Part shown: positions 1 through 64,000 of the stretch, piece by piece
How positions within the stretch are numbered: position 1 is the first letter of the stretch
Layout of the letters: the number at the start of each line of letters is the position of its first letter
NCBI GenBank assembly: GCA_001789445.1
Contig: MFZQ01000013.1
Coordinates: 4,596-68,595 of the forward strand
Length of the DNA stretch: 64,000 nt
Source: Candidatus Roizmanbacteria bacterium RIFCSPHIGHO2_02_FULL_40_13b
Lineage (GTDB): Bacteria; Patescibacteriota; Microgenomatia; UBA1406; HO2-37-13b
Reading direction: 5' to 3'
Notes under the pieces: generated by a model
Databases searched by the model: none
Told to the model about the DNA's origin: nothing
The model's input: only the letters and a program-made list of their open reading frames with translations
Made by a program: the position numbers and the translations under genes

Positions 1-75
1 TTCATACACGGATTCCAAACAGCGGGCGATTGCTTTTTCTTCGTTAAAAATTGCAAGTGCGACTGAAAGCTTCAT
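1..75 (-). CDS. glycosyltransferase family 2, N-terminal fragment (gene continues past the left edge)
   Basis: Reverse translation from ATG at 75..73 gives MKLSVALAIFNEEKAIARCLESVYE, a typical GT2 N-terminus. ATGA overlap with the fmt stop. Confidence 0.45.
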   Translation of the reverse strand, partial: MKLSVALAIFNEEKAIARCLESVYE

Positions 76-938
76 ACATTTATTATACTTGGATTGAATG
101 GAATTTCATTCTTTCCTTCAAATTGAACCTTTTTTATTACTAGTTTTCCATCCGCAAAAGCACAATCGGTAATTTTCATGCGCTTATCATCAACAAGGGT
201 CCAGATTCCTGGCCAGGGGTAAAGGGCTCTAAACTTGTTATAAATTTCGCGTCCATCCTCTATTATGCCATCTTCAATTTTCTGAAATTCGACAAATCCA
301 TCATCTTTTTTGAGTAATTTTGTATAGGTAGCTTGTGAGTGATCCTGGATTCCCGCTCCCTGAAGGGGACCTTCGGCCTTCGCGAGAATGACATTGAGGA
401 TCTCTTTCTTAAACAACTCAAACCCAACATTCGTCAACTCTGTTTCAAGTTCTGGTCGTCTCATATCTGGCCCAATCGCATACTCAACCTGGGAAATAAT
501 GGGTCCGTGATCCATTTTTTCATCCATTTTCATGAGCGTGACTCCGGTCACTTTGTCTCCATTAAGTAAGGGATAGGTGGTGGGGGAAGGTCCTCGATAT
601 TTGGGGAGCAAGGAAGGGTGGATGTTCCAGAATCCATATTTTGGAATTTGCAGAATATCTGCGGGAATTATCTTGCCAAATGCGTAAACTAAAGCTAGAT
701 CAATATTGTTAAATTGTTGATTTGTTAAATTGTTACCATTCATGTAATTGATAGGAATCGAAAACTTTTCGGCCAAAAGTTTCACCGCCGAAGGCGTGAG
801 AACTTGCTTTCTCCCTACTGGCTGATCGGGCCGAGTAATGACGAGTGCGACTTCAATCTCTTTCAGTTCAGGGTCGGTGAGAATTTTTTCCAGAAAGTCT
901 GCGGAAAATTGTGGAGTTCCAAAATATGCAATTTTCAT
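72..938 (-). CDS. fmt: methionyl-tRNA formyltransferase
   Basis: MKIAYFGTPQFS N-terminus and the HPSLLPKYRGPSP formyltransferase motif. Length 288 aa. Confidence 0.9.
   Translation of the reverse strand: MKIAYFGTPQFSADFLEKILTDPELKEIEVALVITRPDQPVGRKQVLTPSAVKLLAEKFSIPINYMNGNNLTNQQFNNIDLALVYAFGKIIPADILQIPKYGFWNIHPSLLPKYRGPSPTTYPLLNGDKVTGVTLMKMDEKMDHGPIISQVEYAIGPDMRRPELETELTNVGFELFKKEILNVILAKAEGPLQGAGIQDHSQATYTKLLKKDDGFVEFQKIEDGIIEDGREIYNKFRALYPWPGIWTLVDDKRMKITDCAFADGKLVIKKVQFEGKNEIPFNPSIINV
347..393. repeat. family-A hairpin element (nested-loop variant) lying in frame inside fmt
   Basis: ggattcccgctccctgaaggggaccttcggccttcgcgagaatgaca closely matches the reverse complement of the intergenic copy at 13308-13350. 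It is translated as VILAKAEGPLQGAGI in Fmt. Confidence 0.7.
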
Positions 939-967
939 AGAATTACGACACGCGGAGGTTTTCTTGT

Positions 968-1029
968 TGTCATCCCCGACTCCGATCGGGGATCTATTTA
1001 AATAGATTCCCGCCTTCGCGGGAATGACA
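968..1029. repeat. family-A dual-hairpin palindromic element (MITE/REP-like)
   Basis: tgtcatccccgac..gatcggggatc + tatttaaata + gattcccgccttcgcgggaatgaca. Termini tgtcat/atgaca are inverted. Confidence 0.8.
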
Positions 1030-1033
1030 CTGG

Positions 1034-2143
1034 CTATCTCGTTATCTGGTACGATTTTACTTTCTCAAGTAGTTCTTTGGCTCTTGGATCTGTTTCAAAA
1101 TGCTTTCGGACGGGCTCGATAAGTTTGTCGATGAGGGCGGCAACGGTGTTTTTGAGGTCTTGTGGATGGATTTCTTTGGCGACATATTTCTCCTCTAGAT
1201 CCTGAAACGAGTTCAGGATGACAGGGCCACCAAATTTTTCTGGCCGCTCAATCGTTATTTTATCCATTCCAAGCTGGTCGAGAGATTCGAAAATAATATA
1301 TTTGCAATATTCGAGAATTGGATTTTCCTCAACAACTCCTTCAGGGCAATATGCACGAGCAATTTTTCGGGAAATTTCTTCTGTTGTATCCGTCATAAAA
1401 ATCGCTGAATCAGGGTTTGATTTTGACATTTTCATACGTTCTGTTCTTTCATATGCTTCAGAAGGTGCAGGGCTGGGGCTGGGTGATGGCGATGATTGTG
1501 TCAATCCCAACAACATATGATGAGATACAACAATTGGCTTATCAAAGCCCAATTGCGGGCCGATTTCTCGAGCGAGCATATTGACTTTTCGCTGATCCAT
1601 TCCAAGTTGCGTAACCCGCGCTTTCAAATAAAAAACGTCTGCCGCTTGCATGGCAACATACATGAGCTGGGCGAGTGTCAAATCCATCGATTCGGCCCGT
1701 CCCATAATCTCGGCGGCCCGCACAAACCGTTTAATCGCGTTTGTTTTGGCGATTTTCATGACAAGTTCCCAGTATTTCGGATCCTTCACAACTTCGCTTG
1801 CCCATACAAACTCGACATGATCCAACTTCATTCCAGACGCTTTCCAAACTTCGATTAAGTATTTTCCGACCGTTTGAATTTTTTCCATATCTCCGCCCAT
1901 TTTATTGTTCAAATACGCATGCCAGTCGGCAACAAGCATCTTGAAATGAGCACCTGAAGCAATCATTTTGTTCACATTTATTGTACGAAGGATTCCCGTT
2001 GCTATATGCACTTGTCCCGAAGGTTCAAACCCGTCATATGCAACAAACAGCTCATTTTTTGAAATGAGACTTTCCAATTCTTCAACCTGAATTATTTCTT
2101 CTCCAACAGTCTTGAGTAAACTTAATTTTTCTTGCAAAGACAT
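1034..2143 (-). CDS. tyrS: tyrosyl-tRNA synthetase, archaeal/eukaryal-type
   Basis: Class I aaRS with AYDGFEPSGQVHIATG (HIGH-like region) and KMSKS. A Ser/Pro low-complexity insert (SSPSPSPSPAPSE) lies just before KMSKS. A separate trpS exists at 32585. Confidence 0.8.
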   Translation of the reverse strand: MSLQEKLSLLKTVGEEIIQVEELESLISKNELFVAYDGFEPSGQVHIATGILRTINVNKMIASGAHFKMLVADWHAYLNNKMGGDMEKIQTVGKYLIEVWKASGMKLDHVEFVWASEVVKDPKYWELVMKIAKTNAIKRFVRAAEIMGRAESMDLTLAQLMYVAMQAADVFYLKARVTQLGMDQRKVNMLAREIGPQLGFDKPIVVSHHMLLGLTQSSPSPSPSPAPSEAYERTERMKMSKSNPDSAIFMTDTTEEISRKIARAYCPEGVVEENPILEYCKYIIFESLDQLGMDKITIERPEKFGGPVILNSFQDLEEKYVAKEIHPQDLKNTVAALIDKLIEPVRKHFETDPRAKELLEKVKSYQITR

Positions 2144-2472
2144 GACTTTATTATAGCAGAATTTGTAGCTACGTACTGAACGTTACAGTTAAAAAGGAGA
2201 CTTTTATTTCGAACAATCGCAGATACAGTACTGGTATTTTTAATTGTATCTGTTGGTAGAAGCGCGACGATTTTGCACTTTTTAAGTAGATATTCCTCTC
2301 TAGTTATTGTTGGTGAAGGGGGTGGAAGGTTCGTTGGGTTCGGGATTGCTGTAGGAGGAACATACTTTCGATCTTCTTCAGCGATACCTTTGCCCAGCCG
2401 GAAGCCCATGAGAAAGAAGACGATGACTAATAGTGTTGCAAGGAATGCAATTGCGCGTTCATTTCGGGACAT
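2122..2472 (-). CDS. hypothetical membrane-anchored protein
   Basis: ORF with one N-terminal TM helix (IAFLATLLVIVFFLMGF). Overlaps the tyrS start by 22 nt in the same direction. Confidence 0.45.
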   Translation of the reverse strand: MSRNERAIAFLATLLVIVFFLMGFRLGKGIAEEDRKYVPPTAIPNPTNLPPPSPTITREEYLLKKCKIVALLPTDTIKNTSTVSAIVRNKSLLFNCNVQYVATNSAIIKSCLCKKN

Positions 2473-2510
2473 GATTGTATTATAACAGTTGTAATCCTGG
2501 ACCGGAACGT

Positions 2511-2572
2511 TGTCATTCCCGCGAAGGCGGGAATCTATTCAAATAGATCCCCGATCAGGGTCGGGGATGACA
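2511..2572. repeat. family-A dual-hairpin palindromic element
   Basis: tgtcattcccgcgaaggcgggaatc + tattcaaata + gatccccgatcagggtcggggatgaca. Confidence 0.8.
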
Positions 2573-2576
2573 TGAG

Positions 2577-2963
2577 CTATAGTTTGGTGAGGTCTTGAGT
2601 GATGTCTTGTAGGTCCGTGTCGACATCGCTTATTTGAATTGCTTCTAGGTCTTTTTGTTCTTGTATTACAACTCCTGCCGAGGCAGAAGTTGTTGGTGCA
2701 GCTTCTGTTGGAGCCACCGTTTCAGTTTGAGATGTTTCTTCTGTTGGAGTTTGGCTTGGCTTTTTCTCTTTTGTAAATAAGAAGAGAAGTCCTAAGATTA
2801 TGATAATAACAGCCCCGATTCCCACAAGAACCATCGGATTTCTCATAGAAACAGGATTTGGAACAGAGGGCTCGATGGCTGGAGAGCCGGAGGTCCCGAG
2901 CGGAGCCGAGGGGCTCGTTGGCTCTACGACTGGCTCGACTGGTGTTGGGTTTGTTTCTTCCAT
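2577..2963 (-). CDS. hypothetical Pro/Thr-rich single-pass membrane protein
   Basis: ORF with a central TM helix (MVLVGIGAVIIIILGLLFLF) and low-complexity flanks. Confidence 0.45.
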   Translation of the reverse strand: MEETNPTPVEPVVEPTSPSAPLGTSGSPAIEPSVPNPVSMRNPMVLVGIGAVIIIILGLLFLFTKEKKPSQTPTEETSQTETVAPTEAAPTTSASAGVVIQEQKDLEAIQISDVDTDLQDITQDLTKL

Positions 2964-2965
2964 AA

Positions 2966-3622
2966 TTATGGGGTTGGTGTCACCGTTCCCATTGCATGTC
3001 CAAAGGCAACGGCGGCACTAATAACTGCTTTTCGTGCTGATTGGACAACTTCCTTGAGCGCTTTAAGATCGGTTCGAAGTGACTGAACGACTGTCGAGAC
3101 ATCTGAACGAAGTGTTGATTCGGTATTAATTGTAATAACGTACGTCTTACCTTTCTGTGTTGTTACAGCCGCTTGAGCCGTTGAAATAGCTGTTCGTGCA
3201 CTTACTATTGCCGCCTCAACTGCACTTGTATCTTTTCCATTTGTTTTTGCTGTATTTGTTCTCGTTTCAATTTTGTTAAGAATTTCAGTTAATCGGGCGA
3301 GCACTTTATTAAAGTGATCGGTCATATTTGTATTAAGAGTAGTCAGGCGAGTATCGATCCGCTCAACAACTTCCTTTTTCTTTTCATCTTTAAGCTCCGC
3401 AAGCTTAGCCTTGAACTCCTCGCGGTTTTCTTTTCTTTCTTCTCTATTTGTTATACGAGTTTCTTGGTTTGTCTGTACGATTGTCGCACGAAGTTCTATT
3501 CGATTTTCAGCATTCGCAAGTGGGGAAAGAATGAGGAGAGAAGTGGTGATACAAAAACTAGCTATGGTCAGTTTTCTATACATAAGCTGCAAAAAGTATA
3601 CACCTTTGGAAACATATGTCAA
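2966..3622 (-). CDS. hypothetical secreted coiled-coil protein
   Basis: Signal-like N-terminus ending LANA. The rest is charged and helical-looking. Confidence 0.45.
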   Translation of the reverse strand: MTYVSKGVYFLQLMYRKLTIASFCITTSLLILSPLANAENRIELRATIVQTNQETRITNREERKENREEFKAKLAELKDEKKKEVVERIDTRLTTLNTNMTDHFNKVLARLTEILNKIETRTNTAKTNGKDTSAVEAAIVSARTAISTAQAAVTTQKGKTYVITINTESTLRSDVSTVVQSLRTDLKALKEVVQSARKAVISAAVAFGHAMGTVTPTP

Positions 3623-4929
3623 GTTTTCAAACGGGCTTTTGCAGCGGCTCGAGCTTTGAAATCTGCCCCAGTATGCCCTTTGATATCATGGGCTCGGGCC
3701 ACAGGCGAGGAAGTCTTTGGGTTTTGACTATAGAATTCTCCCTCTGGCGTTACAAATTTGAAGTAATACCCAGATTTGTCGGTCGCATGTGGATCCCATG
3801 CTTCTCCCCGTTGATACCGACGCGAAGCATCAAAGAGATCATGTAATACTTTAAAATCAGTATACGGATGAGCCAATCCACCTGCATGGCCTGCCTCATG
3901 CCGCAAGGTTGTGCCAAGAATCGAAGAGTGAATGGGGTAATCCTTATATTTCAAATTAACAGGGAGTTTACGCGGATCCAGAAATGGATCAAGCTTATTC
4001 CGAGAATCTTGATCATATAGCCGATCATTATGACCATAAAACAATTGCGAAATTCTATAACTAACCCACCGCATTGTTTCTTCTTCATCAGAAAGAGTTA
4101 TATTCCGTACCGGTAACAAAACATATCGTCTTTCCACAAAATATGACTTTCCAGTTTTGGGATCAATACGAGCCACTTCTGTTTTTTCTGCTTGTCCCAG
4201 AGGGCCCCAATTCATTTCTTCATCAGAAAATTCTCTCTTTTTCCAATAATCTCTATATAAATTAAGATTGACTTCAAGTTCTGCTACTTCGTTGGGATCC
4301 CACCCTTTTTCTTTCGCTCGTTCAGAAAGATTACGAAGTTTATCTTCAGCCTGGAATACATTTCCATTTTTGATAATTTCAAAATCTTGCCGATAATTTT
4401 CCATAGTGTGATTTACCCGAGCTACAAGATCCTCATCATCAATATCACCAGGTAATAAACTTGAATTTACTCGAGGTCCATCTAAGAGCACAATATGAAG
4501 CTCGGAGTTTGGATGATCTTTAATATAGGAAAACATTGGTTCATTTTCTAAAGCCTCTGGCATAATCTGTAGCTGAAAATCAGGTAGATTATGAATATAC
4601 GTTCGGTAGCGAGTTTGCAAATCTGTTTCGGATATGGGTACTGTAGGGTCCATCTGCGCTGCTTCAGCAACAAGTACTTGAGATATTGGGTGGGCTTTGT
4701 CAGAAAGACCTTCCCCAAATTCATCCTTTTTATTCTCAGGGTTTGCTACTATAGACGATATTGGATTTGGGTTTTCGCCTTGGACTCCAGTACTTACACC
4801 ATTTATCTCTCTCTGAGAACCTGATCCGATTGCAAGTCCTGTGGCGATTACGCCAGTAGCTATTTTTCGACCAATGTGACGTTTTAGCTTGTTGGTTGGA
4901 GATATTTCAGAACCGGAATATTCGCTCAT
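3619..4929 (-). CDS. putative secreted zinc metalloprotease (HExxH)
   Basis: N-terminal TM/signal and an HEAGHAGGLAHPY motif near the C-terminus. I recognise no further family. Confidence 0.45.
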   Translation of the reverse strand: MSEYSGSEISPTNKLKRHIGRKIATGVIATGLAIGSGSQREINGVSTGVQGENPNPISSIVANPENKKDEFGEGLSDKAHPISQVLVAEAAQMDPTVPISETDLQTRYRTYIHNLPDFQLQIMPEALENEPMFSYIKDHPNSELHIVLLDGPRVNSSLLPGDIDDEDLVARVNHTMENYRQDFEIIKNGNVFQAEDKLRNLSERAKEKGWDPNEVAELEVNLNLYRDYWKKREFSDEEMNWGPLGQAEKTEVARIDPKTGKSYFVERRYVLLPVRNITLSDEEETMRWVSYRISQLFYGHNDRLYDQDSRNKLDPFLDPRKLPVNLKYKDYPIHSSILGTTLRHEAGHAGGLAHPYTDFKVLHDLFDASRRYQRGEAWDPHATDKSGYYFKFVTPEGEFYSQNPKTSSPVARAHDIKGHTGADFKARAAAKARLKT

Positions 4930-4985
4930 ACTTTTTCTAGTCTACTCATGTAAAAGAATCATGTCAAGTTTTTTAATCCTCCTCA

Positions 4986-5936
4986 TTGCAAAAAATCGGT
5001 GTATTTAGTATTCTTCAAGAACAGATGAAAAAATTGAATCTTAATCCGGGATGGTTTGTGATTTTTGCAGTATTACTCTGGAGTCTTGATGGAATCCTTC
5101 GCCGCAGTCTCTTTTCACTCCCGCCGGCGATCATCGTTTTCTGGGAACACGCACTTGGTGCACTCGTTCTAACTCCATTTGTTTTAAAAAGAAGAGCAGA
5201 GTTTACGCTTCTCACAGCCCGAGAATGGACGGCAGTTGCAATTATCAGCCTATTTTCCGGCGCACTCGGAACAATCTTCTACACCGCGGCGCTCGGCCAG
5301 ATCAACTTTATCCAATTCTCCGTCGTTGTCCTTCTGCAACAACTGCAACCAATTTGGGCAATCGGAACAGCCGCAATAATTCTCAAAGAAAAGTTACCTG
5401 CTAAATTTCTCATGTGGGCGATCGTTGGGATAGCCGCAAGTTATGTAGTTACATTTCCCAACCTCACTGTTAATCTCGAAACTGGACAGGGAACAATTAT
5501 AGCCGCCGGATTTGCGCTCTTGGCCGGAATTTTATGGGGAAGCTCGACATCATTTTCAAAAATTGTGCTTAAAAAGACTTCATACATCGCAACAACGTAT
5601 TTAAGATTTCTTATCGCACCGATTTTTGCGGCGATGATCTTTGTGGGTTTGGGACAATCAGACAAACTGCTCACCATTTCCCAACCACAGTTGACCACAC
5701 TTCTCATTATCACCTTCTCAACCGGAATGGTAGCGCTCCTCATTTATTACTACGGCCTGCGAAAAATCCCGGTTCGAGTGAGCGCAATTCTTGAGCTTTT
5801 CTGGCCACTGTCGGCTGTGGTCATCGACTACTTCCTATTTAAGAAGATGCTTTCAGTTACACAAATCATCGGTGCTGCAATCTTGATCTACTCAATGTAC
5901 CGAGTTTCTCGCTATTCAAAAGATGAAGTGGTATAA
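4986..5936 (+). CDS. EamA/DMT-family transporter
   Basis: About ten predicted TM helices arranged as two EamA-like halves. The true start may be the ATG at 5025 (MKKLNLNPGWF). Confidence 0.7.
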   Translation: MQKIGVFSILQEQMKKLNLNPGWFVIFAVLLWSLDGILRRSLFSLPPAIIVFWEHALGALVLTPFVLKRRAEFTLLTAREWTAVAIISLFSGALGTIFYTAALGQINFIQFSVVVLLQQLQPIWAIGTAAIILKEKLPAKFLMWAIVGIAASYVVTFPNLTVNLETGQGTIIAAGFALLAGILWGSSTSFSKIVLKKTSYIATTYLRFLIAPIFAAMIFVGLGQSDKLLTISQPQLTTLLIITFSTGMVALLIYYYGLRKIPVRVSAILELFWPLSAVVIDYFLFKKMLSVTQIIGAAILIYSMYRVSRYSKDEVV

Positions 5937-6291
5937 CGGGAAAGTCATTCACGGGGAAAAAATGGGCAGATTTTTGGGATTTCCTACAATTAATATATAT
6001 ACGAAGAATCTTTCACTTGACTTCAAAACTGGAATCTACGCCGCACGGGTGAAAGTAGGGGAAAAGCAATATGCCGGAAGCCTCTTTTACGGTCCGCGAC
6101 TGATCAAAAAAGAAACGGAAAATGTGCTCGAAATCTTCCTTTTGGACTTCGAAGGAGACTTGTATGAGAAAAAAATCGAGTTCTCTCCAGTGAAATTTAT
6201 CCGCGAGGTGCGAGATTTTTCCTCGCTTGAAGAGCTTGCGAAGCAGATGGAGGAGGATGTGAAGAAGACGAGAGAGATAATAGAGAACTGA
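5923..6291 (+). CDS. riboflavin kinase (monofunctional, RibF C-terminal-domain type)
   Basis: GRFLGFPTINI ... GIYA ... YGPR ... LEIFLLDFEGDLY pattern. Only 122 aa, with no FAD-synthetase domain. Confidence 0.7.
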   Translation: MKWYNGKVIHGEKMGRFLGFPTINIYTKNLSLDFKTGIYAARVKVGEKQYAGSLFYGPRLIKKETENVLEIFLLDFEGDLYEKKIEFSPVKFIREVRDFSSLEELAKQMEEDVKKTREIIEN

Positions 6292-6293
6292 TC

Positions 6294-6424
6294 ACCTCGG
6301 GGGCTTGGAGTCGTGAGCTTAGCCGAACGATGGTTTGGCTTTTTGCAACAATATTGTACACTTCGGGTGCCTGCCTGCCGGCAGGCAGGTGTACATACTC
6401 TTCAAATTTTCTACTCCTTGACAT
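6294..6424 (+). repeat. terminator-plus-promoter module, copy A
   Basis: Shares acctcggg..atggtttggctttttgcaacaatattgtacacttcgggtg..caaattttctactccttgacat with 8573-8669. Carries an extra 20-bp perfect palindrome at 6370-6389. Confidence 0.8.
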
Positions 6425-6446
6425 ATCCAAATCACTTTAGTATACT
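6418..6446 (+). promoter_or_regulatory. sigma70-like promoter TTGACA-17-TATACT, 7 nt before the ATG
   Basis: ttgaca at 6418-6423 and tatact at 6441-6446. The ATG of the TrpR-like gene is at 6454. Confidence 0.6.
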
Positions 6447-6453
6447 AAAGTGC

Positions 6454-6780
6454 ATGAAGCAGGAAATGTGGGCTAGTCCCGAAACAGATAACCTTTTTTC
6501 AGCGATTTTGTCGCTCAAGAACCTTGATGAATCAAGGCGATTTTTTCGTGACCTTCTCACCGAACCCGAACTTGCAGAATTCGCAAATCGGTGGAAAGTA
6601 GCACAACTCCTTTCACAAAAAACTCCCTATTCTCAAATAGAAAAAGAGACCAGAATGAGCTCCACAACAATTGCCCGAATCAGCAAATGGCTTACCAACG
6701 GCATGGGCGGATACACGCTGGCACTCAACAAATTGAACCATCACCATCATCAATCAACCTCATTCGAGGAAGATTCCTGA
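6454..6780 (+). CDS. TrpR-related YerC/YecD-family DNA-binding protein
   Basis: FRDLLTEPELAEFANRWKVAQLL...SQIEKETRMSSTTIARISKWL. The start was moved to the ATG at 6454 because the upstream part of the track ORF is repeat and promoter sequence. Confidence 0.65.
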   Translation: MKQEMWASPETDNLFSAILSLKNLDESRRFFRDLLTEPELAEFANRWKVAQLLSQKTPYSQIEKETRMSSTTIARISKWLTNGMGGYTLALNKLNHHHHQSTSFEEDS

Positions 6781-6836
6781 TGGCTTAAACATCTTTAAGA
6801 CTTCATGAAACCTTCTCGAAAGAGGAGGTTTTTCAT

Positions 6837-8366
6837 ATGAAAAAAATAGTACAGATCGATGGGAAAAACTTAACAATTGAGGATGTAGTTGCTGTGGCCC
6901 AAAACGGTGCTAAGATTACCTATAGTCAAAAAATAATCGATGGAATCCAAAAAAACTGGGATACGGTGGCTGAAATGATCGAGGAAGGGCAAACAATTTA
7001 TGGATTGAACACCGGAATTGGTGGGTTTGGAAATGTTCTTTTACCCGCCGATCAAACAGCGGAACTATCGGTACGAATGCTTCGGGCGCACGCGTCTGGA
7101 TATGGAGATCCGGTAACAGAAGAAGTTTCACGAGCATCATTTTTGGCACGAATCAATGTGTTGGCCAAAGGATATTCATGTATCCGTCCAATAATCTTCA
7201 CCACTATGATCGAAATGGTAAACCGCGGAGTCAATCCGGTTGCCTATGAAAAGGGGTCGCTGGGTTGCTCTGGAGACCTGGCACCTCTTGCCCAAATGGG
7301 TCTTGTCGTCATCGGCGAAGGAAAAGCGTATTACAAGGGAAAAATAATTGAAGGTGCTCTCGCACTGAAAAAAGCTGGAATTAAATCGGTAAAACTCGCA
7401 TATAGAGAAGGACTTGCACTCATGAACGGGTCTCAGATGATGACTGCGATAGCTACTCTTAATATTTATTCTGCCCAGCGGCTCATCAAAACGGCTGAAA
7501 TTTCTGCCGCAATGAGTATCGATGTCTTAAATTGTGTCGAGTCAGCCTATGACAAACGATATAACGCGGTGCGAGGGTTCAAAGGACAGCAAATTGTGGC
7601 TGAAAATATCCGCCGGTTGCTTTCCGGTAGTGAAATTCTCAAGCAAAAAAAGATAAATACCCAAAGCGCCTACAGTTTGCGATCAGTTCCACAAGTATCA
7701 GGTGCGTGTCGCGACGCACTCGATTACATACGAAGTATTGTCGAAATTGAACTCAACGCCGTTGCCGACAATCCAATTTTCTTTACAAATGACAGGGTTG
7801 CATTGAGTGGTGCTAATTTCCACGGTGCACCAGTTGCCTATACCCAAGATTTACTTGGAATCATTATGACGGACCTGGGCTCAATCTCAGAAAGGCGAAC
7901 TAATAATTTGCTTGACCCAGCTTGTAGCAAAGAGCTACCGGCATTTCTCGTCGAAAGCGCAGGCTTGGATAGCGGACTCATGATTTCCCAGTACACGCAA
8001 GCTGCACTTGTTTCAGAAAATAAAGTGCTGGCTACTCCGGCGAGTATCGACTCGATTCCAACATCTGCAAACCAAGAAGACCACGTTTCTATGGGAACAA
8101 TTGGCGCACGAAAAGCAAGCGAGATTATCCGAAACACCGAGGCGGTTATCGCTATTGAAGTTTTAGCTGCATGTCAGGCATATGAGTTTAGAAAACCACT
8201 CTTGGCTTCGAAATCATTTCGAGCGGTATACGACCTTGTGCGCTCAATTAGTCCAAAAATTGTGGAGGATAGGCCGTTTTATCAAGATATAGAAAAAATA
8301 GTGAAGCTTGTTAGAAGTTACCAAATCCTTGAAACCGCAGAATCGATGATAGGAAAGTTGAAATAA
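6837..8366 (+). CDS. hutH: histidine ammonia-lyase family (MIO-type aromatic amino acid lyase)
   Basis: GSLGCSGDLAPLAQ MIO region, 509 aa, AGGAGG Shine-Dalgarno 8 nt upstream. Confidence 0.8.
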   Translation: MKKIVQIDGKNLTIEDVVAVAQNGAKITYSQKIIDGIQKNWDTVAEMIEEGQTIYGLNTGIGGFGNVLLPADQTAELSVRMLRAHASGYGDPVTEEVSRASFLARINVLAKGYSCIRPIIFTTMIEMVNRGVNPVAYEKGSLGCSGDLAPLAQMGLVVIGEGKAYYKGKIIEGALALKKAGIKSVKLAYREGLALMNGSQMMTAIATLNIYSAQRLIKTAEISAAMSIDVLNCVESAYDKRYNAVRGFKGQQIVAENIRRLLSGSEILKQKKINTQSAYSLRSVPQVSGACRDALDYIRSIVEIELNAVADNPIFFTNDRVALSGANFHGAPVAYTQDLLGIIMTDLGSISERRTNNLLDPACSKELPAFLVESAGLDSGLMISQYTQAALVSENKVLATPASIDSIPTSANQEDHVSMGTIGARKASEIIRNTEAVIAIEVLAACQAYEFRKPLLASKSFRAVYDLVRSISPKIVEDRPFYQDIEKIVKLVRSYQILETAESMIGKLK

Positions 8367-8370
8367 AAAT

Positions 8371-8565
8371 ATGGAAAATAATACACGACTAGATCCTCGT
8401 GAACTTACTGATGGAGAATTTGGAGATACTCCATCTACGCAAAGATCAGAGATAGGTAGAAAAACACTATATGATGAACTTTTGGAAGAATGTGCGCGAC
8501 GTGGAATGAATGAGGAAGAAATAAGGCGAGAAATAGAGGCTTTCATTGCAGTATGTGGAGATTAA
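8371..8565 (+). CDS. hypothetical small acidic protein
   Basis: 64-aa ORF starting 4 nt after the hutH stop. No recognisable motif. Confidence 0.35.
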   Translation: MENNTRLDPRELTDGEFGDTPSTQRSEIGRKTLYDELLEECARRGMNEEEIRREIEAFIAVCGD

Positions 8566-8572
8566 GTATTCA

Positions 8573-8669
8573 ACCTCGGGATGGTTTGGCTTTTTGCAAC
8601 AATATTGTACACTTCGGGTGTGTACAGCCACTTCGGATGTGTATAGTCAAATTTTCTACTCCTTGACAT
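8573..8669 (+). repeat. terminator-plus-promoter module, copy B
   Basis: Direct repeat of 6294-6424. Lacks the 20-bp palindrome and the 28-bp insert of copy A. Confidence 0.8.
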
Positions 8670-8690
8670 TACAAGTACTTGATCTATAAT
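8663..8690 (+). promoter_or_regulatory. sigma70-like promoter TTGACA-16-TATAAT
   Basis: ttgaca at 8663-8668 and tataat at 8685-8690. No start codon follows. Confidence 0.55.
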
Positions 8691-8696
8691 ACTACT

Positions 8697-8912
8697 GATC
8701 CTCCTTGTGAAAGATGGGTCAGTACATTGAAAAGTTTTTCTAACGAATTTTTTAGTAGGGTAGGCCATCCGTCAACTTTCACTAGTTGCCGAGATGACAA
8801 TGCCACAGTCTTCGTAGCCTCCCGCATGCGGTGTTACGAGCTGTCGGTGTCCCGTTTTCATATAAAAGAAAAACTTTCTATATGATCCTCTTTTGTTAAG
8901 GAGGGTCTTTTT
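8697..8912 (+). ncRNA. candidate small non-coding RNA (unclassified)
   Basis: Bounded by a consensus promoter and an intrinsic terminator. The only reading frames are 9-19 aa. The 5' gatcctcc can pair with 3' ggagggtc. Confidence 0.25.
8884..8912 (+). terminator. intrinsic terminator
   Basis: gatcctc / gagggtc 7-bp stem (one G-U pair), 10-nt loop, then ttttt. Confidence 0.5.
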
Positions 8913-9012
8913 GCACGATTTGTTTCCCACCGTTTTTATAATTACGAATACTTACTTGAATAGCTAACTAATATAGTTTTTGTTCATTTCTTTTATAAAT
9001 TTATAAACCTCT

Positions 9013-10365
9013 ATGCAGGATAAAAAAAAGACCGCAGAGCCCGCCGACTCATATTTCGGAGAGGATGCGCATCCGATCGTTATAGAACCCATATCTGTTG
9101 AAAATACAGTCACGGATTCTTCATTTAATAATATTCCGCCACAAAAAATGGCTACAACGGAAGAAATTCCAGAGACTGTTTCTGAACCAACTCCAGATGT
9201 GATTGCAGTTGATAGCAATGATCTGGGCGAGCGAATCAAAGATGACTTGAAAATGGCATTTCCAGGTAGTGGGGTGCTTGAAATTACCTACAATGGCTTT
9301 GGTTTTTTGCGCCCAAAATTCACGCCTACAAACGATGACATTTACGTTTCCCAGTCACAAATTCGAAAATTTTGGCTGAGAGCAGGGGACTTTGTGGAAG
9401 GCCTCGTGCGACCACCAAAGCAAAATGAGAAATTTCACGGACTTCTCAAAATCGAAAAGATCAATGGGAAAGAGATGACAGATATGGAAAGCTATAAGCG
9501 ACCACGATTTGACGACCTTACCTCTCTCTATCCGGACCGCCAAATAGTTCTGGAAACAGAAAGCGATGTTATGTCCACACGCATCATGGATCTTATCTCG
9601 CCGGTTGGATTTGGACAGCGCGGAATGATCGTATCGCCTCCAAAAGCAGGGAAGACCACGATTCTCAAAAATATTGCGAACGGTATTACCACGAATTACC
9701 CAGAGGCGCACCTCATCGCTATTCTTATCGGAGAACGGCCAGAAGAAGTGACGGACCTTACCCGCTCGATTAAAGCGGAAGTTGTTGCATCCCACTTTGA
9801 CGAGTCTCCCCGAGAACAAATTCGGGCGGCAGAAATTGCACTTGAACGGGCAAAGCGGCTTGTTGAAATGGGTCGCGACGTCATCATTCTTCTTGATTCC
9901 GTCACGCGCTTAGCTCGAGCCTACAACTTTTCAGTTGAAACATCTGGTCGAACCCTTTCTGGGGGATTTGACCCGGCCGCACTCTACCCAGCTAAAAAGT
10001 TCTTGGGAGCGGCGCGAAATTGTGAAGAAGGCGGAAGTCTCACGATTCTGGGAACGGCACTTGTCAACACAGAATCACGCATGGATGACCTTATTTATGA
10101 GGAGTTCAAAGGAACGGGAAATATGGAAATTCATCTGGATCGCAAGTACGCTGAACAGCGCATTTATCCAGCTTTTGATATTCAAAAATCAGGCACCCGC
10201 CATGATGAGCTCCTTCTTTCCAAAGAAGTGATGGAGAAAGTTGCCATGCTTCGCCGCATGTTGGCGCTTCTTTCAGACGATGAGCGCCTCACGATGCTCA
10301 CTGATAAGCTTGCGAAGAGCAAAACGAATAAGGCGTTTTTGGAGGGATTGAAGAATTTGAAATAA
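9013..10365 (+). CDS. rho: transcription termination factor Rho
   Basis: GFGFLRP RNA-binding region and the PPKAGKTTILKNIANGI Walker A. The first ~85 aa are acidic and low-complexity. Confidence 0.9.
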   Translation: MQDKKKTAEPADSYFGEDAHPIVIEPISVENTVTDSSFNNIPPQKMATTEEIPETVSEPTPDVIAVDSNDLGERIKDDLKMAFPGSGVLEITYNGFGFLRPKFTPTNDDIYVSQSQIRKFWLRAGDFVEGLVRPPKQNEKFHGLLKIEKINGKEMTDMESYKRPRFDDLTSLYPDRQIVLETESDVMSTRIMDLISPVGFGQRGMIVSPPKAGKTTILKNIANGITTNYPEAHLIAILIGERPEEVTDLTRSIKAEVVASHFDESPREQIRAAEIALERAKRLVEMGRDVIILLDSVTRLARAYNFSVETSGRTLSGGFDPAALYPAKKFLGAARNCEEGGSLTILGTALVNTESRMDDLIYEEFKGTGNMEIHLDRKYAEQRIYPAFDIQKSGTRHDELLLSKEVMEKVAMLRRMLALLSDDERLTMLTDKLAKSKTNKAFLEGLKNLK

Positions 10366-10387
10366 CACTGTCATCGTACGGAACAGT

Positions 10388-10499
10388 TGTCATCCCCGAC
10401 CTGATCGGCCTTGCCTGCCGGCAGGCAGGGGATCCATTTGAATAGATTCCCGCCTCCGCGGGAATGACAATAATGTCATCCCGAACTTGTTTCGGGATC
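10388..10499. repeat. family-A element with a nested 14-bp perfect palindrome core (about 20 bp allowing one G-U position), plus an adjacent single-hairpin variant
   Basis: tgtcatccccgacctgatcgg[ccttgcctgccggcaggcagggg]atc..gattcccgcctccgcgggaatgaca, followed by tgtcatcccgaacttgtttcgggatc. Confidence 0.8.
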
Positions 10500-10744
10500 C
10501 CACACGATCCTCACATCCCATAATATTCATGTTATAATCAGCATAGTAGTTTTTGAAGAAAAATTAGTTCGTGCACATGACTTTGCGCGCACGAATACTC
10601 GTTTTTCACCCTGAAACACGTTGCTCTTTGACATTTTGCGGAAAACAACTGGCGCTTTTGCCAAACCCACACGTGGCTGAACCAGCTTCAGAATACCAGA
10701 GCAATCCGGCTCACAACCTAACCATCCACATAGGAGGACACAAA

Positions 10745-11104
10745 GTGACATACGAAGAGGTAACAAAGACCATCGTTCTCGTCTGGGCAATCCTGATTAT
10801 TACGATCGCTTTCTTTGCCTTCCCGCCAGGAGTGGTGGTGAATATGGTGGTCACGTTGTTGATGTTTGTCAACGTGATCTTCCTCGTTCGCAGAATGCAA
10901 ACGCACGTGCCGTCAACCGAGCTGGCCAAGGCGTACTTGGTCTGTGTTAACCTTGTGGGAACTCTTATTGGGCTGTTGTCCATCACGAAGTTTTCACGGG
11001 TGACAGCAGAGGTTTTCACAGCGATCATGTTGATCATCCTTGGCCGTGCCGTCCAGCGCATATTCATCCCTGCAGTTCCACCTGACAAGGAGAAAACGAC
11101 GTGA
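10745..11104 (+). CDS. hypothetical small multi-pass membrane protein
   Basis: GTG start 7 nt after AGGAGG. Three to four TM helices. Lies in a visibly GC-richer islet. Confidence 0.4.
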   Translation: MTYEEVTKTIVLVWAILIITIAFFAFPPGVVVNMVVTLLMFVNVIFLVRRMQTHVPSTELAKAYLVCVNLVGTLIGLLSITKFSRVTAEVFTAIMLIILGRAVQRIFIPAVPPDKEKTT

Positions 11105-11406
11105 GCGCACGAGAGATACAAGATGTCTCGATCCTGGTTGGACTGATCACGTCGACCTGGGTCTTCTTTTTCGCCCTGTTTAATCTCATCTCGATCTGGG
11201 ATGGGGAACGGTTTTTTACTAGGAAGGAGAAGATGTTGACGACCACTTTATGGATCGTCATGCTGGCGATTGATATCTTCAAACCCTGGAAGCCGGGTTT
11301 GTCATGGGCCCAATGGTTGAGCACAGATTTACTGGCGATAATCGCTATCCTACTGATGAGATCGGTACCCAGTGGGTCAAGCGAACAGCCAGAGGGGCCG
11401 TTGTAA
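11101..11406 (+). CDS. hypothetical small multi-pass membrane protein
   Basis: GTGA start/stop overlap with the preceding ORF. Three TM helices. Confidence 0.4.
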   Translation: MSAREIQDVSILVGLITSTWVFFFALFNLISIWDGERFFTRKEKMLTTTLWIVMLAIDIFKPWKPGLSWAQWLSTDLLAIIAILLMRSVPSGSSEQPEGPL

Positions 11407-11604
11407 GGATCTAGAGCGGGGAAGTTTTCCGTGAACTAAATATGCTTGTCGAAGAGCAAAGGGGCACCGGCGAGGTGTGAATGATGACGAATTCGTTCGT
11501 CTAAAAAAATCATTCATGTCTTTCCGGTGCCCAGTTGCTTTATATGCATATACTAGGAGATAGTATATTTGGTGATTATACTGTTACCCAGTATGTGTAA
11601 TTCT

Positions 11605-11677
11605 GGATTCCCGCCTCCGCGGGAATGACAATAATGTCATCCTGGAACGGAGGCTGAAGGCCGCAGTGATAGGATCC
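11605..11677. repeat. family-A half element plus tgtcatcctgg variant hairpin
   Basis: ggattcccgcctccgcgggaatgaca followed by tgtcatcctggaacgg...gataggatcc. The same arrangement occurs at 58321-58353. Confidence 0.7.
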
Positions 11678-11798
11678 CAGGTTTGAGATTCTATCGTCCC
11701 GCTCTGCGGGACTCGAAACAGGTATCTACGCTCCTTCTCCCATACTCCCAAACCTTCTCTCCCGACCTCCCATACCCCCAAACTCCCATACTTAACTC

Positions 11799-11828
11799 TT
11801 GACAAATATTTATCACATACTCTATACT
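11799..11828 (+). promoter_or_regulatory. sigma70-like promoter TTGACA-18-TATACT
   Basis: ttgaca at 11799-11804 and tatact at 11823-11828. The gdhA ATG lies 10 nt downstream. Confidence 0.5.
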
Positions 11829-11838
11829 ACATGGTAGT

Positions 11839-13179
11839 ATGGATCCTTTTAAAAATGCACTCTCATTCCTAGACGATATAAGCTCATATCTTTCACCCGC
11901 CGATAAGCCCTATTTAGCCCGTCTTAAAAATCCAAACCATGTTCATAAGGATATACTCCAGGTGAGTATGGACGATGGCTCAAAGAAGGATTTTCCTGCC
12001 TTTCGTTCCCAACATAATAATGCACTTGGGCCGTACAAGGGCGGAATCCGCTTCCACCCCGGCGTGACAGAAGCCGAAATAAAAGCACTTTCATTGTGGA
12101 TGAGTTTAAAATGCTCCATTGCGGGCTTACCATATGGGGGTAGTAAAGGGGGGGTAATCGTTGACCCAAAAAAGCTATCAAAATCGGAGCTAGAATCGCT
12201 TTCTCGGGCGTATGCTCGCTTTCTGGCCCCACACATCGGGGAGCATGTGGATGTGCCAGCTCCGGACGTAAACACAAATCCCCAGATAATGGCATACTTG
12301 CTTGATGAATATGAAAAAGTGATCGGACACCACGCTCCAGGCGCCTTTACAGGTAAACCCTTGATACTTGGGGGGAGTATGGGAAGGGATAAAGCAACTG
12401 GATATGGAGGAGTGCTTGCCCTCAAATTCCTGATAGAAAAACTAAAATCAAAACATTCGGGCGGGTCACAGACCGCGCCCCTACATAAAGCTCCATCCTC
12501 TGATACTCCTACGTGGTATATGAAGCCTATTTCTCAAATAACCGTCGCCGTTCAGGGATTCGGGAATGTCGGCTACTTTTTTGCAAAGATTGCTTCAGAA
12601 CAGGGGTTTCGAGTCGTTGCGGTCTCTGATTCCAAAGGAGCTACATACCTGGAAACCGGCCTAGATCCAGTGGCGACAATGGAATGTAAGCGTCAGAAGG
12701 GGAGTTTGGCAGGGTGTTATTGTAAAGGAGGCGTGTGTGACCTCAAGGGAGGGACTATGATGTCAAATGAGGATCTTCTACAATTACCAGTAGACATACT
12801 TGTTCCAAGCGCACTTGAAAACGTCATCACCAAAGATAATACCTCCAAAATCAAAGCCTCTGTAATCGTTGAAATGGCAAATGGACCGATTACTTCAGAA
12901 GCCGATCATCTCCTTACTTCAAAGAATGTGTTGATAATACCTGACATTTACGCAAACTCCGGGGGAGTATCAGTATCCTATTTTGAATGGGTACAAAACC
13001 TGATGGGGTATTATTGGACGGAAGAAGAAGTGGACGAGAAACTCGAAGCGCTTATGAAAACGTCGTTTAATAAAATGTTTAAAAGAAGTGAAGAGGGTAC
13101 AATCTCTTTACGAAAGGCGGCGTATTTAGTTGCGGTTGAGCGAATTATTGAAGCAGAACGAATGAGGCGACCCTTATAA
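11839..13179 (+). CDS. gdhA: glutamate dehydrogenase
   Basis: KGGIRFHP, GGSKGG and QGFGNVG motifs. An extra segment (SKHSGGSQTAPLHKAPSSDTPTWYMKP) precedes the Rossmann glycine motif. Confidence 0.9.
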   Translation: MDPFKNALSFLDDISSYLSPADKPYLARLKNPNHVHKDILQVSMDDGSKKDFPAFRSQHNNALGPYKGGIRFHPGVTEAEIKALSLWMSLKCSIAGLPYGGSKGGVIVDPKKLSKSELESLSRAYARFLAPHIGEHVDVPAPDVNTNPQIMAYLLDEYEKVIGHHAPGAFTGKPLILGGSMGRDKATGYGGVLALKFLIEKLKSKHSGGSQTAPLHKAPSSDTPTWYMKPISQITVAVQGFGNVGYFFAKIASEQGFRVVAVSDSKGATYLETGLDPVATMECKRQKGSLAGCYCKGGVCDLKGGTMMSNEDLLQLPVDILVPSALENVITKDNTSKIKASVIVEMANGPITSEADHLLTSKNVLIIPDIYANSGGVSVSYFEWVQNLMGYYWTEEEVDEKLEALMKTSFNKMFKRSEEGTISLRKAAYLVAVERIIEAERMRRPL

Positions 13180-13180
13180 T

Positions 13181-13266
13181 GAGATATTGAGCTCGATACG
13201 TTATTTCTCGCATCAAAGGGGCCCTCCCAATGGTGTGGGTATCCCAGTGATACTCGAAATAAGCGC
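13181..13266 (+). repeat. family-B element directly after the gdhA stop
   Basis: gagatattgagctcgatacgttatttctcgcatcaaaggggccctccc.. closely matches (a handful of mismatches) the reverse complement of 61123-61212. Confidence 0.75.
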
Positions 13267-13307
13267 ATCATCGCTCAATATAACCACTCGCCGTACGAGT
13301 AAAATGT

Positions 13308-13404
13308 TGTCATTCCCGCGGAGGCCGAAGGTCCCCTTCAGGGGGCGGGAATCTATGGATCCCCTGCCTGCCGGCAGGCAAGGCCGATCAGGTCGGGGAT
13401 GACA
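13308..13404. repeat. family-A element with nested inserts in both hairpin loops
   Basis: The tcccgc..gcggga loop carries gccgaaggtccccttcagggg. The ccccga..tcgggg hairpin carries cctgcctgccggcaggcaagg. Confidence 0.8.
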
Positions 13405-13444
13405 CTAGTAACAATTTAACAATTTAACAATTTAACCAAACCAT

Positions 13445-13675
13445 ATGGCACAAACGAACATAGATAGTCGAATCAATCGGTTGGTGGGGCAAATAGAGGG
13501 GATTAGGCGCATGATTAATGGCGGGCGCGATTGTGAGGATGTTGTGCAACAAATTTTGGCAGCTCGGGAAGCACTTTCCAAAATTGGCCTCCTTGTTCTC
13601 AAGGAAGGAATTTGCAAAACCTCAAACGACCGAAAGTCAACCGAGGAAATTCTGGAAAAAGTATTTCGGATCTGA
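13445..13675 (+). CDS. CsoR/RcnR/FrmR-family metal-sensing repressor
   Basis: RINRLVGQIEGIRRMI...DCEDVVQQILAAREAL pattern, 76 aa. Confidence 0.7.
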   Translation: MAQTNIDSRINRLVGQIEGIRRMINGGRDCEDVVQQILAAREALSKIGLLVLKEGICKTSNDRKSTEEILEKVFRI

Positions 13676-13702
13676 AGACTGTGTTATAATGAACATTGCC
13701 GT

Positions 13703-14797
13703 ATGTTTTCTTGGTCAAATTTCTATTCTGAAATTGTTGAATTTACCCGATTTCTCATTACCTATTTTAAAGGACACTTCTTTGCATATGGAAATAGGTT
13801 CGAAAAAATAAAAGGCATTATTGTTGCACTCCTTGTTGTTAAACGAGGAAAGTACTCGCAGTCGTTCCTTAATACGTCCTTTTTCTTACTTTTAGGTGCT
13901 GCAATTATCGCCGGACCTGCTATTGCCCAAAATAACCCGTTTCTTGCCGACTATCTTAATCAGTCTGCGCCCATTGCTTCTGATAGTGTTATCGATATTG
14001 ATGTGTATTCTCAATCGACAAACACGGCGATTTCTCAAAAACCCCGAGATAGGATTATTGAATATGAAGTTAAAGGGGGAGACACCATAGATTCCGTCTC
14101 AAAAAAATTTGACATAAGCATTGATACGGTCAAATGGGAAAACTCATTGACATCAGATATTATTAAACCAGGCCAAAAGCTTCAAATTTTACCTGTTTCG
14201 GGAGTGGCTCATAAAGTAACTTCTGGGGAAACAATTTATTCAATTGCAAAGAAATATCATACGGATGCACAGGCGATCGTTAACTTTCCGTTTAACGACT
14301 ACTCTGATCCTGATACCTTCGCACTCAACTCTGGGCAAACTCTCTTCGTTCCAGGTGGAGAAATTCGAGCGGTAACCTCGCCAGGAGTAAGAACGCCAGG
14401 AGGTTTTTATAGCGGACCAATTACTGCTGGAAAAGGCAGTGGAAGCTTCATTTGGCCAACAAGCGGTGGAATTACCACATACCCTGTTTGGTACCATATG
14501 GGGGTTGACATTGCTAATTCATCGGCTCCAGCGATTATTGCTTCTGACGGTGGCACGGTCTCATATTCAGGATGTTTGGGTTGGGGATATGGATGTCACA
14601 TCATCATTGACCATGGAAATGGCTACCAATCCCTGTATGGCCATCTTTCACACTTATCTGTGAGTCCTGGCCAGGGAATTGGCCGTGGCCAACAAATCGG
14701 AGTCATGGGTTCAACAGGAAGATCCAGCGGTGTGCACTTGCATTTCGAGATACGTCAAAATGGAGTATTACTTAATCCCCTCAACTTCTTAAAGTAG
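13703..14797 (+). CDS. LysM-domain M23 peptidase
   Basis: Two LysM-like repeats (GDTIDSVSKKFDISIDTVKWEN and GETIYSIAKKYHTDAQAIV). M23 motifs HMGVDIA and GSTGRSSGVHLHFEIR. Confidence 0.8.
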   Translation: MFSWSNFYSEIVEFTRFLITYFKGHFFAYGNRFEKIKGIIVALLVVKRGKYSQSFLNTSFFLLLGAAIIAGPAIAQNNPFLADYLNQSAPIASDSVIDIDVYSQSTNTAISQKPRDRIIEYEVKGGDTIDSVSKKFDISIDTVKWENSLTSDIIKPGQKLQILPVSGVAHKVTSGETIYSIAKKYHTDAQAIVNFPFNDYSDPDTFALNSGQTLFVPGGEIRAVTSPGVRTPGGFYSGPITAGKGSGSFIWPTSGGITTYPVWYHMGVDIANSSAPAIIASDGGTVSYSGCLGWGYGCHIIIDHGNGYQSLYGHLSHLSVSPGQGIGRGQQIGVMGSTGRSSGVHLHFEIRQNGVLLNPLNFLK

Positions 14798-16774
14798 TTA
14801 CTCTACCGCTGCTTCTGGCGAGGCTTCCACAGGTAATTCAATCTTTGGAGAAACTACAGCTTCAGGTTTTGTTGGAAGGTTTAATTTACTCTCGCTTGAG
14901 GCTTCCTTTTCATCGGGAGAAACAGGAACCTGTACTTTCTCGGTTGCTTTCTTCAAGGTATCCTTAAACATGGCAAAATCAGCCGTTGCCTTCTGATAAT
15001 CGGCACTATTTTTATCTAGAGATCTAAATATGTCTTGCATAATAACAATGGCTTTTTCATATTCTTTATTTTGATAAAATGCCCATGCTAAGTTATATCG
15101 CGCGTTTGCCCAGTCCGACTTAAGCGTTAATGCTTGACTAAACATATTTGCTGCATTGGGGAATTGTTGTAGTGAATAATATACGCCTCCCAAGGCAAGT
15201 CGTAATTGTGGATTTACGGGATCAGCCAGAATTGCTCGTTCGTATGAAGAAATTGCCCATGAATCCGCGTCTTGTGCAACGTTTACCAAGTTGCGGTAAA
15301 TGAGCGCTAGATTTTCCCAGTTTGCTGACTTTTGAGGATTTAGGGCAACTGCCGCTTTTGCTTCTTGAATTGCAATCTGAATTGTCTGAGTAATATTTTG
15401 TCTATCTTGTTGGCTTAAATTGTCCTTTCTTTGTAGCGCAATACTGTTTGCAATGAGTAAATTTACTTGGGCAAATGTTGTGTGATACTTTTCTATACTT
15501 GGATTAAGCAAGATTGCTTGTTGTTGTGGTCGGTAAATTGGATCAATAACTCCCTTAGGAAGTGCGTCAAGTGATTTTTTGAAATAGTATTCGCCCAAGT
15601 AATTGCGAACAAATCCGTACGATACGCTTGGAATAGTAATTGCGGCGAGGAATAAAATTGTCAAATAGAGTGGAAGGTTGTGTGCAAGATCTACTACCCA
15701 TGCTTTGCTTTCAACTCGGGACGAAATGATTCCCAGATACACGACTGACAAAAATAATACAGGTAGCGTAGGAGGAAATAATAAAAGAACAAGTACCAGA
15801 TATATTCCCGAAGCAGTTAATACGGAAGCATACTCATCTTTATTTTTAATTAGTTTTTTAAGCGTTAATCCTGTCTGTGTAAATATGAATAAAATAATGG
15901 CAAAACCGACAAGTCCCATTTCAGTCCAGATATGCAGAATGGCGCTTCTGCTGGTGGCGAAGTTCACGTTCCAATACGTTGAAGTATTATACGTTTCTGT
16001 TTTAGCCTTCGTAAATTGGCTGGAAAAATTATCGATTCCAGCTCCAAATACTGCTGTTTCCGGTTTTTTTAGTGTTTCAACAGCAGAAAGCCAGGAAGTA
16101 TCAACAGGAGGAAGGGTAATTAAATGATTTTTTACTGTGTAAAATCCATTTATCACAATTGCAATCAAACAGATTGCACCGATTCCAAGTAGTACCACAT
16201 TTCTACCCTTTTTTTTGAAAATTTCAAATATACCAACAATAGCAAAAAAAGAAACGTAGAGCATAAGATCTAAACTTGAACCGATGGGGGTAAATGTTGG
16301 TGACTTTAGGAATGTAAATACAGGCGGAAGTGTGTATGTTGCAAACGGATTTGTAAGAAAGATAAGTGAGAGGAACGAAATAATTCCGGCGCCAATAGCG
16401 AGCGCCATAAAGTTTGGCTTGTTGTTTTTGACAAAAAGGTATATCAAGACTAAAACAAGTACCGCAACGGGGCCAAACGGAAGTACGTTTATGGCTCCAA
16501 CTTTATTTGGAGTCGTGATTATCGTGGTAAGAATAGTTGATACAAGAAGTAAAAGTACAGACGTATCAAGAAGTGTATGGGAAATCGTCAGTTTTCTTTG
16601 AATGACGAATTTGATGAGAAGTGCTCCTACCAGTAAAATAATGAAAAATACGGTAAGTGCAAATTTGTTCAGACCGAATGCGTCTTGAGTGATAGGAAGG
16701 AAGAAGAGGGGAAACAGCACAAATAGTGCCTGAATAAGAAACATCTTTACTTTTTCAATTGCTTGTATGTTCAT
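14798..16774 (-). CDS. O-antigen-ligase-like polytopic membrane protein with C-terminal TPR repeats
   Basis: Many TM helices, a Wzy_C-like HIWTEMGLVGFAI segment and TPR-like repeats in the C-terminal third. Confidence 0.55.
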   Translation of the reverse strand: MNIQAIEKVKMFLIQALFVLFPLFFLPITQDAFGLNKFALTVFFIILLVGALLIKFVIQRKLTISHTLLDTSVLLLLVSTILTTIITTPNKVGAINVLPFGPVAVLVLVLIYLFVKNNKPNFMALAIGAGIISFLSLIFLTNPFATYTLPPVFTFLKSPTFTPIGSSLDLMLYVSFFAIVGIFEIFKKKGRNVVLLGIGAICLIAIVINGFYTVKNHLITLPPVDTSWLSAVETLKKPETAVFGAGIDNFSSQFTKAKTETYNTSTYWNVNFATSRSAILHIWTEMGLVGFAIILFIFTQTGLTLKKLIKNKDEYASVLTASGIYLVLVLLLFPPTLPVLFLSVVYLGIISSRVESKAWVVDLAHNLPLYLTILFLAAITIPSVSYGFVRNYLGEYYFKKSLDALPKGVIDPIYRPQQQAILLNPSIEKYHTTFAQVNLLIANSIALQRKDNLSQQDRQNITQTIQIAIQEAKAAVALNPQKSANWENLALIYRNLVNVAQDADSWAISSYERAILADPVNPQLRLALGGVYYSLQQFPNAANMFSQALTLKSDWANARYNLAWAFYQNKEYEKAIVIMQDIFRSLDKNSADYQKATADFAMFKDTLKKATEKVQVPVSPDEKEASSESKLNLPTKPEAVVSPKIELPVEASPEAAVE

Positions 16775-17019
16775 ACATTCTACAGTGTAGAATTATTTTT
16801 TTTATAAATCAAGAAGGAAGATGACATCCTATGAATCTTATAGTATACTATCCTCGAAAATCAGCTATATTTCACGAAAGCCGTGGTAAACCGTAGCTTA
16901 TTAGCACGCACGTTGACAGCAAGGAGGAGAAAAAAATCGAATAGTGAAAGGAATGAGAACGGAAGGGCGCAATTTTGCGCGAAGATGGACTCTGAAAAGA
17001 GAGAAAGGACTTACCGGCA

Positions 17020-17218
17020 ATGAGCCGCGAGTTATTCGACAGACTTATCAATAACATCTGCAGGGGGGGACGCTGGTCTCTTCGGCACGATGCACTTTCG
17101 CCTCGAGGACACGGTTTACCCGAACGAACTTGCTGGGTACCTGGCCAGGCTGAAGCCACTCGGGTACAGTCTAGGGTACGATCCAGACGGCGTGCTTGTT
17201 CTCAAGCATGAACCCTAA
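17020..17218 (+). pseudogene. small ORF interrupted at a G7 tract
   Basis: MSRELFDRLINNICRG runs into G7 (17063-17069). A tract of 6 G would continue as DAGLFGTMHFRLEDTVYPNELAGYLARLKPLGYSLGYDPDGVLVLKHEP. Confidence 0.25.
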
Positions 17219-17302
17219 CAACTAACCCCGCACCGCACCCAGACCGAGGCGTAAGCCGAGGTCACCACATCGGTCTCAAAGCCGGGAAGGACGAGTAGTT
17301 CA

Positions 17303-17524
17303 ATGGAGATTACACTCGAAGAATTGGTTGAGGCGATCTGTAGTCGTCGAATCAAGTCTTTCGACAGCATCGAAGCAGGTCCGTTCGAAGACTTGAATCC
17401 AGAGATGGTAGAGACCTTCAGACTGATGCTGAAGGAAAAGGGTTACACTCTCTGGCAGGGTAACGAAGAACACGCCCCAAAGATCGTGATGATCGCAAGG
17501 ACAGGTTATCGGAGAGGCTTGTAG
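17303..17524 (+). CDS. hypothetical small protein in a GC-rich islet
   Basis: 73-aa ORF with plausible composition, followed by a 10-bp-stem hairpin at 17551-17594. Confidence 0.3.
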   Translation: MEITLEELVEAICSRRIKSFDSIEAGPFEDLNPEMVETFRLMLKEKGYTLWQGNEEHAPKIVMIARTGYRRGL

Positions 17525-17725
17525 TTGGAACGGAGATGGGCGCGCATGTGGCCGCCAGAAGAGGACAGGCTTTGCCTGACACCGTTCTGGCGGCCCAAGC
17601 GCCTCTAACCCCAAACTCCCACACTCCCAAACTACTTCTTTTCCACTTTTCTCCTCCTTGCACACACTTAAAAATAAAATAGAGATTCTATCACCCCGCC
17701 ATGCGGGGTTCCAGAATGACAGTAT

Positions 17726-17807
17726 TGTCATTCCCGCGGAGGCGGGAATCTAATTGAATGGATCCCCTGCCTGCCGGCAGGCAAGGCCGATCAGGTCGGG
17801 GATGACA
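17726..17807. repeat. family-A element with nested palindrome
   Basis: tgtcattcccgcggaggcgggaatc..ggatcc[cctgcctgccggcaggcaagg]ccgatcaggtcggggatgaca. Confidence 0.8.
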
Positions 17808-17818
17808 ACAGCGTCGTC

Positions 17819-20800
17819 CTAATTAATTATCCACCAATTAAAACTTGCTAGAACTGATATTGGTTCATCGAGCGTTACTACAAAATAACTCTTACAAGAA
17901 ACTTCTTCCTTCGTACAAGCCTTTTTCAAAGACATATAGAGTGGGCTGTTTTTTGTGTTTGAAGTGGGGGAAATATACACCAAAGAATCTTTATTCAGCC
18001 GATCATTATAGATGGTGATATCTCGACTTCCGGCTGGTATTTCTCCTTCGCCTGCAGATGTTGCATTTGTTTCAATTGCTCCACTTACACTTTTGGCGGA
18101 CGTGTCATTTGCGTCTGCAAGATACGTGTTAACTTTGATTCCTTGGGCAAAATATGCAGATCCCGATGCGTCAATTGAAGCAACTGTTTGAGCTTCGTTA
18201 TTCAATACTTCAAGTTTTGTCGGCGTTTCTGCTTTCTCATTCAAGCTCAACTTAATATTATCTTTTTCGGAAAGGGCAGAAATTCGGTTTGTCCGAATTC
18301 CTTTTTGTGCGATGAGTTCGCCCTTAGTCGTCAAATTTCCGTCTCGAGAAACAATTACTGCGCCGTCAAGGAGATTTATCGTTGAAATAGCAGATATCCG
18401 CAGCTCGAATCCGAGTCCCATGATTGAGTTGTCCTCGATATTCACCGTTCCGGCCATGAGCGATCCTGCAACTGCAACATCATAGAGATTACTTCTTCCC
18501 GTTACCGTGAGATTTTCTAGATTTGGAACTGATACTAAATCCATAGGAGGAAGTTTATACTGTTGTGGATCAGGTAGGGGAGTATTTTTAATTTTATTAA
18601 GCTCATTTTCAATATCGGTAATGTTTTGCGAACTTACTTTTTTCGCAGTCAAGGTTCCGGAGATAGTTGCCTCATTACTTTGCACCGTTTCTGCGACTAA
18701 TGTTTCGGTCGTGACTTTATCACTTGTCAATGTGCCTGAAAACGTTGCATTCCCCACAGCATCAATTGAGGCAACCGGATTATTATCAAAGCCATTAATG
18801 ATAAGTTTTGCAAGCTCACTTTTTTCCCCAGGGCTTTGTGAAGGCCCAGAAAGATCAATGGTTACATCTTTTTCAATTGGAACAATCTTGTGTGTTTTGA
18901 CTATCGGAACTGACTTTATCTCTGGATCATATACTTCTTGATTGTTGATTGGGCTAAATGACCCAGGCTGAATTGTTGCATTTATTATCCCCACAGATTC
19001 TTTATTATAGGAATTCTGCGCAAATCCAATAATTCGTCCATTTGTGGTTGCCTTTTGGGCAACTCCAGATATTTTTGAATAGGTCAGTGCATCTCCCGAA
19101 TTAATCATTCCACCCTGGGTTGTTACTTTCACCGGTAATTGTCCAACAAGTCCCACGAGCGTATGTTTTTCATCATTATTTCCCGTAGCATTTCCAATAA
19201 ATGCGGCATTTTTTGAAATAACACCAATAATTAGATTATCATTCTGATCACAAGGTGTAACCATTCCATCTGCAATCTGGCATAGCAAGCTTCCTGGTTC
19301 CCAGCCTAAAGCTGTCGAAGCAATGGTATCATCTTTCAAAAAGTACTCTGCAAAATCACCTCCACCAGATGTGTATGTAACGCCGCTCGTTCCATTACTT
19401 TGAATCTTACCCACTACATCGCCCGTTCCCTTGATAAATGTTATGAAGTTGTTACTCGTATTTCCACTTCCGGTGAATCCAAGTTTTACCGCAAGTCCTG
19501 AGGCAGAAACCCCCGCATCCTTATTCTCAATGAGCGTAACCGGAAGGGTTCCCTGTGAATCAACAATCGATAATTTACTTGCAGGGGCGATCGTTCCGAC
19601 GCCTATTCGGTTGTTTTGGGTATCGAAACTGAAGAGGTCAGTTTGAAAGGCGAGGGAATTGACTGTATTTCCTACGAGCGATACAGCACTTGCCTTTAGG
19701 TAGGTATTTTTTGTGCCAAACACTGTTTCACCCGCGATTCTCAAATCTCCTCCAAGCGCCAACGTATCTTGTGGGTTTGTAGTTGTAAGAATTCCAACGT
19801 CTCGCCTAAGGTATCCTTGGACACCAAAACCTGAACCATATACATTGTCTGCGTAAACAGATTGAAATCGTTTATCACTTGTTCCCAGCGTTTGAATCCC
19901 AGAATAGGCAGGGATGATACTTCCCGTTAACCCAATATCACCCGTGTTCTTAATCGTGGCGACTTGAGCTCCGCCCACGAGAAACTTTATTTGTCCCGAT
20001 TCTGTGGCTGAAAGAGTAATATCGCCATTTCCAGCAGATTGGAGAATTAAGCCTTTGGCGCTTGAGAGAGCGAAGTTTGCCGATTCCATGGTAGATCGAA
20101 CAGACGGTGCCTCGGTGGACAGTAGCACATCTCCAGTGTCACTGATAAAGGAATTTATTGGAGTTTTTGCCGTTGGAGCGGCCCCAATCGATCCGTTAAG
20201 TGGCTGGCGAGGCATCATTTGTGTATCTCCAGTGATAGTTATTCCCAAATAGCTATTAGAGCCAGACAAAACATCTTCTCGAATAGGACTTCCACACTCT
20301 TGACCTAAGGTAATCCGAAAAGAACCTTGAAGGTTCGGAATTAATTCACACGGTCCAGTAGAGTAGAGTTGACGCCCATTTTGTGCCTGATCATAAATAC
20401 CAAACCTAACTTGTGTTTTTTCGGCAATGATATTTCCAAGTGAATCCTTGAGAATGCCTGAAAAAGAGACAAGTCGTGTATTTGGATTATATTGTTGACC
20501 TGAAAATGGGGAAGAAGTAGGTTTACTCTTAGTTGAGATTATAACTACAAGAAAAACTAATATTAATAATAGGGCCCCAGAGAGCCATAAATAGTTAATT
20601 CGGCCATCGTTACTCTTGCTTATTTCCTCGGTCAATTCAGCCTCTATAGGTATGATTTTTATGTTCTCAATATAACTTGATGGAATTTGCTCTTGGGGTG
20701 CAGACTGTATTGGTTCATTGCGTATATTCTGTGCGTGATTTGTATAGCTATATCCATTTTCAACTAAATAAGAACCGAATACTCGGAGTGATGAAAGCTT

Positions 20801-21040
20801 CCTATTAATAGAATTTATTGGAATATCACTATCTAATAGATACTTTTTATATCTAACTAATTCATCTCTTGTAAAGAAGTCGTCATACCTTGAATGTGTT
20901 TGTGTCCAGAGTAAATAATGATTGATGTCTGATTTATATGCCTTTTTAGAGGAAGTACCGAGAGGTAATGAGTCTAAAAACAAAGCTAATTTATCCTGTT
21001 CCAACTGTGCATTATACCGATTTTCATTGCGATCATTCAT
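17819..21040 (-). CDS. large membrane-anchored fibre-like surface protein with integrase-SAM-like N-terminal domain
   Basis: Residues ~30-100 resemble the phage-integrase N-terminal SAM-like domain. TM at ~150-170. Residues ~470-680 resemble phage tail-fibre/neck-appendage auto-processing regions (NRIGVGT..., GGGDFAEYF..., IIGVISKNAAFIGN). Confidence 0.55.
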   Translation of the reverse strand: MNDRNENRYNAQLEQDKLALFLDSLPLGTSSKKAYKSDINHYLLWTQTHSRYDDFFTRDELVRYKKYLLDSDIPINSINRKLSSLRVFGSYLVENGYSYTNHAQNIRNEPIQSAPQEQIPSSYIENIKIIPIEAELTEEISKSNDGRINYLWLSGALLLILVFLVVIISTKSKPTSSPFSGQQYNPNTRLVSFSGILKDSLGNIIAEKTQVRFGIYDQAQNGRQLYSTGPCELIPNLQGSFRITLGQECGSPIREDVLSGSNSYLGITITGDTQMMPRQPLNGSIGAAPTAKTPINSFISDTGDVLLSTEAPSVRSTMESANFALSSAKGLILQSAGNGDITLSATESGQIKFLVGGAQVATIKNTGDIGLTGSIIPAYSGIQTLGTSDKRFQSVYADNVYGSGFGVQGYLRRDVGILTTTNPQDTLALGGDLRIAGETVFGTKNTYLKASAVSLVGNTVNSLAFQTDLFSFDTQNNRIGVGTIAPASKLSIVDSQGTLPVTLIENKDAGVSASGLAVKLGFTGSGNTSNNFITFIKGTGDVVGKIQSNGTSGVTYTSGGGDFAEYFLKDDTIASTALGWEPGSLLCQIADGMVTPCDQNDNLIIGVISKNAAFIGNATGNNDEKHTLVGLVGQLPVKVTTQGGMINSGDALTYSKISGVAQKATTNGRIIGFAQNSYNKESVGIINATIQPGSFSPINNQEVYDPEIKSVPIVKTHKIVPIEKDVTIDLSGPSQSPGEKSELAKLIINGFDNNPVASIDAVGNATFSGTLTSDKVTTETLVAETVQSNEATISGTLTAKKVSSQNITDIENELNKIKNTPLPDPQQYKLPPMDLVSVPNLENLTVTGRSNLYDVAVAGSLMAGTVNIEDNSIMGLGFELRISAISTINLLDGAVIVSRDGNLTTKGELIAQKGIRTNRISALSEKDNIKLSLNEKAETPTKLEVLNNEAQTVASIDASGSAYFAQGIKVNTYLADANDTSAKSVSGAIETNATSAGEGEIPAGSRDITIYNDRLNKDSLVYISPTSNTKNSPLYMSLKKACTKEEVSCKSYFVVTLDEPISVLASFNWWIIN

Positions 21041-21869
21041 TACTATTTAATAGTAGAGAAGTCTTGTGGCTTTGTCAAGGGGAAAAACAAGTAGATTTGA
21101 TATATTACGATATCTTAAATATAAGAGATTCATACACGAAATAATGAGTTTAGTAAAAGCTTTAATAAGATTAATACATGATAATGCGGTAATTAATGTG
21201 GCTAGTTACTGTATCAGAATAGATAACATATCCTATAAAAATAACGTCGTATAGTTACTATTTTTGTAAAATTGAATTTATGTAATTTGATTAGGTAACT
21301 TATAAATTATATTTAATATTTCTGTGCCTAATTCTAGAGATATGGCTTCCTAATGATCTAGAACAATCATATTTAATTACTATTTAGTTTCAGTGACTAA
21401 AAAGTCGTTTATATCCATATCAAAATTTTAGAGGAAATACCTTTAATTAATTAGCCAGTCATGATAGGAAGAATTGATATTGAGGCTTCTTGATAGCAAG
21501 TTATAGCAGATAGATCTAGTATGGTAGACGATTGAGATGTTACCGCACAAGATCTTACATTATTTGGTTTTTTATCGTTATTAAGTACATTTCGTGTAAA
21601 TTATGAAAATTTTTTAATAATGTAACAGTTATCAATTATGGGTACTGAATGCTAATTTATTAAAATTAAACGAAAGGCTGTTACAAAAGGCTTTATGATT
21701 AACGGATGTGGAAATTAATAAATCACCTATATATTTTTATACTTTTATGTTATGTTGATATACTTTGAAATAATTAATCAGCATTGACAAGAACGTTTCC
21801 GTCTGTTAATCTCTTAATATAAAATCATACGTTCGTATTAAGCGAATAACTACACTAATATAATACACT

Positions 21870-22616
21870 ATGCCAATAAAAGATAGAAGAGTAAAAATAT
21901 TGTTACTGCTTCTCCTAATACCCTCTATTCAATACGATTTCATTGAAATTGACGAAGCAAATCAGAACATATTTGATTTATCTATCAATCAAAAGACAAA
22001 GGGAACTCTTTCAGCTCTACTAAAGGATGGTTCTATTGAAAAAGAAGATCGAAATGGTAGCGTTTTTTATAGAATTACTCAAAAAGGTATTCAAGGACTT
22101 TCTCTAGAATTTCCTTTTTTTAGATTTCTTAGTGAGGAGTGGGATGGATTATGGAGGATTATTTCATATGAAATTCCCGAATCAAAACGAGAAATTCGGG
22201 ATCGGTTAAGACGAGAGATGCGTGGATGGGGACTGGGGCCATGGCATAGGTCATTCTGGATAACCCCACACCCAATAAGTAGCTCCCTAAAGGATCTAGT
22301 TTACGGAAAAGAAGAAGAAAAATACATTCAGTCATTTGAAGCTACACACATGTTTGGAGATATGGATATTCTAGTAGAGAAGGTCTGGGAAAAGTCGCAG
22401 CTTGAGAAGGAATATCGAGCTATGTTCAAGACTTGGCATGAAACACTTTCAACGGACGTTTCAAAAGAAGATAAAATGAAGCAGATTCTATACATATACA
22501 TAGCGACACTTCGCATGGACCCGGGATTACCAAAAAGCTTAGTCGGTAGAAACTTTATTGGGTTTGAGGCATTTGATATATTCAAAGAGGTAAAAGGGAT
22601 TCTTCTAAAAGCCTAA
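21870..22616 (+). CDS. PaaX-like transcriptional regulator
   Basis: WDGLWRIISYEIPESKREIRDRLRREMRGWGLGPWHRSFWITPHP resembles the PaaX C-terminal region. Confidence 0.5.
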   Translation: MPIKDRRVKILLLLLLIPSIQYDFIEIDEANQNIFDLSINQKTKGTLSALLKDGSIEKEDRNGSVFYRITQKGIQGLSLEFPFFRFLSEEWDGLWRIISYEIPESKREIRDRLRREMRGWGLGPWHRSFWITPHPISSSLKDLVYGKEEEKYIQSFEATHMFGDMDILVEKVWEKSQLEKEYRAMFKTWHETLSTDVSKEDKMKQILYIYIATLRMDPGLPKSLVGRNFIGFEAFDIFKEVKGILLKA

Positions 22617-22677
22617 AATACTCATTTTGCGGCATATATACCCTGGTAATTTTCGAATCTATCTGTATGATTCTGAA

Positions 22678-23313
22678 ATGGAGTATTTTGGCGAACACAT
22701 CAAAGAACGGGTGCTATCTTTTTGGACCTCATATCGGTCCGAAGTCCTTCTACTTTCGATCTCCTTTATACTAATGATTTTGTCTGGTGGATTTTTTTTC
22801 ATCCAGAGCAAATCAATTCATGCAGAAAAAGTAACTTCAAAAGTAGTACATCACCGCGTTCAAGATACGGTCGTAAATTTCATTTATGTCGATATATCTG
22901 GTGCGGTAAAAAATCCTAACGTTTATAAATTACCAGAAGGAAGTCGTATGAATGACCTTATTCTTAAAGCTGGTGGATTTACAAAAGACGTCGATTCTCA
23001 AGAGCTTAGTCAAACAGTAAACAAAGCGCATATATTGTCAGATCAAGAAAAAATATATATTCCACGACTAGGGGATTCTCAATACATGACCAAATCCCCA
23101 TCTAATCTCTTATATACAGACCAAAGTGAAAGAAAAATTAATATTAATTCAGCTTCAGAAGAAGAAATAGATACGATTGTAGGTATTGGTCCCGCAATAT
23201 CAAAGAAAATCATTGCGGGAAGGACATACAAAGATATTGCTGATCTTGTGGCTAAAAAAATAGTAGGGCAAGCTCTTTTTATAAAAATAAAAGACAGCAT
23301 TTCAGTGTATTAA
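22678..23313 (+). CDS. comEA: ComEA-like DNA receptor (SLBB + helix-hairpin-helix)
   Basis: N-terminal TM, SLBB-like middle, C-terminal INSASEEEIDTIVGIGPAISKKII HhH. Start placed at the ATG at 22678, 6 nt after tatgat. Confidence 0.7.
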   Translation: MEYFGEHIKERVLSFWTSYRSEVLLLSISFILMILSGGFFFIQSKSIHAEKVTSKVVHHRVQDTVVNFIYVDISGAVKNPNVYKLPEGSRMNDLILKAGGFTKDVDSQELSQTVNKAHILSDQEKIYIPRLGDSQYMTKSPSNLLYTDQSERKININSASEEEIDTIVGIGPAISKKIIAGRTYKDIADLVAKKIVGQALFIKIKDSISVY

Positions 23314-23315
23314 CA

Positions 23316-24122
23316 ATGGGTGGTCCAGAAATATTTTCATCCGTAATTGACGGCTATTTGCCTCAACCACAGGCAGCGCTTCTTAACGGAATCGTATTCG
23401 GAATTCCGATCGGGAAGTATGGGGATTTTCATACAAAGCTCAAGATGGTAGGGCTCTTGCATTTAGTTGTTCTTTCAGGCATGAATATCACAATTCTTGC
23501 GGGGATTGTAACGGCCATAACTATTCCATTTGGCAGGAAATTGAGTCTATTGATAACGGGACTACTTATTCTATTTTTTGTCTATTTTATAGGACTTCAA
23601 GCCCCAGCAGTTCGTGCAGGTTTTTGCGCAATTCTAACAGTCGTATCAATTGCGTTTGGAAGAAAAGCAGTGCCGCTTTATTTACTCATTCTCTCTGGTA
23701 TTTTCATAGCTATATTTTTCCCAGATTGGGTTACAGGTTTATCGTTTCAACTTTCATATGGAGCTACTCTAGGCATTATTTTGTTTGGCCCAAAAATTCA
23801 GATAAACCATTCAGGGCTCTTTGGAAGCTTACTATCAAATATTTCTCAAGAACTTCGCGTGACGCTCGCCGCTCAAGTATTTACGGCGCCGCTTATATTC
23901 ATCCATTTCAAGCAAATATCACTTATTTCTCCACTTGCCAATATCATGGTCGCATTTCTCGTTGCGCCGCTTATGATACTCGGCATGATGACGGCTTTTT
24001 TGGGAAAGATGAGCCACTCGATCGGACTTATTCCTTCCATTATCTGCTATGGAATTCTAAACTACATGCTTTTAGTCATTGATATATTGTCAAAAGTTCC
24101 ATTAGGATACATTTCTTTTTAA
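23316..24122 (+). CDS. comEC: ComEC/Rec2 competence channel, membrane domain only
   Basis: Polytopic protein with LLHLVVLSGMNITIL and the ComEC competence-domain pattern. Ends with TAA 1 nt before the next ATG. Confidence 0.65.
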   Translation: MGGPEIFSSVIDGYLPQPQAALLNGIVFGIPIGKYGDFHTKLKMVGLLHLVVLSGMNITILAGIVTAITIPFGRKLSLLITGLLILFFVYFIGLQAPAVRAGFCAILTVVSIAFGRKAVPLYLLILSGIFIAIFFPDWVTGLSFQLSYGATLGIILFGPKIQINHSGLFGSLLSNISQELRVTLAAQVFTAPLIFIHFKQISLISPLANIMVAFLVAPLMILGMMTAFLGKMSHSIGLIPSIICYGILNYMLLVIDILSKVPLGYISF

Positions 24123-24123
24123 T

Positions 24124-24999
24124 ATGCTTGGAGAACATGTAGTATCGATTAAATTATTTCTCTTTGTTTGCTTTGTGGGACTCACGATATCACTATTCAC
24201 ATATTTTAGGTCGCTCGTTCAGAATCAAAGTCCGCAGGTTGTTTACTGCGACGTTGGCCAAGGAGATGGAACATACGTTCGTACAATTACAGGTATAGAT
24301 ATTATTATTGATGCTGGTCCGGATAGTAGCATATTAACATGCCTAGGCAAATATATGCCAATATTTGACAAAACTATTGAATATGCATTCTTGAGCCATC
24401 CACAACATGACCATTATGCAGGATTTATACCAATGCTTGCAAACTATAGAATAACTACCTTTTATAGCTCTCTTGGAGATAACAAGGCTAAAAGCTATAC
24501 GGTATTGAAAAAGCTTTTGTCACAAAAGGGGACTACTATTAAAAGAATTTTTGCGAAAGATACGATTGATATCGATTTAGAAAACAGAATAGATTTTTTA
24601 TGGCCGGAAAAAGACTTTTATAGTTCAGATCTGAACGATTATTCACAAACGTTCGTACTTACTCTCGCAAATAAATCGTTTCTATTTACCGGAGACGCAA
24701 GCCCTCGATCGCTCACTTTGACTAAGTTACGCTCATGGAATAATACTATACAAATAGACGTGCTCAAAGTTCCACACCATGGCTCAAAAAACGGTCTAAC
24801 AGAAGATTTTTTTAAATTAGCAAACCCGAGAGTAAGTGTGATAAGCGTGGCCGTTCATAATCGCTATAAACATCCATCTCCCAGTATCATTTCCATGCTC
24901 AAAGCCTCAAAACGACCGTATTTTTTAACTTCAGAAAAAGGGGATATATCCTTTACAATTTTACCGGAAGAACTTCTTCCTCAATTTGGCCACGATTAA
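24124..24999 (+). CDS. ComEC C-terminal metallo-beta-lactamase-fold domain as a separate ORF
   Basis: One N-terminal TM helix, then DVGQGDG, SHPQHDHYAG and KVPHHGSKNG MBL-type motifs. Confidence 0.65.
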   Translation: MLGEHVVSIKLFLFVCFVGLTISLFTYFRSLVQNQSPQVVYCDVGQGDGTYVRTITGIDIIIDAGPDSSILTCLGKYMPIFDKTIEYAFLSHPQHDHYAGFIPMLANYRITTFYSSLGDNKAKSYTVLKKLLSQKGTTIKRIFAKDTIDIDLENRIDFLWPEKDFYSSDLNDYSQTFVLTLANKSFLFTGDASPRSLTLTKLRSWNNTIQIDVLKVPHHGSKNGLTEDFFKLANPRVSVISVAVHNRYKHPSPSIISMLKASKRPYFLTSEKGDISFTILPEELLPQFGHD

Positions 25000-25795
25000 G
25001 CTTGTGAAGAAATAAAGTTGTGATAACTATAACGATAAGAAGTATTCCTAGTAACTTAAAAGGCACGGCAGTAAAGCTTTTCGTATTAGAATACCTTCCT
25101 GCTTTATCAGTTGACTCGATTGATACAAGTGCTTTGTAATTTCCAATATGAATCCCATCAAGCTGAAACGAATGTGCCGAATTTGCCGACCTATCGGTAT
25201 ACACAAGCTTGCTTGAATGTCCAAGAACTCTTTGCTTGGGAATTTGAACCACTTCAACAGTCCCAATAGGGGAAACGACTCGAATCGTACCGGTAACATA
25301 GGTCCAATTCGCGCCAGAATTTCGAACCAATATATCCCCATCTATTGTATCAATTGAATCATATAATACTACGCCCGTTTGATTTCCAATAGAAAATTTT
25401 TCAATTGAGACGTTCGTATCGAGTCTTCCTGTTGATGTGACAGTTAGGAGAATATTTGAGAGAACTCTTTGTGATGTTCCAATAGTTGTCTTTCCTTCAA
25501 TTATCCGTCCCGAACCCGAACCAAAGACAAGTTGTGGGTAATAATCTTTTTCAGGAGCGCTATCTTGTATTGAAATCGTTGCGAATCCTTTTTCCATTCT
25601 TCCAGTTGGTAAAAAAACAGAATGAGTAGTTTCTTTATTTTCTCCAAGAGTAATAGTTACGAACGGAGTATTTGGGATAGAAGAGATCAAAAAAGAGCTT
25701 GGATCACCATCATTACGGACTGTATATTCAATTTTCGTGCTCGTTCCAGGCTTAGAGTAGATAATACTCGTTGCCGGTTCTATGTATACATTCAT
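24953..25795 (-). CDS. hypothetical surface protein with C-terminal TM anchor
   Basis: Beta-rich sequence ending in LLGILLIVIVITTLFLHKL. Confidence 0.4.
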   Translation of the reverse strand: MNVYIEPATSIIYSKPGTSTKIEYTVRNDGDPSSFLISSIPNTPFVTITLGENKETTHSVFLPTGRMEKGFATISIQDSAPEKDYYPQLVFGSGSGRIIEGKTTIGTSQRVLSNILLTVTSTGRLDTNVSIEKFSIGNQTGVVLYDSIDTIDGDILVRNSGANWTYVTGTIRVVSPIGTVEVVQIPKQRVLGHSSKLVYTDRSANSAHSFQLDGIHIGNYKALVSIESTDKAGRYSNTKSFTAVPFKLLGILLIVIVITTLFLHKLNRGQIEEEVLPVKL

Positions 25796-25798
25796 ATA

Positions 25799-26455
25799 TT
25801 AATTGTCACAACTGGCAGTTAATTCCAATTTGCCGGAATAACTTCCTCCCAATCCGGCAGTTTTATTAACTTTTATTTCAAGAATTCCTTCTACTGGTCC
25901 ATTTCCACTTCCGGAAAGTATTTTTCGAGGCAAAACTTTCGAAAAAGGTCTAAAAGTATTCTCATTGATGAAATCTGCCGGAGCATACGTACTTTCAACA
26001 TGAACGCCCCAGCCGTAGGAGTTCGGATTTGTCCATTTTTGAGCTACAAGACTTGTGCACTGTTTTGATTCGTCACATTTTGTTTCTGGCAGAATAGTAT
26101 TTCCCAAAACTAGTTTTAGGCTTGATTTTTCCATAACCTCCAGAAGGGCAGATCCATTGAGGCCACTCTTAACCCCAACGCTTATTTTTTGAACTTCTAC
26201 ACCAGAATTTGATCCAAACACAAGTGTATCTGGTTTCTGGAGATAGCTACAACTTGAACCTTTTTCATGCTCAACATATGCATTTCCAGTCAAAACTAAA
26301 CTAGCCTGTGCTTTTCCAATACGTTTTTCTAGAAGTGAACTATTTTGTGAATTAAGCGCTGAATCAATCGAGATTGCAGGTGAAATAATTTGAAACTCGG
26401 AAGCCTGTACATGAACCATGTACCATGTACCATGTAACACCAGAAAGGCTATCAT
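25799..26455 (-). CDS. hypothetical secreted protein
   Basis: From M23 of the track ORF the N-terminus is a signal-like MIAFLVLHGTWYMVHVQA. The upstream 22 codons are repeat-motif DNA, so the start is uncertain. Confidence 0.4.
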   Translation of the reverse strand: MIAFLVLHGTWYMVHVQASEFQIISPAISIDSALNSQNSSLLEKRIGKAQASLVLTGNAYVEHEKGSSCSYLQKPDTLVFGSNSGVEVQKISVGVKSGLNGSALLEVMEKSSLKLVLGNTILPETKCDESKQCTSLVAQKWTNPNSYGWGVHVESTYAPADFINENTFRPFSKVLPRKILSGSGNGPVEGILEIKVNKTAGLGGSYSGKLELTASCDN

Positions 26456-26551
26456 TATGAACTTAATAGTGTTTTGTGTTACATGTCTCGTGTTACATGA
26501 TCTGACTTTCATGAATATCATTATATAGAAATCTGTGCTACAATATCTCTC

Positions 26552-26755
26552 ATGGATGATAAGAAAAAAATACTTGCGAATAATTTTGCCGCAGATGTGG
26601 TGGGCGAGCTAAAAAAAGTCACGTGGCCAACACGCAAGGAAGCAGGGCGACTGACCCTAGCTGTATTTGCAATCTGCTTGATTGTTGGTGTCTATCTAGG
26701 TATAATAGACGTCGTACTAGCCAAAGTTTTAGGAATACTTACTACGGCTCAATAA
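26552..26755 (+). CDS. secE: preprotein translocase subunit SecE
   Basis: ELKKVTWPTRKE followed by one TM helix. Position is directly upstream of nusG. Confidence 0.8.
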   Translation: MDDKKKILANNFAADVVGELKKVTWPTRKEAGRLTLAVFAICLIVGVYLGIIDVVLAKVLGILTTAQ

Positions 26756-26763
26756 ATCTTACT

Positions 26764-27318
26764 ATGTCAGACATTGATGAAAAAAAAGACGTTTCAGCGG
26801 GCAAATGGTATGTTGTTCATGCACAATCTGGTTTTGAAGCAAAAGCCAAGGAAGGACTTGAACAACGTATCAAAACACTCGGGTACACCGACCGGATTTT
26901 TGACATCGTTATTCCGATGCGAAATGTGATGACGATTAAAAAAGGTCAAAAAAAACAGGGGAAAGAAAAGGTTTTTCCCGGCTATTTGCTTATAAAAATG
27001 GTTTTGGATGACGACTCATGGCTTGTGGTACGTACAACTCAAGGAATAACCGGATTTGTTGGTTCCGGAAATAAGCCAACTCCAATTACCGAGAAAGAAG
27101 TTGAGGCGATTAAACGTTTCGTTGAGCAAGAACAGCCTAAATTTAAGGCAAAATTCTCGGTAAATGAAGCGGTAAAAATAACGGACGGCCCTTTTTCGGA
27201 TTTTATTGGTACAATAGAGTCAATAGATGATACTAAAGGGCGCGTAAATGTACTTGTTTCAATTTTTGGTCGCGAGACACCTGTTGAGCTCGACTTTTTA
27301 CAGGTGGCGAAGCTCTGA
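26764..27318 (+). CDS. nusG: transcription antitermination factor NusG
   Basis: [15 protein letters not shown] domain and a C-terminal KOW ([19 protein letters not shown]). Start moved to the ATG at 26764. Confidence 0.9.
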
Positions 27319-27341
27319 AAGAGCTGAGTCAAATAAAAACC

Positions 27342-27764
27342 ATGGCAAAAAAAGTAAAAACAATCATAAAAATTAACCTTCCGGCTGGCGAAGCTACGCC
27401 TGCTCCTCCTGTTGGTCCAGTTTTGGGTCAGCATGGAGTTCCAATTATGGACTTCATCAAGGAATATAATGCAAAAACCGCCGATCAAAAAGGGCAAATA
27501 ATTCCAGCAGTGATTACTGTTTTTGAGGACAAATCATTCACGTTCATAACCAAATTACCCCCCGTTGCCGAAATGATAAAGAAAAAAGTAGGAATAAAGC
27601 TTGGTTCAGGAAATGCGGGGCGTGAGAAAGTAGGGAAGTTGTCACGATCCCAAGCTGAAGAAATCGCAAAAGAAAAAATGGGGGATATGAATGCATTTGA
27701 AATTGACGCGGCAGTGCAAGTGATTTATGGAACTGCCAGGTCAATGGGAGTAGATACAGAATAA
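27342..27764 (+). CDS. rplK: 50S ribosomal protein L11
   Basis: [25 protein letters not shown] is the canonical L11 N-terminus. Confidence 0.95.
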
Positions 27765-27840
27765 CACGAAACACAAACCATGTAACACAAAACATTTATG
27801 TGTGTTACATGTTACATGATTCGTGTTACATGAAATTATT

Positions 27841-34899: not shown

Positions 34900-37127
34900 G
34901 TATGAGAATCAAAGTTTTGAGTAAAAATTGTTTCAGAGTTATATCTATATCGACGTTAATTGTTGCCGCCCTGATTGGGCCAACATCGGTCAGGGCAGCA
35001 GCAAATTCGCAATCATGTCCAGTATCTTCTTCGTGTATTGTTGGTGAGTTTTTATACGATGACGCATATGTCCCAATTACGAATGCAACGTGTTCAATTA
35101 CCTCCCACTACCCTGATGGATCCATGTACTTTAACGCCCAAGCACTAACAGGGACTTCTGATGGGTGGTATGGACACAACTTTACTACTTCATCTACTGA
35201 AGGAATGTATCGTTCGCAGATTTGCTGTACAGCGGGCACAGAATACCTCTGTATTGATAAATCATTTACCGTTGTGGCACAATCTACCCAAAGCAGTGCT
35301 CCTTCTACGAATGATATTGCTTCAGCTGTTTGGGGATACTCTGGAAGGACGCTTACGGGCTTTAATTCGCTTATTTCAGATATTTGGTCTAGTGCTGCAA
35401 GAACACTTACTGGTGCTGGTCTAACAAGCGGTAGCATAGCTACAATAGAAAAAACAACAAACGAAACAAGATTACTTTTGGAAAAACAAGTCAACAAGCC
35501 TACGGTTAAAAGCTTTATCGAAGAAGAGCCAAAATTACAGGCAAAACTTGATGCAACAAAAGAAAATGCAAAAAACATCTATTTTACTACGGCGCAAATT
35601 CAAAAAAATGTAAAGAAACTACAAAGTAAATGGGCAAATATATCTACTACTTCTCGACTTGAACAAATAAATACGCTTGCGGGGCTCATTGGAAATACAA
35701 CAGATAATTCGGCAAAAAAAACGCTATTTGGAATGAATAAATGGTTTATATCACGATGGAATTTTTCATCGGGAAAATTGAGCACAACATATATAACTGA
35801 TTTATATACACAAATAAAGAATACACAACAATCACTTATTTCCGGAAACAAAAACACAACAGTGTTTCCTGTACAAGCTATGATTTCTGCTAATCTATTA
35901 CGTGATTCTATCGGAGACGTGGCTGACGATGAGATGGATGCAACGTTGTTTGGAGAAATATCAGAGATCAATCAATATCATGCTGATTTAGAGACATATT
36001 CACAAAAATTAGTAACAATCCAAAAAGACTGGAAGAAATTGGATACAACAAAAAAACAAAAACTTGTTGTTGAATATAACCGTGATATCCTTGCCCTCAA
36101 TCGTATTCCACAAATTGGGGCGATACAGGGTATAACGACTTCAGTAACTACGGATAAACAGCTGAGAAACAGTTTCCTATCGTTATTGGGCTTAGTAAAA
36201 GCAAACAAGCGTCATCTTGCTCAAAATCCAGAAACAAGCTTTGCGAGCACGTGGCTTGAGTTGGGGAGTATCGTTTTTAAAACACTTGTTACCAATCCAT
36301 CGACATTAATAACTCAAACGACAGAAGTTAAATATTATCTACCAAAAGAAGTTAAAAAACAGTCAATTATCAGTATGGATAAAGAATTAACATTGAAATT
36401 TGATGAACAAAAAGGCCAATATTACGTGATTGGTGAATTCGAACTTGAACCTGGTGAATCAAAAACGGTTTCTGTGAGTACGAGTGATATTTGGAGTATT
36501 GTAGACGATGAGCTCAAATCATTAAAAGCACAAGCAAGCGCACTGCTTAAACCACTCGAAAAAACTCCCTATTTTGCCCAAGGAGTTACATTACAAAGCG
36601 ATATTGAGGTTGCACTTGATAAAATTAAACTTAACCAAGAACGTGCGGAGACACCAGAAGAGAAGTTATTTACCTATAGCGAATCCGAGATAGAACTCAA
36701 GTCTGTTAAAACAAAAATTGATACGTTAAAAGATCTAGCATCGCAAGTAAGTTCAAGTAGCACCCTACTTGGATTTGTTGGCGCAACACAGTCGTTAGCT
36801 GTGTGGGGACTTATCATAATAATGAGTGCAGGATTTGTATTTCTTACACTATACATGCGAAAACTCTCGAATGTGCCTGGGGAAACACAAAAAATACCAA
36901 AATCAAAAAAGAAGAAGGCAGTTATTGCCGAAGTAAAGGTACCACTATCAAATAAGCTTAGAGTGAATCTGCATGTTGTAGTTTTTGTATTGCTGTATGG
37001 TGCATCAGTATCATTGTTCTCTGTTTATGCAACGTCTAAACTAGTATCAAATCAGAATAATGGTCTAAATGCGCAGGTATTAGGAACTCAAACCCAAAGT
37101 TCACCGCTGTGCCCTTCAAGTAAATAA
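34896..37127 (+). CDS. large secreted hypothetical protein with C-terminal TM helices
   Basis: Sec-type signal (…GPTSVRA/AA). Repeated AVWGYSGRTLTG / DIWSSAARTLTG motifs. Two C-terminal TM helices. Translationally coupled to tatA. Confidence 0.55.
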   Translation: MSMRIKVLSKNCFRVISISTLIVAALIGPTSVRAAANSQSCPVSSSCIVGEFLYDDAYVPITNATCSITSHYPDGSMYFNAQALTGTSDGWYGHNFTTSSTEGMYRSQICCTAGTEYLCIDKSFTVVAQSTQSSAPSTNDIASAVWGYSGRTLTGFNSLISDIWSSAARTLTGAGLTSGSIATIEKTTNETRLLLEKQVNKPTVKSFIEEEPKLQAKLDATKENAKNIYFTTAQIQKNVKKLQSKWANISTTSRLEQINTLAGLIGNTTDNSAKKTLFGMNKWFISRWNFSSGKLSTTYITDLYTQIKNTQQSLISGNKNTTVFPVQAMISANLLRDSIGDVADDEMDATLFGEISEINQYHADLETYSQKLVTIQKDWKKLDTTKKQKLVVEYNRDILALNRIPQIGAIQGITTSVTTDKQLRNSFLSLLGLVKANKRHLAQNPETSFASTWLELGSIVFKTLVTNPSTLITQTTEVKYYLPKEVKKQSIISMDKELTLKFDEQKGQYYVIGEFELEPGESKTVSVSTSDIWSIVDDELKSLKAQASALLKPLEKTPYFAQGVTLQSDIEVALDKIKLNQERAETPEEKLFTYSESEIELKSVKTKIDTLKDLASQVSSSSTLLGFVGATQSLAVWGLIIIMSAGFVFLTLYMRKLSNVPGETQKIPKSKKKKAVIAEVKVPLSNKLRVNLHVVVFVLLYGASVSLFSVYATSKLVSNQNNGLNAQVLGTQTQSSPLCPSSK

Positions 37128-37529
37128 GAGTACGAACTGTGGAATTGCCAGATTATACCCGTGATGCAGGAGTATTGATGCTGTAACTCCAAGTATAACT
37201 CCTTTTCTACCCTTTCTGAATGAATATGCGATTATGAGCGATGACGTAACATGAAGTGGAATAGTCAAAAACAGTCGCAAAATAAAACTTGCTGTGTTTC
37301 CTACACGTACAATATTAAACAAATAGAGTATGCTTTCTGAAATGGAAAAAAGAATACCAATACAAAGTCCTGTGATAAATGGATTGTATGAAACTTCATT
37401 TTTCTTTGAAAAAAAAATTGTGACCGCTTTTGCAAATTCTTCTACAACTGCAGGGTAGGGAAGAATTTGTTCAAGTGGCCACAATATAAAGGGGAGTATT
37501 GCAGCAATAAGCGGCGTTACTATGAACAT
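37116..37529 (-). CDS. CPBP/PrsW-superfamily intramembrane protease-like protein (short form)
   Basis: VEEFAKA, PLHVTSS and LLHHGYN motifs in TM helices. Paralog of 41887-42303. Confidence 0.5.
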   Translation of the reverse strand: MFIVTPLIAAILPFILWPLEQILPYPAVVEEFAKAVTIFFSKKNEVSYNPFITGLCIGILFSISESILYLFNIVRVGNTASFILRLFLTIPLHVTSSLIIAYSFRKGRKGVILGVTASILLHHGYNLAIPQFVLLFT

Positions 37530-37535
37530 ACATGT

Positions 37536-37679
37536 TTATTTATCTGAAATTGATTTTTTAAACTCTCGAATTGCTTCACCAAGACCACGTGCCAACTCTG
37601 GAAGCTTTTTCCCCCCGAAAAGCACGAGCAAAACGATAGCAATTATAACTATTTCAGTTGTACCGATTCCTCCTAACAT
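37536..37679 (-). CDS. tatA: TatA/E-family subunit (47 aa, below the ORF-track cutoff)
   Basis: MLGGIGTTEIVIIAIVLLVLFGGKKLPELARGLGEAIREFKKSISDK. Confidence 0.8.
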   Translation of the reverse strand: MLGGIGTTEIVIIAIVLLVLFGGKKLPELARGLGEAIREFKKSISDK

Positions 37680-37721
37680 ATTATTTGCACCTCCTCTCGT
37701 ATATTCATTCTGTATGTATTA

Positions 37722-38474
37722 TCATACATGATTTCTTAATATAAATCTATTAAGTATAACGGTAAGCTCAAAAAGTAGGATGAGCGGTATAGTAAGGAAA
37801 ACGAGGGAAAGTAGGTCTGTTGGCGGTAATAACGCCGCAAAAAGTAACGATATTGCATATGCAAAGATACGTTTATCAACTAATGCTTTGTACTTAATAA
37901 TTTTTACTTTTAGGAGAATTGTTAAAAAAATTGGAAACTGGAACCCAATTCCCATAAGAAGTCCAGTAATAATAACTTGTGATAAGAATTGAGATACATC
38001 TAAGAAGTTTCCAATATGTAATTGCAATGATTTTTCATAAAATAAGATGATCATATACCTCATGATGACTATCCCAAATACCATCCCAAAAATAAAGAGG
38101 ATAATACTTAGAGGGATTAACGAGACAATGAGTCGAAATTCTTTTTTTGTTAGGGCGGGGCGAATAAATAATAGTATTTGCAATACAATTAAAGGAAATA
38201 CAAGAATTGAACCCAAAAGTAACGCAGTATTTATTGCTAAGTTTAGAAATTGAAATGGTGAAGTAAAAACAATATTTATGCCTTTAAAATCAAAAACGGT
38301 AAGAATGATTTTAATGATTGCTTCATAATAAATAAACCCGAGTGCTGATCCGATAAAAAATACAGCAAAAATTAAAACAACCCGTCTTCTGACTTCCATT
38401 AAGAAAGGCATGTATTGTTCGCGTGCATCTAGCAAAGAAGGAATGGTTCCTGATTGTTTCATAGAAGAATTCAT
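37722..38474 (-). CDS. tatC: Sec-independent translocase subunit TatC
   Basis: Six-TM protein with MPFLMEVRRRVV near the N-terminus and a TatC-like helix pattern. Confidence 0.8.
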   Translation of the reverse strand: MNSSMKQSGTIPSLLDAREQYMPFLMEVRRRVVLIFAVFFIGSALGFIYYEAIIKIILTVFDFKGINIVFTSPFQFLNLAINTALLLGSILVFPLIVLQILLFIRPALTKKEFRLIVSLIPLSIILFIFGMVFGIVIMRYMIILFYEKSLQLHIGNFLDVSQFLSQVIITGLLMGIGFQFPIFLTILLKVKIIKYKALVDKRIFAYAISLLFAALLPPTDLLSLVFLTIPLILLFELTVILNRFILRNHV

Positions 38475-38477
38475 ATA

Positions 38478-38615
38478 TTACTTATCCGTATCTTTTAAGC
38501 TTTTTTTGAATTCTTTTACAGATTGTCCAAGCGATTTAATAAATTCAGGTATGCGTTTACCACCGAAAAAGAGCAGTATTAATAGTGCAATAATCAAAAC
38601 TTCTGTAGTTCCCAT
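38478..38615 (-). CDS. tatA: TatA/E-family subunit (45 aa, below the ORF-track cutoff)
   Basis: MGTTEVLIIALLILLFFGGKRIPEFIKSLGQSVKEFKKSLKDTDK. Confidence 0.75.
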   Translation of the reverse strand: MGTTEVLIIALLILLFFGGKRIPEFIKSLGQSVKEFKKSLKDTDK

Positions 38616-38620
38616 AGTAG

Positions 38621-38860
38621 TTACTTCCCCTCACCCCCTTTTTCTTCTTTCATTTCATTCTTTTCTACAACTTTTACCCCCTCTATATCTAAATCATCGT
38701 TCAGGGTACTTTCAAATTCCTTTTTAACTTTTTTGATCTCTCTTCCAGATTCACCGAGTCCTTTTGCCCATTCCATTAGCTTTTTTTGCCCAAATAGTAC
38801 GAGAAGTATAAATGCAATGATAACAATCTCTGTCGTGCCAAGATTATTTAAAATATTCAT
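38621..38860 (-). CDS. TatA/TatB-like subunit with extended acidic tail
   Basis: LGTTEIVIIAFILLVLFGQKKLMEWAKGLGESGREIKK followed by a charged 40-aa tail. Confidence 0.7.
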   Translation of the reverse strand: MNILNNLGTTEIVIIAFILLVLFGQKKLMEWAKGLGESGREIKKVKKEFESTLNDDLDIEGVKVVEKNEMKEEKGGEGK

Positions 38861-38951
38861 ACGTTGAGAGTATCAAAGACGAAATAAAAAAGCAAGTACT
38901 TATACAAGTCCCATACAGCTACCGCAAAACAAAATGTCGGTTTTTTATACC

Positions 38952-39121
38952 GTCATGCTGAATTTACTCGCCTCGGCGAAGCCAAGCGAAGTCGGGTTTC
39001 AGTCTGCCTGCCGGCAGGCAGGCGTTCAGAATGACACTGTTGTCATTCCCGCGCAGGCCGAAGGTCCTCGTAAGGGGACGGGAATCTATTCTTATGGATC
39101 CCCGTCTTCACGGGGATGACA
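38952..39121. repeat. two adjacent palindromic elements (gtcatgctgaa variant with nested palindrome, and a family-A nested-loop variant)
   Basis: ctgcctgccggcaggcag at 39004-39021, and tgtcattcccgcgcaggccgaaggtcctcgtaaggggacgggaatc...cggggatgaca. Confidence 0.75.
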
Positions 39122-39240
39122 GAAAAGTAACAGTTGTTAATCTGGCAACGACCCGTATCAATGTTGCCATTCGGTCACATATTTAGATCTAGCAACACGA
39201 AGTCTCATACAATTAGTAAATTGTAACGATTAATGCTAAG

Positions 39241-39867
39241 ATGAGATTAATGCTATTAAATGAATGGATATTTTTAGATATGATTGTTAATACTTCTCTC
39301 TTGCTTTCGGCAACATCATTCTTTATCGTATCACTAATGTTTGGTGATGCCTTATTTGCCCGATTTAATCTTAAGACTTTCATGAAATTTCTAGGCTTTC
39401 TTTTGATTGGAGTAACCTTTATCTTAAATTTATTACATATAAGTTATCCTGTTTTAATCTTCTGGTTCATGTCAGCGGGTTTGGTCTTACTGTTTCTCGG
39501 TTTTATACTAGATCCATTATCTAAATTGAAGTTTTTCGCCCCATTACCGCTTGTTTTCTTCCCATTTCTTAACGATCATATCCTTTTTTTTGTTTTAAGT
39601 CTGATGATAACTGTCGGAGTTTTTCAGCTGGCATATACCACAAGTCATAGAGATTTAATACCGCTCGGGGTAAGTTTTACGCTCATTTCTGTAGGGGAGT
39701 ATCTATTTCATCTTAAAGGTATTGAGCAATTAAAACAGTTGGCCGTAGCTGGATCATTTTTATACCTTTTTGCCTCATTGATACTGCTTGGTTGGGCATG
39801 GTCATATATAGCATTACGACTTATTTATTTATTGAAAAGAAAGAAATCTAGCTCATTGCAAGGATGA
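39241..39867 (+). CDS. hypothetical polytopic membrane protein
   Basis: Six or more hydrophobic helices. No motif recognised. Confidence 0.45.
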   Translation: MRLMLLNEWIFLDMIVNTSLLLSATSFFIVSLMFGDALFARFNLKTFMKFLGFLLIGVTFILNLLHISYPVLIFWFMSAGLVLLFLGFILDPLSKLKFFAPLPLVFFPFLNDHILFFVLSLMITVGVFQLAYTTSHRDLIPLGVSFTLISVGEYLFHLKGIEQLKQLAVAGSFLYLFASLILLGWAWSYIALRLIYLLKRKKSSSLQG

Positions 39868-39876
39868 TTTGAAGAC

Positions 39877-40245
39877 TTAAGAAGCTAATCTGGCGACAAC
39901 TCTTGAAACTACAACTTCTGGCAAGATATCTGTTTTAACATAGTAGTCTACTGCCCCCAAATCTTTGCATTTCTTAATATCTTCGTCTTGATGCAAAACA
40001 GACAGACAGATCACGGGTATCTCTTTTAAGAGTGAATCACTTTTAAGTGCTTTTAAGACCTCAAAACCATCTTTTTTTGGGAGTACTAAATCTAAAAGTA
40101 TCAGATCTGGTTTTTCTTCTCTAATTTTAGAAAGTCCTTCCTGTCCATCGACTGCATACATAAATTCATGACCAGAATCTTTAAAAGCTACTTGGTACAT
40201 CCGAAGAAGCGGTAGATCGTCTTCAATCAGTAATATTTTAGACAT
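39877..40245 (-). CDS. single-domain response regulator (CheY-like receiver)
   Basis: ILLIEDD ... DLILLDLVLPKKDG ... receiver pattern. 122 aa with no output domain. Confidence 0.85.
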   Translation of the reverse strand: MSKILLIEDDLPLLRMYQVAFKDSGHEFMYAVDGQEGLSKIREEKPDLILLDLVLPKKDGFEVLKALKSDSLLKEIPVICLSVLHQDEDIKKCKDLGAVDYYVKTDILPEVVVSRVVARLAS

Positions 40246-41854
40246 TTTTAGACAGAGGTAACGCTATGCTAAATGTTGAGCCTTTTCCCACTGTACTTTC
40301 TGCCGAGATTGTACCACCCATTACTGTTAAAAGCAACTTTGCAATATACAGTCCTAAGCCATGAGACTCACTTTGTGTTTGAAGCCAATTTTCTGAAGAA
40401 TAAAACTTCTCAAATATATGAGGAAGGTCTTTTTGATTAATTCCAATACCGGTATCTTTGATGTGAACTATACCCATAGTATCTGTTTTGCCATAGGTAA
40501 TAGCAATGGCTCCTTTTTTACTATACTTTATAGCGTTGTCTATCACATTTATTAAAACTTCTTTGGTTTGTTCTTTATCTGCAAAAACCATCAGTTTTTT
40601 GGGCGAAGGTAATTCTAATGCTAATTTCTTGCCCTGTAGCTTTTGTTTCGAGTCAAAAGCCACACTCCGCGACAACTCGTCCATGTCAAAGTTTGCACTT
40701 ACCATTTTAACGTTCTCGCTTTCTATTCTTGATGTTGTAAGTAGTGATTTTACAAGGCTTGACATTCTTTCACTACTATAAAGCGTTTCTTGAAGATATT
40801 TTTGTGCTTCTGTATCTATTTTTCCCACCTTTCCTGATAGTAACATGGAAGTATATCCCTTCATTAAAGCCAGCGGGGTCAGAAGTTGATGAGATGCAAC
40901 CAAAATAAAGTCATTTTCATTTTCTTGTAACTCAACATCATGTTTGAGCTGTTCCTCTTTAAGTTCCATTATTTGTGTTACTTTTTGTTGACGCCTAAGA
41001 TCAATCTTATTTAATTTGATAGTAATCCAACACATTAAAACAAAAAAAATGGAAACTAAAAAGACGTTAAAGATTGCAAATCCAAATCTAGTATTAATTA
41101 ATCCTGAATCTTGAGCCCAAAGTATTACTTTGCCTAATACTGACGGGATGATAAGAATACTTGGAAGCAATATTCTACTTATTTTACTCCCCGAGAAGTT
41201 AGAAGAAATAACTGTCATAAACCCTCTATCAGATCTGATAAGTAGCATTGCCAAGGATGTTATATAAAAAGCGATGGCAGTATTAAAAGCCATCGGTACT
41301 TGTGCCAGAACACCGTATAGATTTTGAACTGAATAGACATACCCAAGGATTGCCAAAAGCGAAATCAAATTAACTAAAAAACACAAAATATTTATTAATT
41401 TATAGTACTTATCTTTCGTCAGAAGAAATAAAGAAATGCCGATAAAGACAAAATTAAAAGCAGTGTTTGGAGCAATCCTATTTCCAAATAATTTTGATCC
41501 AAATAAAAGTTGATCTATGTGCGTATCAAAGCCAAATATAATTGCCCCGAGACTTGCGAACCCGACCACAAATACAATTATTCCAGCAAGCTGTGCAAGC
41601 CAGATAAATTTATGCATTTTTTTCTGTAGAATTATCTGAATAGATAGACCAATCAAGATAAAACAGAGAGCTGTGAGAGGATTCATAAAGATATACCCTG
41701 GTTGAAAGTTTCTGATGAAATCAATATCAAATTGCCAGCCAAATTCGGCCAGTATGCCGATTACTATTACAAACAAAGAAAATAGTGAGGCAATCTCTCT
41801 AAAAAAAGTAAGTATTCTTGAATCCTGAATTGTTTCAGTACTGTTATTGTCCAT
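40238..41854 (-). CDS. sensor histidine kinase with polytopic N-terminal sensor
   Basis: About eight TM helices, H-box VASHQLLTPL, and an HATPase region (DTGIGI, GLGLYIAK, GKGSTF). Confidence 0.85.
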   Translation of the reverse strand: MDNNSTETIQDSRILTFFREIASLFSLFVIVIGILAEFGWQFDIDFIRNFQPGYIFMNPLTALCFILIGLSIQIILQKKMHKFIWLAQLAGIIVFVVGFASLGAIIFGFDTHIDQLLFGSKLFGNRIAPNTAFNFVFIGISLFLLTKDKYYKLINILCFLVNLISLLAILGYVYSVQNLYGVLAQVPMAFNTAIAFYITSLAMLLIRSDRGFMTVISSNFSGSKISRILLPSILIIPSVLGKVILWAQDSGLINTRFGFAIFNVFLVSIFFVLMCWITIKLNKIDLRRQQKVTQIMELKEEQLKHDVELQENENDFILVASHQLLTPLALMKGYTSMLLSGKVGKIDTEAQKYLQETLYSSERMSSLVKSLLTTSRIESENVKMVSANFDMDELSRSVAFDSKQKLQGKKLALELPSPKKLMVFADKEQTKEVLINVIDNAIKYSKKGAIAITYGKTDTMGIVHIKDTGIGINQKDLPHIFEKFYSSENWLQTQSESHGLGLYIAKLLLTVMGGTISAESTVGKGSTFSIALPLSKNV

Positions 41855-41886
41855 ACATAGAGTTTGTAATTTTTATCTACTATTGC

Positions 41887-42303
41887 TCAAAACACCAATA
41901 ACGAAACAGAGGTGTTATAAAAATAATGCAGTAATCCTGCAAGTACTATTCCTAAAAATAGTAGCCTTTTATCAAGTAATGCCGGTATCAAAATCGCAAG
42001 CGAAGTGGTAATATGTAACGGCATAGTTACCATAAATCTGAAAAGGTGTGTTTGACTCGTTGCGGGGGAAAACAAATAAAGGAAGTTTTCAGTTATCCCG
42101 AATAAAAAACCTATCAGTATTGTTGCATAGATCTTTTGACGGTTGTCGCCCGACTTTAAAATGAAGAAGATTAAAAGTGCCTTGGCTAATTCTTCCACAA
42201 TATGTGGGTAGGGAAAAAATATCTCTATCGGCCAAAGAATAAATGGTGCAATTGCCGCAAATACAGCAGTGAAAATATACATACGTTTTTGATTCTCTTT
42301 CAT
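41887..42303 (-). CDS. CPBP/PrsW-superfamily intramembrane protease-like protein (short form)
   Basis: VEELAKA, PLHITTS and LLHYFYN motifs. Paralog of 37116-37529. Confidence 0.5.
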   Translation of the reverse strand: MKENQKRMYIFTAVFAAIAPFILWPIEIFFPYPHIVEELAKALLIFFILKSGDNRQKIYATILIGFLFGITENFLYLFSPATSQTHLFRFMVTMPLHITTSLAILIPALLDKRLLFLGIVLAGLLHYFYNTSVSLLVF

Positions 42304-42361
42304 AGCAGTTGCTTTTAATTATTACACAATAATCTTTTAAATATACAAACCAAAGATGGTA

Positions 42362-43660
42362 TCACTTAAGCGAGGCAATGGTAGCTTTGAGTTTGGCATC
42401 TTTAAGCATCTTACCAGCGGTTCCAACAGTTGCGTGACCGGCGACAACCTCATCCCATACAGCATCAGCAATTTCCGAAGCAGATGCACCGCCAGCAGTT
42501 GTTTCGATAAAGGTATCAGTACCAAGATCACGTGTGTTTCCCAGTGTATTTTTGGTGAATGTATGCCCGTTCCTGACACCAGTTCTTAGAACCCCCGTGC
42601 CAATATCAATGCCGTATCCAGTGTGTTTATAGATGAGATTATTTTCAAAAATGTTATCTGCAATGCCTGTGCCAGATAACACTACTCCATTGACATTATC
42701 ATAAATAAGACACTGTGAAACGAGGGTACGAGTGGTACTGTTTCCGAATGTAATCCCATCTCCAGTTCCAGATTTTCCATTGAGCTCAATTACTGATGAG
42801 GTAATAGTAGACCGAGTTGATGATGAAATACTAATTCCTGACCCTCGACTTCCAGTTATCCACGTATCTTTTATGAGAGCGTTATCCCCAGTTATTGAAA
42901 TCGCATTTTGTGAACCCGTGCCAGCTGTTGAAATATATATTCCGCTTAGCTCCACATTATCAGCGGTAATGTTTATTGTGGGGCTTGTGTCAAGGGTTGG
43001 TATAAGTTGGAATATATAACCCGGGCCTCGTATTTTTAAATTATTTTTGGTAACAGTAAGCGTTTCAGTTACTGTCGTTGTCCCACTGGTGTTACTACTC
43101 ATACAAAAAATAACATCATTGTTGCCGGCTATGACTAACGTTTGGGCTTGAGAAAATGTAGCCACGGCCTTGGTTGGTTTGGTTCCATCGTTTGCATCAT
43201 CTCCATTTATTGGATTCCAATAAAGATATTGTCCGACACCACGTCTTGAACCAACAAGAGATTCAACTAGATAGAGTAAATTGGTGTCTGATTCAGGTGT
43301 TGCGATAGTTGGGGAAGAGGACTGAGCGATAGTAACGGAGGTAAAGGCTGACGATGCAATAGGATTACCGCTTTCTGCTACTAAATTACCACCAGTAACA
43401 ATGCAAGCTACCGTATCTGGACCTGGACGTGCCTCAAATCGAAGCTTCCAATTATCTAAGAGTACAAGAGTAATCCCCACCGAAACACTACCGCCCAAGT
43501 TCTGTTTCCCAAATGCTTCGGCAATCTGTGAATTTGCTAACCCTGGTGTTAATTCATCTTCGGTGTCTCTGATCTCATTTATCAATGTTTGAAGATCGAC
43601 AGATGTTTGAGGAGCAGGGACCTCGATTATGCTATTGTAAAAATCGAATACAAGTGCCAT
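42362..43660 (-). CDS. right-handed beta-helix (tailspike/pectate-lyase-like) protein, no signal peptide
   Basis: Repeated ~22-aa G/N/I-rich turns (ISITGDNALIKDTWITGSRGSGISISSS... NVNGVVLSGTG...). C-terminus is EIADAVWDEVVAGHATVGTAGKML. Confidence 0.55.
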   Translation of the reverse strand: MALVFDFYNSIIEVPAPQTSVDLQTLINEIRDTEDELTPGLANSQIAEAFGKQNLGGSVSVGITLVLLDNWKLRFEARPGPDTVACIVTGGNLVAESGNPIASSAFTSVTIAQSSSPTIATPESDTNLLYLVESLVGSRRGVGQYLYWNPINGDDANDGTKPTKAVATFSQAQTLVIAGNNDVIFCMSSNTSGTTTVTETLTVTKNNLKIRGPGYIFQLIPTLDTSPTINITADNVELSGIYISTAGTGSQNAISITGDNALIKDTWITGSRGSGISISSSTRSTITSSVIELNGKSGTGDGITFGNSTTRTLVSQCLIYDNVNGVVLSGTGIADNIFENNLIYKHTGYGIDIGTGVLRTGVRNGHTFTKNTLGNTRDLGTDTFIETTAGGASASEIADAVWDEVVAGHATVGTAGKMLKDAKLKATIASLK

Positions 43661-43704
43661 AGATTAATCATATCAAAGATTATATAGAGAATAGAATAAA
43701 GTTA

Positions 43705-44208
43705 TTAATTTAGGTCTTTTTCTATATATTTAACTCTATCAAGCTGTCCTTCTAATGTCAGTTTCGCGGTAGTTTCTATCCATTGTAAAAAAGGGCCAGG
43801 GAATATTTTTTTCTCCTCACGAAATAAATTAACGACCTCCAAGACTGCTTTTTGATTACCAACAATAATTGGTCCACGTTCAGTTCCTACTGAAGTATCG
43901 ACGATCTCAAATAGGTCGCTATTTAGGAGCTCTTTATAGAGTGGATCATTTTTAATCATGCTAATATACATTGGAGGATCGGTAATTTGAACGAGTGGAA
44001 AAAAGTCTTCGATTACAAAAAACCATTGCCCGTTTTTGTGTGTTCTACGAATGATTTCTCCGTAATAAGAAAGATCATCATAAAAAACGACAGGGGAGGG
44101 AGGGGGATTTTGAATAGGTTTAGGACCGTTCACATGCTTTATACTCATAAACCTTCCTCCTGGTCCTCGAACTGGTTTATTCTTTGTGTCTAAGGTATCA
44201 GTGCTCAT
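43705..44208 (-). CDS. Bro-N/DinD-like DNA-binding domain protein
   Basis: IIRRTHKNGQWFFVIEDFFPLV ... IVGNQKAVLEVVNLF ... FPGPFLQWIE resembles the Bro-N antirepressor-type pattern. Confidence 0.4.
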   Translation of the reverse strand: MSTDTLDTKNKPVRGPGGRFMSIKHVNGPKPIQNPPPSPVVFYDDLSYYGEIIRRTHKNGQWFFVIEDFFPLVQITDPPMYISMIKNDPLYKELLNSDLFEIVDTSVGTERGPIIVGNQKAVLEVVNLFREEKKIFPGPFLQWIETTAKLTLEGQLDRVKYIEKDLN

Positions 44209-44215
44209 ATTCTCA

Positions 44216-46189
44216 TCAGGTTACGATTGTATCAGTTGTTCGGATTGCAGAGGTAGAGAATCCGGTTGAGCCAAATGTACCCGTTGTTTCAAATGGTAAA
44301 ATGGCAACTGATGCTTTTCGTCGCACCCGAAGAAGTATTGTTCGGTCTGAAACGTAGATAACCTGAACCGTGATAGAAGTAGAGCTTGCCTGCTCGTCGA
44401 TAAATGGCACATACGCTTTATCATCTGACGCCGTATACGACCGGTCTAGAGTGGGGGAGACACCCGAAAATGTCGATCCACTCCATGAAGTATAGGTGTA
44501 ACGGGTTTCTCGAGTTGCCGTCAAATCACTCGTGTCAACGAGTCTGATAGCTCCAGACGACGGAGTATCATTTGAAATAGCACCAGATACAACAACTGTT
44601 GAATTACCCGAGTTGTTACCTGCGGCTAATGAATACATTGCCTTATCGATAGTGGTACCTGAAGTTGTTCTGAAAACTGACACTCTATCGCCGGAAAGAA
44701 GGTTGGTGATAGTAACACTCTGTTTATTAGGTGGCGTTCTTGTCACACCGTTCGCATCAATCAGTTGGAAGTTCTGAACATCAGCCGCCGCCATATTTTC
44801 GATCCAGACACCTTGGGCACCGAAGAATTTTCCTCCAGCGAAAGTTCCAAGAGGAGAGGCTTTAACTGGTGAGTATGTATTATCAGGAGTGGTTTGATTA
44901 TCTTCATGAGCCCGAATATATTGTTGTCCCTGCAGGGCGCTGTGGGTAATGGCGCCTCCTTGGGCTTTGGCGGTTGGATAGGTACTAAATGTCGAACCAA
45001 CACGAGTGACATATTTAAAATATTCATACGCTTGAGTTAATACTCGGGTAGCACAACCGATAATAACCGAGTAGGGGAAAGATGAACCCTGTTCGAAATT
45101 CTTACTCATAGTATATGCTTCAGTTAAAGTAGAGGAGGACGTAGCTGTAGCACTTGAAGTACCGCCGGTAATGACATTGGTACCATTGAATGTCCCAACT
45201 ACATTACCCAAAGTCATAGTCCCTGCCCCCGTTGTCGTCGTTTGATATAAAAAGATACCAGTGGCGCCAGAAACAGCTTGAGATACAGGCTCTAAGTTGG
45301 TAAATGCCCCACTTATCGCGCTGTAGGTAAGGGTGCCATTGACAAAAGCGATTGTAATATCGCTATATCCTGAAACAGTCGCAGTAGCGGTCAGGTTATT
45401 AAGGTCAGGAGACGTGGCCAACGGTACCGCATTTCGGCCACCTGCGGTAAGATCGATTCCAAAGTGATCGTATAAATCGGCACTACCTCCTGCTGGATAG
45501 TGGCGTAAAAATACGGTAATTTTAGCGAGGTCAATTTCAGTTCCGGCCTCTTTAACTTTAATGAGTACATCAATTTGTCTGGTACCGGCACCTGTTTCAG
45601 GCCACCATTCAGTAAGTCTTGCCCCATTTTGAATGATATATATTTGCTGTGTATCATCTTCTTCAATAGATCCAAGAGTGTAGACGTTAGGATAGAGATT
45701 TTCACCGGTAACCGAGGCTCCGTTGGCATCACCTGCACCAGTACCCGTTGATATCGTCATAACGGAGTTATTGGCTATAGTTGAAGCAGAACGAATCCAC
45801 CATTTATTGAGCGTATTGTCATAGGCAAGCAGCTCTCCAGCTCCGCCTCCGTCGTCCAAAACCGTCTTGCCAATATCGCCTGCCACAGCGTTAACGTAGG
45901 TGCCATCAAGTAGTAATATCTGAATTGCCCCGCTATAACCGCTTGTTTGTATAGCACCACCCTTTAAATATTGAAATGAAGGTTCGTCCATAAACCAACC
46001 ATTGATGAGTGTGTAGTCGGTAGGAGTTTGGGCTGACATTGGAATTGTATCATCCATCTGCGCAAGTTCATCAAACGTATCTTGCAGGTATGAGTAGAGC
46101 GCATTTACGGTATAAACATTACTATTTGCGGAATGATAAACGCGTTTATTTACGTAATCAATTGTAAAATCAGAGCTAATTGTTGCCAT
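44216..46189 (-). CDS. large Thr/Ser/Gly-rich fibre-like protein, no signal peptide
   Basis: 657 aa, beta-rich composition. The C-terminal ~42 aa are homologous to the C-terminus of 47160-49967. Confidence 0.5.
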   Translation of the reverse strand: MATISSDFTIDYVNKRVYHSANSNVYTVNALYSYLQDTFDELAQMDDTIPMSAQTPTDYTLINGWFMDEPSFQYLKGGAIQTSGYSGAIQILLLDGTYVNAVAGDIGKTVLDDGGGAGELLAYDNTLNKWWIRSASTIANNSVMTISTGTGAGDANGASVTGENLYPNVYTLGSIEEDDTQQIYIIQNGARLTEWWPETGAGTRQIDVLIKVKEAGTEIDLAKITVFLRHYPAGGSADLYDHFGIDLTAGGRNAVPLATSPDLNNLTATATVSGYSDITIAFVNGTLTYSAISGAFTNLEPVSQAVSGATGIFLYQTTTTGAGTMTLGNVVGTFNGTNVITGGTSSATATSSSTLTEAYTMSKNFEQGSSFPYSVIIGCATRVLTQAYEYFKYVTRVGSTFSTYPTAKAQGGAITHSALQGQQYIRAHEDNQTTPDNTYSPVKASPLGTFAGGKFFGAQGVWIENMAAADVQNFQLIDANGVTRTPPNKQSVTITNLLSGDRVSVFRTTSGTTIDKAMYSLAAGNNSGNSTVVVSGAISNDTPSSGAIRLVDTSDLTATRETRYTYTSWSGSTFSGVSPTLDRSYTASDDKAYVPFIDEQASSTSITVQVIYVSDRTILLRVRRKASVAILPFETTGTFGSTGFSTSAIRTTDTIVT

Positions 46190-46313
46190 TTGTTATTTTT
46201 CTAAAAGTTACAGTGTTAATGATGAATATGACTTTGAATTAGTATAGAGTCTGTTAATAATGACTGTCAAGGACTTTCGTATTTTTGTTATATTTAATCG
46301 GAATTTGATATAT

Positions 46314-46514
46314 TTAATCCGAATTTGATATATTCAATTTTTCTACCTTTTCTATATCGAGATTATATTGTGTATAAAAATCCGTATGTTTGTTATCTGT
46401 ACAAAAACATTCACCCAATGGATTTCTTGCTCTCCAACAACCTATAGAATTGCATTTAGTCTGTGTTTCAGACATTTTTCCACAGCCACCAATACAAACG
46501 AAATGAGGTTTCAT
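46314..46514 (-). CDS. small Cys-rich protein (putative metal-binding ribbon)
   Basis: FVCIGGCGKMSETQTKCNSIGCWRARNPLGECFC: seven Cys in 30 residues. Confidence 0.45.
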   Translation of the reverse strand: MKPHFVCIGGCGKMSETQTKCNSIGCWRARNPLGECFCTDNKHTDFYTQYNLDIEKVEKLNISNSD

Positions 46515-46546
46515 ATATAATATATGTTACAGTACCATGATTTGAT

Positions 46547-47173
46547 TCAATATTCAATAATAATGTTATACGGAAGTTTTAAAGCGTGTACGGTAAAAAA
46601 TGTATCGAGTTCTCGAATAAAGGCAATCTTTTCCAATTCATCTTTATTGTTGGGTATAAATAGTTGATTAAAAATAACACGAGTAGCTATTTTCTTTAAT
46701 TTGAGTAAAAATGGCAAAGATGAAATAGATGTTGGTTGTTCACCACCTAGATAGCAATCAACAACAACTAGATCAAAGATTCTTGTGTCATCAAGTTTGT
46801 TTACATAATCTACTGCATCCCCAATAATAATACCGACTCCTTTGATATTTGCTGGAAAATACTTTTTTGCAATTTTTATCATTTCGGGATCAATTTCTAT
46901 TCCTGTTACAATTGTTTTTTCCCATATACTTTTTATCGTCTTCATTATTGATCCTGCTCCAAAGCCTAAAATGAGTATTTTAGTGTGTTTTTTATTTTTA
47001 TACAGCTTATCAAATACTTCGTCCCACAAAAACTCAATATCTGATCCCGACTGTGCAAATTTACCTACGATAACTGAATAATTGTCGTTTTTTTCAACTA
47101 CACGAATAACATCGTTATATTCAGAATGAAAAAGCTCTATATTTTTATGTTGCATGATTTTATGCACTCGCAA
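46547..47173 (-). CDS. class I SAM-dependent methyltransferase-fold protein (spermidine-synthase-like)
   Basis: ILILGFGAGS ... GIEIDPEMIKIAKKYF ... DLVVVDCY pattern. Confidence 0.6.
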   Translation of the reverse strand: MRVHKIMQHKNIELFHSEYNDVIRVVEKNDNYSVIVGKFAQSGSDIEFLWDEVFDKLYKNKKHTKILILGFGAGSIMKTIKSIWEKTIVTGIEIDPEMIKIAKKYFPANIKGVGIIIGDAVDYVNKLDDTRIFDLVVVDCYLGGEQPTSISSLPFLLKLKKIATRVIFNQLFIPNNKDELEKIAFIRELDTFFTVHALKLPYNIIIEY

Positions 47174-49967
47174 TGGTATCTACGATGAGGGTGACCGTTG
47201 TTGTGAACCCCGTTGATGTAATTGTTCCAGTCGAATCGTTTACAAAATATTTTGTATCGCCTGATGATGATTTCCTAACTCTTAGATAGATATCTGTATT
47301 ACTAATGTAATTAAATGTTGTACTTGATGTGCCATTTGTTGCAGTGCCGGTACCGGTTCCAACACCAGTTGCTGTAAATACTAGACCCACCGTATTCGAA
47401 GAGGCTCCAATTAACGTATAGTCTGTTGAACCGATTGTAAGAATCTTATATTTAATACCAATTACAAATGATCCAGCAGTCACGGTTTCGGTATCTTGGT
47501 TCATAAGTTCGCTATTATCACTTGTCTTATAAATGGCAGTCTGGGCAGATTGAATAGGTTTACCAAGGGTATCTACAACGGTTACTTTCAATGTGACTGC
47601 ATTGTTGATTGTAGTTGAAGAACCATCTGATTCTCGGACACTGGGAGTAGAACCACCACTAGTGATGTTAAGAGTTAAAGATCCTCCAGTATTATTGTAA
47701 ATTGCTGCTCCGGCTGAATAGAGATGGTGTGTTTCGGCACCTGCCGCTGTAAGATTAGCTCGTCCAGTAGCCCCACCAGAAATAGCATGGGCGGCGGTAT
47801 CATACAGAGTAATAGTTGTACTTGATTCGCTTCGAACATAGTATAGGTTTCCGTCCGTTAATCCTACATTCTGCGTGCCTCCCTGATCTTGATAATAAGC
47901 TGGATCGCCATTGGTGTACCCATGAACAGCATCAAGTGTTATTACGTCAGTACTGGTATTGATTCCAGAAGAACTTGTAAGAAAAGTTCGTTCAACTGGA
48001 CCAAATGCCGTAAATGTATTACCCGCAAACGAGTAGGTGCCGGCAGTGGTAACGCGAATAGCGTGGCCAGTTGTAGAGGATCCAGTAAAAGTATTATTTT
48101 CAAATATTACAGGTGAGGAGACAGAACTCCATCTGTTTCCAGCCGTCACTCCGGTGACATTAATCGAGGACCCACTTATAACGGTTGAACCATTTGTCGT
48201 TAGTGTGTCATTCCCTGCTGGTACTCTTGAAATGGTTGCACTTGTAATTGTGCAACTTGAAAAATTCAACGTCGGACAAGATGAAAATGCCATTGAATTG
48301 AACGTCATCACATTGCGAAGAGTAACGTTTGCGCCCACGATAACAAGACCGGTAAAATCCCATGTTGCAGCACTCGTTGCCGCCGAGTTAATCTCCCAAT
48401 AATAAGTTGTTGGAGAGGTGACAACCGAATTAGTGTGTTTGACTACATCGCCACTTTTTCCTGCATAACTAATTCCAATGGTGTTATCGGCTGCGTGATA
48501 TTGTAATTCTTTCTTAGATGTATCTGCGCGGCGCGGAAATTGGAGTGAACCGGCATCAATTTGAAAATTTACTGCATCACCTCCACCTATTTGAATAGGG
48601 ACAAAGGACAATATTCCTGTAGAACCTACCTTTTGAATTACTGGGAGGCGAAAACTTTGGCCAATTTCTGACATTCCGTCCGTGTCAACCGGGTTGTTGG
48701 TATCTCCGCCGGCGACTATTTGTGTTTGAACCTGATGCAGTTCGGACATATAGACCGTTGAGGAGAAGGATGGGGCATTGCGCAAAAATTGGATATAGGT
48801 GACGCTAGTAGTTGTGGCGCTCCCACTTGAGCCAGTGTCATAGTCGGACCCGGCGTATCCGGCCTGAATGGCAAACACACATCTTTGCACCGGGTTTGGC
48901 ACAGAGTTTTTTGCAGCGACTTGATAAGCGTTCCAGTTATTGGCACCACTGGCGACGCGCACCACAACACCACCTTGATCAATTGTTCCAATACCAAATG
49001 CACCCATTTTCGGAGTACCTGCTATGAAACTCCCGCAAATTAGGCCGGTAGAAAGATCACGTCCACTTGTTAGTACTAGTTCTGGTCCGGTTAAAGCAGT
49101 CCTGGCTGTGGCTGCCGCAGATGAGTTTACAGCGTTTGAATAGGGGTTGATGCCAAAATCTGCACCATTGGCGGCTGTTGCCTGAGTTAGTGTCTTTCCA
49201 TTGATAGTCGCGGTGACGACATAGGAACCAGAAGCAGAGTAACTGATGTTATTTATGGTGGAAACATGATGACCACAGGTAAGTCGTGTTCCCGGAGAAG
49301 TAGAATCATCTACATACGCAGGAATTTGTCCGCCCGAAGTGTTACGTAGCGCAAAAGTTATTCGGACATAAACAGCAGAAACGCTAGATGACCAGTTTGC
49401 TACCGGTGTTGCTCCGGTTGCCCGTTGGATATACCAAGCTGCTGCCTGATGAGACGAGGTGGTGGCGGTAGTGCCCGTTGAGTCGGCGTTGTAAATTGAC
49501 ATCACTCCCGGATCAGACAGCACTTGTGGTGTTGTGCTGTCTTGAGCGATATGAAAGACCACCAAGGCATCCGTTGTCCCTGTTGTCACCGAAGAATTAA
49601 CCGGCGTTGTCGTGGCAGTTCCCACTCCGGCATGTAGCGGCGTCACGCCGTCAAAAGGGGTCGTAGTATCCACGTCACGGTAGCAATAAATACCACAAGT
49701 ATAAGCATCCGCAGTTGTGAGTGTCAATGTTTCTGTGCTACCTGTTGCCAATACGTAGTATAAATAACTTATTGTGCCTTGTGTTACTGGGTTGGTAGGT
49801 GCACTGGGGAGAGCCGCCCATGATGATCCAGCTATGGTGATGGTGCCGGAGTCCACTGTAATATGCGCAATCAGGATGTCATTTGCTTGGTGTGCAGGCA
49901 TGTTTTGAGCAATGCTTGTAATCGCGCCGCTAACACCACTCTGTGCATGCTCTACGAAATATGCCAT
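47160..49967 (-). CDS. very large Thr/Ser/Gly-rich fibre-like protein, no signal peptide
   Basis: 935 aa, beta-rich. C-terminal YLRVRKSS...STGFTTT module shared with 44216-46189. Confidence 0.5.
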   Translation of the reverse strand: MAYFVEHAQSGVSGAITSIAQNMPAHQANDILIAHITVDSGTITIAGSSWAALPSAPTNPVTQGTISYLYYVLATGSTETLTLTTADAYTCGIYCYRDVDTTTPFDGVTPLHAGVGTATTTPVNSSVTTGTTDALVVFHIAQDSTTPQVLSDPGVMSIYNADSTGTTATTSSHQAAAWYIQRATGATPVANWSSSVSAVYVRITFALRNTSGGQIPAYVDDSTSPGTRLTCGHHVSTINNISYSASGSYVVTATINGKTLTQATAANGADFGINPYSNAVNSSAAATARTALTGPELVLTSGRDLSTGLICGSFIAGTPKMGAFGIGTIDQGGVVVRVASGANNWNAYQVAAKNSVPNPVQRCVFAIQAGYAGSDYDTGSSGSATTTSVTYIQFLRNAPSFSSTVYMSELHQVQTQIVAGGDTNNPVDTDGMSEIGQSFRLPVIQKVGSTGILSFVPIQIGGGDAVNFQIDAGSLQFPRRADTSKKELQYHAADNTIGISYAGKSGDVVKHTNSVVTSPTTYYWEINSAATSAATWDFTGLVIVGANVTLRNVMTFNSMAFSSCPTLNFSSCTITSATISRVPAGNDTLTTNGSTVISGSSINVTGVTAGNRWSSVSSPVIFENNTFTGSSTTGHAIRVTTAGTYSFAGNTFTAFGPVERTFLTSSSGINTSTDVITLDAVHGYTNGDPAYYQDQGGTQNVGLTDGNLYYVRSESSTTITLYDTAAHAISGGATGRANLTAAGAETHHLYSAGAAIYNNTGGSLTLNITSGGSTPSVRESDGSSTTINNAVTLKVTVVDTLGKPIQSAQTAIYKTSDNSELMNQDTETVTAGSFVIGIKYKILTIGSTDYTLIGASSNTVGLVFTATGVGTGTGTATNGTSSTTFNYISNTDIYLRVRKSSSGDTKYFVNDSTGTITSTGFTTTVTLIVDTIASA

Positions 49968-50003
49968 ACGAAAATAGTATCATAAATTCTAGGGTAAATG
50001 AGG

Positions 50004-50765
50004 TTAGCCATATTCCTCTTTCAAACTTGGATCAAGCGCATAAGCCGTATCAATATTTTCAGTCGACTTCTTAGTATCACCCAGTTCACGGTATATGACG
50101 CCTAATGTGTAATAGAGGTGGGGGAGAGTGGGATTAAGTCGTATCGCTTTTATAAGTGTTTCTTTAGCAAGAACATTTTTATTTTGTTGTTTATAGACAA
50201 GTGCAAGGTTTCCCATGATATGAGCGTCAACAGGAGCTAGTAACAGTGCTTTTTTAAAATAATTTTCTGCATCAGAATAGCGAAAAACTTGCGCTGAAAG
50301 TGAGGCAATTTCTTGCATCAAGGATATGTCTTTTGGATGAAGCTGTACGGCTTCTTTATAAGCGGTAATAGCCTGTGTACATTTTCCCAATCTTGTTAAA
50401 CAGTGAGCGAGTCGAATATACGACTCCAAATGGCGTGGTCTAATTCTAATTGTGTGTCTGAAATATTTTACTGCATTGGTGATATCGTTGGTTAGTTGAT
50501 ATAAAACTGCGACATTGAAGGCTGGTAAGGCATATTTTTTATCTTTCAAAACAGCTTTTTTATACGCATCGATTGCTCCATATTTATTTCCTAATGCATA
50601 CAGAGTCGTACCAAGACTGTTTAAGGCAATTGCATTATTAGGATTAAGAATAAGGGAATGTTTAAAGCAATAATATGCTTCAAGTGTTTTACCTTGAGAT
50701 TGTAATCTCATCCCGTACGCTATTAGTTTCTCTGCCCCTGAAGTTTCGTGAGGTGTATATATCAC
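50004..50765 (-). CDS. TPR-repeat protein
   Basis: Six to seven tandem 34-aa TPR-like repeats (A..YKKA/YFKKAL.L.P). Confidence 0.7.
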   Translation of the reverse strand: MIYTPHETSGAEKLIAYGMRLQSQGKTLEAYYCFKHSLILNPNNAIALNSLGTTLYALGNKYGAIDAYKKAVLKDKKYALPAFNVAVLYQLTNDITNAVKYFRHTIRIRPRHLESYIRLAHCLTRLGKCTQAITAYKEAVQLHPKDISLMQEIASLSAQVFRYSDAENYFKKALLLAPVDAHIMGNLALVYKQQNKNVLAKETLIKAIRLNPTLPHLYYTLGVIYRELGDTKKSTENIDTAYALDPSLKEEYG

Positions 50766-50839
50766 TATAGTAAGTATATATCATTGCCTAAACTGTAGTG
50801 AAGAAATTATGTTAATTAGCTCAAATAAGGCGATTTGTG

Positions 50840-50868
50840 TTGACAAACTGACGGAAATACAGTATTAT
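50840..50868 (+). promoter_or_regulatory. sigma70-like promoter TTGACA-17-TATTAT, 8 nt before the ATG
   Basis: ttgaca at 50840-50845 and tattat at 50863-50868. ATG at 50877. Confidence 0.55.
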
Positions 50869-50876
50869 ACGGTTAT

Positions 50877-52016
50877 ATGAAGATTAAAAGACTTCTAGAA
50901 GATGAAATCTTGGCTCAATTAGAGAGCAGTACTAAGGGCATAGTTATTTATGGTCCACGCCAAGCAGGAAAAACTACTTTGGTTAACGACATATTAACAA
51001 AAAGGAAATGGAAAACTCTTATTCTAAACGGAGATAGGCGCGGGAATTGGTGGGAGACTATCACAAGTCGCGAGTTATCAAAAATAAAACTGCTCTTAAG
51101 TGGTTACCAAACTTTGTTTATTGATGAAGCCCAGAGGATACCTGAAATAGGCTTGAGTCTAAAAATTATCTTAGATGAGTTCCCAGATTTGAAAGTGATT
51201 GTTACTGGTTCTTCCTCGCTTGATTTGGCTAGTAAAATTAGTGAACCATTAACGGGTAGAATTATTACGCATAAGCTGTATCCTATTTCTTTTGTTGAAC
51301 TAAATACAATCTTCACTCCTTTTGAATTACTAGAAAATCTTGAGGAACGGATGATTTTTGGATCTTACCCGGAAATATTTTCTTTACATGGAATTTTAGC
51401 AAAAACTGAATATCTGATGAATCTCACAGATACCTATCTTTATAAAGATTTATTGGAATTTGGGGGAATAAGAAATTCAAACAAAATCAGAGATTTATTG
51501 AAACTATTGGCTTTTCAGATTGGTTCACAGGTATCTTTGTCAGAATTAGGAAACAGTTTGGACTTGAGCAGGACCACTGTGGATAGATATATCGATCTTT
51601 TGGAAAAATCATTTATCGTATTCAGATTAAGTGGATTTAGTCGCAATTTACGTAAAGAAGTTTCTAAAATGGACAAAATATATTTCTATGATATCGGGGT
51701 AAGAAATACTATAATAGGTAATCTAAATTTTCTAAACAACCGCGATGACCAAGGTAAATTATGGGAGAATTTTTTAATGATAGAACGAATCAAACGACAA
51801 CAATATGCTCATACATTATACGGATGTTATTACTGGCGCCTGTCAAGCGGGGCAGAAATTGATTTAGTCGAAGAAGAAGGTGGGCAATTATCGGGTTTTG
51901 AGTTTAAATATACAAAGAAAACGATCAGATCTCCTAAGTCTTGGTTGGAAACGTACTCTAACTCTACATTTCATACCATCAACAAAGATAATTTCTTGGA
52001 TTTTGTGACGATTTAA
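50877..52016 (+). CDS. AAA-type ATPase with C-terminal DUF4143-like region
   Basis: GPRQAGKTTL Walker A and LFIDEAQ Walker B. The C-terminal half looks like the widespread AAA_14/DUF4143 architecture. Confidence 0.65.
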   Translation: MKIKRLLEDEILAQLESSTKGIVIYGPRQAGKTTLVNDILTKRKWKTLILNGDRRGNWWETITSRELSKIKLLLSGYQTLFIDEAQRIPEIGLSLKIILDEFPDLKVIVTGSSSLDLASKISEPLTGRIITHKLYPISFVELNTIFTPFELLENLEERMIFGSYPEIFSLHGILAKTEYLMNLTDTYLYKDLLEFGGIRNSNKIRDLLKLLAFQIGSQVSLSELGNSLDLSRTTVDRYIDLLEKSFIVFRLSGFSRNLRKEVSKMDKIYFYDIGVRNTIIGNLNFLNNRDDQGKLWENFLMIERIKRQQYAHTLYGCYYWRLSSGAEIDLVEEEGGQLSGFEFKYTKKTIRSPKSWLETYSNSTFHTINKDNFLDFVTI

Positions 52017-52474
52017 GCCTCTTCGTCTGAGTCAGTTTCATATGGATCGGCAATCAGATTTTTATGAGCAGTCTTAATTATCGCCAAAATCATATATATT
52101 ATGGCAGGAATAACAAGGATGACACCAGAAAAGGCGAGTGAAAGATTCCATTGAAGTGAGATATTATTTGTATGCGTAGCGATTTGCTGAATTGCAAAAA
52201 GCTCCATGAGTGCGGCAAGTATAAAAACAACAACCGATTGCAAGCTGTATTTGTTTTCTCCCAAAGAAGTTATTGTTATAACAATACTTATAAATATTGC
52301 AACAGTTTTAACTCCAACAGAAACGGCAGTAAATGGATACGTTGAAAGCATGACTGGTGTGAGAAATTCAAACGGTGATCCAATTGTAAGTGAAAGTGGT
52401 CCGGATAAAATATCTAGTACATATCCAAAAATAACTAATCCTACTGCGCCGGTAAGAAAATATTCAGTTTTCAT
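52013..52474 (-). CDS. hypothetical four-TM membrane protein
   Basis: Hydrophobic helices and an acidic C-terminal tail. Confidence 0.45.
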   Translation of the reverse strand: MKTEYFLTGAVGLVIFGYVLDILSGPLSLTIGSPFEFLTPVMLSTYPFTAVSVGVKTVAIFISIVITITSLGENKYSLQSVVVFILAALMELFAIQQIATHTNNISLQWNLSLAFSGVILVIPAIIYMILAIIKTAHKNLIADPYETDSDEEA

Positions 52475-52958
52475 TTCCAGGTACTGTATTATTCATAACG
52501 GTTGCATTATGTATATTATGCGACAATACATATTGGGATGTTTTGTCAGGTTTAAGATCAAATTTTTTATCTACAGTGAGGGAATTATGCGTATTTTCAA
52601 TCACATTCCTCACTTGACCTTCCCCAGTTCCACGAGATATCCATACGGGAAAGCCTTTGTATATTCCTGGTTTCCACTTCTTGGTTTTATCGATAATTGT
52701 GGTTACTGTTGCATGAGAAACAACTCCTAAATCATCGTGAGCCGGCTGTTTACTTTTTTTTACAATATGTATGAGGTTTGGATTGTTTTGAATAAAATCA
52801 TCAACCGGGTACCACTCAAAATATGTTGCGGGTGCAGTTCTATTTGATGCGAACTCAACTCGAACATATCCAGGGTAGGTCATATCATGCGTTATGTTCA
52901 AACATTCTCGAAGAGAACCATTTATATCTGTAACGGTAAGCTGATGTTTAATTGGCAT
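52464..52958 (-). CDS. hypothetical soluble protein
   Basis: 164-aa ORF overlapping the next gene by 11 nt. No motif recognised. Confidence 0.45.
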   Translation of the reverse strand: MPIKHQLTVTDINGSLRECLNITHDMTYPGYVRVEFASNRTAPATYFEWYPVDDFIQNNPNLIHIVKKSKQPAHDDLGVVSHATVTTIIDKTKKWKPGIYKGFPVWISRGTGEGQVRNVIENTHNSLTVDKKFDLKPDKTSQYVLSHNIHNATVMNNTVPGNEN

Positions 52959-52989
52959 ACGAGTATGAAACTACTATAGCATAAAATAT

Positions 52990-53643
52990 TTAAAATATTG
53001 AATTAAAATAATCATAGGTGAGAACTGCTCTGTCGGTCCAATTGGTTGAAAAACTACTTGTTCCTTTGACATATCGATATGCACCCGTAGCGTCTTCCTT
53101 AATTATATACCACGCTCCGTCTTTATTTACATATCCATAATAAGAAGGAATTGCATCATCAATTTGTGAGATATTATACCCATCAGTTGGTTTTTTTTCG
53201 GACGGATCAATCAAGGTTCCTGTCGAATCTTTAATACCGACTGTTCCTGGCCCCGGATTACTTCCAAAAAAAGCGGCTTCGGCTTTACCGGTAAAAATCG
53301 ACAATAAAAAAACAGATACACCGGCAGAGCCAATGAGTCGTAAAAACATACGCCGATTATCATCTACTTTTTTTTCCTCATGTTGATCAATACGCGTTAA
53401 TGTAATTGGCTTTTTTTCAGTCTCGATATCTGCTTTCTGTATTTTTTTGGTAACAACTTTTTCTGTGGGTAATTTGGAAGGAGCATATTTAGTTGCAGTG
53501 ATGATACTTCTCCAAAAGTACACCATGAGTGGAAAAAAAATAATGCTACTGATAAGTTGGGGATAAGATGTCGTATCTACAAATCCAATTACTGTTATTA
53601 CAGTAATGACGACAACATTGTATAAAATAATTATTTTTTTCAT
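52990..53643 (-). CDS. 2-TM-module protein with internal twin-arginine-like motif
   Basis: N-terminal 2-TM module, then DNRRMFLRLIGSAGVSVFLLSIFTGKAEA at about residue 95, then a beta-rich ~100-aa domain. Confidence 0.5.
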   Translation of the reverse strand: MKKIIILYNVVVITVITVIGFVDTTSYPQLISSIIFFPLMVYFWRSIITATKYAPSKLPTEKVVTKKIQKADIETEKKPITLTRIDQHEEKKVDDNRRMFLRLIGSAGVSVFLLSIFTGKAEAAFFGSNPGPGTVGIKDSTGTLIDPSEKKPTDGYNISQIDDAIPSYYGYVNKDGAWYIIKEDATGAYRYVKGTSSFSTNWTDRAVLTYDYFNSIF

Positions 53644-54185
53644 TTTTCTTTTAGAATAAATTCTTTATTAATCCAGGCTGAAGTAGAAGCATCTAGTTGA
53701 ATTTCGACCCAATTAATACTAGTTGAAATAACTGTATATTTTTTTCCACCCATAGCTTTTCCGATTACTTTTGACAACGTTGATGGGTTTTTTCGTAAAT
53801 TCACCCATGAGTCTCCTGCTTTTTCCGTGTCAATTTCAACATAGTTGGGTATTGGAGTTGGAATTATTTTGGTTGGAAGCATTTTTTGCCAGGTACTAAT
53901 AGGTTTTTTTTGATGGGCACTCGACTGTATTTTATAAAAGGAAAAAGAACTCAAAATAATAAGGGAACAAATTATCACGACGAATGTATTTCTAGTGGAG
54001 ACATTTGTTGGAATTGGTGTTTTATTAAAGATAGCGCGCAATAAATAATAGGTGAAATAACCAGTTATAGGTAATAAAATAATAAAAAATAAGGGATTAC
54101 CAGTCTGCAATAAAAGAAAAGCACCGGTAACAGACAAAAATACACTTATTAGTGTGCAGTACCCAAAAAAAAGCTTTTCAACCAT
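53640..54185 (-). CDS. 2-TM-module protein with C-terminal SH3b-like domain
   Basis: Same N-terminal module. C-terminus WVNLRKNPSTLSKVIGKAMGGKKYTVISTSINWVEIQL is SH3b-like. Confidence 0.5.
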   Translation of the reverse strand: MVEKLFFGYCTLISVFLSVTGAFLLLQTGNPLFFIILLPITGYFTYYLLRAIFNKTPIPTNVSTRNTFVVIICSLIILSSFSFYKIQSSAHQKKPISTWQKMLPTKIIPTPIPNYVEIDTEKAGDSWVNLRKNPSTLSKVIGKAMGGKKYTVISTSINWVEIQLDASTSAWINKEFILKEK

Positions 54186-54194
54186 ACATATAGT

Positions 54195-54707
54195 TTATTG
54201 GCCAGTATTTAATAATTTCTTTATTTCAGGATTGATGGTTGCTTCAGGAGTACTTGGTGTGTAAGAAGTCTCCAATTCTATTTTATTCAAATTACTTTCT
54301 ATAATATCGAGTTTTGTTACGATTTTTTCAATTAATGCAGTATTGCCTTTAAGCGATGCTACATCAGACTGAATTTTAGATAACTCAAAAGAAAGATCTG
54401 CCGGTGAGTTTTTCTTTGGCTGTATAGAAAGGATTGAGATATAGAAAATAATACTCGCGGTACTTATCAACAATGCTATTGATAAGATTCCTGCAAATGT
54501 TGATTTGTTAGAAACATGCTCTGGTGAATTTATTTCAGAATGAGGAATCTTTCCTAATACAAGAATCCAAAAGTATATACTGATAGGGAGTATAAAGAGC
54601 GCTAATAGAAACCCAATTGGTTTTGATGTAAAAATGCATGACCAAATAATAAGTCCAGTTGAAATAATCAAACTATAGTATGCAAGAATGGTGTGGTATT
54701 TTCTCAT
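54195..54707 (-). CDS. 2-TM-module protein with a third TM and a coiled-coil tail
   Basis: Same N-terminal module (LPISIYFW). Confidence 0.45.
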   Translation of the reverse strand: MRKYHTILAYYSLIISTGLIIWSCIFTSKPIGFLLALFILPISIYFWILVLGKIPHSEINSPEHVSNKSTFAGILSIALLISTASIIFYISILSIQPKKNSPADLSFELSKIQSDVASLKGNTALIEKIVTKLDIIESNLNKIELETSYTPSTPEATINPEIKKLLNTGQ

Positions 54708-54783
54708 AGGTGTTACTACAGTTACATTATGAATGTTTCATCAAAAAAAAGCAATCGGATGTACGTACTGTATAATAGGAATT

Positions 54784-56832
54784 ATGAATCGTAAATATAC
54801 TCCTAAAGATATAGAACCTAAAATCGCACAATCCTGGGACGATGAAAATATCTATAAGTCAATTCCCCCTATCTCCCAAACCCCTCCTCCCCCAAACCCT
54901 AAAAAGGCATATATCTTAGTCATGTTTCCATATCCTTCAGGCGAGGGTCTGCATACGGGGCATGCGCGAGTTTATACGGGAACAGATGTCCTTGCTCGTT
55001 TTTTTCGTATGAAAGGAAAATCAGTACTTCACCCAATGGGATTTGACGCTTTTGGTCTTCCTGCCGAAAATGCCGCAATTAAGCTCCAAAAAAATCCAAT
55101 AGATATGGTTCCTGAAAATATTGCAAATTTTAAGCGACAAATGAAGCTCCTGGGCTTATCGTATGATTGGAGTAGGGAATTTTCCACAACAGATCCGGAA
55201 TATTACAAATGGACACAGTGGCTTTTCATTCAATTTTTCAAAATGGGGCTTCTTCATAAGAAAGAAACACCAATATTCTATTGCCCAAACTGTAAAACAG
55301 GACTTGCGCAGGAAGAAGTCTTGGAAGATGGGACGCATGAACGATGTGGGACAGCTGTTGAAGAGCGCAACTTGCCGCAGTGGATTTTTCGAATCACTAA
55401 GTATGCTGACAGACTTCTCGATGATCTTGAAGGTCTTGATTGGCCAGCCGGGATATTACAAATGCAGAAAAATTGGATAGGGAAGAAAGTGGGGAAATCT
55501 GGGGAGTCAACATATCATTTGCGAGATTGGATTTTTTCACGACAACGATATTGGGGGGAACCGATACCGATGATTTTTTGTGATAAATGCGCTGAAAAAA
55601 AAATCAACTACTGGGAAGGGGATAGGAGTAGAGGAGTAGATCATAACAATAATGAAGTGGAACAAATGATATCAGGATTTGTGGATGAAGTGAAGGATGA
55701 TTTATATGGATGGTTTCCGGTTGAAGAGAAGGATTTGCCCTTAAAACTTCCCTATGTGAAAAGTTATATGCCAACGGAAAGTGGGCAGTCGCCCTTGTCG
55801 CAAATTGAAGAGTTCGTACATACAACGTGTCCACATTGTGGTTCAGATGCTCGAAGAGAAACAGATACAATGCCCAACTGGGCAGGAAGTAATTGGTATT
55901 TCTTGTATTTTGGCCGTCAGCATGACAAAACTCGCCCACCGTCTTTACAAAATTGGAAAACAGAGATCGGGGATCCATCTGCCCAGTGGCTTCCAGTGGA
56001 TTGGTATCTGGGTGGGGCAGAGCACGCGGTGCTTCATCTTCTGTACGCACGATTTTGGGTCAAAGCGATGAAAGATATAGGACTTGTTTCTTTCAGTGAG
56101 CCCTTTGCCAAGCTTCGAAGTGTGGGAATGGTCCTTGCGTCCGATAATCGAAAAATGAGCAAGTCGCTTGGAAATGTAGTAAATCCGGATGATGTGGTTT
56201 CCGAATATGGAGCCGATACATTACGGGTGTATGAGATGTTTATGGCGCCATTTGGCCAAGAAGTTGCCTGGTCAGAAAGTGCAATCCAGGGTGCCTACCG
56301 ATTTTTGCAAAGAATTTGGCAGATATTCATAAGCTCTGATAGTATAACAGAAAATCAGGATGAGGAAAACTTTGAACTAGTTGCCGAGCTTCAAAGTACC
56401 ATTTCAAGGATCGAGTCAGATATCACGAACGTGAAATTTAATACATCTATTTCAACAATGATGGAATTCATCAATTTGTGGGAAAAAAAGAAGTTATCCC
56501 GTCAGAGTAGTGCAAAGTTCCTACAAATACTTGCCCCATTTGCTCCATTTATGACCGATTATTTATGGAGAGAAATCTTAAAAAATAAAGAATCAATTCA
56601 TATTTCTACATGGCCGAGTGTTGATAAATCGGTAATTTCTATCAAAAAAGTTACCATAACGATTCAAGTTAATGGCAAAATGAGGGGGGTAATTTCGTTC
56701 GAAAATGGGGACGTGGAGGAAAAAGAGGCCATTGAAGAAGCCCTAAAGCTAGAAAATGTGAAAAAATATGTCGTCGATGATACTTATAAAGTAATCTACG
56801 TCAAAGAGAGAGTATTGAACTTTGTAGTTTAA
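54784..56832 (+). CDS. leuS: leucyl-tRNA synthetase lacking the CP1 editing domain
   Basis: PYPSGEGLHTGH (HIGH), KMSKS, NWIGKKVGKSGESTYHLRDWIFSRQRYWGEPIP. 682 aa. Start moved to the ATG at 54784. Confidence 0.85.
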   Translation: MNRKYTPKDIEPKIAQSWDDENIYKSIPPISQTPPPPNPKKAYILVMFPYPSGEGLHTGHARVYTGTDVLARFFRMKGKSVLHPMGFDAFGLPAENAAIKLQKNPIDMVPENIANFKRQMKLLGLSYDWSREFSTTDPEYYKWTQWLFIQFFKMGLLHKKETPIFYCPNCKTGLAQEEVLEDGTHERCGTAVEERNLPQWIFRITKYADRLLDDLEGLDWPAGILQMQKNWIGKKVGKSGESTYHLRDWIFSRQRYWGEPIPMIFCDKCAEKKINYWEGDRSRGVDHNNNEVEQMISGFVDEVKDDLYGWFPVEEKDLPLKLPYVKSYMPTESGQSPLSQIEEFVHTTCPHCGSDARRETDTMPNWAGSNWYFLYFGRQHDKTRPPSLQNWKTEIGDPSAQWLPVDWYLGGAEHAVLHLLYARFWVKAMKDIGLVSFSEPFAKLRSVGMVLASDNRKMSKSLGNVVNPDDVVSEYGADTLRVYEMFMAPFGQEVAWSESAIQGAYRFLQRIWQIFISSDSITENQDEENFELVAELQSTISRIESDITNVKFNTSISTMMEFINLWEKKKLSRQSSAKFLQILAPFAPFMTDYLWREILKNKESIHISTWPSVDKSVISIKKVTITIQVNGKMRGVISFENGDVEEKEAIEEALKLENVKKYVVDDTYKVIYVKERVLNFVV

Positions 56833-56839
56833 TACTATT

Positions 56840-56956
56840 TCGCTTGATACCCATTTCTCGCACAAGTGGGGACCCCCGCTTTAAACTGGCACCCCAGTTG
56901 TTCTCGAAACGGGTATCTACGCGAAATATCTGTCATCCTGAACTTGTTTCAGGATC
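56840..56956 (+). repeat. family-B element directly after the leuS stop, plus a single-hairpin variant
   Basis: tcgcttgatacccatttctcgcacaagtggggacccccgctttaaactggcaccccagttgttctcgaaacgggtatctacgc, then tgtcatcctgaacttgtttcaggatc. Confidence 0.8.
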
Positions 56957-56980
56957 TCAGCCCTGGTATAATCATCTTCG

Positions 56981-58255
56981 ATGAAAACGAAAAAGACCAC
57001 ACATAAGAACAATCTCACGTCAATCGTCGTAGATACTGCCGCATTTCCTTCTTCAACCGCACTGCTCCTCGTCGGTGCAGGTTCTCGGTACGAAAATAAA
57101 AAAAACAATGGTATTGCACACTTTTTTGAGCATATGGCGTTCAAAGGTTCCAAAAAATATCCGACCGCATTTATTCTCGCATCTCTCGTTGATGGCTTGG
57201 GTGGATCTTTTAATGCATTTACATCTCAAGACCACACAGGATACTATATAAAAGCCCCCACGAAGCACTTCGAAAAAGTAGTTGACGTGATTTCTGACAT
57301 GATCACCCAGCCACTTTTGAAGCCGGAAGAGATCGAACGTGAAAAAGGCGTGATTATCGAAGAGATCAATATGTATGAAGACATGCCCCAGCGCAAAGTT
57401 TTTGAACTCTATGAAAATCTCGTTTTTGCTGGTTCTCCACTTGGATTTGATATTGCGGGGACGAAAGAGACAGTTTCTGCGTTCAATAAGAAAACATTCA
57501 CCGATTACATTGCCTCTCTGTATTTCCCCTCAAATGCAGTCTTTGTGGCGGCAGGGGGACTTTCAGGAACGTCAGCAGAGAGTATTATTTCAGAAAAATT
57601 TAAGGGGTGGAAAGACGGGGAGGCCGGAACATTCTTACCTATAAAGGAGTCCCAAACAAAGCCGCAACTCATGGCTCGACACAAAAAAACAGAGCAGGCT
57701 CATTTATGCATAGGTTTCCGCGCATTTTCATTCAAAGATCCTCGTCGATACGCACTTCAAGTCCTTTCCGCAATCTTGGGAAAGGGGATGTCAAGCAGGC
57801 TTTTCATGGAGGTTCGGGAGCGGCGGGGGCTGGCATACCACATTAGCTCATACACCGACTTTTACGCCGATACAGGGACGATTTTGACCCATGCAGGAAT
57901 TAAGGCGGACAAGAAACAAGTCGAAGAATCGATCAAAATAATTTTGGAAGAGCATGGGAAAATTATAGATGGAAAAATAAAAGGAGAAGAACTTGTGAAA
58001 GTAAAAGAAATGATTAAAGGGGGATTTATACTTTCTTTAGAAGACACGCTTGATGTTGCCTCATATTATGGAAGAAATTTGCTACTTCAAGGAGAATTCA
58101 AGACTCCGGAAGATACGATTAAAAGTATCGAAAAAGTCACGATCGAAGATGTTGTCGCAGTGGCAAAAGATGTTTTTGTAAAGGAAGGTCTAAATATGAC
58201 TCTCATTAGTCCATTCACCGATGGTGAAACACTTGCGAAACAACTCGTGATCTAA
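56981..58255 (+). CDS. M16-family (pitrilysin/insulinase-like) zinc peptidase
   Basis: GIAHFFEHMAFKGS inverted zinc motif HxxEH. 424 aa. Confidence 0.85.
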   Translation: MKTKKTTHKNNLTSIVVDTAAFPSSTALLLVGAGSRYENKKNNGIAHFFEHMAFKGSKKYPTAFILASLVDGLGGSFNAFTSQDHTGYYIKAPTKHFEKVVDVISDMITQPLLKPEEIEREKGVIIEEINMYEDMPQRKVFELYENLVFAGSPLGFDIAGTKETVSAFNKKTFTDYIASLYFPSNAVFVAAGGLSGTSAESIISEKFKGWKDGEAGTFLPIKESQTKPQLMARHKKTEQAHLCIGFRAFSFKDPRRYALQVLSAILGKGMSSRLFMEVRERRGLAYHISSYTDFYADTGTILTHAGIKADKKQVEESIKIILEEHGKIIDGKIKGEELVKVKEMIKGGFILSLEDTLDVASYYGRNLLLQGEFKTPEDTIKSIEKVTIEDVVAVAKDVFVKEGLNMTLISPFTDGETLAKQLVI

Positions 58256-58305
58256 AAACTCATCCTTTTCTTGCAATACCATCTTTCTTCTGCTAGGCTG
58301 AAAGT

Positions 58306-59913
58306 ATGAAAGCAGACGATGTCATCCTGGAAGAGCGTAGCGACGATAGGATCCCATTGTCATTCCCGCGAAGGCGGGAATCTATTCAAATGGATCCCCG
58401 ATCGGGGTCGGGGATGACAAATCTTCGGTCCAGAATGACAAATTCCGTCATCCCGAACATTAATTCTGTCATCCTGAACGGAGTGAAGGATCTCGGTGTG
58501 ATAGTATCTTTATTTTTCCTTTTTGTCTCTCCAGTGAGTGCCTCCACAACTACTTCAAGAATCACCATCCCACTCTCCACAAACTCCACGCTCGTGATTT
58601 CTAACACAGACTCCACAGTAGATAAGAAGATCATCATCTCCGATCATCTCTCCTCAACTCGAGTAATTCTTAACGAAGATGGAACAGAATCATCGTCACT
58701 CTCATACTATCCATATGGAGAACAATTTAACAATTTAACCCCGCTTCGCCCGAGGCTTCGCGAGGGCGCAGCAATTTATCAATTTAACAATAGACTCTAC
58801 ACCGGCCAACGTAAAGTTCCCGGTGACAATCTCTACAACTACAACGCCCGCTTCTATAATCCTACCCTCGGAGTTTTCACCCAACCAGATACAGTGGAGG
58901 GACCAAACAGGTTTGCGTATGTGGGAGGAAATCCGATCATGGCAAATGATCCTAGTGGACATTGTATACCCTGTATTATTGGAATTGGTGCATTAGTTGG
59001 AGCGATGGTATCTTCGCCTATGTCATCAACTGAAGCTGATACTCCGGGAGAAATTGCACGAGTTCAAGAGTGGGAAGCAAGTGGCGGACCAGAATTTAAT
59101 TATCTTATGGGAAGAATGATCCCGGGTGTTGGACAGGGAATGGGTCTTGCAGAACTGGCTAGAGGAGAAGATATTTTGGGTAGAGATGTTAGTCGTGGAC
59201 GTAAAATAATGAATGTTGCGGATATCGCACTTATGGGCGCAACATCAGCAAACAGTTTATTGGGTGCACGAAATACAGCAATACAAAGCGCGCGAGTTGC
59301 CCAGTATGAAGGCGGAGCAGAACTATTGGCGGCTAGAAGTGTGGAGGAAGCACAAGAAGTGTTGAGTGGACAAAGTCCTCTTTCCTATAGTAAAATACCC
59401 TTTAGAGAATCTCTAAGGACAGGAAGTTTAGGAACGTACAATAGCTATAATCAAGAAATTTCTTTAGCAAGCACTGATGTGTTAAACAGCTTAAAACATG
59501 AAGGAGTACATGCACTTCAAGATATAAATGGTCATCCTGGATCTGAATTCGCTACAATATGGGGACCAAAAACGATTGTAGGTGAAGCAAAAGATGTACT
59601 ATTAGGAAGGACTGATTCGTCTTGGCTAAAATCAATGGCACGAGAGGATTATAAAAGTCTTTGGAATGACTATGATTCAGAATTAATGGCATACGCTTCA
59701 GCAAATAAAGGTTCGATTAGTGCACAGATTGGTGGAGCTATGGGTTCAACATCATCGCGTTTGCTATTTAACCAAGGAAACGCAGTAAAAGCGTCAGGGA
59801 TGGGAGTATCTATAGGAATTACAGCTGTTCAGCCATTAGGATATTTTGCACAATTACAAGCACAAGTAATGGCTTCCATTAATGGTGGTTACGAAAGAAT
59901 AAAATTTAAATAA
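58306..59913 (+). CDS. RHS-core polymorphic toxin, C-terminal domain type 2 (HExxH-containing)
   Basis: Same promoter/ATG block and the same ~140-aa RHS-core region as 28674-30038, up to GGNPIMANDPSGH. A different 316-aa tail contains LKHEGVHALQD. Confidence 0.7.
   Translation: MKADDVILEERSDDRIPLSFPRRRESIQMDPRSGSGMTNLRSRMTNSVIPNINSVILNGVKDLGVIVSLFFLFVSPVSASTTTSRITIPLSTNSTLVISNTDSTVDKKIIISDHLSSTRVILNEDGTESSSLSYYPYGEQFNNLTPLRPRLREGAAIYQFNNRLYTGQRKVPGDNLYNYNARFYNPTLGVFTQPDTVEGPNRFAYVGGNPIMANDPSGHCIPCIIGIGALVGAMVSSPMSSTEADTPGEIARVQEWEASGGPEFNYLMGRMIPGVGQGMGLAELARGEDILGRDVSRGRKIMNVADIALMGATSANSLLGARNTAIQSARVAQYEGGAELLAARSVEEAQEVLSGQSPLSYSKIPFRESLRTGSLGTYNSYNQEISLASTDVLNSLKHEGVHALQDINGHPGSEFATIWGPKTIVGEAKDVLLGRTDSSWLKSMAREDYKSLWNDYDSELMAYASANKGSISAQIGGAMGSTSSRLLFNQGNAVKASGMGVSIGITAVQPLGYFAQLQAQVMASINGGYERIKFK
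58321..58492. repeat. cluster of family-A and related hairpin elements inside the 5' coding region of the second RHS gene
   Basis: gtcatcctggaag..ggatc, tgtcattcccgcgaaggcgggaatc..gtcggggatgaca, ..cagaatgaca, cgtcatcccgaac.., tgtcatcctgaacgg..ggatc. Translated as ..LSFPRRRESIQMDPRSGSGMT... Confidence 0.75.
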
Positions 59914-59983
59914 TCTCCTCCACCTCCGGTATTTTTTGGCCTGCATTTGTGTATCGACATGTCCTAAATAGGCACGGATTCCA

Positions 59984-60048
59984 CAAAAACTGCAAAAGGT
60001 GTGCGTATTCACCTTTAAGGTGGATAGGCACACCTTTTGCAGTTTTTG
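59984..60048. repeat. perfect 21-bp inverted repeat hairpin downstream of RHS-2
   Basis: caaaaactgcaaaaggtgtgc (59984-60004) pairs with gcacaccttttgcagtttttg (60028-60048). The loop contains cacctttaaggtg. Confidence 0.8.
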
Positions 60049-60081
60049 CAATTATTCGCTTTTTATTATATTCTTGATGAA

Positions 60082-60981
60082 ATGTTAGTACTACTTCTTG
60101 CTATTTTAGGTCTCTGTATTGGATCTTTTTTAAATGTTTGTATTGATAGATTGGGGAATGAGGAGGAGAGGAGAAGATGGGGGGATGGGGAGAGCGAGAG
60201 GTGGGGAGGAAAAGAGGAGGGGATAGGGAGACTGGGAGGACGGTCGCATTGTGATTATTGCCATAAACAACTCCACTGGAACGATTTGATTCCGGTAGTT
60301 TCGTATATTCTTTTAGGAGGAAGATGTAGGTATTGCCATAAAAAGCTTTCACTCCAATATCCTTTCATTGAAATCCTCACGTCTGTATCATTTGTACTTG
60401 TATATCTCTTTTCCCCCCATCTTCTCCTCTTATCCTCCCCACCTCTCGCTCTCCCCATCCCCCCATCTTCTCCTCTCCTCCTCATAAGCATCTTAGGAAT
60501 AATCTCCTCCTCCATCGTCATCTTCTTTTCCGACCTCAAATACCACATCATTCCCGATGAAGCAACAGTCGTACTTATCCTTTCATCTTTGTTATTCCAT
60601 CTCTCCACCTCTCAATCTCTCGATCTCCATCTCTCCACCTCTCCACTACTCCACATTCTCCTTTCCAGTATCACCGCAGCAATCTCCCTCTCTCTCACCC
60701 TCTATTTCATCTTTTATGTCACAAAAGGACGGGGAATGGGATTTGGGGATGTTAAACTTGCCGTTGCCATCGGCTTGCTTTTGGGCCTAAAAAGTGGTTT
60801 TTTTGCGCTATATTTGGCATTTGTGGCTGGAGGAGTGGTGAGCTTACTCCTCATCCTTATGAAAAGGAAGAAATTGCGAAGCAAATTAGCATTCGGACCG
60901 TTCCTTATCTTCGGAACCCTCGTCATGTTCTTCGCAAACAAGCCAATTATTGCGTTTTTTGATAGGTTGTTTGGGATGTAG
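60082..60981 (+). CDS. pilD: prepilin peptidase (A24 family)
   Basis: CIGSFLNVCIDRL, CDYC...CRYC zinc motif, IIPDE and GFGDVKL active-site aspartates. Start placed at the ATG at 60082. Confidence 0.8.
   Translation: MLVLLLAILGLCIGSFLNVCIDRLGNEEERRRWGDGESERWGGKEEGIGRLGGRSHCDYCHKQLHWNDLIPVVSYILLGGRCRYCHKKLSLQYPFIEILTSVSFVLVYLFSPHLLLLSSPPLALPIPPSSPLLLISILGIISSSIVIFFSDLKYHIIPDEATVVLILSSLLFHLSTSQSLDLHLSTSPLLHILLSSITAAISLSLTLYFIFYVTKGRGMGFGDVKLAVAIGLLLGLKSGFFALYLAFVAGGVVSLLLILMKRKKLRSKLAFGPFLIFGTLVMFFANKPIIAFFDRLFGM
60158..60210. repeat. left arm of a perfect 53-bp inverted repeat inside pilD (purine-rich family C)
   Basis: atgaggaggagaggagaagatggggggatggggagagcgagaggtggggagga. Confidence 0.9.
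60433..60485. repeat. right arm of the perfect 53-bp inverted repeat inside pilD
   Basis: Exact reverse complement of 60158-60210, checked base by base. Confidence 0.9.
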
Positions 60982-60982
60982 T

Positions 60983-61042
60983 TGTCATCCCCGAGTAGTC
61001 GGGGATCCATACATGTAGATTCCCGCTTTCGCGGGAATGACA
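60983..61042. repeat. family-A dual-hairpin element
   Basis: tgtcatccccgagtagtcggggatccatacatgtagattcccgctttcgcgggaatgaca. Confidence 0.8.
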
Positions 61043-61122
61043 TGTGGCGAAGTGGGTGGTCCGAAGCGGAGGCCTCCCAGCGATTCGCAAAACGGGTATC
61101 TTCGCTAAAAATATGTGATTGA

Positions 61123-61212
61123 GCGATGATACGCTTATTTCGAGCATCACTGGGATTACATGTACACTGAGGGCCCCTTTGATGGGAGAAATAACGGATC
61201 GAGCTCAATCTC
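61123..61212 (-). repeat. family-B element (reverse orientation) upstream of ndk
   Basis: Reverse complement aligns with 13181-13266 along its whole length. Confidence 0.75.
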
Positions 61213-61247
61213 TTGTATTTACAACACAAAATCAGTACAATATCACT

Positions 61248-61829
61248 ATGAAAGAACAAACGCTTGTTATTCTCAAACCTGATGCGGTTGCGCGTGGGCT
61301 GATTGGTGAAATCACCGCTCGATTTGAAAAAGTGGGGCTTAAACTGGTTGCGGCAAAGCTCGTGCACGCTAATCGTGAACTTGCAGACAAACATTATCCA
61401 GTAACTCGCGACGAATTCATTCGGGGAATGGGGAATAAAACAGTCGAAAATTATCAAAAACTTGGAGTTGATCTTAGAAAAGAACTTGGAAGTGATGATC
61501 CACTTGAAATTGGTAAAATGATTCGAGAATGGCTTGCGGATATGATCACGTCCGGACCAGTTTTCGCATTCGTTCTTGAGGGTCCACATGCAATCGAGCT
61601 TGTTCGCAAAATTTGCGGACACACGCTTCCGCTCATGGCAAATCCAGGCACGATCCGCGGAGACTTTTCATTCGATTCCTCATATTTGGCAAATACCGCA
61701 AAACGCCCAATAAAAAATCTTATTCATGCTTCAGGAACAGAGGAAGAAGCCGCGTACGAAATTCCACTCTGGTTTTCGAAAGAAGAAATTGTCTCGTATC
61801 CTCGAGTAGAAGAAGCGGTGATGGAATAA
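61248..61829 (+). CDS. ndk: nucleoside diphosphate kinase (long form)
   Basis: TLVILKPDAV and NLIHASG active-site His. About 40 extra residues before SGPVFAFVLEG. Start moved to the ATG at 61248. Confidence 0.85.
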   Translation: MKEQTLVILKPDAVARGLIGEITARFEKVGLKLVAAKLVHANRELADKHYPVTRDEFIRGMGNKTVENYQKLGVDLRKELGSDDPLEIGKMIREWLADMITSGPVFAFVLEGPHAIELVRKICGHTLPLMANPGTIRGDFSFDSSYLANTAKRPIKNLIHASGTEEEAAYEIPLWFSKEEIVSYPRVEEAVME

Positions 61830-61834
61830 AAATC

Positions 61835-61917
61835 TCGCTTGATACCCATTTCTCGAACAAGTGGGGACCCCCGCTTGAAACTGGCACCCCAGTTGTTCTT
61901 AAAACGGGTATCTACGC
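61835..61917 (+). repeat. family-B element directly after the ndk stop
   Basis: Near-identical to 56840-56925. Confidence 0.8.
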
Positions 61918-61924
61918 TCGTTTC

Positions 61925-62188
61925 TTATACCCTAATAACATCAATTCCCAAAAACACATCCACCACATTCTTGAATACCTGCAAAATGCCCATGTCGATG
62001 GTAAATTCTTTTTCCCCCCCACCTATTTCATGAACGGTAATGGTTTTATTTACAATACAAATGAACTGGGAATGGAATCCAAGTATATCAAAATTTCCAC
62101 GCTCGTTATAAGATGACACTGATTCAGCAGAACCTTCATAAATCACTTTGTCCGCGTCATGGATAGTTACTGTTAGTGTTTTGTCCAT
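61925..62188 (-). CDS. atpC: F1 ATP synthase epsilon subunit, beta-sandwich domain only
   Basis: LTVTIHDADKVIYEGSAESVSSYNERGNFDILGFH pattern. 87 aa with no C-terminal helical hairpin. Confidence 0.7.
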   Translation of the reverse strand: MDKTLTVTIHDADKVIYEGSAESVSSYNERGNFDILGFHSQFICIVNKTITVHEIGGGEKEFTIDMGILQVFKNVVDVFLGIDVIRV

Positions 62189-62195
62189 AGTTTTT

Positions 62196-62358
62196 TGAGA
62201 GGAGATGAGGGAGAAGATAGGGTGATAGGGGGAGCGAGAGGTGGGGAGAATGGAAGACGGGAAATAAGCAGAAAGCTAATTAGCTCGCCCTCTCTGTTTA
62301 TTTCCTCTCCTCTTCTCCTCCGCCCCACCCTATCTCCCTAGCACCTCCTCCCCTTCTC
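62196..62358. repeat. family-C long imperfect palindrome filling the atpD-atpC spacer
   Basis: The purine-rich arm (..gatagggggagcgagaggtggggag..) and pyrimidine-rich arm are centred on ctaattag. The arm is related to the pilD repeat. Confidence 0.7.
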
Positions 62359-62359
62359 C

Positions 62360-64000
<1,641 letters not shown>

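Follow-up and report, generated by a model that had tools for sequence, protein, structure and literature searches.

The stretch of 64,000 nucleotides analysed in this study, referred to as the window throughout, carries near its start and on its minus strand the gene fmt, into whose reading frame a tagged hairpin repeat is incorporated. The features of this region, together with the intergenic units to which they are compared, are as follows:

72–938, minus strand: fmt, methionyl-tRNA formyltransferase, intact host gene according to Pfam and structure matches
347–393, minus strand: TGTC-tagged unit of the dRS3/NTS type with enlarged loop, in frame in fmt, coding for V183–I197
Fmt residues K177–Q198: peptides predicted across the element region, for example EILNVILAK and AEGPLQGAGIQDHSQATYTK
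396–404, minus strand: GAGATCCTC, directly preceding the resident unit when read along the gene, resembling the start GAGATYCTTCG
968–1029, no strand assigned: head-to-head dimer in the spacer separating fmt from tyrS, found in the repeat and unit scans
1198–1223, minus strand: perfect hairpin unit in tyrS (ORF 1034–2143, minus strand), coding for PVILNSFQDL
2511–2572, no strand assigned: intergenic head-to-head dimer which folds as a three-way structure (z = -5.5)
13308–13404, plus strand: intergenic head-to-head dimer, the nearest match to the fmt element being its first unit (13308–13353)
39041–39121, plus strand: intergenic dimer, a more distant long-loop copy, 90% identical to the 13308 copy
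56931–56956, plus strand: intergenic unit, twin of the tyrS unit

The units of the window have a common anatomy consisting of an unpaired 5' CGTC or TGTC tag, a stem of 8 to 9 bp which opens with AT, its first two pairs being A-T, a short or enlarged loop and a 3' tail. A variant form, in which the loop is enlarged to about 25 nt while the stem is kept, is represented by the units in fmt, at 13308 and at 39041. Nine matches to the published SRM pattern are present in the window versus 0.22 in shuffled sequences, nine exact matches to the dRS3 pattern ATTCCC-N8-GGGAAT versus 0.01 expected, and nine matches with at most three mismatches to the 28-nt NTS consensus of Neisseria versus 0 expected; the nine units which match dRS3 exactly also lie within two to three mismatches of the NTS consensus. 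Since the strict SRM pattern turned out to be too narrow, missing most units with a GGAGG loop or an enlarged loop as well as nearly all degenerate intragenic copies in relatives, we wrote a looser, stem-based unit detector and calibrated it on shuffled sequences. It reports 21 well-formed hairpin units in the 64 kb, all of which start with YGTC-AT/AY; shuffled sequences yield about 0.6 per 100 kb. At least nine head-to-head dimers or clusters are found in the window, the inverted dimer ends reading TGTCAT...ATGACA. On the basis of their sequence we assign the window repeats to the TGTC/CGTC-tagged hairpin units of the dRS3/NTS/SRM class, and this assignment is supported by the dimer architecture, which fits the descriptions given by Chenal et al. 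2025 (PMC11893778) and by Di Nocera, De Gregorio & Rocco 2013 (PMC3733652). Only two of the 21 well-formed units are unambiguously intragenic. Direct reading of the sequence reveals a dRS3-type unit to be open in five of the six reading frames. A candidate unit at 22250 in a PaaX-like ORF was discarded as the Pfam domain continues across it without a gap.

Fmt comprises 288 residues (ORF 72–938, minus strand) with both the Formyl_trans_N and the Formyl_trans_C Pfam domain, keeps the residues invariant across 30 orthologs and matches solved Fmt structures up to E = 1e-40. Its reading frame is clearly not disrupted. An explanation of fmt as a pseudogene or an assembly artefact was rejected since the same protein is present in an independent ENA assembly (P0001) and the independent assemblies of relatives agree. 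In the AlphaFold2 model (mean pLDDT 89) a helix extends over residues 161–186, followed by a coil from 187 to 203; the linker is the part of lowest confidence, pLDDT being 68–74 over residues 181–210. The translation of the element, VILAKAEGPLQGAGI, proposed by the sequence-only reading to be read through in the inter-domain linker, proved correct: V183–I197 form the end of the last helix of the N-domain and the linker itself. As an exact string the 47-nt element is unique. The same reading had also likened it to two intergenic copies, which is borne out for the unit at 13308–13353 (3 substitutions in 46 nt, the minus strand being the fmt coding strand), whereas the copy at 39041 is related only distantly, with more than five mismatches. 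At its tag end the fmt copy reads TGTCATTCTCGC.... Upon folding, its 8-bp outer stem is kept with an energy of -7.8 kcal/mol versus -11.1 kcal/mol for the 13308 twin; given that this fold is no better than that of shuffled sequences (z = -0.87) the fmt copy may be decaying. Immediately upstream, GAGATCCTC matches the GAGATYCTTCG start of minus-oriented units in the relatives L082 and L086 in the same codons K-x-E-I-L and may be what is left of the 5' end of an older, oppositely oriented unit.

An initial scan for fmt relatives yielded distant orthologs (at most 47% identity among the matches listed), which were used as element-free controls, while close orthologs were retrieved one by one for a comparison of the cassettes. 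In 80 of the more distant Fmt genes (among the matches listed) the site is occupied by a canonical, unrelated segment of 19 aa which has neither tag nor hairpin, the fold z being centred on zero; the residues encoded by the element are not shared. In eight close orthologs, this point of the linker is occupied by tagged units, six more in all and of either orientation, and in one case by an untagged hairpin. The cassettes of nine fmt orthologs measure 60, 60, 48, 39, 48, 60, 39, 39 and 45 nt, all of them multiples of three and free of stops; five tagged units are oriented plus and three minus, and the hairpin of L084 is the untagged one. The unit families of these cassettes recur between genes in the same relatives' loci. 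Although L085 and L086 are 94% identical they harbour different fmt cassettes, swapped between clean flanks (TTTAAG on one side, CAAGATCAT on the other), and L081 and L085, about 80% identical, reach 98–100% around the cassette, at which recombination breakpoints cluster. More distant Microgenomates Fmt proteins possess the unit-coded linkers VILNLFQDP, VILNSFQDL, VIPSVVEGS and DSGQARMT as well as a common 17-aa allele, KKTVFIKDSLQLKPQNH, without any sign of a unit, versus which the linker of P0020 and P0037 amounts to 33 aa. With 17–24 aa versus 19 aa in distant Fmt proteins, the linker has roughly the ancestral length. The fmt linker is thus a recurrent site at which related genomes carry differing units in both orientations. 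The site displays no target-site duplication and no empty/filled pair with exact junctions, so that transposition-like insertion and templated conversion are not separated there. In the literature as far as accessible we found no description of a turnover of different CGTC units at one orthologous coding site.

An additional intragenic unit, absent from the sequence-only reading, is located in tyrS. This perfect hairpin (fold z = -4.2) differs from the intergenic unit at 56931–56956 by a single mismatch. It aligns without a gap to a native segment in seven orthologs and in a solved TyrRS (8zmi), which has the same length at this site, and the tyrS of ortholog L086 already contains a 14-nt half-site, GTCATCCTGAACTC. 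Distant orthologs share the residues, so an interpretation as an insertion fails here; the unit has therefore overwritten a native segment of equal length, which already resembled half of the unit. As the fmt linker has about its ancestral length and the tyrS unit replaces a native segment without a gap, the term insertion is too simple for both sites.

Several further genes of the window contain repeats or insertions of differing nature:

12457–12495, plus strand: in-frame, hairpin-containing 39-nt insertion in gdhA, absent from three orthologs
31614–31642, minus strand: unit located in the glyA 5' leader, in frame only via a spurious ORF extension
54867–54898, plus strand: pyrimidine-rich period-8 array near the leuS N-terminus, in frame as PPISQTPPPPNP (family D12)
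58320–58495, plus strand: six clustered units (two truncated) between the conserved ATG at 58306 and the membrane-spanning/signal segment of RHS-2
60154–60246, plus strand: purine-rich period-8 array in pilD, in frame, 21-aa insertion ERRRWGDGESERWGGKEEGIG (family D4; TRF)
60412–60483, plus strand: inverted pyrimidine-rich copy of the period-8 array in pilD, in frame, length-variable part (D6, D14)
60588–60655, plus strand: third period-8 array in pilD, pyrimidine-rich (family D6; TRF)

The RHS-1 paralog shares the upstream block and the ATG with RHS-2. RHS-1 has 69 nt and RHS-2 180 nt between this ATG and the conserved AAGRATCT, distances which are each divisible by three, and all RHS homologs P0241–P0246 possess in-frame tails, with differing unit content. 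Just downstream of the RHS-2 cluster, a GTG with a Shine-Dalgarno-like AAGGA would give rise to a normal signal peptide. Hence, while the cluster itself is real and made up of six units, its translation, taken for granted in the sequence-only reading, is plausible but subject to the start codon used. A hairpin suspected in an internal RHS segment does not stand out from shuffles (z = 0.09), although the segment does represent an in-frame indel, absent from the homologs P0244 and P0245. In pilD, the supposed palindromic element turned out to be a non-palindromic period-8 array; its 21-aa in-frame insertion is nevertheless genuine, as it is absent from 17 orthologs. Since RHS-2 depends on the start codon and the pilD repeat belongs to a non-palindromic class, fmt is the only clear one among the three intragenic cases initially considered clear. 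LeuRS of the window is 7 aa longer than that of L183 at its period-8 array. The extra segment of gdhA is indeed a 39-nt in-frame insertion with a hairpin (z = -3.3) but is single-copy, no second copy being present in the window at up to three mismatches; a unit match in the gdhA of L082 was judged to be due to chance. The true start of GlyA, MKDIQITNL..., lies downstream of the unit in its leader, and unit-bearing short ORFs such as 17300–17731 are likely artefacts, too.

Intragenic units are not confined to the window. In relatives, the GT2 and GT1 genes adjacent to fmt carry between zero and two units in variable loops, with empty-site alleles included; relative to these alleles, the gain in GT2 is 7 aa (GSRTKSGMT) and reaches 26 aa. 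About 20 additional residues are present in LeuRS, RadA and MurT. On 848 kb of environmental contigs (GC 31–60%), for which tblastn, run to assign them to the lineage of the window, found no close relatives, 39 of 89 head-to-head dimers (about 44%) lie at least 30 codons inside ORFs of at least 200 aa, while random windows in the same loci fall inside long ORFs 60% of the time. All seven dimer-bearing ORFs tested encode housekeeping proteins (ValRS, MurT, MiaA, a glycosyltransferase, RadA, PurK and DnaX), and in each of them the dimer is either flanked by Pfam domains or lies within one. The reading phase is the same in 24 of 31 non-redundant cases (p = 6e-7), a bias which is partly forced by stops in the other frames of CCTGA-type units. 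The central claim of the sequence-only reading, that units reside in frame inside functional genes, is borne out by the intact fmt and tyrS genes, by cassettes in multiples of three and by the relatives.

In-frame residence in functional genes, a reduced genome, a location at tolerant places and a large intragenic share are all features in common with the Rickettsia palindromic elements (RPE). Classic RPE-1, 100–150 bp in length, is of another sequence class than the window units. The superfamily of CGTC/TGTC-tagged REPs, however, includes RPE-4 and RPE-6 of Rickettsia and dRS3 of Neisseria, CGTC-1 being equated with RPE-6 and dRS3, and CGTC-4 with RPE-4 (PMC3733652). As far as this equation is followed, the resemblance to RPEs is one of kinship and not only of analogy; of the parallel drawn at the outset the in-frame behaviour therefore holds, whereas a mere parallel falls short, as both would belong to one superfamily. 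According to the same source, the translation of RPE-bearing proteins is experimentally supported in Rickettsia; for the window units it is conservation of the frame that suggests that the unit-coded peptides are really made.

With the CGTC-1 to CGTC-4 families, as described in PMC3733652, the window units have in common the tag, often TGTC, the 8–9 bp stem starting with AT, a loop of 4–5 nt, a short tail, a predominance of head-to-head dimers, several families per genome and copies inside genes. Intragenic CGTC copies in several phyla were reported there already in 2013, with tRNA synthetase and DNA repair genes among the hosts and with the remark that N-terminal copies may not be translated. 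Some window units depart from these families in having loops of at least 25 nt, and the host is a Microgenomates-like CPR bacterium, a group that the survey did not sample. Our literature searches on CPR/Patescibacteria with such repeats returned nothing relevant. Like the window units, dRS3/NTS of Neisseria occur in clusters and have a tag that gives their orientation; according to PMC11893778, which deals with repeats around genes and discusses neither intragenic copies nor CPR bacteria, the NTS motif influences transformation and is a mark of variable genes. Short hairpin repeats in dimers and clusters with occasional intragenic copies are also typical of the GTAG REP/BIME and RAYT system of E. 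coli and Pseudomonas, for which recognition of hairpins on single-stranded DNA is likewise a suspected route of spread. Membership in this system was nevertheless rejected because the tag of the window units is TGTC/CGTC instead of GTAG and no gene of the IS200/IS605 (RAYT) type is present among the ORFs scanned or in the neighbouring gene tables. With regard to MITEs, inverted dimer ends are present; the fmt junctions display no target duplication, and no parent IS is seen.

Six-frame motif searches, complemented by Pfam scans of small ORFs adjacent to repeat clusters, revealed neither a GIY-YIG gene nor one of the ssnA type (cd10448) in the 64 kb or in the loci L081–L088 of close relatives. 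On unrelated environmental contigs from other genomes, single-domain GIY-YIG genes (L127, L133) are enclosed by TGTC-tagged hairpins on both sides, which resembles the NTS-ssnA-NTS arrangement of Neisseria, and the GIY-YIG genes on L094 and L181 are each followed by one TGTC-tagged hairpin just downstream. A scan of these environmental proteins against NCBIfam provided no usable family name.

With good confidence we take the fmt element to be a genuine TGTC/CGTC hairpin repeat and such units to be tolerated in frame and translated as ordinary protein. The explanation builds on the observed match to intergenic copies, on units residing in frame in genes that are intact, on the repeated occupation of one site, on the phase bias and on mosaic alleles. 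According to it, units fill the intergenic spacers of this CPR genome as head-to-head dimers and clusters, while coding copies would survive only where the protein tolerates 9–20 arbitrary residues, namely in linkers, surface loops and N-terminal tails, and would in addition need a stop-free phase, mostly GTC-ATY-CCN, translated as V-I-P/L. The fmt cassette would turn over within the bounds of linker length, its alleles being shuffled by homologous recombination. Spread would presumably occur through hairpin-directed mobilisation on single-stranded DNA or through templated repair, and a GIY-YIG nuclease of the Ssn type, encoded elsewhere in the genome, may be its driver.

Units might also come to occupy coding sites mainly by being copied from existing ones over resident sequence with shared microhomology, through template switching or gene conversion of short patches, which would conserve length and require no transposition. 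The gap-free replacement in tyrS, with the half-site GTCATCCTGAACTC in L086 and a solved TyrRS of the same length, is in line with this, as are the fmt linker of 17–24 aa versus 19 aa ancestrally, the clean flanks of the L085/L086 swap and the possible remnant of an older unit adjoining the resident one. Yet net insertions exist (GT2 with 7 to 26 additional aa, the 33-aa linker of P0020 and P0037, LeuRS, RadA and MurT), and the flips of orientation at the fmt site are beyond simple conversion. We therefore consider such templated overwriting a possibility, albeit a tentative one, and in any case it is a variant of the mechanism proposed above and not an exclusive alternative to it. A hairpin at the fmt domain boundary could, on the other hand, be kept for its function, be it as an mRNA pause aiding the folding of the two domains, as a site at which a hairpin protein binds or nicks, or as a recombination signal, repeats then being recruited instead of colonising neutrally. 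All nine close fmt orthologs have a hairpin exactly there, even the untagged L084, breakpoints concentrate at the cassette, and the Neisseria motif is known to modulate transformation and to mark variable genes (PMC11893778). Against this stand the 80 distant genes (among the matches listed) without tag and with a fold z around zero, the common unit-free allele KKTVFIKDSLQLKPQNH and the loss of stem strength in the window copy (z = -0.87). Moreover, units are found at linkers and loops of many unrelated proteins, a pattern more in keeping with tolerance than with a gene-specific function, and we regard a selected hairpin as improbable. Even less credible, and indeed hardly to be expected, is that the intragenic units are altogether a product of annotation, with frame-open units in leaders and spacers run through by ORF finders or with host ORFs that are dead. 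For glyA the spurious 5' extension is real, for short ORFs such as 17300–17731 it is likely, the GTG with AAGGA and a normal signal peptide would allow it in RHS-2, and openness in five of six frames would facilitate it. The units of fmt and tyrS, however, have conserved domains on either side, in proteins that are intact and full-length, six of six close RHS homologs keep the upstream ATG in frame despite their differing units, and independent assemblies give the same picture.

If the fmt element is, as we prefer to see it, a tolerated and translated repeat, CPR bacteria are to be added to the hosts of in-frame repeat colonisation, which is best known from Rickettsia and was surveyed for CGTC and GTAG repeats in 2013, at a time when there were no CPR genomes. 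Intragenic dimers may be common, as in the environmental contigs carrying dimers about 44% lie inside long ORFs. Start codons in the vicinity of units need care because gene callers extend through them, as in glyA and possibly in RHS-2, and peptides such as VIPAKAGIQ, SFPRRRES, DSRLRGND and ILKQVQDD in conserved proteins would be repeat-derived and are best masked before sequences are aligned or trees are built. The natural range of alleles at the fmt linker lends itself to studying unit turnover and the role of any Ssn-type nuclease. A further-reaching idea, to our mind rather unlikely, is that intragenic units act as portable points of cassette exchange, where the hairpin itself or a hairpin-specific single-strand nuclease would introduce local breaks as DNA is replicated or taken up, with other copies or incoming alleles serving as templates for repair. 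If true, this would go beyond passive tolerance: the linkers and loops of CPR housekeeping proteins would be continually rewritten, and a sizeable share of these linkers would be derived from repeats.

Scanning the window for the tag GTCATYC yields some 30 units built as TGTCAT-YC[stem]-loop-[stem]GR-ATC, mostly arranged as head-to-head pairs. A stem detector (stem of at least 7 bp) retrieves 21 units in the 64 kb compared with about 0.6 per 100 kb in shuffled sequence. Nine window units carry the exact Neisseria dRS3 pattern ATTCCC-N8-GGGAAT (0.01 expected), nine differ from the 28-nt Neisseria NTS consensus by at most 2-3 mismatches (0 expected) and nine fit the published “Ssn-related motif” (SRM) pattern (0.22 expected). 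NTS/SRM repeats were defined and tied to the GIY-YIG single-strand nuclease SsnA by Chenal et al. 2025 (PMC11893778), while CGTC-tagged REPs, whose tag is often TGTC, were defined by Di Nocera et al. 2013 (PMC3733652). According to the latter, they possess 8-9 bp stems with an AT start and 4-5 nt loops, occur most commonly as head-to-head dimers and are known inside genes of several species. Since the same source treats CGTC-1, Neisseria dRS3 and R. conorii RPE-6 as equivalent, and likewise CGTC-4 and RPE-4, these pattern matches place the window repeats, on sequence grounds, in a described superfamily which includes some RPEs.

The GC content of the window is about 40%, and the nearest relatives of its Fmt (about 61% identity), prepilin peptidase and other proteins stem from Microgenomates/Roizmanbacteria-type CPR metagenome bins. 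The product of the fmt ORF (72-938, minus strand) is 288 aa long and contains the two Pfam domains of Fmt (best E value to solved Fmt structures 1e-40). The fmt unit (347-393), which reads TGTCATTCTCGCGAAGGCCGAAGGTCCCCTTCAGGGAGCGGGAATC on the coding strand, is mismatched to its intergenic counterpart at 13308 in 3 of 46 positions. The outer 8-bp stem is kept and a nested hairpin lies within the enlarged loop, the fold being weaker than that of the 13308 twin (-7.8 versus -11.1 kcal/mol; z = -0.87). In the AlphaFold2 model (pLDDT 89) the unit-derived residues Val183-Ile197 are predicted to form the final turn of helix 161-186 and the coil linking the two domains, the lowest-confidence stretch of the model (pLDDT 68-74). 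The central observation of the sequence-only reading, palindromic units residing in frame within genes in the manner of RPEs, holds, as does its interpretation. Directly before the fmt unit, GAGATCCTC resembles the remnant of an earlier unit of opposite orientation.

Repeat-type peptides occupy one shared place in the protein alignment of 30 Fmt orthologs. This hot spot is confirmed on the DNA of eight close orthologs (loci L081-L088), whose fmt neighbourhoods show synteny with that of the window (tyrS, rho, gdhA, LysM-M23 and TPR genes).

Cassettes between TTTAAG and CAAGATCA in the fmt genes of eight relatives, with unit orientation
L081 and L085, (+): TGTCATTCTGACCCAGAGCGAAGCGGCGGGGAAGAATC
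L083, (+): TGTCATTCCGAACGTAGTCGAGGAATC
L087, (+): TGTCATTCCGAGCGTTAGCGAGGAATC
L082, (-), reads as GATCCTTCGACTCCCTTCGGTCTCTCAGGATGACA
L086, (-), reads as GATTCTTCGCTCCGCTCAGAATGACA
L088, (-), reads as GATCCTGAAACAAGTTCAGGATGACA
L084, strong hairpin without tag

The cassette lengths (60, 60, 48, 39, 48, 60, 39, 39 and 45 nt) are all multiples of three, none contains a stop, and several of the unit families are also intergenic in the loci of the same relatives. Other Microgenomates Fmt add further unit-type linkers and a short 17-aa allele. In 80 more distant Fmt genes, among the matches listed, the site carries the canonical 19-aa segment LLIKTLPKYISGEIKPxxQ and no tag, with fold z-scores of about zero. 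Since close orthologs harbour different cassettes and distant ones the canonical segment, the site is repeatedly occupied by units, total linker length remaining at 17-24 residues. The fmt genes of L085 and L086 are 94% identical, yet their cassettes differ and run in opposite orientations, while those of L081 and L085, about 80% identical overall, agree to 98-100% over about 120 nt around their common cassette; recombination thus carries cassettes between lineages. In several orthologs the final codons and stop of fmt derive from a hairpin unit (TTG TCA TCC TGA; L085 10866-10891, L086 2231-2256), which thus also shapes the Fmt C-terminus.

A further unit, missed by the sequence-only reading, resides in tyrS (1198-1223). 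It is a perfect hairpin (z = -4.2) and, but for one mismatch, matches its intergenic counterpart at 56931. Its translation, PVILNSFQDL, can be aligned gap-free with PVTLSTYQEL and PVILNSYAEL of orthologs and with GGNKTFKSYEEL of the solved TyrRS 8zmi, and its first 14 nt, GTCATCCTGAACTC, are already present in L086. Here the unit has overwritten native sequence and is no insertion. The region 1198-1260 shows two haplotypes among the L081-L087 relatives, VSFxSYxALE and PVxLxxYxELEE; as L085 and L086 differ here despite 94% identity in fmt, this points to mosaic recombination. Ahead of KMSKS the window TyrRS (1459-1500) bears an 18-aa Ser/Pro-rich insertion relative to solved TyrRS, and in L084 (8838-10004) this position is occupied by another insertion, 24 aa long.

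The cluster in RHS-2, one of two RHS-type toxin paralogs, is real and comprises six units (58320-58495), although its proposed read-through is probable rather than certain. Initiation could alternatively occur at a GTG further downstream, which has a Shine-Dalgarno-like motif and would leave the units untranslated. Translation from the ATG is favoured, since both paralogs share this ATG together with an upstream block, and 69 nt in one and 180 nt in the other, both in frame, separate it from the conserved AAGRATCT, and since all six close RHS homologues in the database possess in-frame N-terminal tails of differing unit content; a start at the membrane segment is seen in none of these six. The shared block (28625-28676 and 58257-58308; TTGCAA ... 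TAGGCT ... ATG) is promoter-like and ends at the ATG, and the mRNA might be leaderless. The C-terminal toxin domains of the paralogs differ. The internal RHS segment ccgcttcgcccgaggcttcgcgagggcg, also proposed to contain a hairpin, folds no better than chance and is an indel relative to the homologues P0244/P0245. Hairpin units, open in most frames, inflate ORFs at 31527-31664 and 17300-17749: glyA gains a false 5' extension, its unit preceding the true start codon, and ORF 17300-17731 appears to be spurious.

Two other proposed cases stand in part. In pilD the purine-rich repeat is indeed read in frame and adds 21 aa that 17 orthologs lack; it is, however, a period-8 array. An inverted copy of it and a third array fall in stretches of pilD that vary in length. 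All three are in-frame repeats and not hairpin units. The extra segment of gdhA, an insertion of 39 nt that keeps the frame, contains a significant hairpin but is single-copy within the window. Short period-8 arrays, of the types ATTGTTAA, CCCAAACT and purine-rich GGGGAGAN, adjoin hairpin-unit clusters where intergenic; others form in-frame parts of fmt, leuS, pilD and the two RHS genes.

Period-8 tandem arrays in the window
705-735
11769-11791
13409-13436
17610-17633
29035-29054
54867-54898
58721-58791
60160-60220
60420-60483
60596-60654

A recurring module with AAACGGGTATCTACGC (11696-11731, 31658-31707, 56837-56936, 61071-61119, 61832-61931) adjoins hairpin units upstream of plus-strand genes (gdhA, an M16 peptidase gene, ndk) and could be a promoter or regulatory site. 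At the intergenic site 46284-46338 a 20-nt sequence, TTTGATATATTTAATCCGAA, is repeated in tandem (2.8 copies), and heptamer TGTTACA/TGTACCA arrays lie at 26406-26436 and 27803-27832.

In the relatives, the GT2 gene adjoining fmt shows a +7-aa GSRTKSGMT insertion and, in addition, a loop carrying 0, 1 or 2 units, empty-site alleles included, and the GT1 gene reads SVIPNLFRDP. A metagenome scan for dRS3-type head-to-head dimers returned 111 loci (848 kb in total), of mixed or unassigned taxonomy. In these, 39 of 89 dimers lie at least 30 codons inside ORFs of at least 200 aa, compared with 60% of random 60-nt windows of the same loci. In all seven dimer-bearing ORFs searched with Pfam (ValRS, MurT, MiaA, a GT4/GT1 glycosyltransferase, RadA, PurK, DnaX) domains flank or span the dimer, which is often found at a domain junction; in a LeuRS (L183) it directly precedes the conserved VFTTRPD segment. 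The codon phase GTC ATY CCN prevails in 24 of 31 non-redundant intragenic cases (p = 6e-7), a bias partly forced by stops in the other frames of CCTGA-type units.

No GIY-YIG gene is present in the 64-kb window or in L081-L088. Environmental contigs yielded five single-domain GIY-YIG-like ORFs, four of four scanned with Pfam being confirmed, and those with adjoining tagged hairpins resemble the published NTS-ssnA-NTS layout (PMC11893778).

GIY-YIG genes with adjoining tagged hairpins on environmental contigs
L127 5817-6222 and L133 7309-7714, hairpins on both sides, type TGTCATTGCGAG...GCAATC
L094 7600-8095, one hairpin directly downstream
L181 7496-7853, one hairpin directly downstream, type CGTCACCCTGAAC...

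For other phyla, both this class of element and its occurrence within genes have been described before; CPR bacteria are not addressed in the available text of PMC11893778 or PMC3733652, and we found no other report in the literature. New are the host lineage, the repeated turnover at a single coding position, the overwrite in tyrS and, in the environmental data, the bias in reading phase.

Follow-up and report, generated by a model that had tools for sequence, protein, structure and literature searches.

The DNA analysed here (64,000 nt; hereafter, the window) comes from an uncultured groundwater bacterium, a Candidatus Roizmanbacteria member of Microgenomates in the candidate phyla radiation (CPR). 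Its LeuRS and Rho match Candidatus Roizmanbacteria proteins exactly, and the same contigs occur among assemblies from the Rifle aquifer. The focal site is the promoter and start codon of an ATPase gene, and comprises the following features:

50840..50845, + strand: -35 element TTGACA of the AAA_14 ATPase promoter
50863..50868, + strand: -10 element TATTAT of the same promoter, 17 nt 3' of the -35 element and 8 nt (acggttat) from the ATG
50877..52016, + strand: AAA_14/DUF4143 ATPase gene (379 aa), ATG at 50877

The 5' end of the AAA_14 mRNA is predicted to lie 0-1 nt before ATG 50877. The initial annotation described this site as TTGACA-17-TATTAT-8-ATG and listed further genes with a -10 box close to the start codon; all of these sites were found as written. 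The candidate leaderless genes of the window are as follows:

6418..6456, + strand: yerC/TrpR-like gene; TTGACA 6418-6423, 17 nt, TATACT 6441-6446, 7 nt, ATG 6454
54771..54786, + strand: leuS; TATAAT 54771-54776, 7 nt, ATG 54784; start anchored by the conserved LeuRS N-terminus
56964..56983, + strand: M16 peptidase; extended -10 TGgTATAAT 56964-56972, 8 nt, ATG 56981
61213..61250, + strand: ndk; TTGTAT 61213-61218, 17 nt, TACAAT 61236-61241, 6 nt, ATG 61248
32550..32587, + strand: trpS; TTCTCA 32550-32555, 17 nt, (TGa)TATAAT 32573-32578, 6 nt, ATG 32585
26536..26554, + strand: secE; TGcTACAAT 26536-26544, 7 nt, ATG 26552
22666..22680, + strand: comEA; TATGAT 22666-22671, 6 nt, ATG 22678
2141..2158, - strand: tyrS; TGcTATAAT-6-ATG, start codon 2143
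2470..2487, - strand: 116-aa hypothetical protein; TGtTATAAT-6-ATG
3581..3622, - strand: 205-aa hypothetical protein; TTGACA-16-TATACT-11-ATG, leader of ~4 nt
4927..4967, - strand: 436-aa hypothetical protein; TTGACA-17-TAGACT-9-ATG
11799..11841, + strand: glutamate dehydrogenase; TTGACA-18-TATACT-10-ATG
21038..21078, - strand: 1073-aa protein; TTGACA-17-TACTAT-9-ATG
31560..31598, - strand: glyA (SHMT); TTGAAA-17-TATAGT-7-ATG, start codon 31562, anchored
31832..31869, + strand: 182-aa protein; TTGAAA-17-TACTAT-6-ATG
34544..34584, - strand: 318-aa HTH protein; TTGACA-17-(TGa)TAAGAT-9-ATG
43658..43675, - strand: Beta_helix protein; TGaTATGAT-6-ATG
49965..49982, - strand: 935-aa protein; TGaTACTAT-6-ATG
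21859..21872, + strand: PaaX_M protein; TATAAT-5-ATG
28639..28676, + strand: 454-aa hypothetical protein (previously "RHS"); TTGCAA-17-(TGc)TAGGCT-6-ATG 28674, weak -10
58271..58308, + strand: 535-aa hypothetical protein (previously "RHS"); duplicated TTGCAA-17-TAGGCT-6 promoter, ATG 58306
9002..9007: rho; TATAAA, 5 nt, ATG 9013

The start codon is ATG in all candidates with a start-adjacent promoter, and roughly 24-26 of the ~37 transcription units in the window carry this architecture. The tyrS promoter sits within the 3'-terminal part of the preceding gene. Some examples were less convincing than originally proposed. The sequence TATAAA-5-ATG is present at rho; however, this box lacks the final conserved T and is accompanied by neither a -35 element nor a TG extension. 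Similarly, the paralogues at 28674 and 58306 possess TTGCAA-17-TAGGCT-6-ATG, but TAGGCT is a poor -10 element, although TGc and a TTGCAA -35 element accompany it. Pfam gave no support for the label "RHS" at either paralogue, with no match to either protein. The true start of the paralogue at 58306 is uncertain because a repeat element (58358-58419) falls within its first 40 codons.

The spacing between -10 boxes and start codons, which was central to the initial annotation, was sharply distinct from that in shuffled sequences, at internal ATG decoys, and in identically scored non-CPR genomes. In the gene-first test, TANNNT was sought 5-9 nt before the first ATG of 58 ORFs and was present in 24. 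Dinucleotide shuffles (n=2000) gave a mean of 8.4-10.7 and a maximum of 22, and 0/2000 reached 24 (P<0.0005); the motif preceded 5-9% of internal ATG decoys at the same spacing. The modal spacer in the -10-to-ATG histogram was 6 nt. The promoter-first test began with perfect TTGACA-16..18-TAnnnT sites and sought the start of a long ORF 7-11 nt after the -10 element. Such a start followed 7 of the 11 perfect sites (chance, 4.1%; p=5e-8). Censuses of the window against annotated starts placed 5 of 6 TGnTATAAT sites 5-12 nt before a start (expected, 0.02), and 7/47 TATAAT and 7/47 TTGACA sites at the right distance from one (expected, 0.18 and 0.23, respectively; p<=3e-9 in each census).

The character of the start-adjacent boxes supports their being real sigma-70-type promoters, with TTGACA at 17+/-1 nt or a TG extension. 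When 26 candidates were aligned on the -10 element, positions -23 to -18 read T21 T19 G16.. A16, and the TG extension in the same 17-nt-spacing alignment read T16 G12. Among 33 -10 candidates with a spacer of 5-11 nt, 10 had a TG extension (6% expected, p=2e-5). The -35 element is poor in most TG-bearing candidates; the inverse relation between the TG extension and -35 quality was a trend only (p=0.12). First genes of transcription units were favoured over operon-internal genes both for a -10 match (24/37 vs 9/25, p=0.024) and for the composite motif (17/37 vs 4/25, p=0.013). Nine of the 33 -10 matches (spacer 5-11) precede operon-internal genes, some of them as weak hexamers that may have arisen by chance. 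Promoters with a perfect TTGACA typically have spacers of 9-11 nt, which implies leaders of 1-4 nt rather than strictly leaderless mRNAs. The base before the ATG was dropped as a discriminator; by hand count, a pyrimidine occupied -1 in ~73% of candidates and ~74% of non-candidates.

Start codons were anchored by mapping protein residues to positions in full-length NCBIfam family models for five housekeeping genes. Residue 1 corresponded to model position 1 in both TyrRS and TrpRS, residue 5 to position 3 in SHMT, residue 3 to position 2 in NDK, and residue 5 to position 4 in LeuRS. As judged by homology, the -10-adjacent ATG is the start in all five.

The usage of Shine-Dalgarno (SD) sequences was very low, with an SD-like motif at ~4% of genes vs 52% in identically scored non-CPR loci. 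Strong AGGAGG sites upstream of starts were nevertheless enriched (3 vs 0.2 expected), and the exceptions previously named as SD-led are all real:

6823..6839, + strand: hutH; AGGAGG 8 nt before ATG 6837
10732..10747, + strand: gene starting at 10745; AGGAGG 10732-10737, 7 nt, GTG 10745
34744..34899, + strand: tatA (46 aa); ORF 34759..34899, AGGAGG 34744-34749, AGGAGGTGA in the leader

Strong AGGAGG is present at hutH, two tatA genes, and GTG 10745, and AAGGAG at GTG 11101; GTG is the start at two strong-SD genes. The sole candidate with an SD-like core is leuS, at which AGGA, only 3 nt from the ATG, is too near to act as an SD sequence. Approximately 22 of 25 operon-internal genes have no SD-like motif, and most start <=9 nt from the upstream stop codon. 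Since they have neither signal and are so close to the preceding gene, these genes probably rely on translational coupling. In lacking SD sequences, the operon-internal genes differ from those of classic leaderless-rich genomes, so the low SD usage is in part a separate phenomenon. Rfam (gathering thresholds) and tRNA scans of the window found nothing and, thus, no rRNA or anti-SD sequence; none of the 114 fetched loci contained a 16S 3' region.

Other bacteria are well known to initiate translation on leaderless mRNAs, in which there is no ribosome-binding site. We propose the following account. Sigma-70/sigma-A promoters in the window are positioned such that the -10 element ends 5-11 nt, mostly 6 nt, before the ATG, and are either TTGACA-17-TAnnnT or an extended -10, TGnTAnnnT. 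RNA polymerase starting ~7 nt past the -10 element would begin the transcript at the A of AUG or 1-4 nt earlier, and there would be no space for an SD sequence. The ribosome, with initiator tRNA, would then bind the 5'-terminal AUG directly. Operon-internal genes, with neither signal, are probably served by translational coupling, and strong AGGAGG sequences are retained at a few leadered genes. Across bacteria, the distribution of the transcription start site (TSS) centres on 7 bp past the -10 element (PMC12641261); with the modal 6-nt spacer, this position is the A of the start codon. Leaderless genes are recognised by a Pribnow box at 6-8 nt from their starts (PMC6028130). Approximately two thirds of transcription units have a promoter near enough to the ATG for the start codon to be the expected 5' end of the mRNA. 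The architecture, its statistics, the promoter character, the start-codon positions, and the conservation in relatives described below were observed; from these, we infer the TSS positions and the mode of ribosome recruitment. The initial annotation had suggested leaderless initiation as a major mode in this organism, and spacing and SD usage, which were two of the three computational checks proposed there, support this suggestion, as do the promoter signature and the anchored starts, the leaderless start itself being deduced. We consider it very probable that leaderless initiation occurs via start-adjacent sigma-70/sigma-A promoters in this Roizmanbacteria window.

The pattern extends to relatives. 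Composite promoters (spacer 5-10) numbered 0.27 per gene in the window, 0.24 in the nearest LeuRS relatives, and 0.014 in non-CPR loci, against a per-gene background of 0.015-0.03. Microgenomates-like contigs from metagenomes contained 16 (1.0 expected). At trpS in the relatives, an extended or plain -10 element lies 5-7 nt before the ATG in L108, L100, L091, L093, L095, and L114, which represent distinct trpS upstream sequences; the upstream region is otherwise unconserved, and protein identity is 55-81%. The pattern was weaker in other CPR lineages than in Microgenomates-like relatives, with 9 composite promoters (spacer 5-10) vs 1.8 expected in Saccharibacteria and 13 vs 4.2 expected in Parcubacteria-type lineages. 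Significance at other CPR loci was confined to the gene-first composite test; when the close relatives were set aside, the promoter-first test on labelled CPR loci yielded a non-significant odds ratio of 2 (p=0.23). Homologues of a candidate ncRNA at 8697-8912 were not found among the fetched loci.

The TATAAT-like boxes may instead be A/T-rich non-SD ribosome-binding or unstructured initiation regions on leadered mRNAs, as in the "group B" genomes of Bacteroidota. This reading agrees with the very low overall SD usage, the A-rich and SD-less regions upstream of operon-internal genes, and the occurrence of some TAnnnT match at 9/25 internal genes. However, a ribosome site should precede all genes (PMC6028130), whereas the boxes are enriched at first genes (p=0.013-0.024). 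Moreover, TTGACA at 16-18 nt or TG accompanies them far above chance, and 5/6 TGnTATAAT sites of the window are at starts. We regard this explanation as very unlikely. An artefact of AT-rich composition or of misplaced starts is extremely unlikely. The GC content of the window is ~40%, Prodigal-type callers are able to learn upstream motifs, and at least two public starts (ndk at 61182 and the ORF from 10577) look wrong. Nevertheless, motif-blind starts (longest ORF, first ATG) gave the same result, neither dinucleotide shuffles nor decoy ATGs reproduced it, and low-GC Firmicutes loci (GC 0.25-0.35) under identical scoring showed depletion, not enrichment. With five starts anchored by family models, this explanation has largely been refuted.

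Start-adjacent promoters may also be real but secondary, with the main transcripts leadered, SD-less, and derived from read-through or from promoters further upstream. In some cases the intergenic region is long (e.g. 734 nt ahead of gdh and 615 nt ahead of the PaaX_M gene), a perfect promoter lies 51 nt upstream of the gene at 44216..46189, and for any single gene a promoter further upstream may give leadered transcripts. We consider this very unlikely: at the listed genes, a strict promoter scan reported nothing further upstream than the start-adjacent site. Furthermore, the adjacency at trpS is kept across relatives at 55-81% protein identity, which argues for selection on promoter position.

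The window presents a known bacterial leaderless architecture, "group C" of GeneMarkS-2, in a lineage for which we found no earlier report; our literature search for leaderless initiation in CPR/Patescibacteria, including Saccharibacteria, Parcubacteria, and Microgenomates, found none. Nanosynbacter lyticus is reportedly the one CPR species with TSS data. Group C includes Actinobacteria (Mycobacterium, Streptomyces, and Corynebacterium) and Deinococcus-Thermus. As in that group, the first genes of operons have a Pribnow box 6-8 nt ahead of the start codon and no SD sequence, the start codon is at the predicted 5' end, and a large share of units is involved (~65% in the window). The leaderless share is predicted to be 25-50% for group C, and 167/262 genes were leaderless in Deinococcus deserti (PMC6028130). 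Unlike group C, the host of the window is a low-GC (~40%) CPR bacterium with a reduced genome. Its promoters are near-canonical TTGACA/TATAAT or TGn-extended, whereas the actinobacterial type is -35-poor, and its operon-internal genes mostly lack an SD sequence, whereas the non-leaderless genes of group C use one.

Other systems resemble the window in part. Archaeal "group D" genomes (Haloferax and Sulfolobus) also start most units at or beside the start codon, with SD sequences in a minor role; however, the archaeal TATA/BRE box lies ~26 nt upstream, whereas the window has bacterial -35, -10, and extended -10 elements. Group B (Bacteroidota and Cyanobacteria) shares very low SD usage and A-rich pre-start regions with the operon-internal genes of the window. 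In contrast, the group B motif is a non-promoter element found before all genes, while the motif in the window comes with a -35 element or TG and prefers first genes. The extended -10 (TGnTATAAT) of E. coli and Firmicutes has the same TG one base upstream of the -10 element, and most TG-bearing candidates in the window have a poor -35 element. The promoter itself is ordinary; it stands out solely by where it lies relative to the ATG.

We tentatively raise the possibility, which we hold to be somewhat doubtful, that leaderless initiation is a clade-level trait of CPR bacteria. It would be dominant in Roizmanbacteria-like Microgenomates (approximately two thirds of units) and rarer in Saccharibacteria and Parcubacteria-type lineages. 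Together with the scarcity of SD sequences even at operon-internal genes, it would imply that the reduced CPR ribosome mainly performs 5'-end (70S-type) initiation and re-initiation. If so, SD pairing in CPR bacteria would be kept for few genes, and CPR would join Actinobacteria and Deinococcus-Thermus as a third major bacterial group whose initiation regime is archaeal-like or ancestral-like. In CPR bacteria, ribosomes are reduced and regulators are few. Mostly leaderless and coupled initiation would suit such economy, and is relevant to the proposal that the leaderless mode is ancestral. The genetics of Patescibacteria is emerging and needs expression cassettes, for which the present data suggest TGnTATAAT-N6-ATG as a sufficient native design. 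Gene callers tuned to SD sequences misplace starts in such genomes. The promoter-ATG rule may be used to correct starts and predict transcription units across thousands of CPR genome bins. In the window, the public call places the ndk start at 61182, probably ~22 codons too early, and the ORF with a public start at 10577 probably begins at the SD-led GTG 10745 instead.

The promoter of the AAA_14 ATPase gene (50877..52016, + strand) consists of TTGACA (50840-50845), a gap of 17 nt and TATTAT (50863-50868), followed after 8 nt by the ATG at 50877. The initial annotation attributed such -10 boxes adjoining start codons to leaderless mRNAs, and we found all of the other promoter sites it listed, each where the annotation placed it. 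However, the rho example is weak: its TATAAA does not end in the conserved T and is paired with neither a -35 nor a TG. TAGGCT, found at the two paralogues labelled "RHS", is a poor -10, albeit accompanied in both cases by TGc and a TTGCAA -35, and Pfam gives no support for that label. The Shine-Dalgarno (SD) counter-examples were also present (hutH; plus-strand tatA, 34759..34899; AGGAGG-7-GTG at 10745).

The distribution of -10-to-ATG distances was unlike that of shuffled sequences. With motif-blind start definitions (longest ORF or first ATG), the TANNNT-to-start distance peaked at 6 nt, and 24 of 58 ORFs had TANNNT at a spacer of 5-9 nt versus 8.4-10.7 in dinucleotide-preserving shuffles, none of which (0/2000) reached 24. 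Only 5-9% of decoy ATGs inside genes had TANNNT at that spacing. In the reverse test, which started from promoters (perfect TTGACA, 16-18 nt, TAnnnT, <=2 mismatches; n=11), a long-ORF start codon lay 7-11 nt after 7 sites, versus 4.1% of random positions (p=5e-8). Consensus motifs were also counted across the whole window.

Consensus motifs in the window and at promoter distance from an annotated start
TATAAT: 47 in the window; 7 at promoter distance; 0.18 expected
TGnTATAAT: 6 in the window; 5 at promoter distance; 0.02 expected
TTGACA: 47 in the window; 7 at promoter distance; 0.23 expected

In total, 33 genes had TAnnnT 5-11 nt before the ATG (hereafter, candidates). Some of these matches involve weak hexamers and are probably due to chance.

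A start-adjacent TAnnnT may be a promoter or a non-SD ribosome-binding motif, and enrichment at first genes is the criterion dividing the two (PMC6028130). The -10 box alone was found at 24/37 first genes of transcription units versus 9/25 internal genes (p=0.024), and the composite motif at 17/37 versus 4/25 (p=0.013); the gene set comprised the public calls with a corrected ndk start and the plus-strand tatA added. When 26 candidates were aligned by the -10 hexamer alone, T(21) T(19) G(16).. A(16) emerged 17 nt upstream and T(16) G(12), the TGn extension, directly upstream. TG was present in 10/33 candidates versus 6% expected (p=2e-5). The -35 was poor in most TG-bearing candidates, although this inverse relation was no more than a trend (p=0.12). 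The distance to the ATG was 7-11 nt (median 9) for consensus-TTGACA promoters versus 6-9 nt (median 6) for TG-extended promoters (Mann-Whitney p=0.027), which could reflect different start-site selection or leaders of 1-4 nt.

The start codons themselves were checked by aligning full-length NCBIfam models to proteins read from the -10-adjacent ATGs.

Protein residue and the model position to which it aligns
TyrRS: residue 1 to position 1
TrpRS: residue 1 to position 1
SHMT: residue 5 to position 3
NDK (from 61248): residue 3 to position 2
LeuRS: residue 5 to position 4

For ndk, this favours the start at 61248; the protein read from 61182, as in the public call, has 22 extra residues that remain unmatched. 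Public starts disagreed with the evidence in regions 61182-61250, 10577-10747 and 50711-50765; records differ on the start of the TPR protein in the last region, and GTG 10745, which is preceded by an SD, is a likelier start than the ATG at 10577 from which its ORF is publicly called.

SD usage was low. By a simple core-motif test (4-18 nt upstream of the start), 4% of window genes had an SD-like site versus 52% in identically scored loci outside the candidate phyla radiation (CPR), mostly from Firmicutes. AGGAGG preceded 3/62 starts (0.2 expected). Two SD-led genes start with GTG (10745, 11101), and the candidates all start with ATG. Judged by intergenic distance, 18 of the 25 genes inside operons either overlap the stop codon of the preceding gene or begin <=9 nt from it. 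Since these have neither an SD nor a promoter, they are likely started by translational coupling. A methionyl-tRNA formyltransferase gene (72..938) fits standard formyl-methionine initiation. Strong AGGAGG sites, rare in the window, occur at two of the four small tatA/tatE-like genes, which accompany tatC:

34759-34899 (+), 46-aa tatA copy absent from public gene calls
37536-37679 (-), tatA/tatE-like
38478-38615 (-), tatA/tatE-like
38621-38860 (-), tatA/tatE-like

We applied identical scoring to 80 loci around LeuRS homologues, with a modest sample size per lineage.

Composite promoters per gene (spacer 5-10), background and SD-like fraction
Window: 0.27; 0.025; 0.04
Five nearest relatives (L001-L005): 0.24; 0.015; 0.07
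Other labelled CPR: 0.09; 0.027; 0.13
Non-CPR: 0.014; 0.030; 0.52

The promoter-first contrast between the window plus relatives and non-CPR gave an odds ratio of 13 (p=1.6e-7). Independent metagenome contigs retrieved via TrpRS (52-70% identity) had 16 composite matches versus 1.0 expected. In six relative loci with distinct upstream sequences (L108, L100, L091, L093, L095 and L114), the trpS -10 box, often TGn-extended, lies 5-7 nt before the ATG; it lies at 10-14 nt in L090, L096 and L089, and more distant clades have an SD in its place. Upstream trpS DNA among relatives is unalignable apart from the -10 box. In several further CPR lineages, the LeuRS gene displays this adjacency too. Gene-first enrichment was weaker yet significant in Saccharibacteria (9 versus 1.8 expected) and Parcubacteria-type loci (13 versus 4.2), and the promoter-first test was not significant in other CPR. 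The LeuRS and Rho sequences of the window are identical to database entries from Candidatus Roizmanbacteria bacterium, a lineage of the Microgenomates within the CPR (Patescibacteria). Among the species representatives of the genome collection, the nearest ones, labelled Microgenomates or Patescibacteria, reach only 53% LeuRS identity, and the window's contigs recur in Rifle aquifer assemblies (among them GCA_001787945.1 contig MFZH01000024.1 and a 65,695-bp ENA scaffold).

Across bacteria, transcription starts centre on a point 7 bp past the -10 box (PMC12641261); with the modal 6-nt spacer, +1 would therefore fall on the A of the ATG. A spacer of 7-8 nt would be inside normal start-site flexibility, and one of 9-11 nt, typical of perfect-TTGACA promoters, is predicted to yield a leader of 1-4 nt. 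No candidate mRNA would have room for an SD, and translation would have to begin at a 5'-terminal or near-terminal AUG. The pattern fits approximately 24-26 of roughly 37 transcription units, which we infer from sequence to be leaderless or nearly so. This share is at the upper end of the reported bacterial range (PMC6028130).

This architecture corresponds to GeneMarkS-2 "group C", documented mainly in Actinobacteria and Deinococcus-Thermus and rare in Proteobacteria and Firmicutes (PMC6028130). Three features set the present case apart from group C: a CPR host of low GC content (approximately 40% in the 64-kb window), near-canonical or TG-extended promoters, and operon-internal genes that lack an SD. 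A full-text search of open-access papers and preprints found no paper on leaderless mRNAs in CPR/Patescibacteria; according to a study of CPR ribosomes, in which leaderless mRNAs are not discussed, only a subgroup of Parcubacteria has lost the anti-SD motif (PMC9297842).

One perfect consensus promoter has no ORF behind it:

8663-8916 (+), orphan promoter region: TTGACA 8663-8668, 16 nt, TATAAT 8685-8690
8884-8907 (+), stem of an intrinsic terminator, then a T run

The predicted transcript of approximately 215 nt ends at this terminator and folds into a rod with paired 5' and 3' ends (MFE -72.2 kcal/mol, z=-5.0). At E<=1, Rfam still returned nothing for it, and neither tRNAs nor Rfam-recognisable RNAs were found in the 64-kb window. 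We regard the transcript as a candidate for a structured ncRNA or, alternatively, for a long attenuating leader belonging to rho. The segment of approximately 95 nt that precedes the yerC promoter (6330-6424, +) recurs almost exactly before the orphan promoter (8581-8669, +), with the -35 included. The inverted repeat TGTACAC...GTGTACA, present in both copies, resembles an operator or activator site.

We also noted a dispersed, MITE- or REP-like family of 58-97-bp double hairpins bounded by TGTCATYCC...GGRATGACA (22 end motifs versus 1.1 expected in the window), with a nested 20-bp palindrome, CCTGCCTGCCGGCAGGCAGG, in some copies. Examples are:

968-1029, double hairpin
2511-2572, double hairpin
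10388-10469, double hairpin
13308-13404, double hairpin
17726-17807, double hairpin
32466-32523, double hairpin
39041-39121, double hairpin
58358-58419, double hairpin
60983-61042, double hairpin

Most copies are intergenic. One falls within the first 40 codons of the gene at 58306 as annotated, which makes the start of that gene uncertain. The relative locus L001 has a similar hairpin in front of leuS.

Follow-up and report, generated by a model that had tools for sequence, protein, structure and literature searches.

A conserved envelope operon of Microgenomates with a shared two-helix hairpin and a candidate internal twin-arginine signal

Few protein families are known to enter the membrane by dual Sec/Tat insertion. 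The described examples are the actinobacterial Rieske protein Sco2149/QcrA, the heme-MoCo protein Sco3746, a polytopic polyferredoxin and a YkuE-type metallophosphoesterase (PMC3471235; PMC5449189), and the families of the 2017 survey were picked for a metal cofactor-binding domain (PMC5449189). Their hand-over from Sec to Tat is driven by the low hydrophobicity of the last helix together with positive charges at its C-terminal end (PMC5449189; PMC7317946). In E. coli Tat signals, even conservative Lys substitutions for Arg are poorly tolerated (PMC7317946). Outside the redox enzymes, FecR is a Tat-inserted protein with an internal RR motif (PMC12036975). Here we describe a small membrane protein, the product of gene C, which on sequence grounds is best read as a variant of the dual Sec/Tat-integrated membrane proteins that apparently lacks a cofactor.

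The window, that is, the whole stretch of DNA that was analysed, comprises 64,000 nt of Candidatus Roizmanbacteria bacterium RIFCSPHIGHO2_02_FULL_40_13b (contig MFZQ01000013.1, 4,596-68,595; Table 1). An earlier note on this DNA had described three tandem minus-strand genes that start with one 2-TM module, and all three ORFs, here called A, B and C, are found where it placed them, each with TM1, a short Pro-containing loop and a TM2 motif (LPISIYFW in A, LPITGYFT in B, FPLMVYFW in C); the stop of B and the start of C overlap in ATGA. A profile of C-family hairpins reaches A at E=1.6e-7 already in the first round, and after one iteration the module profile matches all three proteins, spanning residues 1-54. 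Direct BLASTP of A or B against C is not significant, the relation being visible in profiles only. Among 940 ORFs searched, the matches are confined to the A, B and C positions, with none in the other 70 ORFs of the window or in ~750 other ORFs of 63 related loci; the modules thus align far better than random TM pairs. In a set of 5.8 billion proteins, B as a query recovered only itself and a 50-sequence module profile gave no match at E<=0.1, the module being too short for a database of such size. Judged by the profiles, the hairpins of A, B and C are homologous, peculiar to these genes, and no chance pairing of TM helices.

Table 1. Features of the window discussed in the text; the Pfam TatA_B_E E-values listed for the three tatA genes are 1.5e-10, 1.7e-13 and 3.6e-18
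Feature	Residues or size	Position (nt)	Strand	Basis
Gene A	170 aa	54195-54707	minus	ORF
A, 2-TM module	2-54	54546-54704	minus	module profile E=4e-16
A, third TM helix	~68-94	54426-54506	minus	
A, helical, coiled-coil-like tail	~100-146	within 54195-54707	minus	
Gene B	181 aa	53640-54185	minus	ORF
B, 2-TM module	1-52	54030-54185	minus	module profile E=2e-11
B, third TM helix	~64-84	53934-53996	minus	
B, SH3_3 (SH3b) domain	128-177	53655-53804	minus	Pfam SH3_3 E=7.3e-9
Gene C	217 aa	52990-53643	minus	ORF
C, 2-TM hairpin module (helices 2-22 and 27-52)	1-52	53488-53643	minus	module profile E=4e-17; AlphaFold pLDDT ~90
C, Lys-rich, disordered, putatively cytoplasmic linker	53-94	53362-53487	minus	pLDDT <50 for residues 57-89
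C, internal Tat-type signal DNRRMFLRLIGSAGVSVFLLSIFTGKAEA	95-123	53275-53361	minus	conservation; TIGR01409
C, outer domain and stop codon	124-217	52990-53274	minus	invariant alignment columns; AlphaFold model
Gene D, soluble, no signal peptide or TM helix	164 aa	52464-52958	minus	ORF
Gene E, membrane protein reading as ~four TM helices	153 aa	52013-52474	minus	ORF
tatA		38621-38860	minus	Pfam TatA_B_E
tatA		38478-38615	minus	Pfam TatA_B_E
tatC		37722-38474	minus	Pfam TatC E=5.8e-37
tatA		37536-37679	minus	Pfam TatA_B_E
PrsW-like intramembrane protease		37116-37529	minus	Pfam PrsW-protease E=5e-9
Tat locus as a whole (three TatA, one TatC encoded)		37116-38860	minus	

The likeness of the three proteins extends beyond the hairpin, and the common plan of A, B and C is a hairpin, a linker, a third helix and an outer domain. 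In A and B a third hydrophobic helix lies at the position equivalent to that of C, without RR and with Lys-Lys after it; since it occupies the same place, a plain TM3 looks like the ancestral state. The earlier note did not have this third helix of A and B. It had assigned three different C-terminal parts, and the SH3b-like domain of B (SH3_3, 36.1 bits against a gathering cut-off of 27) and the beta-rich domain of C, a small beta meander in the AlphaFold model, are both recovered; for the coiled coil, A offers a helical tail that is coiled-coil-like. No Tat-signal match occurs in A. The A of the window has no SH3 domain, and its positional counterparts in relatives carry coiled-coil-like segments together with SH3_3.

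In C, the place of the third helix is taken by the internal segment that had been noticed at about residue 95 and likened to a Tat signal. Its RR codons lie at nt 53350-53355 (residues 97-98) within the motif N-R-R-M-F-L-R, and they are followed by a 17-residue uncharged h-region, a basic c-region and AxA. The linker before it varies in length and sequence across the family, judging from the variable alignment columns, and reaches ~250 aa in one relative (L073). Could the signal be N-terminal after all, C giving rise to two products of which one is a separate Tat precursor made from an internal start? The first residue of some database entries (P0072, P0145, P0231) does lie shortly before the RR pair, or is Met99 behind it, and yet the window has no in-frame ATG, GTG or TTG between TM2 and the pair, as the earlier note had observed for the stretch just upstream, while Met99 comes after it. 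The residues before RR are not start-compatible across the family either (F, Y, I and V occur), and hairpin and outer domain share one ORF in all 64 genomic copies of C. We consider such a second product hardly credible. Homologs of C with an apparent N-terminal Tat signal were also considered and set aside: the short entries are miscalled or truncated genes, the contig of P0231, for instance, encoding in one ORF a full protein with two hairpins, and the signal is never N-terminal in the family. In every readable homolog, the pair stands behind one to three 2-TM hairpins (two, four or six helices).

The motif itself is deeply conserved. The C family is confined to Microgenomates, its profile matching 2022 representatives at 50% identity, and in 146 of 150 diverse representatives (50% identity) the pair is (R/K)R, so the expectation that homologs would keep it is borne out, but KR is unusually frequent (67, against 79 with RR); RK and KK never occur. 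Across the 146 motif-bearing sequences the second Arg is invariant, the family motif reads (R/K)-R-x-F-(L/I)-(K/R), and a basic residue always follows the h-region; FLK follows the pair in 118/150. A longer block, D-x-(D/N)-(R/K)-R-x-F-(L/I)-(K/R) ... K-K-A-E-A|A-F-F-G-S, is present in all but three of the 120 nearest homologs; two of the exceptions are truncated and the third is anchored on another FFGS. The 64 genomic copies have an uncharged h-region of 16-18 aa and, without exception, one or two basic c-region residues. A more hydrophobic h-region does not significantly offset KR (1.81 vs 1.73, p=0.056). When the 940 ORFs were scanned with a loose RR motif, no canonical RRxFLK candidate appeared outside the C family, only ordinary TM flanks.

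It is possible, though unlikely enough that we do not favor it, that the third helix of C is an ordinary TM anchor inserted by Sec/YidC, and that (R/K)RxFLK is a juxtamembrane motif of the family that only resembles a Tat motif and is maintained by something else, for example contact with a partner or the positive-inside rule. The RR-less third helices of A and B, the KR pair in 46% of the diverse representatives and an outer domain without cofactor signature speak for such an anchor. Positive-inside flanks, however, exchange K and R freely, and here neither the second Arg nor the F at +2 nor the K/R at +4 varies; furthermore, Sec insertion is disfavoured by so short an uncharged stretch (16-18 residues) that always has basic residues on its outer side (PMC5449189). 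Summed on the Hessa scale, the third helix scores +1.8 vs -0.3 for TM1 over the 64 genomic copies. The final helix is also weakly hydrophobic and positively charged at its C-terminal end, the combination named in PMC5449189, and the other features of Sec/Tat dual proteins, an even number of helices before RR and a motif directly before the final helix, are likewise found in C.

Scores from TIGR01409, the curated NCBI model of the Tat signal (cut-off 16.7 bits; matches counted at E<=10), bear on the anchor explanation from both sides. The segment of the window reaches 13.9 bits, below the cut-off, and appears only when excised and not in the scan of the whole protein. On the other hand, the internal position is matched in 29 of 42 homologs, of which P0019 (19.4 bits) and P0079 (18.0 bits) exceed the cut-off at residues 84-118, and the model reaches fewer than two of 73 flanking membrane proteins, a control from which C is thereby separated. 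With its basic flanks on both sides and positive hydrophobicity sum, the segment does not behave as an ordinary TM helix, as the earlier reading required.

AxA suggests a further alternative, in which the segment is an internal Sec-type signal peptide whose cleavage yields a secreted 94-residue protein, the hairpin being an SRP-targeting pro-region and Tat playing no part. Signal peptides typically have an h-region this short, the site follows RR at a constant 27-28 aa, with (A/T/S)-x-(A/G) at -3/-1 in 64/64 genomic copies, and one relative (L001) has a signal peptidase gene divergently upstream. Such adjacency is not general, though: with the L001 enzyme as the query, L013 was the only further locus recovered. 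Basic c-region residues are a Sec-avoidance feature (PMC7317946), and paired arginines are very rare in Sec signals, at 0.02% in E. coli (PMC7317946). A divergent subfamily lacks AxA (e.g., RRGVP|FFGS) yet keeps (K/R)RxFLK; thus cleavage is not a family-wide feature of C. Taken with these points, a Sec-cleaved product appears very improbable.

What lies beyond the segment is small. The outer domain starts with AFFGSxPGPGTV... and continues, in the AlphaFold model, as a four-strand beta meander with short helices. Although conserved, it has no structural or sequence relative in the PDB and matches no Pfam, NCBIfam or PHROG family, the cofactor families of the first two included, and none of the invariant columns of the family alignment is a Cys or His. 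A domain of this size, with neither conserved Cys/His nor a cofactor match, presents no evident reason for export in folded form.

Downstream of C, the end of gene D runs 11 nt into E. The partner found most constantly with C is E, a homolog of which lies directly downstream in 48/63 loci and in 61/80 of a second set; D, with homologs next to C in 22/63 and 29/80, is an accessory member of the cluster. Neither has a significant family match, D having been searched against Pfam, PHROG and others. Large beta-helix or fibre-like proteins adjoin the cluster in 27/63 loci, with counterparts in the window at 42362-49967, and the cluster is syntenic across Microgenomates classes beside core genes. 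A-B-C-(D)-E, running from 54707 down to 52013 on the minus strand, is an uncharacterised, conserved envelope operon. A reading as prophage or lysis cassette, with holin-like TM proteins and SH3b, was discarded given this synteny and the lack of any PHROG match for C, D, E and the large neighbours. In proteins of the C family with two hairpins, the first hairpin scores as B-type in 14/17, and their loci less often keep a separate module-bearing gene upstream (7/17 vs 35/46).

The window also encodes a Tat system, 14.5 kb from the C cluster. Aligned with Aquifex TatC (4B4A), its TatC keeps Glu at both aligned motifs, FLMEVRRR and PALTKKEFR, and these two we take to be the glutamates that bind the RR pair. 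Of the 63 species loci, nine have tatC at most 6 kb from C, and the binomial values for this linkage (1e-7 to 4e-3) ignore phylogenetic clumping. In L076, tatC starts 4 nt after the stop codon of C; L061 has the order tatA, A, C, E, tatC; and in L077 a tatC paralog lies directly upstream of the cluster. A second sample, of metagenome loci of at least 10 kb, gave linkage in 1/30 only. The linkage of tatC is real in divergent clades, clade-restricted and not general. The tie to the expanded Tat locus that the earlier note drew thus gains partial support from the genomes, tatC or tatA adjoining the cluster in several divergent lineages but not in close relatives. The same pattern weighs in both directions on a third helix inserted as a plain Sec anchor, the operon-adjacent tat genes against it and the weak linkage in close relatives for it.

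Taken together, an internal Tat-type helix following Sec-type helices, as the earlier note proposed, is supported by computation; loss of the motif in homologs, a third segment scored as ordinary TM helix and modules aligning no better than random TM pairs were each looked for and each came out the other way. We think it probable, if well short of assured, that the locus is one operon of hairpin-sharing envelope proteins in which C is inserted by Sec and then by Tat, with Tat exporting its C-terminal domain. The hydrophobic hairpin would be inserted co-translationally by Sec/YidC with the N-terminus inside, leaving the Lys-rich linker in the cytoplasm. The third segment, with its 16-18 uncharged residues, is short, weakly hydrophobic and trailed by one or two basic residues, and would therefore be one whose insertion Sec cannot complete. 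Subsequently, (R/K)RxFLK would be bound by TatC, and the TatAC translocase would move the ~95-residue C-terminal domain across the membrane. Whether A-x-A is then cleaved by signal peptidase with release of the domain, or stays uncleaved in a three-helix anchored protein, seems about equally likely. The hairpins of A, B and C may pack together in the membrane, as supported by the natural fusions of a B-type hairpin to C, and such packing could bring peptidoglycan-binding SH3b domains, the coiled coil, the C domain and E together in a single envelope complex. A bolder and improbable extension is that C is the principal, perhaps ancestral, Tat cargo of Microgenomates, its domain escorting folded partners without signals as hitch-hikers while the hairpin holds the assembly next to A and B, the SH3b wall-binding proteins. 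Candidate hitch-hikers would be the soluble D and the large beta-helix or fibre-like neighbours; in the window, the large proteins at 44216-46189 and 47160-49967 carry no signal.

If dual insertion of C is true, the protein extends the dual Sec/Tat principle to a cofactor-free protein and to the candidate phyla radiation, and it does so by a modular design: a 2-TM cassette that can be repeated stands ahead of a consensus Tat signal, perhaps a cleavable one. C would be a concrete candidate substrate for the Tat systems kept by metabolically minimal Microgenomates. Because low hydrophobicity and trailing positive charges are both found in every member, the family could serve as a natural, independent test of the hand-over rules proposed by Tooke et al. 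(PMC5449189). Were the escort idea true as well, it could account for the retention of Tat in organisms that export no redox enzymes, and a cleavable internal Tat signal would be a new export design.

How does the locus stand beside what has been described? First, the membrane-anchored SH3 proteins (SH3_3; TIGR04211 SH3_and_anchor) resemble B and the A-position proteins of relatives, which combine a single SH3b domain with membrane helices and, in many cases, a coiled coil; here, though, the anchor is an N-terminal hairpin plus third helix, TIGR04211 scores far below its cut-off, and the A of the window has lost the SH3 domain. Second, canonical N-terminal Tat signals (S/T-R-R-x-F-L-K; TIGR01409, PF10518) share with C the n/h/c regions, the RRxFLK motif, a Gly/Ser/Ala-rich h-region of 16-18 residues, a basic c-region and AxA, whereas the segment of C lies 90-350 residues into the protein, behind 2-6 TM helices, and has Asp or Asn in place of Ser/Thr before RR. 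Third, the E. coli sigma regulator FecR (PMC12036975, citing Passmore 2020) likewise has an internal twin-arginine motif, at residues 79-80, and no redox cofactor, its helix being inserted and its folded C-terminal part exported by Tat, as proposed for C; it is also a precedent for the use of Tat where partners must stay associated. FecR differs in that a soluble cytoplasmic domain, and not Sec-inserted helices, precedes its RR, that it has no sequence or fold relation to C, and that it cleaves itself, no such site being known in C. Finally, the dual Sec/Tat proteins and C alike begin with an even number of Sec-type helices and a cytoplasmic loop, have a consensus twin-arginine motif directly before a last, weakly hydrophobic helix with positive charges after it, and end in a globular domain outside. 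In C, by contrast, this domain is tiny and without a detectable cofactor site, the preceding helices form a repeatable 2-TM cassette (one to three copies) common to neighbouring genes, most members have AxA right after the helix, KR is about as common as RR, and the hosts are Microgenomates with minimal metabolism.

Genes A to E run on the minus strand from 54707 to 52013 with only tiny gaps or overlaps between them (B stops and C starts within one ATGA, and D and E share 11 nt), and this layout is that of an operon. C is 100% identical to hypothetical protein A3D80_03010 of Candidatus Roizmanbacteria bacterium RIFCSPHIGHO2_02_FULL_40. E lies 3′ of C in 48 of 63 loci from GTDB species representatives and in 61 of 80 loci from a second sample, and D in 22/63 and 29/80, respectively; both genes upstream of C usually carry SH3_3 in relatives, the first of them also a coiled-coil-like segment. 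D sits between C and E here and is found in roughly one in three related loci; it may be a chaperone for C, or a hitch-hiker with it. Directly downstream of E, the opposite-strand ATPase gene looks like an insertion: in several relatives this place is taken by a convergent gene for a conserved membrane protein (about 130 aa, MYNH...), and a similar ATPase lies near the cluster in related locus L076. At the other end, the leucyl-tRNA synthetase probably starts at Met18 (MNRKYTPKD...), judging by the shape of its N-terminus, which would leave about 75 nt for divergent promoters.

Features of the window, in window positions
Feature	Position	Strand	Remarks
Gene A	54195-54707	minus	
Gene B	53640-54185	minus	
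Gene C	52990-53643	minus	
Gene D	52464-52958	minus	soluble, 164 aa; no family assignment found
Gene E	52013-52474	minus	
Tat locus	37116-38860		order tatA, tatA, tatC, tatA, PrsW-like protease
PrsW-family paralog	37116-37529	minus	137 aa
PrsW-family paralog	41887-42303	minus	138 aa
743-aa protein	34896-37127	plus	abuts Tat locus; Sec-like signal, Cys-rich N-terminal region, C-terminal TM helix
Histidine kinase and response regulator	39877-41854	minus	between Tat locus and second PrsW paralog
Large protein	42362-43660	minus	no signal peptide; Beta_helix/NosD
Large protein	44216-46189	minus	no signal peptide
Large protein	47160-49967	minus	no signal peptide
AAA_14 + DUF4143 ATPase	50877-52016	plus	
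Leucyl-tRNA synthetase	54733-56832	plus	listed start 25 nt from A start

First, the module at the head of A, B and C is real and, within the sampled DNA, specific to this trio. As the earlier note had proposed, all three begin with two helices and a short Pro-containing loop, with (L/F)P(I/L)xxYF(W/T) in the second helix. Because pairwise BLASTP was weak (E=0.001 for A against B, no significant match of either to C), a hairpin profile was built on 63 homologs of C and searched against 940 ORFs, comprising the 63 related loci and the window. A was matched at E=1.6e-7 in the first round, and after one iteration A, B and C aligned at 4e-16, 2e-11 and 4e-17, each over residues 1-54. Matches fell on C in 63/63 loci, on the next gene upstream in 42/62 and on the second in 12/61, with none elsewhere among these ORFs, many other membrane proteins included. 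A third hydrophobic helix, overlooked in the earlier note, is present in A (about residues 68-94) and B (64-84); the three proteins share an order of hairpin, linker, third helix and outer domain, and the third helix is Tat-like in C, not in A or B. In 17 loci C carries two hairpins, the first being B-type by score in 14, and a separate module-bearing upstream gene is rarer there, a fusion pattern which suggests that the hairpins work together.

Second, the twin-arginine helix is a conserved property of the C family, which has many full-length members; those with named records span Microgenomates (Roizman-, Ames-, Woese-, Davies-, Collier-, Levy-, Gottesman- and Woykebacteria). The C profile retrieved 2022 matches at E <= 1e-3, 188 of them at E <= 1e-30, from 1.84 billion representatives. 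All but three of the 120 nearest homologs contain D-x-(D/N)-(R/K)-R-x-F-(L/I)-(K/R)-L-I-G-S-A-G ... F-T-K-K-A-E-A|A-F-F-G-S, and of the exceptions two are truncated and one is anchored on another FFGS. Among 150 representatives at the 50% identity level, 146 bear the motif, followed by FLK in 118; the second Arg is constant, the pair reading RR in 79 and KR in 67 (RK and KK in none). A basic residue comes straight after the h-region in 146/146. Across 64 genomic copies, the uncharged stretch spans 16-18 residues (exactly 16 in 50) and is always followed by one or two basic residues, RR-to-AxA spacing is constant at 27-28 residues, and positions -3/-1 are always (A/T/S)-x-(A/G). A simple sum on the Hessa biological hydrophobicity scale gives +1.8 for the third helix and -0.3 for TM1 in these copies. 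Such features are the ones given for signal peptides in the Tat literature (PMC7317946), and the helix also fits the published hand-over rule for dual Sec/Tat proteins, low hydrophobicity and trailing positive charges (PMC5449189). C may be cleaved at AxA, which is fixed in the main family and lost in a divergent branch that still has (K/R)RxFLK.

The signal is internal throughout. In all 67 loci with a readable gene the motif comes after one or two hairpins, and in longer representatives after up to three; short database entries in which the signal looks N-terminal are gene-calling artefacts, and on the P0231 contig the complete protein, two hairpins included, is encoded. In the window's C, the stretch from TM2 to the RR pair contains no in-frame start codon. 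An AlphaFold2 model (42-sequence alignment, mean pLDDT 74.9) predicts the hairpin with confidence (helices at 2-22 and 27-52). A disordered linker (57-89) leads to the RR helix (95-118), which breaks at Gly119, and after a loop comes a small domain at about residues 157-217, also confident, in which a four-strand meander is combined with short helices. Neither Foldseek nor sequence search found a relative in the PDB, and family searches gave the domain no assignment.

The NCBIfam model TIGR01409 (TAT_signal_seq) matches at the internal position in 29 of 42 homologs, two of which (P0019, 19.4 bits; P0079, 18.0 bits) exceed the curated cut-off of 16.7; the window copy reaches 13.9 bits and is found only as an excised segment. 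In a control scan of the A-, B- and E-type membrane proteins on the flanks (73 in all), TIGR01409 was absent from the families matched by at least two of them. The main rival, that the third helix is an ordinary TM3 whose motif happens to look Tat-like, is improbable in our judgement, though it keeps some weight from the frequent KR variant, the sub-threshold window copy, the lack of a visible reason for folded export of the C domain, and the plain third helix with which A and B manage.

Third, the proposed tie between the trio and the Tat locus is supported in part. Compared with Aquifex TatC, the window TatC keeps Glu at both aligned motifs; these are the two residues to which the RR pair binds. 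Of the 63 loci from GTDB species representatives, 9 have a tatC homolog no more than 6 kb away from C: in L076 it starts 4 nt past C on the same strand, L061 has the order tatA, A-like, C, E, tatC, and L077 has one tatC paralog directly upstream of the cluster and another downstream. Binomial values range from 1e-7 to 4e-3 by choice of null, an enrichment at face value with cases clumped in divergent clades, but among the 30 loci (10 kb or longer) of metagenome close relatives in the second sample, tatC is linked in just one; we therefore count the linkage as supportive but not strong. Of the two short PrsW-family intramembrane protease paralogs, one immediately follows the final tatA; PrsW-like genes also adjoin tatC in L055 and L069, and in L061 and L076 they occur close to the cluster. 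A possible role would be processing of a Tat substrate or its membrane remnant. Homologs of the 743-aa protein stand beside tat and the C cluster in L061 (839-2626) and L076 (848-3487).

Unbiased clustering of genes around C placed tatC in 10 loci, sensor kinases in 30 (these or dCache proteins being the commonest non-cluster neighbours), large proteins lacking signal peptides in 27 and excisionase-type HTH proteins in 15. In 27/63 related loci, homologs of the 44216-46189 and 47160-49967 products follow C at a distance of a few genes, an N-terminal MALVF.F type occurring in 8; none of the three large window proteins has a PHROG match, and only the 42362-43660 product has a Pfam match. The HTH genes stand upstream, at the cluster head (among them L062, L064, L066-L068 and L076); the L076 protein (4315-4899), the single example read throughout, has two hydrophobic helices at its C-terminal end, and the homolog P0218 fuses two HTH domains to a KR helix and C domain. 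Their position and this fusion hint at a membrane-tethered regulator tied to the complex.

Finally, the best-supported reading is that C belongs to the dual Sec/Tat-integrated membrane proteins. Insertion of the hairpin would fall to Sec/YidC; the third helix, short, weakly hydrophobic and charge-flanked, would evade Sec, TatC would bind it, and Tat would then move the small C domain outward. The literature searched held no description of the C family, and a study of freshwater CPR bacteria reports TatA and TatC in Microgenomatia, naming no substrates (PMC9166423). The suggested precedent of actinobacterial Rieske proteins, a class with Sco3746 and polyferredoxin (PMC3471235, PMC5449189), applies to the design of action, which is the same, but not to the cofactor usual in that class, as no Cys or His is conserved in the C domain. 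FecR is a case of Tat insertion via an internal RR motif beyond the redox enzymes (PMC12036975).

What the first reader, a model, noticed from the sequence alone, without database searches (positions are those of the whole stretch)
60158..60485. Perfect 53-bp inverted repeat inside pilD flanking the zinc-finger segment
60158-60210 and 60433-60485 are exact reverse complements (53/53). The match extends to about 62 bp with one mismatch. Both arms are translated (NEEERRRWGDGESERWGG... and ...SSPPLALPIPPSSPLLL).

The 222-bp segment between them starts on a codon boundary and is a multiple of three. It encodes the conserved CDYC...CRYC region.

Two consequences follow:
- The mRNA can form a 53-bp duplex, a likely RNase III or translation-block target.
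- Recombination between the arms would invert the segment. I translated the inverted version and it starts with TAA, so inversion would truncate PilD and act as an off switch for pilin maturation.

Perfect identity over 53 bp in a coding region implies recent insertion, gene conversion or selection.
Basis: partly seen in the sequence, partly recalled or inferred. Interest (0 to 1): 0.65.

Follow-up and report, generated by a model that had tools for sequence, protein, structure and literature searches.

The report
Repeat-element copies inserted inside pilD
The perfect 53-bp inverted repeat in this Roizmanbacteria prepilin-peptidase gene is real, and it consists of two oppositely oriented, in-frame copies of a small purine/pyrimidine-rich repeat that is scattered through this genome; there is no evidence that it works as an invertible off switch.

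Summary
60158-60210 and 60433-60485 are exact reverse complements (53/53). The match is 62 nt with one mismatch and 74 nt at 93%. Twelve public contigs from at least 11 samples carry identical arms in the same orientation, so this is not an assembly artefact.

Other copies are:
- a 170-nt hairpin between atpD and atpC (62190-62359), absent in relatives;
- one upstream of the atp operon;
- three on another contig of the same genome.

Arm A is an 18-21-codon insertion in a linker that is 7-8 residues long in 67 of 69 homologues. Arm B lies in a variable loop. All repeat-derived segments fall in low-confidence loops of a confident AlphaFold model.

The single mismatch in the 62-nt homology is AAA in arm A where arm B's complement reads TAA in the same frame. 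This fits arm A being a recent inverted copy of arm B.

However, no inverted allele, predicted inverted-state protein or recombinase was found. The mRNA duplex (about -125 kcal/mol) is predicted only. I read this as a new member of the MITE/RPE-like kind, of moderate interest.

The parts
60082..60981 (+). Prepilin peptidase gene (pilD-like, peptidase A24 with N-terminal four-Cys domain). An alternative TTG start lies at 60037.
   Evidence: ORF. PF06750 and PF01478 on the identical protein P0001/P0121. 2791 homologues. Catalytic Asp151 and Asp223 and Cys57/60/85 are invariant in 70 sequences.
60158..60231 (+). Arm A, the GA-rich repeat copy. It is perfect over 60158-60210, 62 nt with one mismatch to 60219, and 74 nt at 93%. 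It encodes EERRRWGDGESERWGGKEE(GIG), an 18-21-residue insertion in the cytoplasmic linker between TM1 and the first CxxC.
   Evidence: The linker is 28 residues here against 7-8 in 67 of 69 homologues, with a maximum of 20. pLDDT is 51-64 over residues 31-50.
60211..60432 (+). Segment between the perfect arms. It holds the conserved CDYC...CRYC zinc-finger region and TM2, collinear with homologues. Inverting it would place TAA in frame directly after ...ERWGG.
   Evidence: Alignment. Inverted-state translation.
60412..60485 (-). Arm B, the same repeat unit in the opposite orientation (CT-rich on the + strand). It is perfect over 60433-60485. It encodes (SPH)LLLLSSPPLALPIPPSSPLLL in the variable loop between TM2 and TM3 and contains an internal 18-nt duplication.
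   Evidence: The loop is 41 residues here against a median of 35 and a range of 25-58. pLDDT is 59-68 over residues 111-130.
60593..60666 (-). Possible third, diverged CT-rich copy. It is 75% identical to arm B over 44 nt and is itself a 30-nt tandem duplication. It encodes HLSTSQSLDLHLSTSP, about 10 extra residues in the TM4-TM5 loop. Family membership is weak.
   Evidence: D1, I2. nhmmer E = 1e-7 and 1e-4. Only z = 2.4 against shuffles. Loop of 56 against a median of 46. pLDDT 70.
62190..62359 (.). Full palindromic copy of the same family. It fills the spacer between the atpD stop (62360-62362) and the atpC start (62186-62188), both on the minus strand. The GA arm is 62196-62277, the centre is AGCTAATTAGCT, and the CT arm is 62285-62362.
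   Evidence: Arm A against 62199-62262 is 81.5% over 65 nt, E = 8e-11, with 0 of 2000 shuffles reaching the score. The hairpin folds at -87.7 kcal/mol, z = -5.5. In relatives L003, L004 and L006 the stop and start are 1 nt apart.

Best explanation
The inverted repeat is made of two oppositely oriented copies of one unit of a small, strand-asymmetric palindromic repeat family. The unit is purine-rich on one strand and pyrimidine-rich on the other. The family is dispersed in this Candidatus Roizmanbacteria genome.

In pilD the copies lie in frame in loop-coding positions on either side of the zinc-finger domain.
- Arm B sits in the naturally variable TM2-TM3 loop.
- Arm A is an 18-21-codon insertion in the normally fixed-length cytoplasmic linker.

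Arm A was most likely produced recently from arm B, 275 bp away. The likely route is a local inverted copying event, meaning a replication template switch or gene conversion, primed at the A(T/A)GAGGAG microhomology. A T-to-A change then removed an in-frame TAA that an exact copy would have carried.

The insertions persist for three reasons. GA/CT tracts are almost free of stop codons. The lengths are multiples of three. The encoded peptides sit in tolerant loops: charged E/R/G/W in the cytoplasm, and L/S/P-rich outside.

The repeat is chiefly selfish or neutral DNA. Its side effects are a very stable long-range duplex in the pilD mRNA and a substrate for rare homologous inversion, which would give a null allele.

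Shown: the repeat, the family, the insertion status, the loop location and the single orientation in assemblies. Inferred: the direction and mechanism of copying, neutrality, and any RNA or DNA consequence.
For: **The family is real and lies in the same genome.**
- Arm A matches the atp-spacer arm with E = 8e-11.
- It matches L024 arms over 49-64 nt at 83-86%, and arm B's outer end matches over 33 nt at 94%.
- 0 of 2000 dinucleotide shuffles reach the observed scores for atp_L, L24c_L and L24c_R.
- An nhmmer model finds a copy it was not built from at L011:18383-18444, E = 2.7e-8.
- L024 proteins OGK49909.1 and OGK49910.1 share the locus-tag prefix A3A56 with pilD copy OGK49456.1.
- The atp copy is lineage-specific, because atpD and atpC are 1 nt apart in three relatives.

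**Arm A is an insertion.** The linker is 28 residues here against 7-8 in 67 of 69 homologues.

**The repeat-derived segments are loops.** They are the only three pLDDT dips in a model with mean pLDDT 88.

**Origin.**
- The 62-nt homology is bounded by ATGAGGAG and AAGAGGAG.
- The sequence left after removing the 54 inserted nt, AATGAGGAG|GGGATAGGG, encodes NEE|GIG, the motif seen in relatives.
- The single mismatch is AAA in arm A against TAA in the same frame of arm B's complement.
- The two other copies that share the core (atp_L and L24c_L) also have T at that column.

**Stop-free.** Five of the six frames of the unit are open.

**Not an artefact.** Twelve contigs are identical.
Against: - The direction of copying (B to A) rests on one mismatch and on loop-length statistics. 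Two independent insertions from one master copy, or later homogenisation by gene conversion, would look the same.
- No target-site duplication, transposase or other mobilising enzyme was identified, so how the family spreads is unknown.
- Only about 83 kb of this genome was examined, so genome-wide copy number and the number of other in-frame insertions are unknown.
- Neutrality is assumed and was not tested.
- Exact identity of pilD across all strains sampled gives no population contrast.
Confidence: 0.6

Rival explanations
1. Two separate transposition-like insertions. A mobile MITE/REPIN-like element, mobilised in trans, inserted one unit on each side of the zinc-finger region from the same master copy. 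The perfect identity then reflects recency rather than local copying.
For: The family is dispersed over at least two contigs and six or more loci. Lone half-units occur (L024:11770-11850) as well as hairpin pairs with variable spacers. The pilD arms and the right arm of the L024c copy share a defined terminus...ATCTTCTCCTCTCCTCCTCAT.
Against: Two hits from one master in a 900-bp gene, and no identical copy elsewhere in 83 kb, is unparsimonious. No target-site duplication was seen. No transposase appeared in the annotated 20 kb or in 20 further ORFs. The homology ends exactly at microhomologies with the host sequence.
Confidence: 0.22
2. An RNA-level regulator. The arms are kept because the 53-74-bp duplex in pilD mRNA is cleaved by RNase III or blocks ribosomes, keeping PilD low. 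Correia/NEMIS repeats are processed in this way in Neisseria.
For: The predicted duplex is -125 kcal/mol for 53 nt and -153.5 kcal/mol for 74 nt. The 521-nt fold is -213 kcal/mol against -144 +/- 6 for shuffles, and the arms pair in the centroid. The atp and L024 copies are also transcribed hairpins. RNase III cleavage at Correia inverted repeats is documented (PMC10969869, read).
Against: No transcript data are available. Ribosomes translating through arm A would melt the duplex. The perfect pairing is fully explained by recent copying. Other family hairpins are imperfect, so there is no sign of selection for pairing.
Confidence: 0.1
3. A phase-variation switch (intragenic inverton). Recombination between the arms reversibly inverts 60211-60432 and truncates PilD after residue 43, turning off pilin maturation in a subpopulation.
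For: The geometry is right and inversion gives an in-frame TAA. Premature-stop intragenic invertons exist in other bacteria (10.1101/2023.03.11.532203, read). On general knowledge, a 53-bp identity is long enough for occasional RecA-dependent exchange.
Against: All 12 contigs fetched are in one orientation. None of nine inverted-state ORF products is in the collection of about 15 billion proteins. No recombinase gene was found nearby. The arms are generic repeat copies rather than a dedicated recombination site.
Confidence: 0.06
4. Assembly or sequencing artefact, or plain low-complexity slippage with no relation to other loci.
For: GA/CT tracts and hairpins are error-prone. One protein-level assembly (P0125) shows odd deletions next to both arms.
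Against: The DNA is identical in 12 contigs from three pipelines. The ORF is intact with catalytic residues. Similarity to other loci far exceeds composition-matched shuffles.
Confidence: 0.02

Closest known systems
Rickettsia palindromic elements (RPEs)
   Same: Both are small dispersed palindromic repeats that can sit in frame inside protein-coding genes. Both add peptide segments at positions compatible with fold and function (PMC10969869). Here the segments fall in AlphaFold low-confidence loops.
   Different: RPEs are translated as whole elements of about 150 bp and encode a conserved peptide. Here single half-units of 54-74 nt are inserted in either orientation, and two of them flank a host domain. 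The composition is strongly purine/pyrimidine asymmetric. Only one gene with in-frame copies has been seen so far. The organism is a CPR bacterium, not a Rickettsia.
Correia / NEMIS elements and other bacterial MITEs
   Same: Both are short non-coding repeats with inverted ends. Both are mostly intergenic and co-transcribed, form hairpins in mRNA, and can sit next to promoters. The L024 copies abut outward TATAAT boxes.
   Different: No TA or other target-site duplication was found, and no related insertion sequence or transposase. The arms of full copies are only about 50-80% complementary. RNase III processing is untested.
REP / BIME / REPIN repeats
   Same: In both, units occur singly or as inverted pairs with variable spacers, and they cluster locally. 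The pilD pair resembles a doublet with a very long (222-nt) spacer.
   Different: REP units are short imperfect palindromes mobilised by RAYT transposases. No RAYT was seen, each unit here is not itself palindromic, and the sequences are unrelated. This genome does hold a separate REP-like double-hairpin family.
Intragenic invertons
   Same: In both, inverted repeats lie wholly inside a gene, and inversion introduces a premature stop (10.1101/2023.03.11.532203).
   Different: In that study, invertons were called from reads supporting both orientations and are presumed to be flipped by invertases. One of their repeats is 11 nt. Here the repeats are 53-74 bp, only one orientation is seen, and no invertase was found.
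Short-range template-switch mutations that create hairpins
   Same: In both, a reverse-complement copy of nearby sequence is inserted in one event, bounded by microhomology, and creates a perfect inverted repeat (mechanism as in PMC7954356, abstract seen).
   Different: Events of this kind are usually short and close to their template (my own knowledge, not checked here). Here 54-62 nt were copied from 275 bp away, inside a coding region, and kept in frame.

Membership tests
Prepilin peptidase (peptidase A24, PilD type) | A24 N-terminal four-Cys domain (PF06750) plus the peptidase A24 domain (PF01478) | tested here: met
   Both are precomputed Pfam hits on the identical proteins P0001 and P0121.
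Prepilin peptidase (peptidase A24, PilD type) | Two catalytic aspartates and the CxxC...CxxC cysteines are conserved | tested here: met
   D151, D223, C57, C60 and C85 are invariant in 70 aligned sequences. C82 (numbered C81 there) is at least 90% conserved in the 21-sequence alignment.
MITE | Many dispersed, short, non-coding copies in one genome | tested here: met
   At least six loci in about 83 kb on two contigs of the same genome. The genome-wide count is unknown.
MITE | Terminal inverted repeats | tested here: met
   Full copies in the atp spacer and at L024:13417-13585 fold as long imperfect hairpins.
MITE | Target-site duplication flanking each copy | tested here: not met
   I saw no duplication at the atp insertion when it was compared with the empty sites of relatives. 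In pilD, the A(T/A)GAGGAG repeats are part of the copied unit.
MITE | A related autonomous element or transposase | tested here: inconclusive
   None in the 20 kb around pilD or in 20 other window ORFs. The rest of the genome was not available.
RPE-like in-frame palindromic insertion | The repeat is inserted in frame in an ORF that stays intact | tested here: met
   Arm A is 54-63 nt. The ORF and catalytic residues are intact.
RPE-like in-frame palindromic insertion | The whole palindromic element is translated as one conserved peptide, in many unrelated genes | tested here: not met
   Only half-units are translated, in two orientations, and in one gene. A six-frame peptide search found nothing.
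RPE-like in-frame palindromic insertion | The insertion lies at a position compatible with the protein fold | tested here: met
   The three repeat-derived segments are the only pLDDT dips and are non-helical loops.
Intragenic inverton | Inverted repeats flank a segment wholly inside a gene | tested here: met
Intragenic inverton | Both orientations are present in populations | tested here: not met
   Twelve contigs show one orientation. Nine inverted-state products are absent from the protein collection. Raw reads could not be examined, so low-frequency inversion is not excluded.
Intragenic inverton | A site-specific invertase acts on the repeats | tested here: inconclusive
   None in the parts of the window examined. 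The genome is incomplete here.
Correia/NEMIS-type RNase III substrate | The transcript hairpin is cleaved by RNase III | not testable with these tools
   Only the duplex is predicted.
Known RNA families (Rfam 15) | A match at gathering score | tested here: not met
   There are only sub-threshold hits to plant and animal miRNA hairpin models, reflecting generic long hairpins.

The most novel reading that the evidence does not exclude
The GA/CT repeats may have been co-opted. In pilD, the perfect pair would act as a recombination-driven, reversible null switch, or as an RNase III-sensitive attenuator, for type IV pilus maturation in a CPR bacterium. On general knowledge, such organisms depend on pili for attachment and DNA uptake. 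In the atp operon, the hairpin would re-create stop-start proximity for translational coupling.
Probability: 0.08. Interest if true: 0.75.

Novelty: new member of a known kind. Interest (0 to 1): 0.4.

Why it matters
**What it adds**
- It documents a previously undescribed small repeat family in a Candidate Phyla Radiation genome. My literature search found no paper pairing CPR or Roizmanbacteria with MITE or REP terms.
- It is a clear case outside Rickettsia of repeat DNA being absorbed in frame into an essential-type membrane enzyme.
- The orientation-dependent peptides match membrane topology: charged in the cytoplasm, L/S/P-rich outside.

**Practical point**
- Perfect intragenic inverted repeats found by sequence scanning can be by-products of selfish repeats. 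They need read-level evidence before being called switches.

**If the novel reading were true**
- If inversion or RNA processing were shown, this would be a simple route to pilus phase variation in organisms with very few regulators.

Tried and rejected
**Searches that found nothing**
- An exact 28-mer of the arm gave 0 hits in genome contigs and in metagenome contigs.
  - This genome is not in genome contigs.
  - The metagenome scan is not exhaustive. It missed L016, although another contig of that metagenome is held. Negative scans are therefore weak evidence.
- A protein search with the six-frame translations of the arms returned nothing at E <= 10. It did not even return PilD itself, presumably because of low-complexity filtering.
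- Two arm patterns gave 0 hits in viral contigs.
- Rfam gave only sub-threshold miRNA-hairpin matches.
- The pyrimidine tract at 38621-38669 is not a family member (z = 0.8).

**Ideas rejected**
- That 60158-60485 is one element carrying the zinc finger as cargo. The interior is collinear with homologues and about as conserved as the rest of the gene.
- That the arms are the left and right arms of one split canonical element. In full copies the two arms carry different cores: GAGCGAGAGGTGGGGAG on one, and TGGGGCGGAGGAG (read as its complement) on the other. Both pilD arms carry the first core.

**Relatives**
- The four closest relatives with DNA in hand (L003-L006) have no family copy at pilD. 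L003, L004 and L006 also have none at the atpD/atpC junction.

Full report
**Observation**

The repeat is exactly as described.
- 60158-60210 and 60433-60485 are perfect reverse complements (53/53).
- Nothing matches outward. Inward the match continues to 62 nt with one mismatch and to 74 nt at 93%.
- The 45-nt core occurs exactly twice in the window and never in 100 dinucleotide shuffles.

The ORF is a prepilin peptidase.
- It carries PF06750 and PF01478.
- It has 2791 homologues.
- The catalytic Asp151 and Asp223 and the cysteines are conserved.

The organism is a Candidatus Roizmanbacteria (Candidate Phyla Radiation) from RIFCSP genome bins, with protein accessions OGK18808.1, OGK27168.1 and OGK49456.1.

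**Not an artefact**

I fetched twelve public contigs: L001, L002, L011-L019 and L026. They come from at least 11 samples and three pipelines (MEGAHIT k141 contigs, ANAN16 scaffolds and JGI assemblies).
- Eleven carry pilD DNA identical to the window. L026 differs by one SNP at 60227, outside the 62-nt homology.
- All twelve are in the same orientation.

**What the arms are**

A relaxed blastn of arm A against the window found a homologous GA-rich stretch at 62199-62262 (81.5% over 65 nt, E = 8e-11). A pyrimidine-rich partner lies at 62285-62362.

Together they fill the 170-nt spacer between the atpD stop and the atpC start. The spacer folds into one long imperfect hairpin (-87.7 kcal/mol, z = -5.5). 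In three relatives the two genes are 1 nt apart (TAATATG or TAGTATG), so this is a lineage-specific insertion.

A 20-mer shared by arm A and the atp copy retrieved L024 and L025 from JGI metagenomes. These hold three more copies, all intergenic:
- a hairpin upstream of metG;
- a lone CT half between convergent gene ends;
- a full hairpin upstream of a PBP2-like gene.

The proteins on L024 are OGK49910.1 and OGK49909.1, with locus-tag prefix A3A56. That is the same genome record as pilD copy OGK49456.1 (A3A56_00175).

An nhmmer model then found a further copy, which it was not built from, upstream of the atp operon. It lies at L011:18383-18444, about 4.4 kb beyond the window end (E = 2.7e-8).

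The similarity is not just shared composition. None of 2000 dinucleotide shuffles of arm A reached the observed alignment score against atp_L, L24c_L or L24c_R (z = 5.5-6.5). An unrelated pyrimidine tract in the window scored z = 0.8.

The arms therefore belong to a genome-specific, dispersed, purine/pyrimidine-asymmetric palindromic repeat family. Rfam has no matching family. Relatives' loci L003-L010 have no copies.

**Relation to the protein**

| Segment | Length here | In 69 homologues |
|---|---|---|
| Linker between DRL and GRS (arm A) | 28 residues | 7-8 in 67 of them; maximum 20 |
| TM2-TM3 loop (arm B) | 41 residues | median 35, range 25-58 |
| TM4-TM5 loop (third CT-rich stretch, 60593-60666) | 56 residues | median 46 |

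- Arm A is therefore an 18-21-codon insertion.
- Arm B lies in a loop that varies naturally in length.
- The third stretch adds about 10 residues, but it is only weakly assignable to the family (z = 2.4).

An AlphaFold model built on 70 sequences has mean pLDDT 88 and pTM 0.86. Its only dips fall over residues 31-50, 111-130 and 181-190, which are the three repeat-derived segments, all non-helical.

By the accepted PilD topology, the zinc-finger domain and both catalytic Asp are cytoplasmic. This rests on my own knowledge and was not tested here. On that basis:
- the GA orientation supplies a charged E/R/G/W peptide in the cytoplasm;
- the CT orientation supplies L/S/P-rich peptides on the outer side.

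Five of the six frames of the unit are free of stop codons. This explains why such DNA can be absorbed into a coding region.

**Origin of the perfect pair**

The pilD arms are identical to each other. They match other family copies at 78-94% over stretches of 33-70 nt.

Both arms carry the same core, GAGCGAGAGGTGGGGAG. In full copies the left and right arms carry different cores. The pair is therefore an inverted duplication of one unit, not a split canonical element.

The boundaries fit local copying.
- The 62-nt homology starts at ATGAGGAG and ends at AAGAGGAG.
- Removing the 54 inserted nt leaves AATGAGGAG|GGGATAGGG. This encodes NEE|GIG, the motif seen in relatives.
- This is the signature expected of a template switch or gene-conversion copy primed on microhomology. 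The mechanism is described in PMC7954356.

The single mismatch is informative.
- Arm A reads GGA GGA AAA, where the complement of arm B reads GGA GGA TAA in the same register.
- The two other copies that share the core (atp_L and L24c_L) also have T at that column.
- So A looks derived, and it removes what would be an in-frame stop.

An alternative reading, in which the switch-back occurred just before this base, needs no mutation and cannot be excluded. Two independent insertions from one master copy also remain possible.

**Consequences**

RNA:
- The arms are predicted to pair at -125 kcal/mol (53 nt) or -153.5 kcal/mol (74 nt).
- They dominate the fold of 60040-60560, which is -213 kcal/mol against -144 +/- 6 for shuffles (z = -10.8).
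- Arm A starts 76 nt after the ATG.
- Comparable hairpins in Correia elements are RNase III substrates (PMC10969869). Nothing here tests that.

DNA:
- All contigs have the native orientation.
- None of nine predicted inverted-state ORF products exists in the collection of about 15 billion proteins.
- No recombinase is annotated within 10 kb or among 20 mid-sized window ORFs.
- In the study I read (10.1101/2023.03.11.532203), intragenic invertons were called from reads supporting both orientations. That criterion is not met here.

**Comparison with known systems, and verdict**

The closest known kinds are:
- Rickettsia palindromic elements, for in-frame insertion at tolerant positions;
- Correia/NEMIS and other MITEs, for co-transcribed hairpins;
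- REP/REPIN doublets, for units paired in inverse orientation.

The family fails or leaves open several MITE criteria. It has no target-site duplication and no known transposase. It differs from RPEs in that half-units, not whole elements, are translated.

I file it as a new member of the small palindromic repeat kind. The pilD pair is a recent local inverted copy.

The inference of a recent insertion is supported. The RNA idea is open. The off-switch idea is unsupported.

**Caveats**
- Only about 83 kb of the genome was seen.
- Collection scans were demonstrably non-exhaustive.
- No reads or transcripts could be examined.

Noticed in passing
window 60982-61042; also 966, 2511, 10428, 11606, 17726, 31618, 32466, 39079, 58358: This is a second, more abundant dispersed repeat, with at least 10 copies in the window. 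It is a double hairpin of about 63 nt (GTCATTCCCGCGAAGGCGGGAATC...GGATCCCCGATCGGGGTCGGGGATGAC). One copy sits directly after the pilD stop. One is translated inside the N-terminus of ORF 58306-59913. Several public contigs break there.
   Followed up: partly
window 62186-62362: The 170-nt hairpin insertion separates atpD and atpC, which are 1 nt apart in relatives. No Shine-Dalgarno-like sequence precedes atpC. The base of the hairpin would bring the atpD stop and the atpC start close together, which hints that coupling could survive the insertion.
   Followed up: partly
P0125 (SRR3990167 protein-level assembly), corresponding to window 60134-60560: This 119-aa sequence matches the zinc-finger region exactly. 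Its ends imply a 38-nt deletion inside arm A and a 29-nt deletion just after arm B. Both lie between short direct repeats and both shift the frame. It could be a minority allele, a library artefact or an assembly chimera.
   Followed up: partly
window 59984-60048: A near-perfect 32-nt hairpin (94% complementary, 1-nt loop) lies between the upstream gene's stop and the pilD start. It looks like a terminator stem.
   Followed up: no
L024:13395-13600 and 10290-10345: In the L024 copies, the repeat ends abut outward-facing TATAAT boxes a few bases from the start codons of the PBP2-like gene and metG. The repeats may therefore carry or sit beside promoters of near-leaderless genes.
   Followed up: no
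window 58306-59913 and 28799-29226: The 535-aa ORF upstream of pilD has no Pfam hit on record. It shares an 85-87% identical stretch of about 430 nt with a second gene at 28674-30038. In L001, all 67 mismatches to the window (97.8% identity overall) fall upstream of pilD, which is identical.
   Followed up: no
window 54864-54910: A CT-rich stretch encodes PPISQTPPPPNP near the N-terminus of a class I tRNA synthetase gene. Scaffold L014 has an N-gap with duplicated flanks at this spot. The family model did not detect it.
   Followed up: partly
window 60179-60236: Arm A on the coding strand fits an extended G-quadruplex motif, with five or more G3+ runs and loops of 12 nt or less. It is probably outcompeted by pairing with arm B. 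This was not examined further.
   Followed up: no
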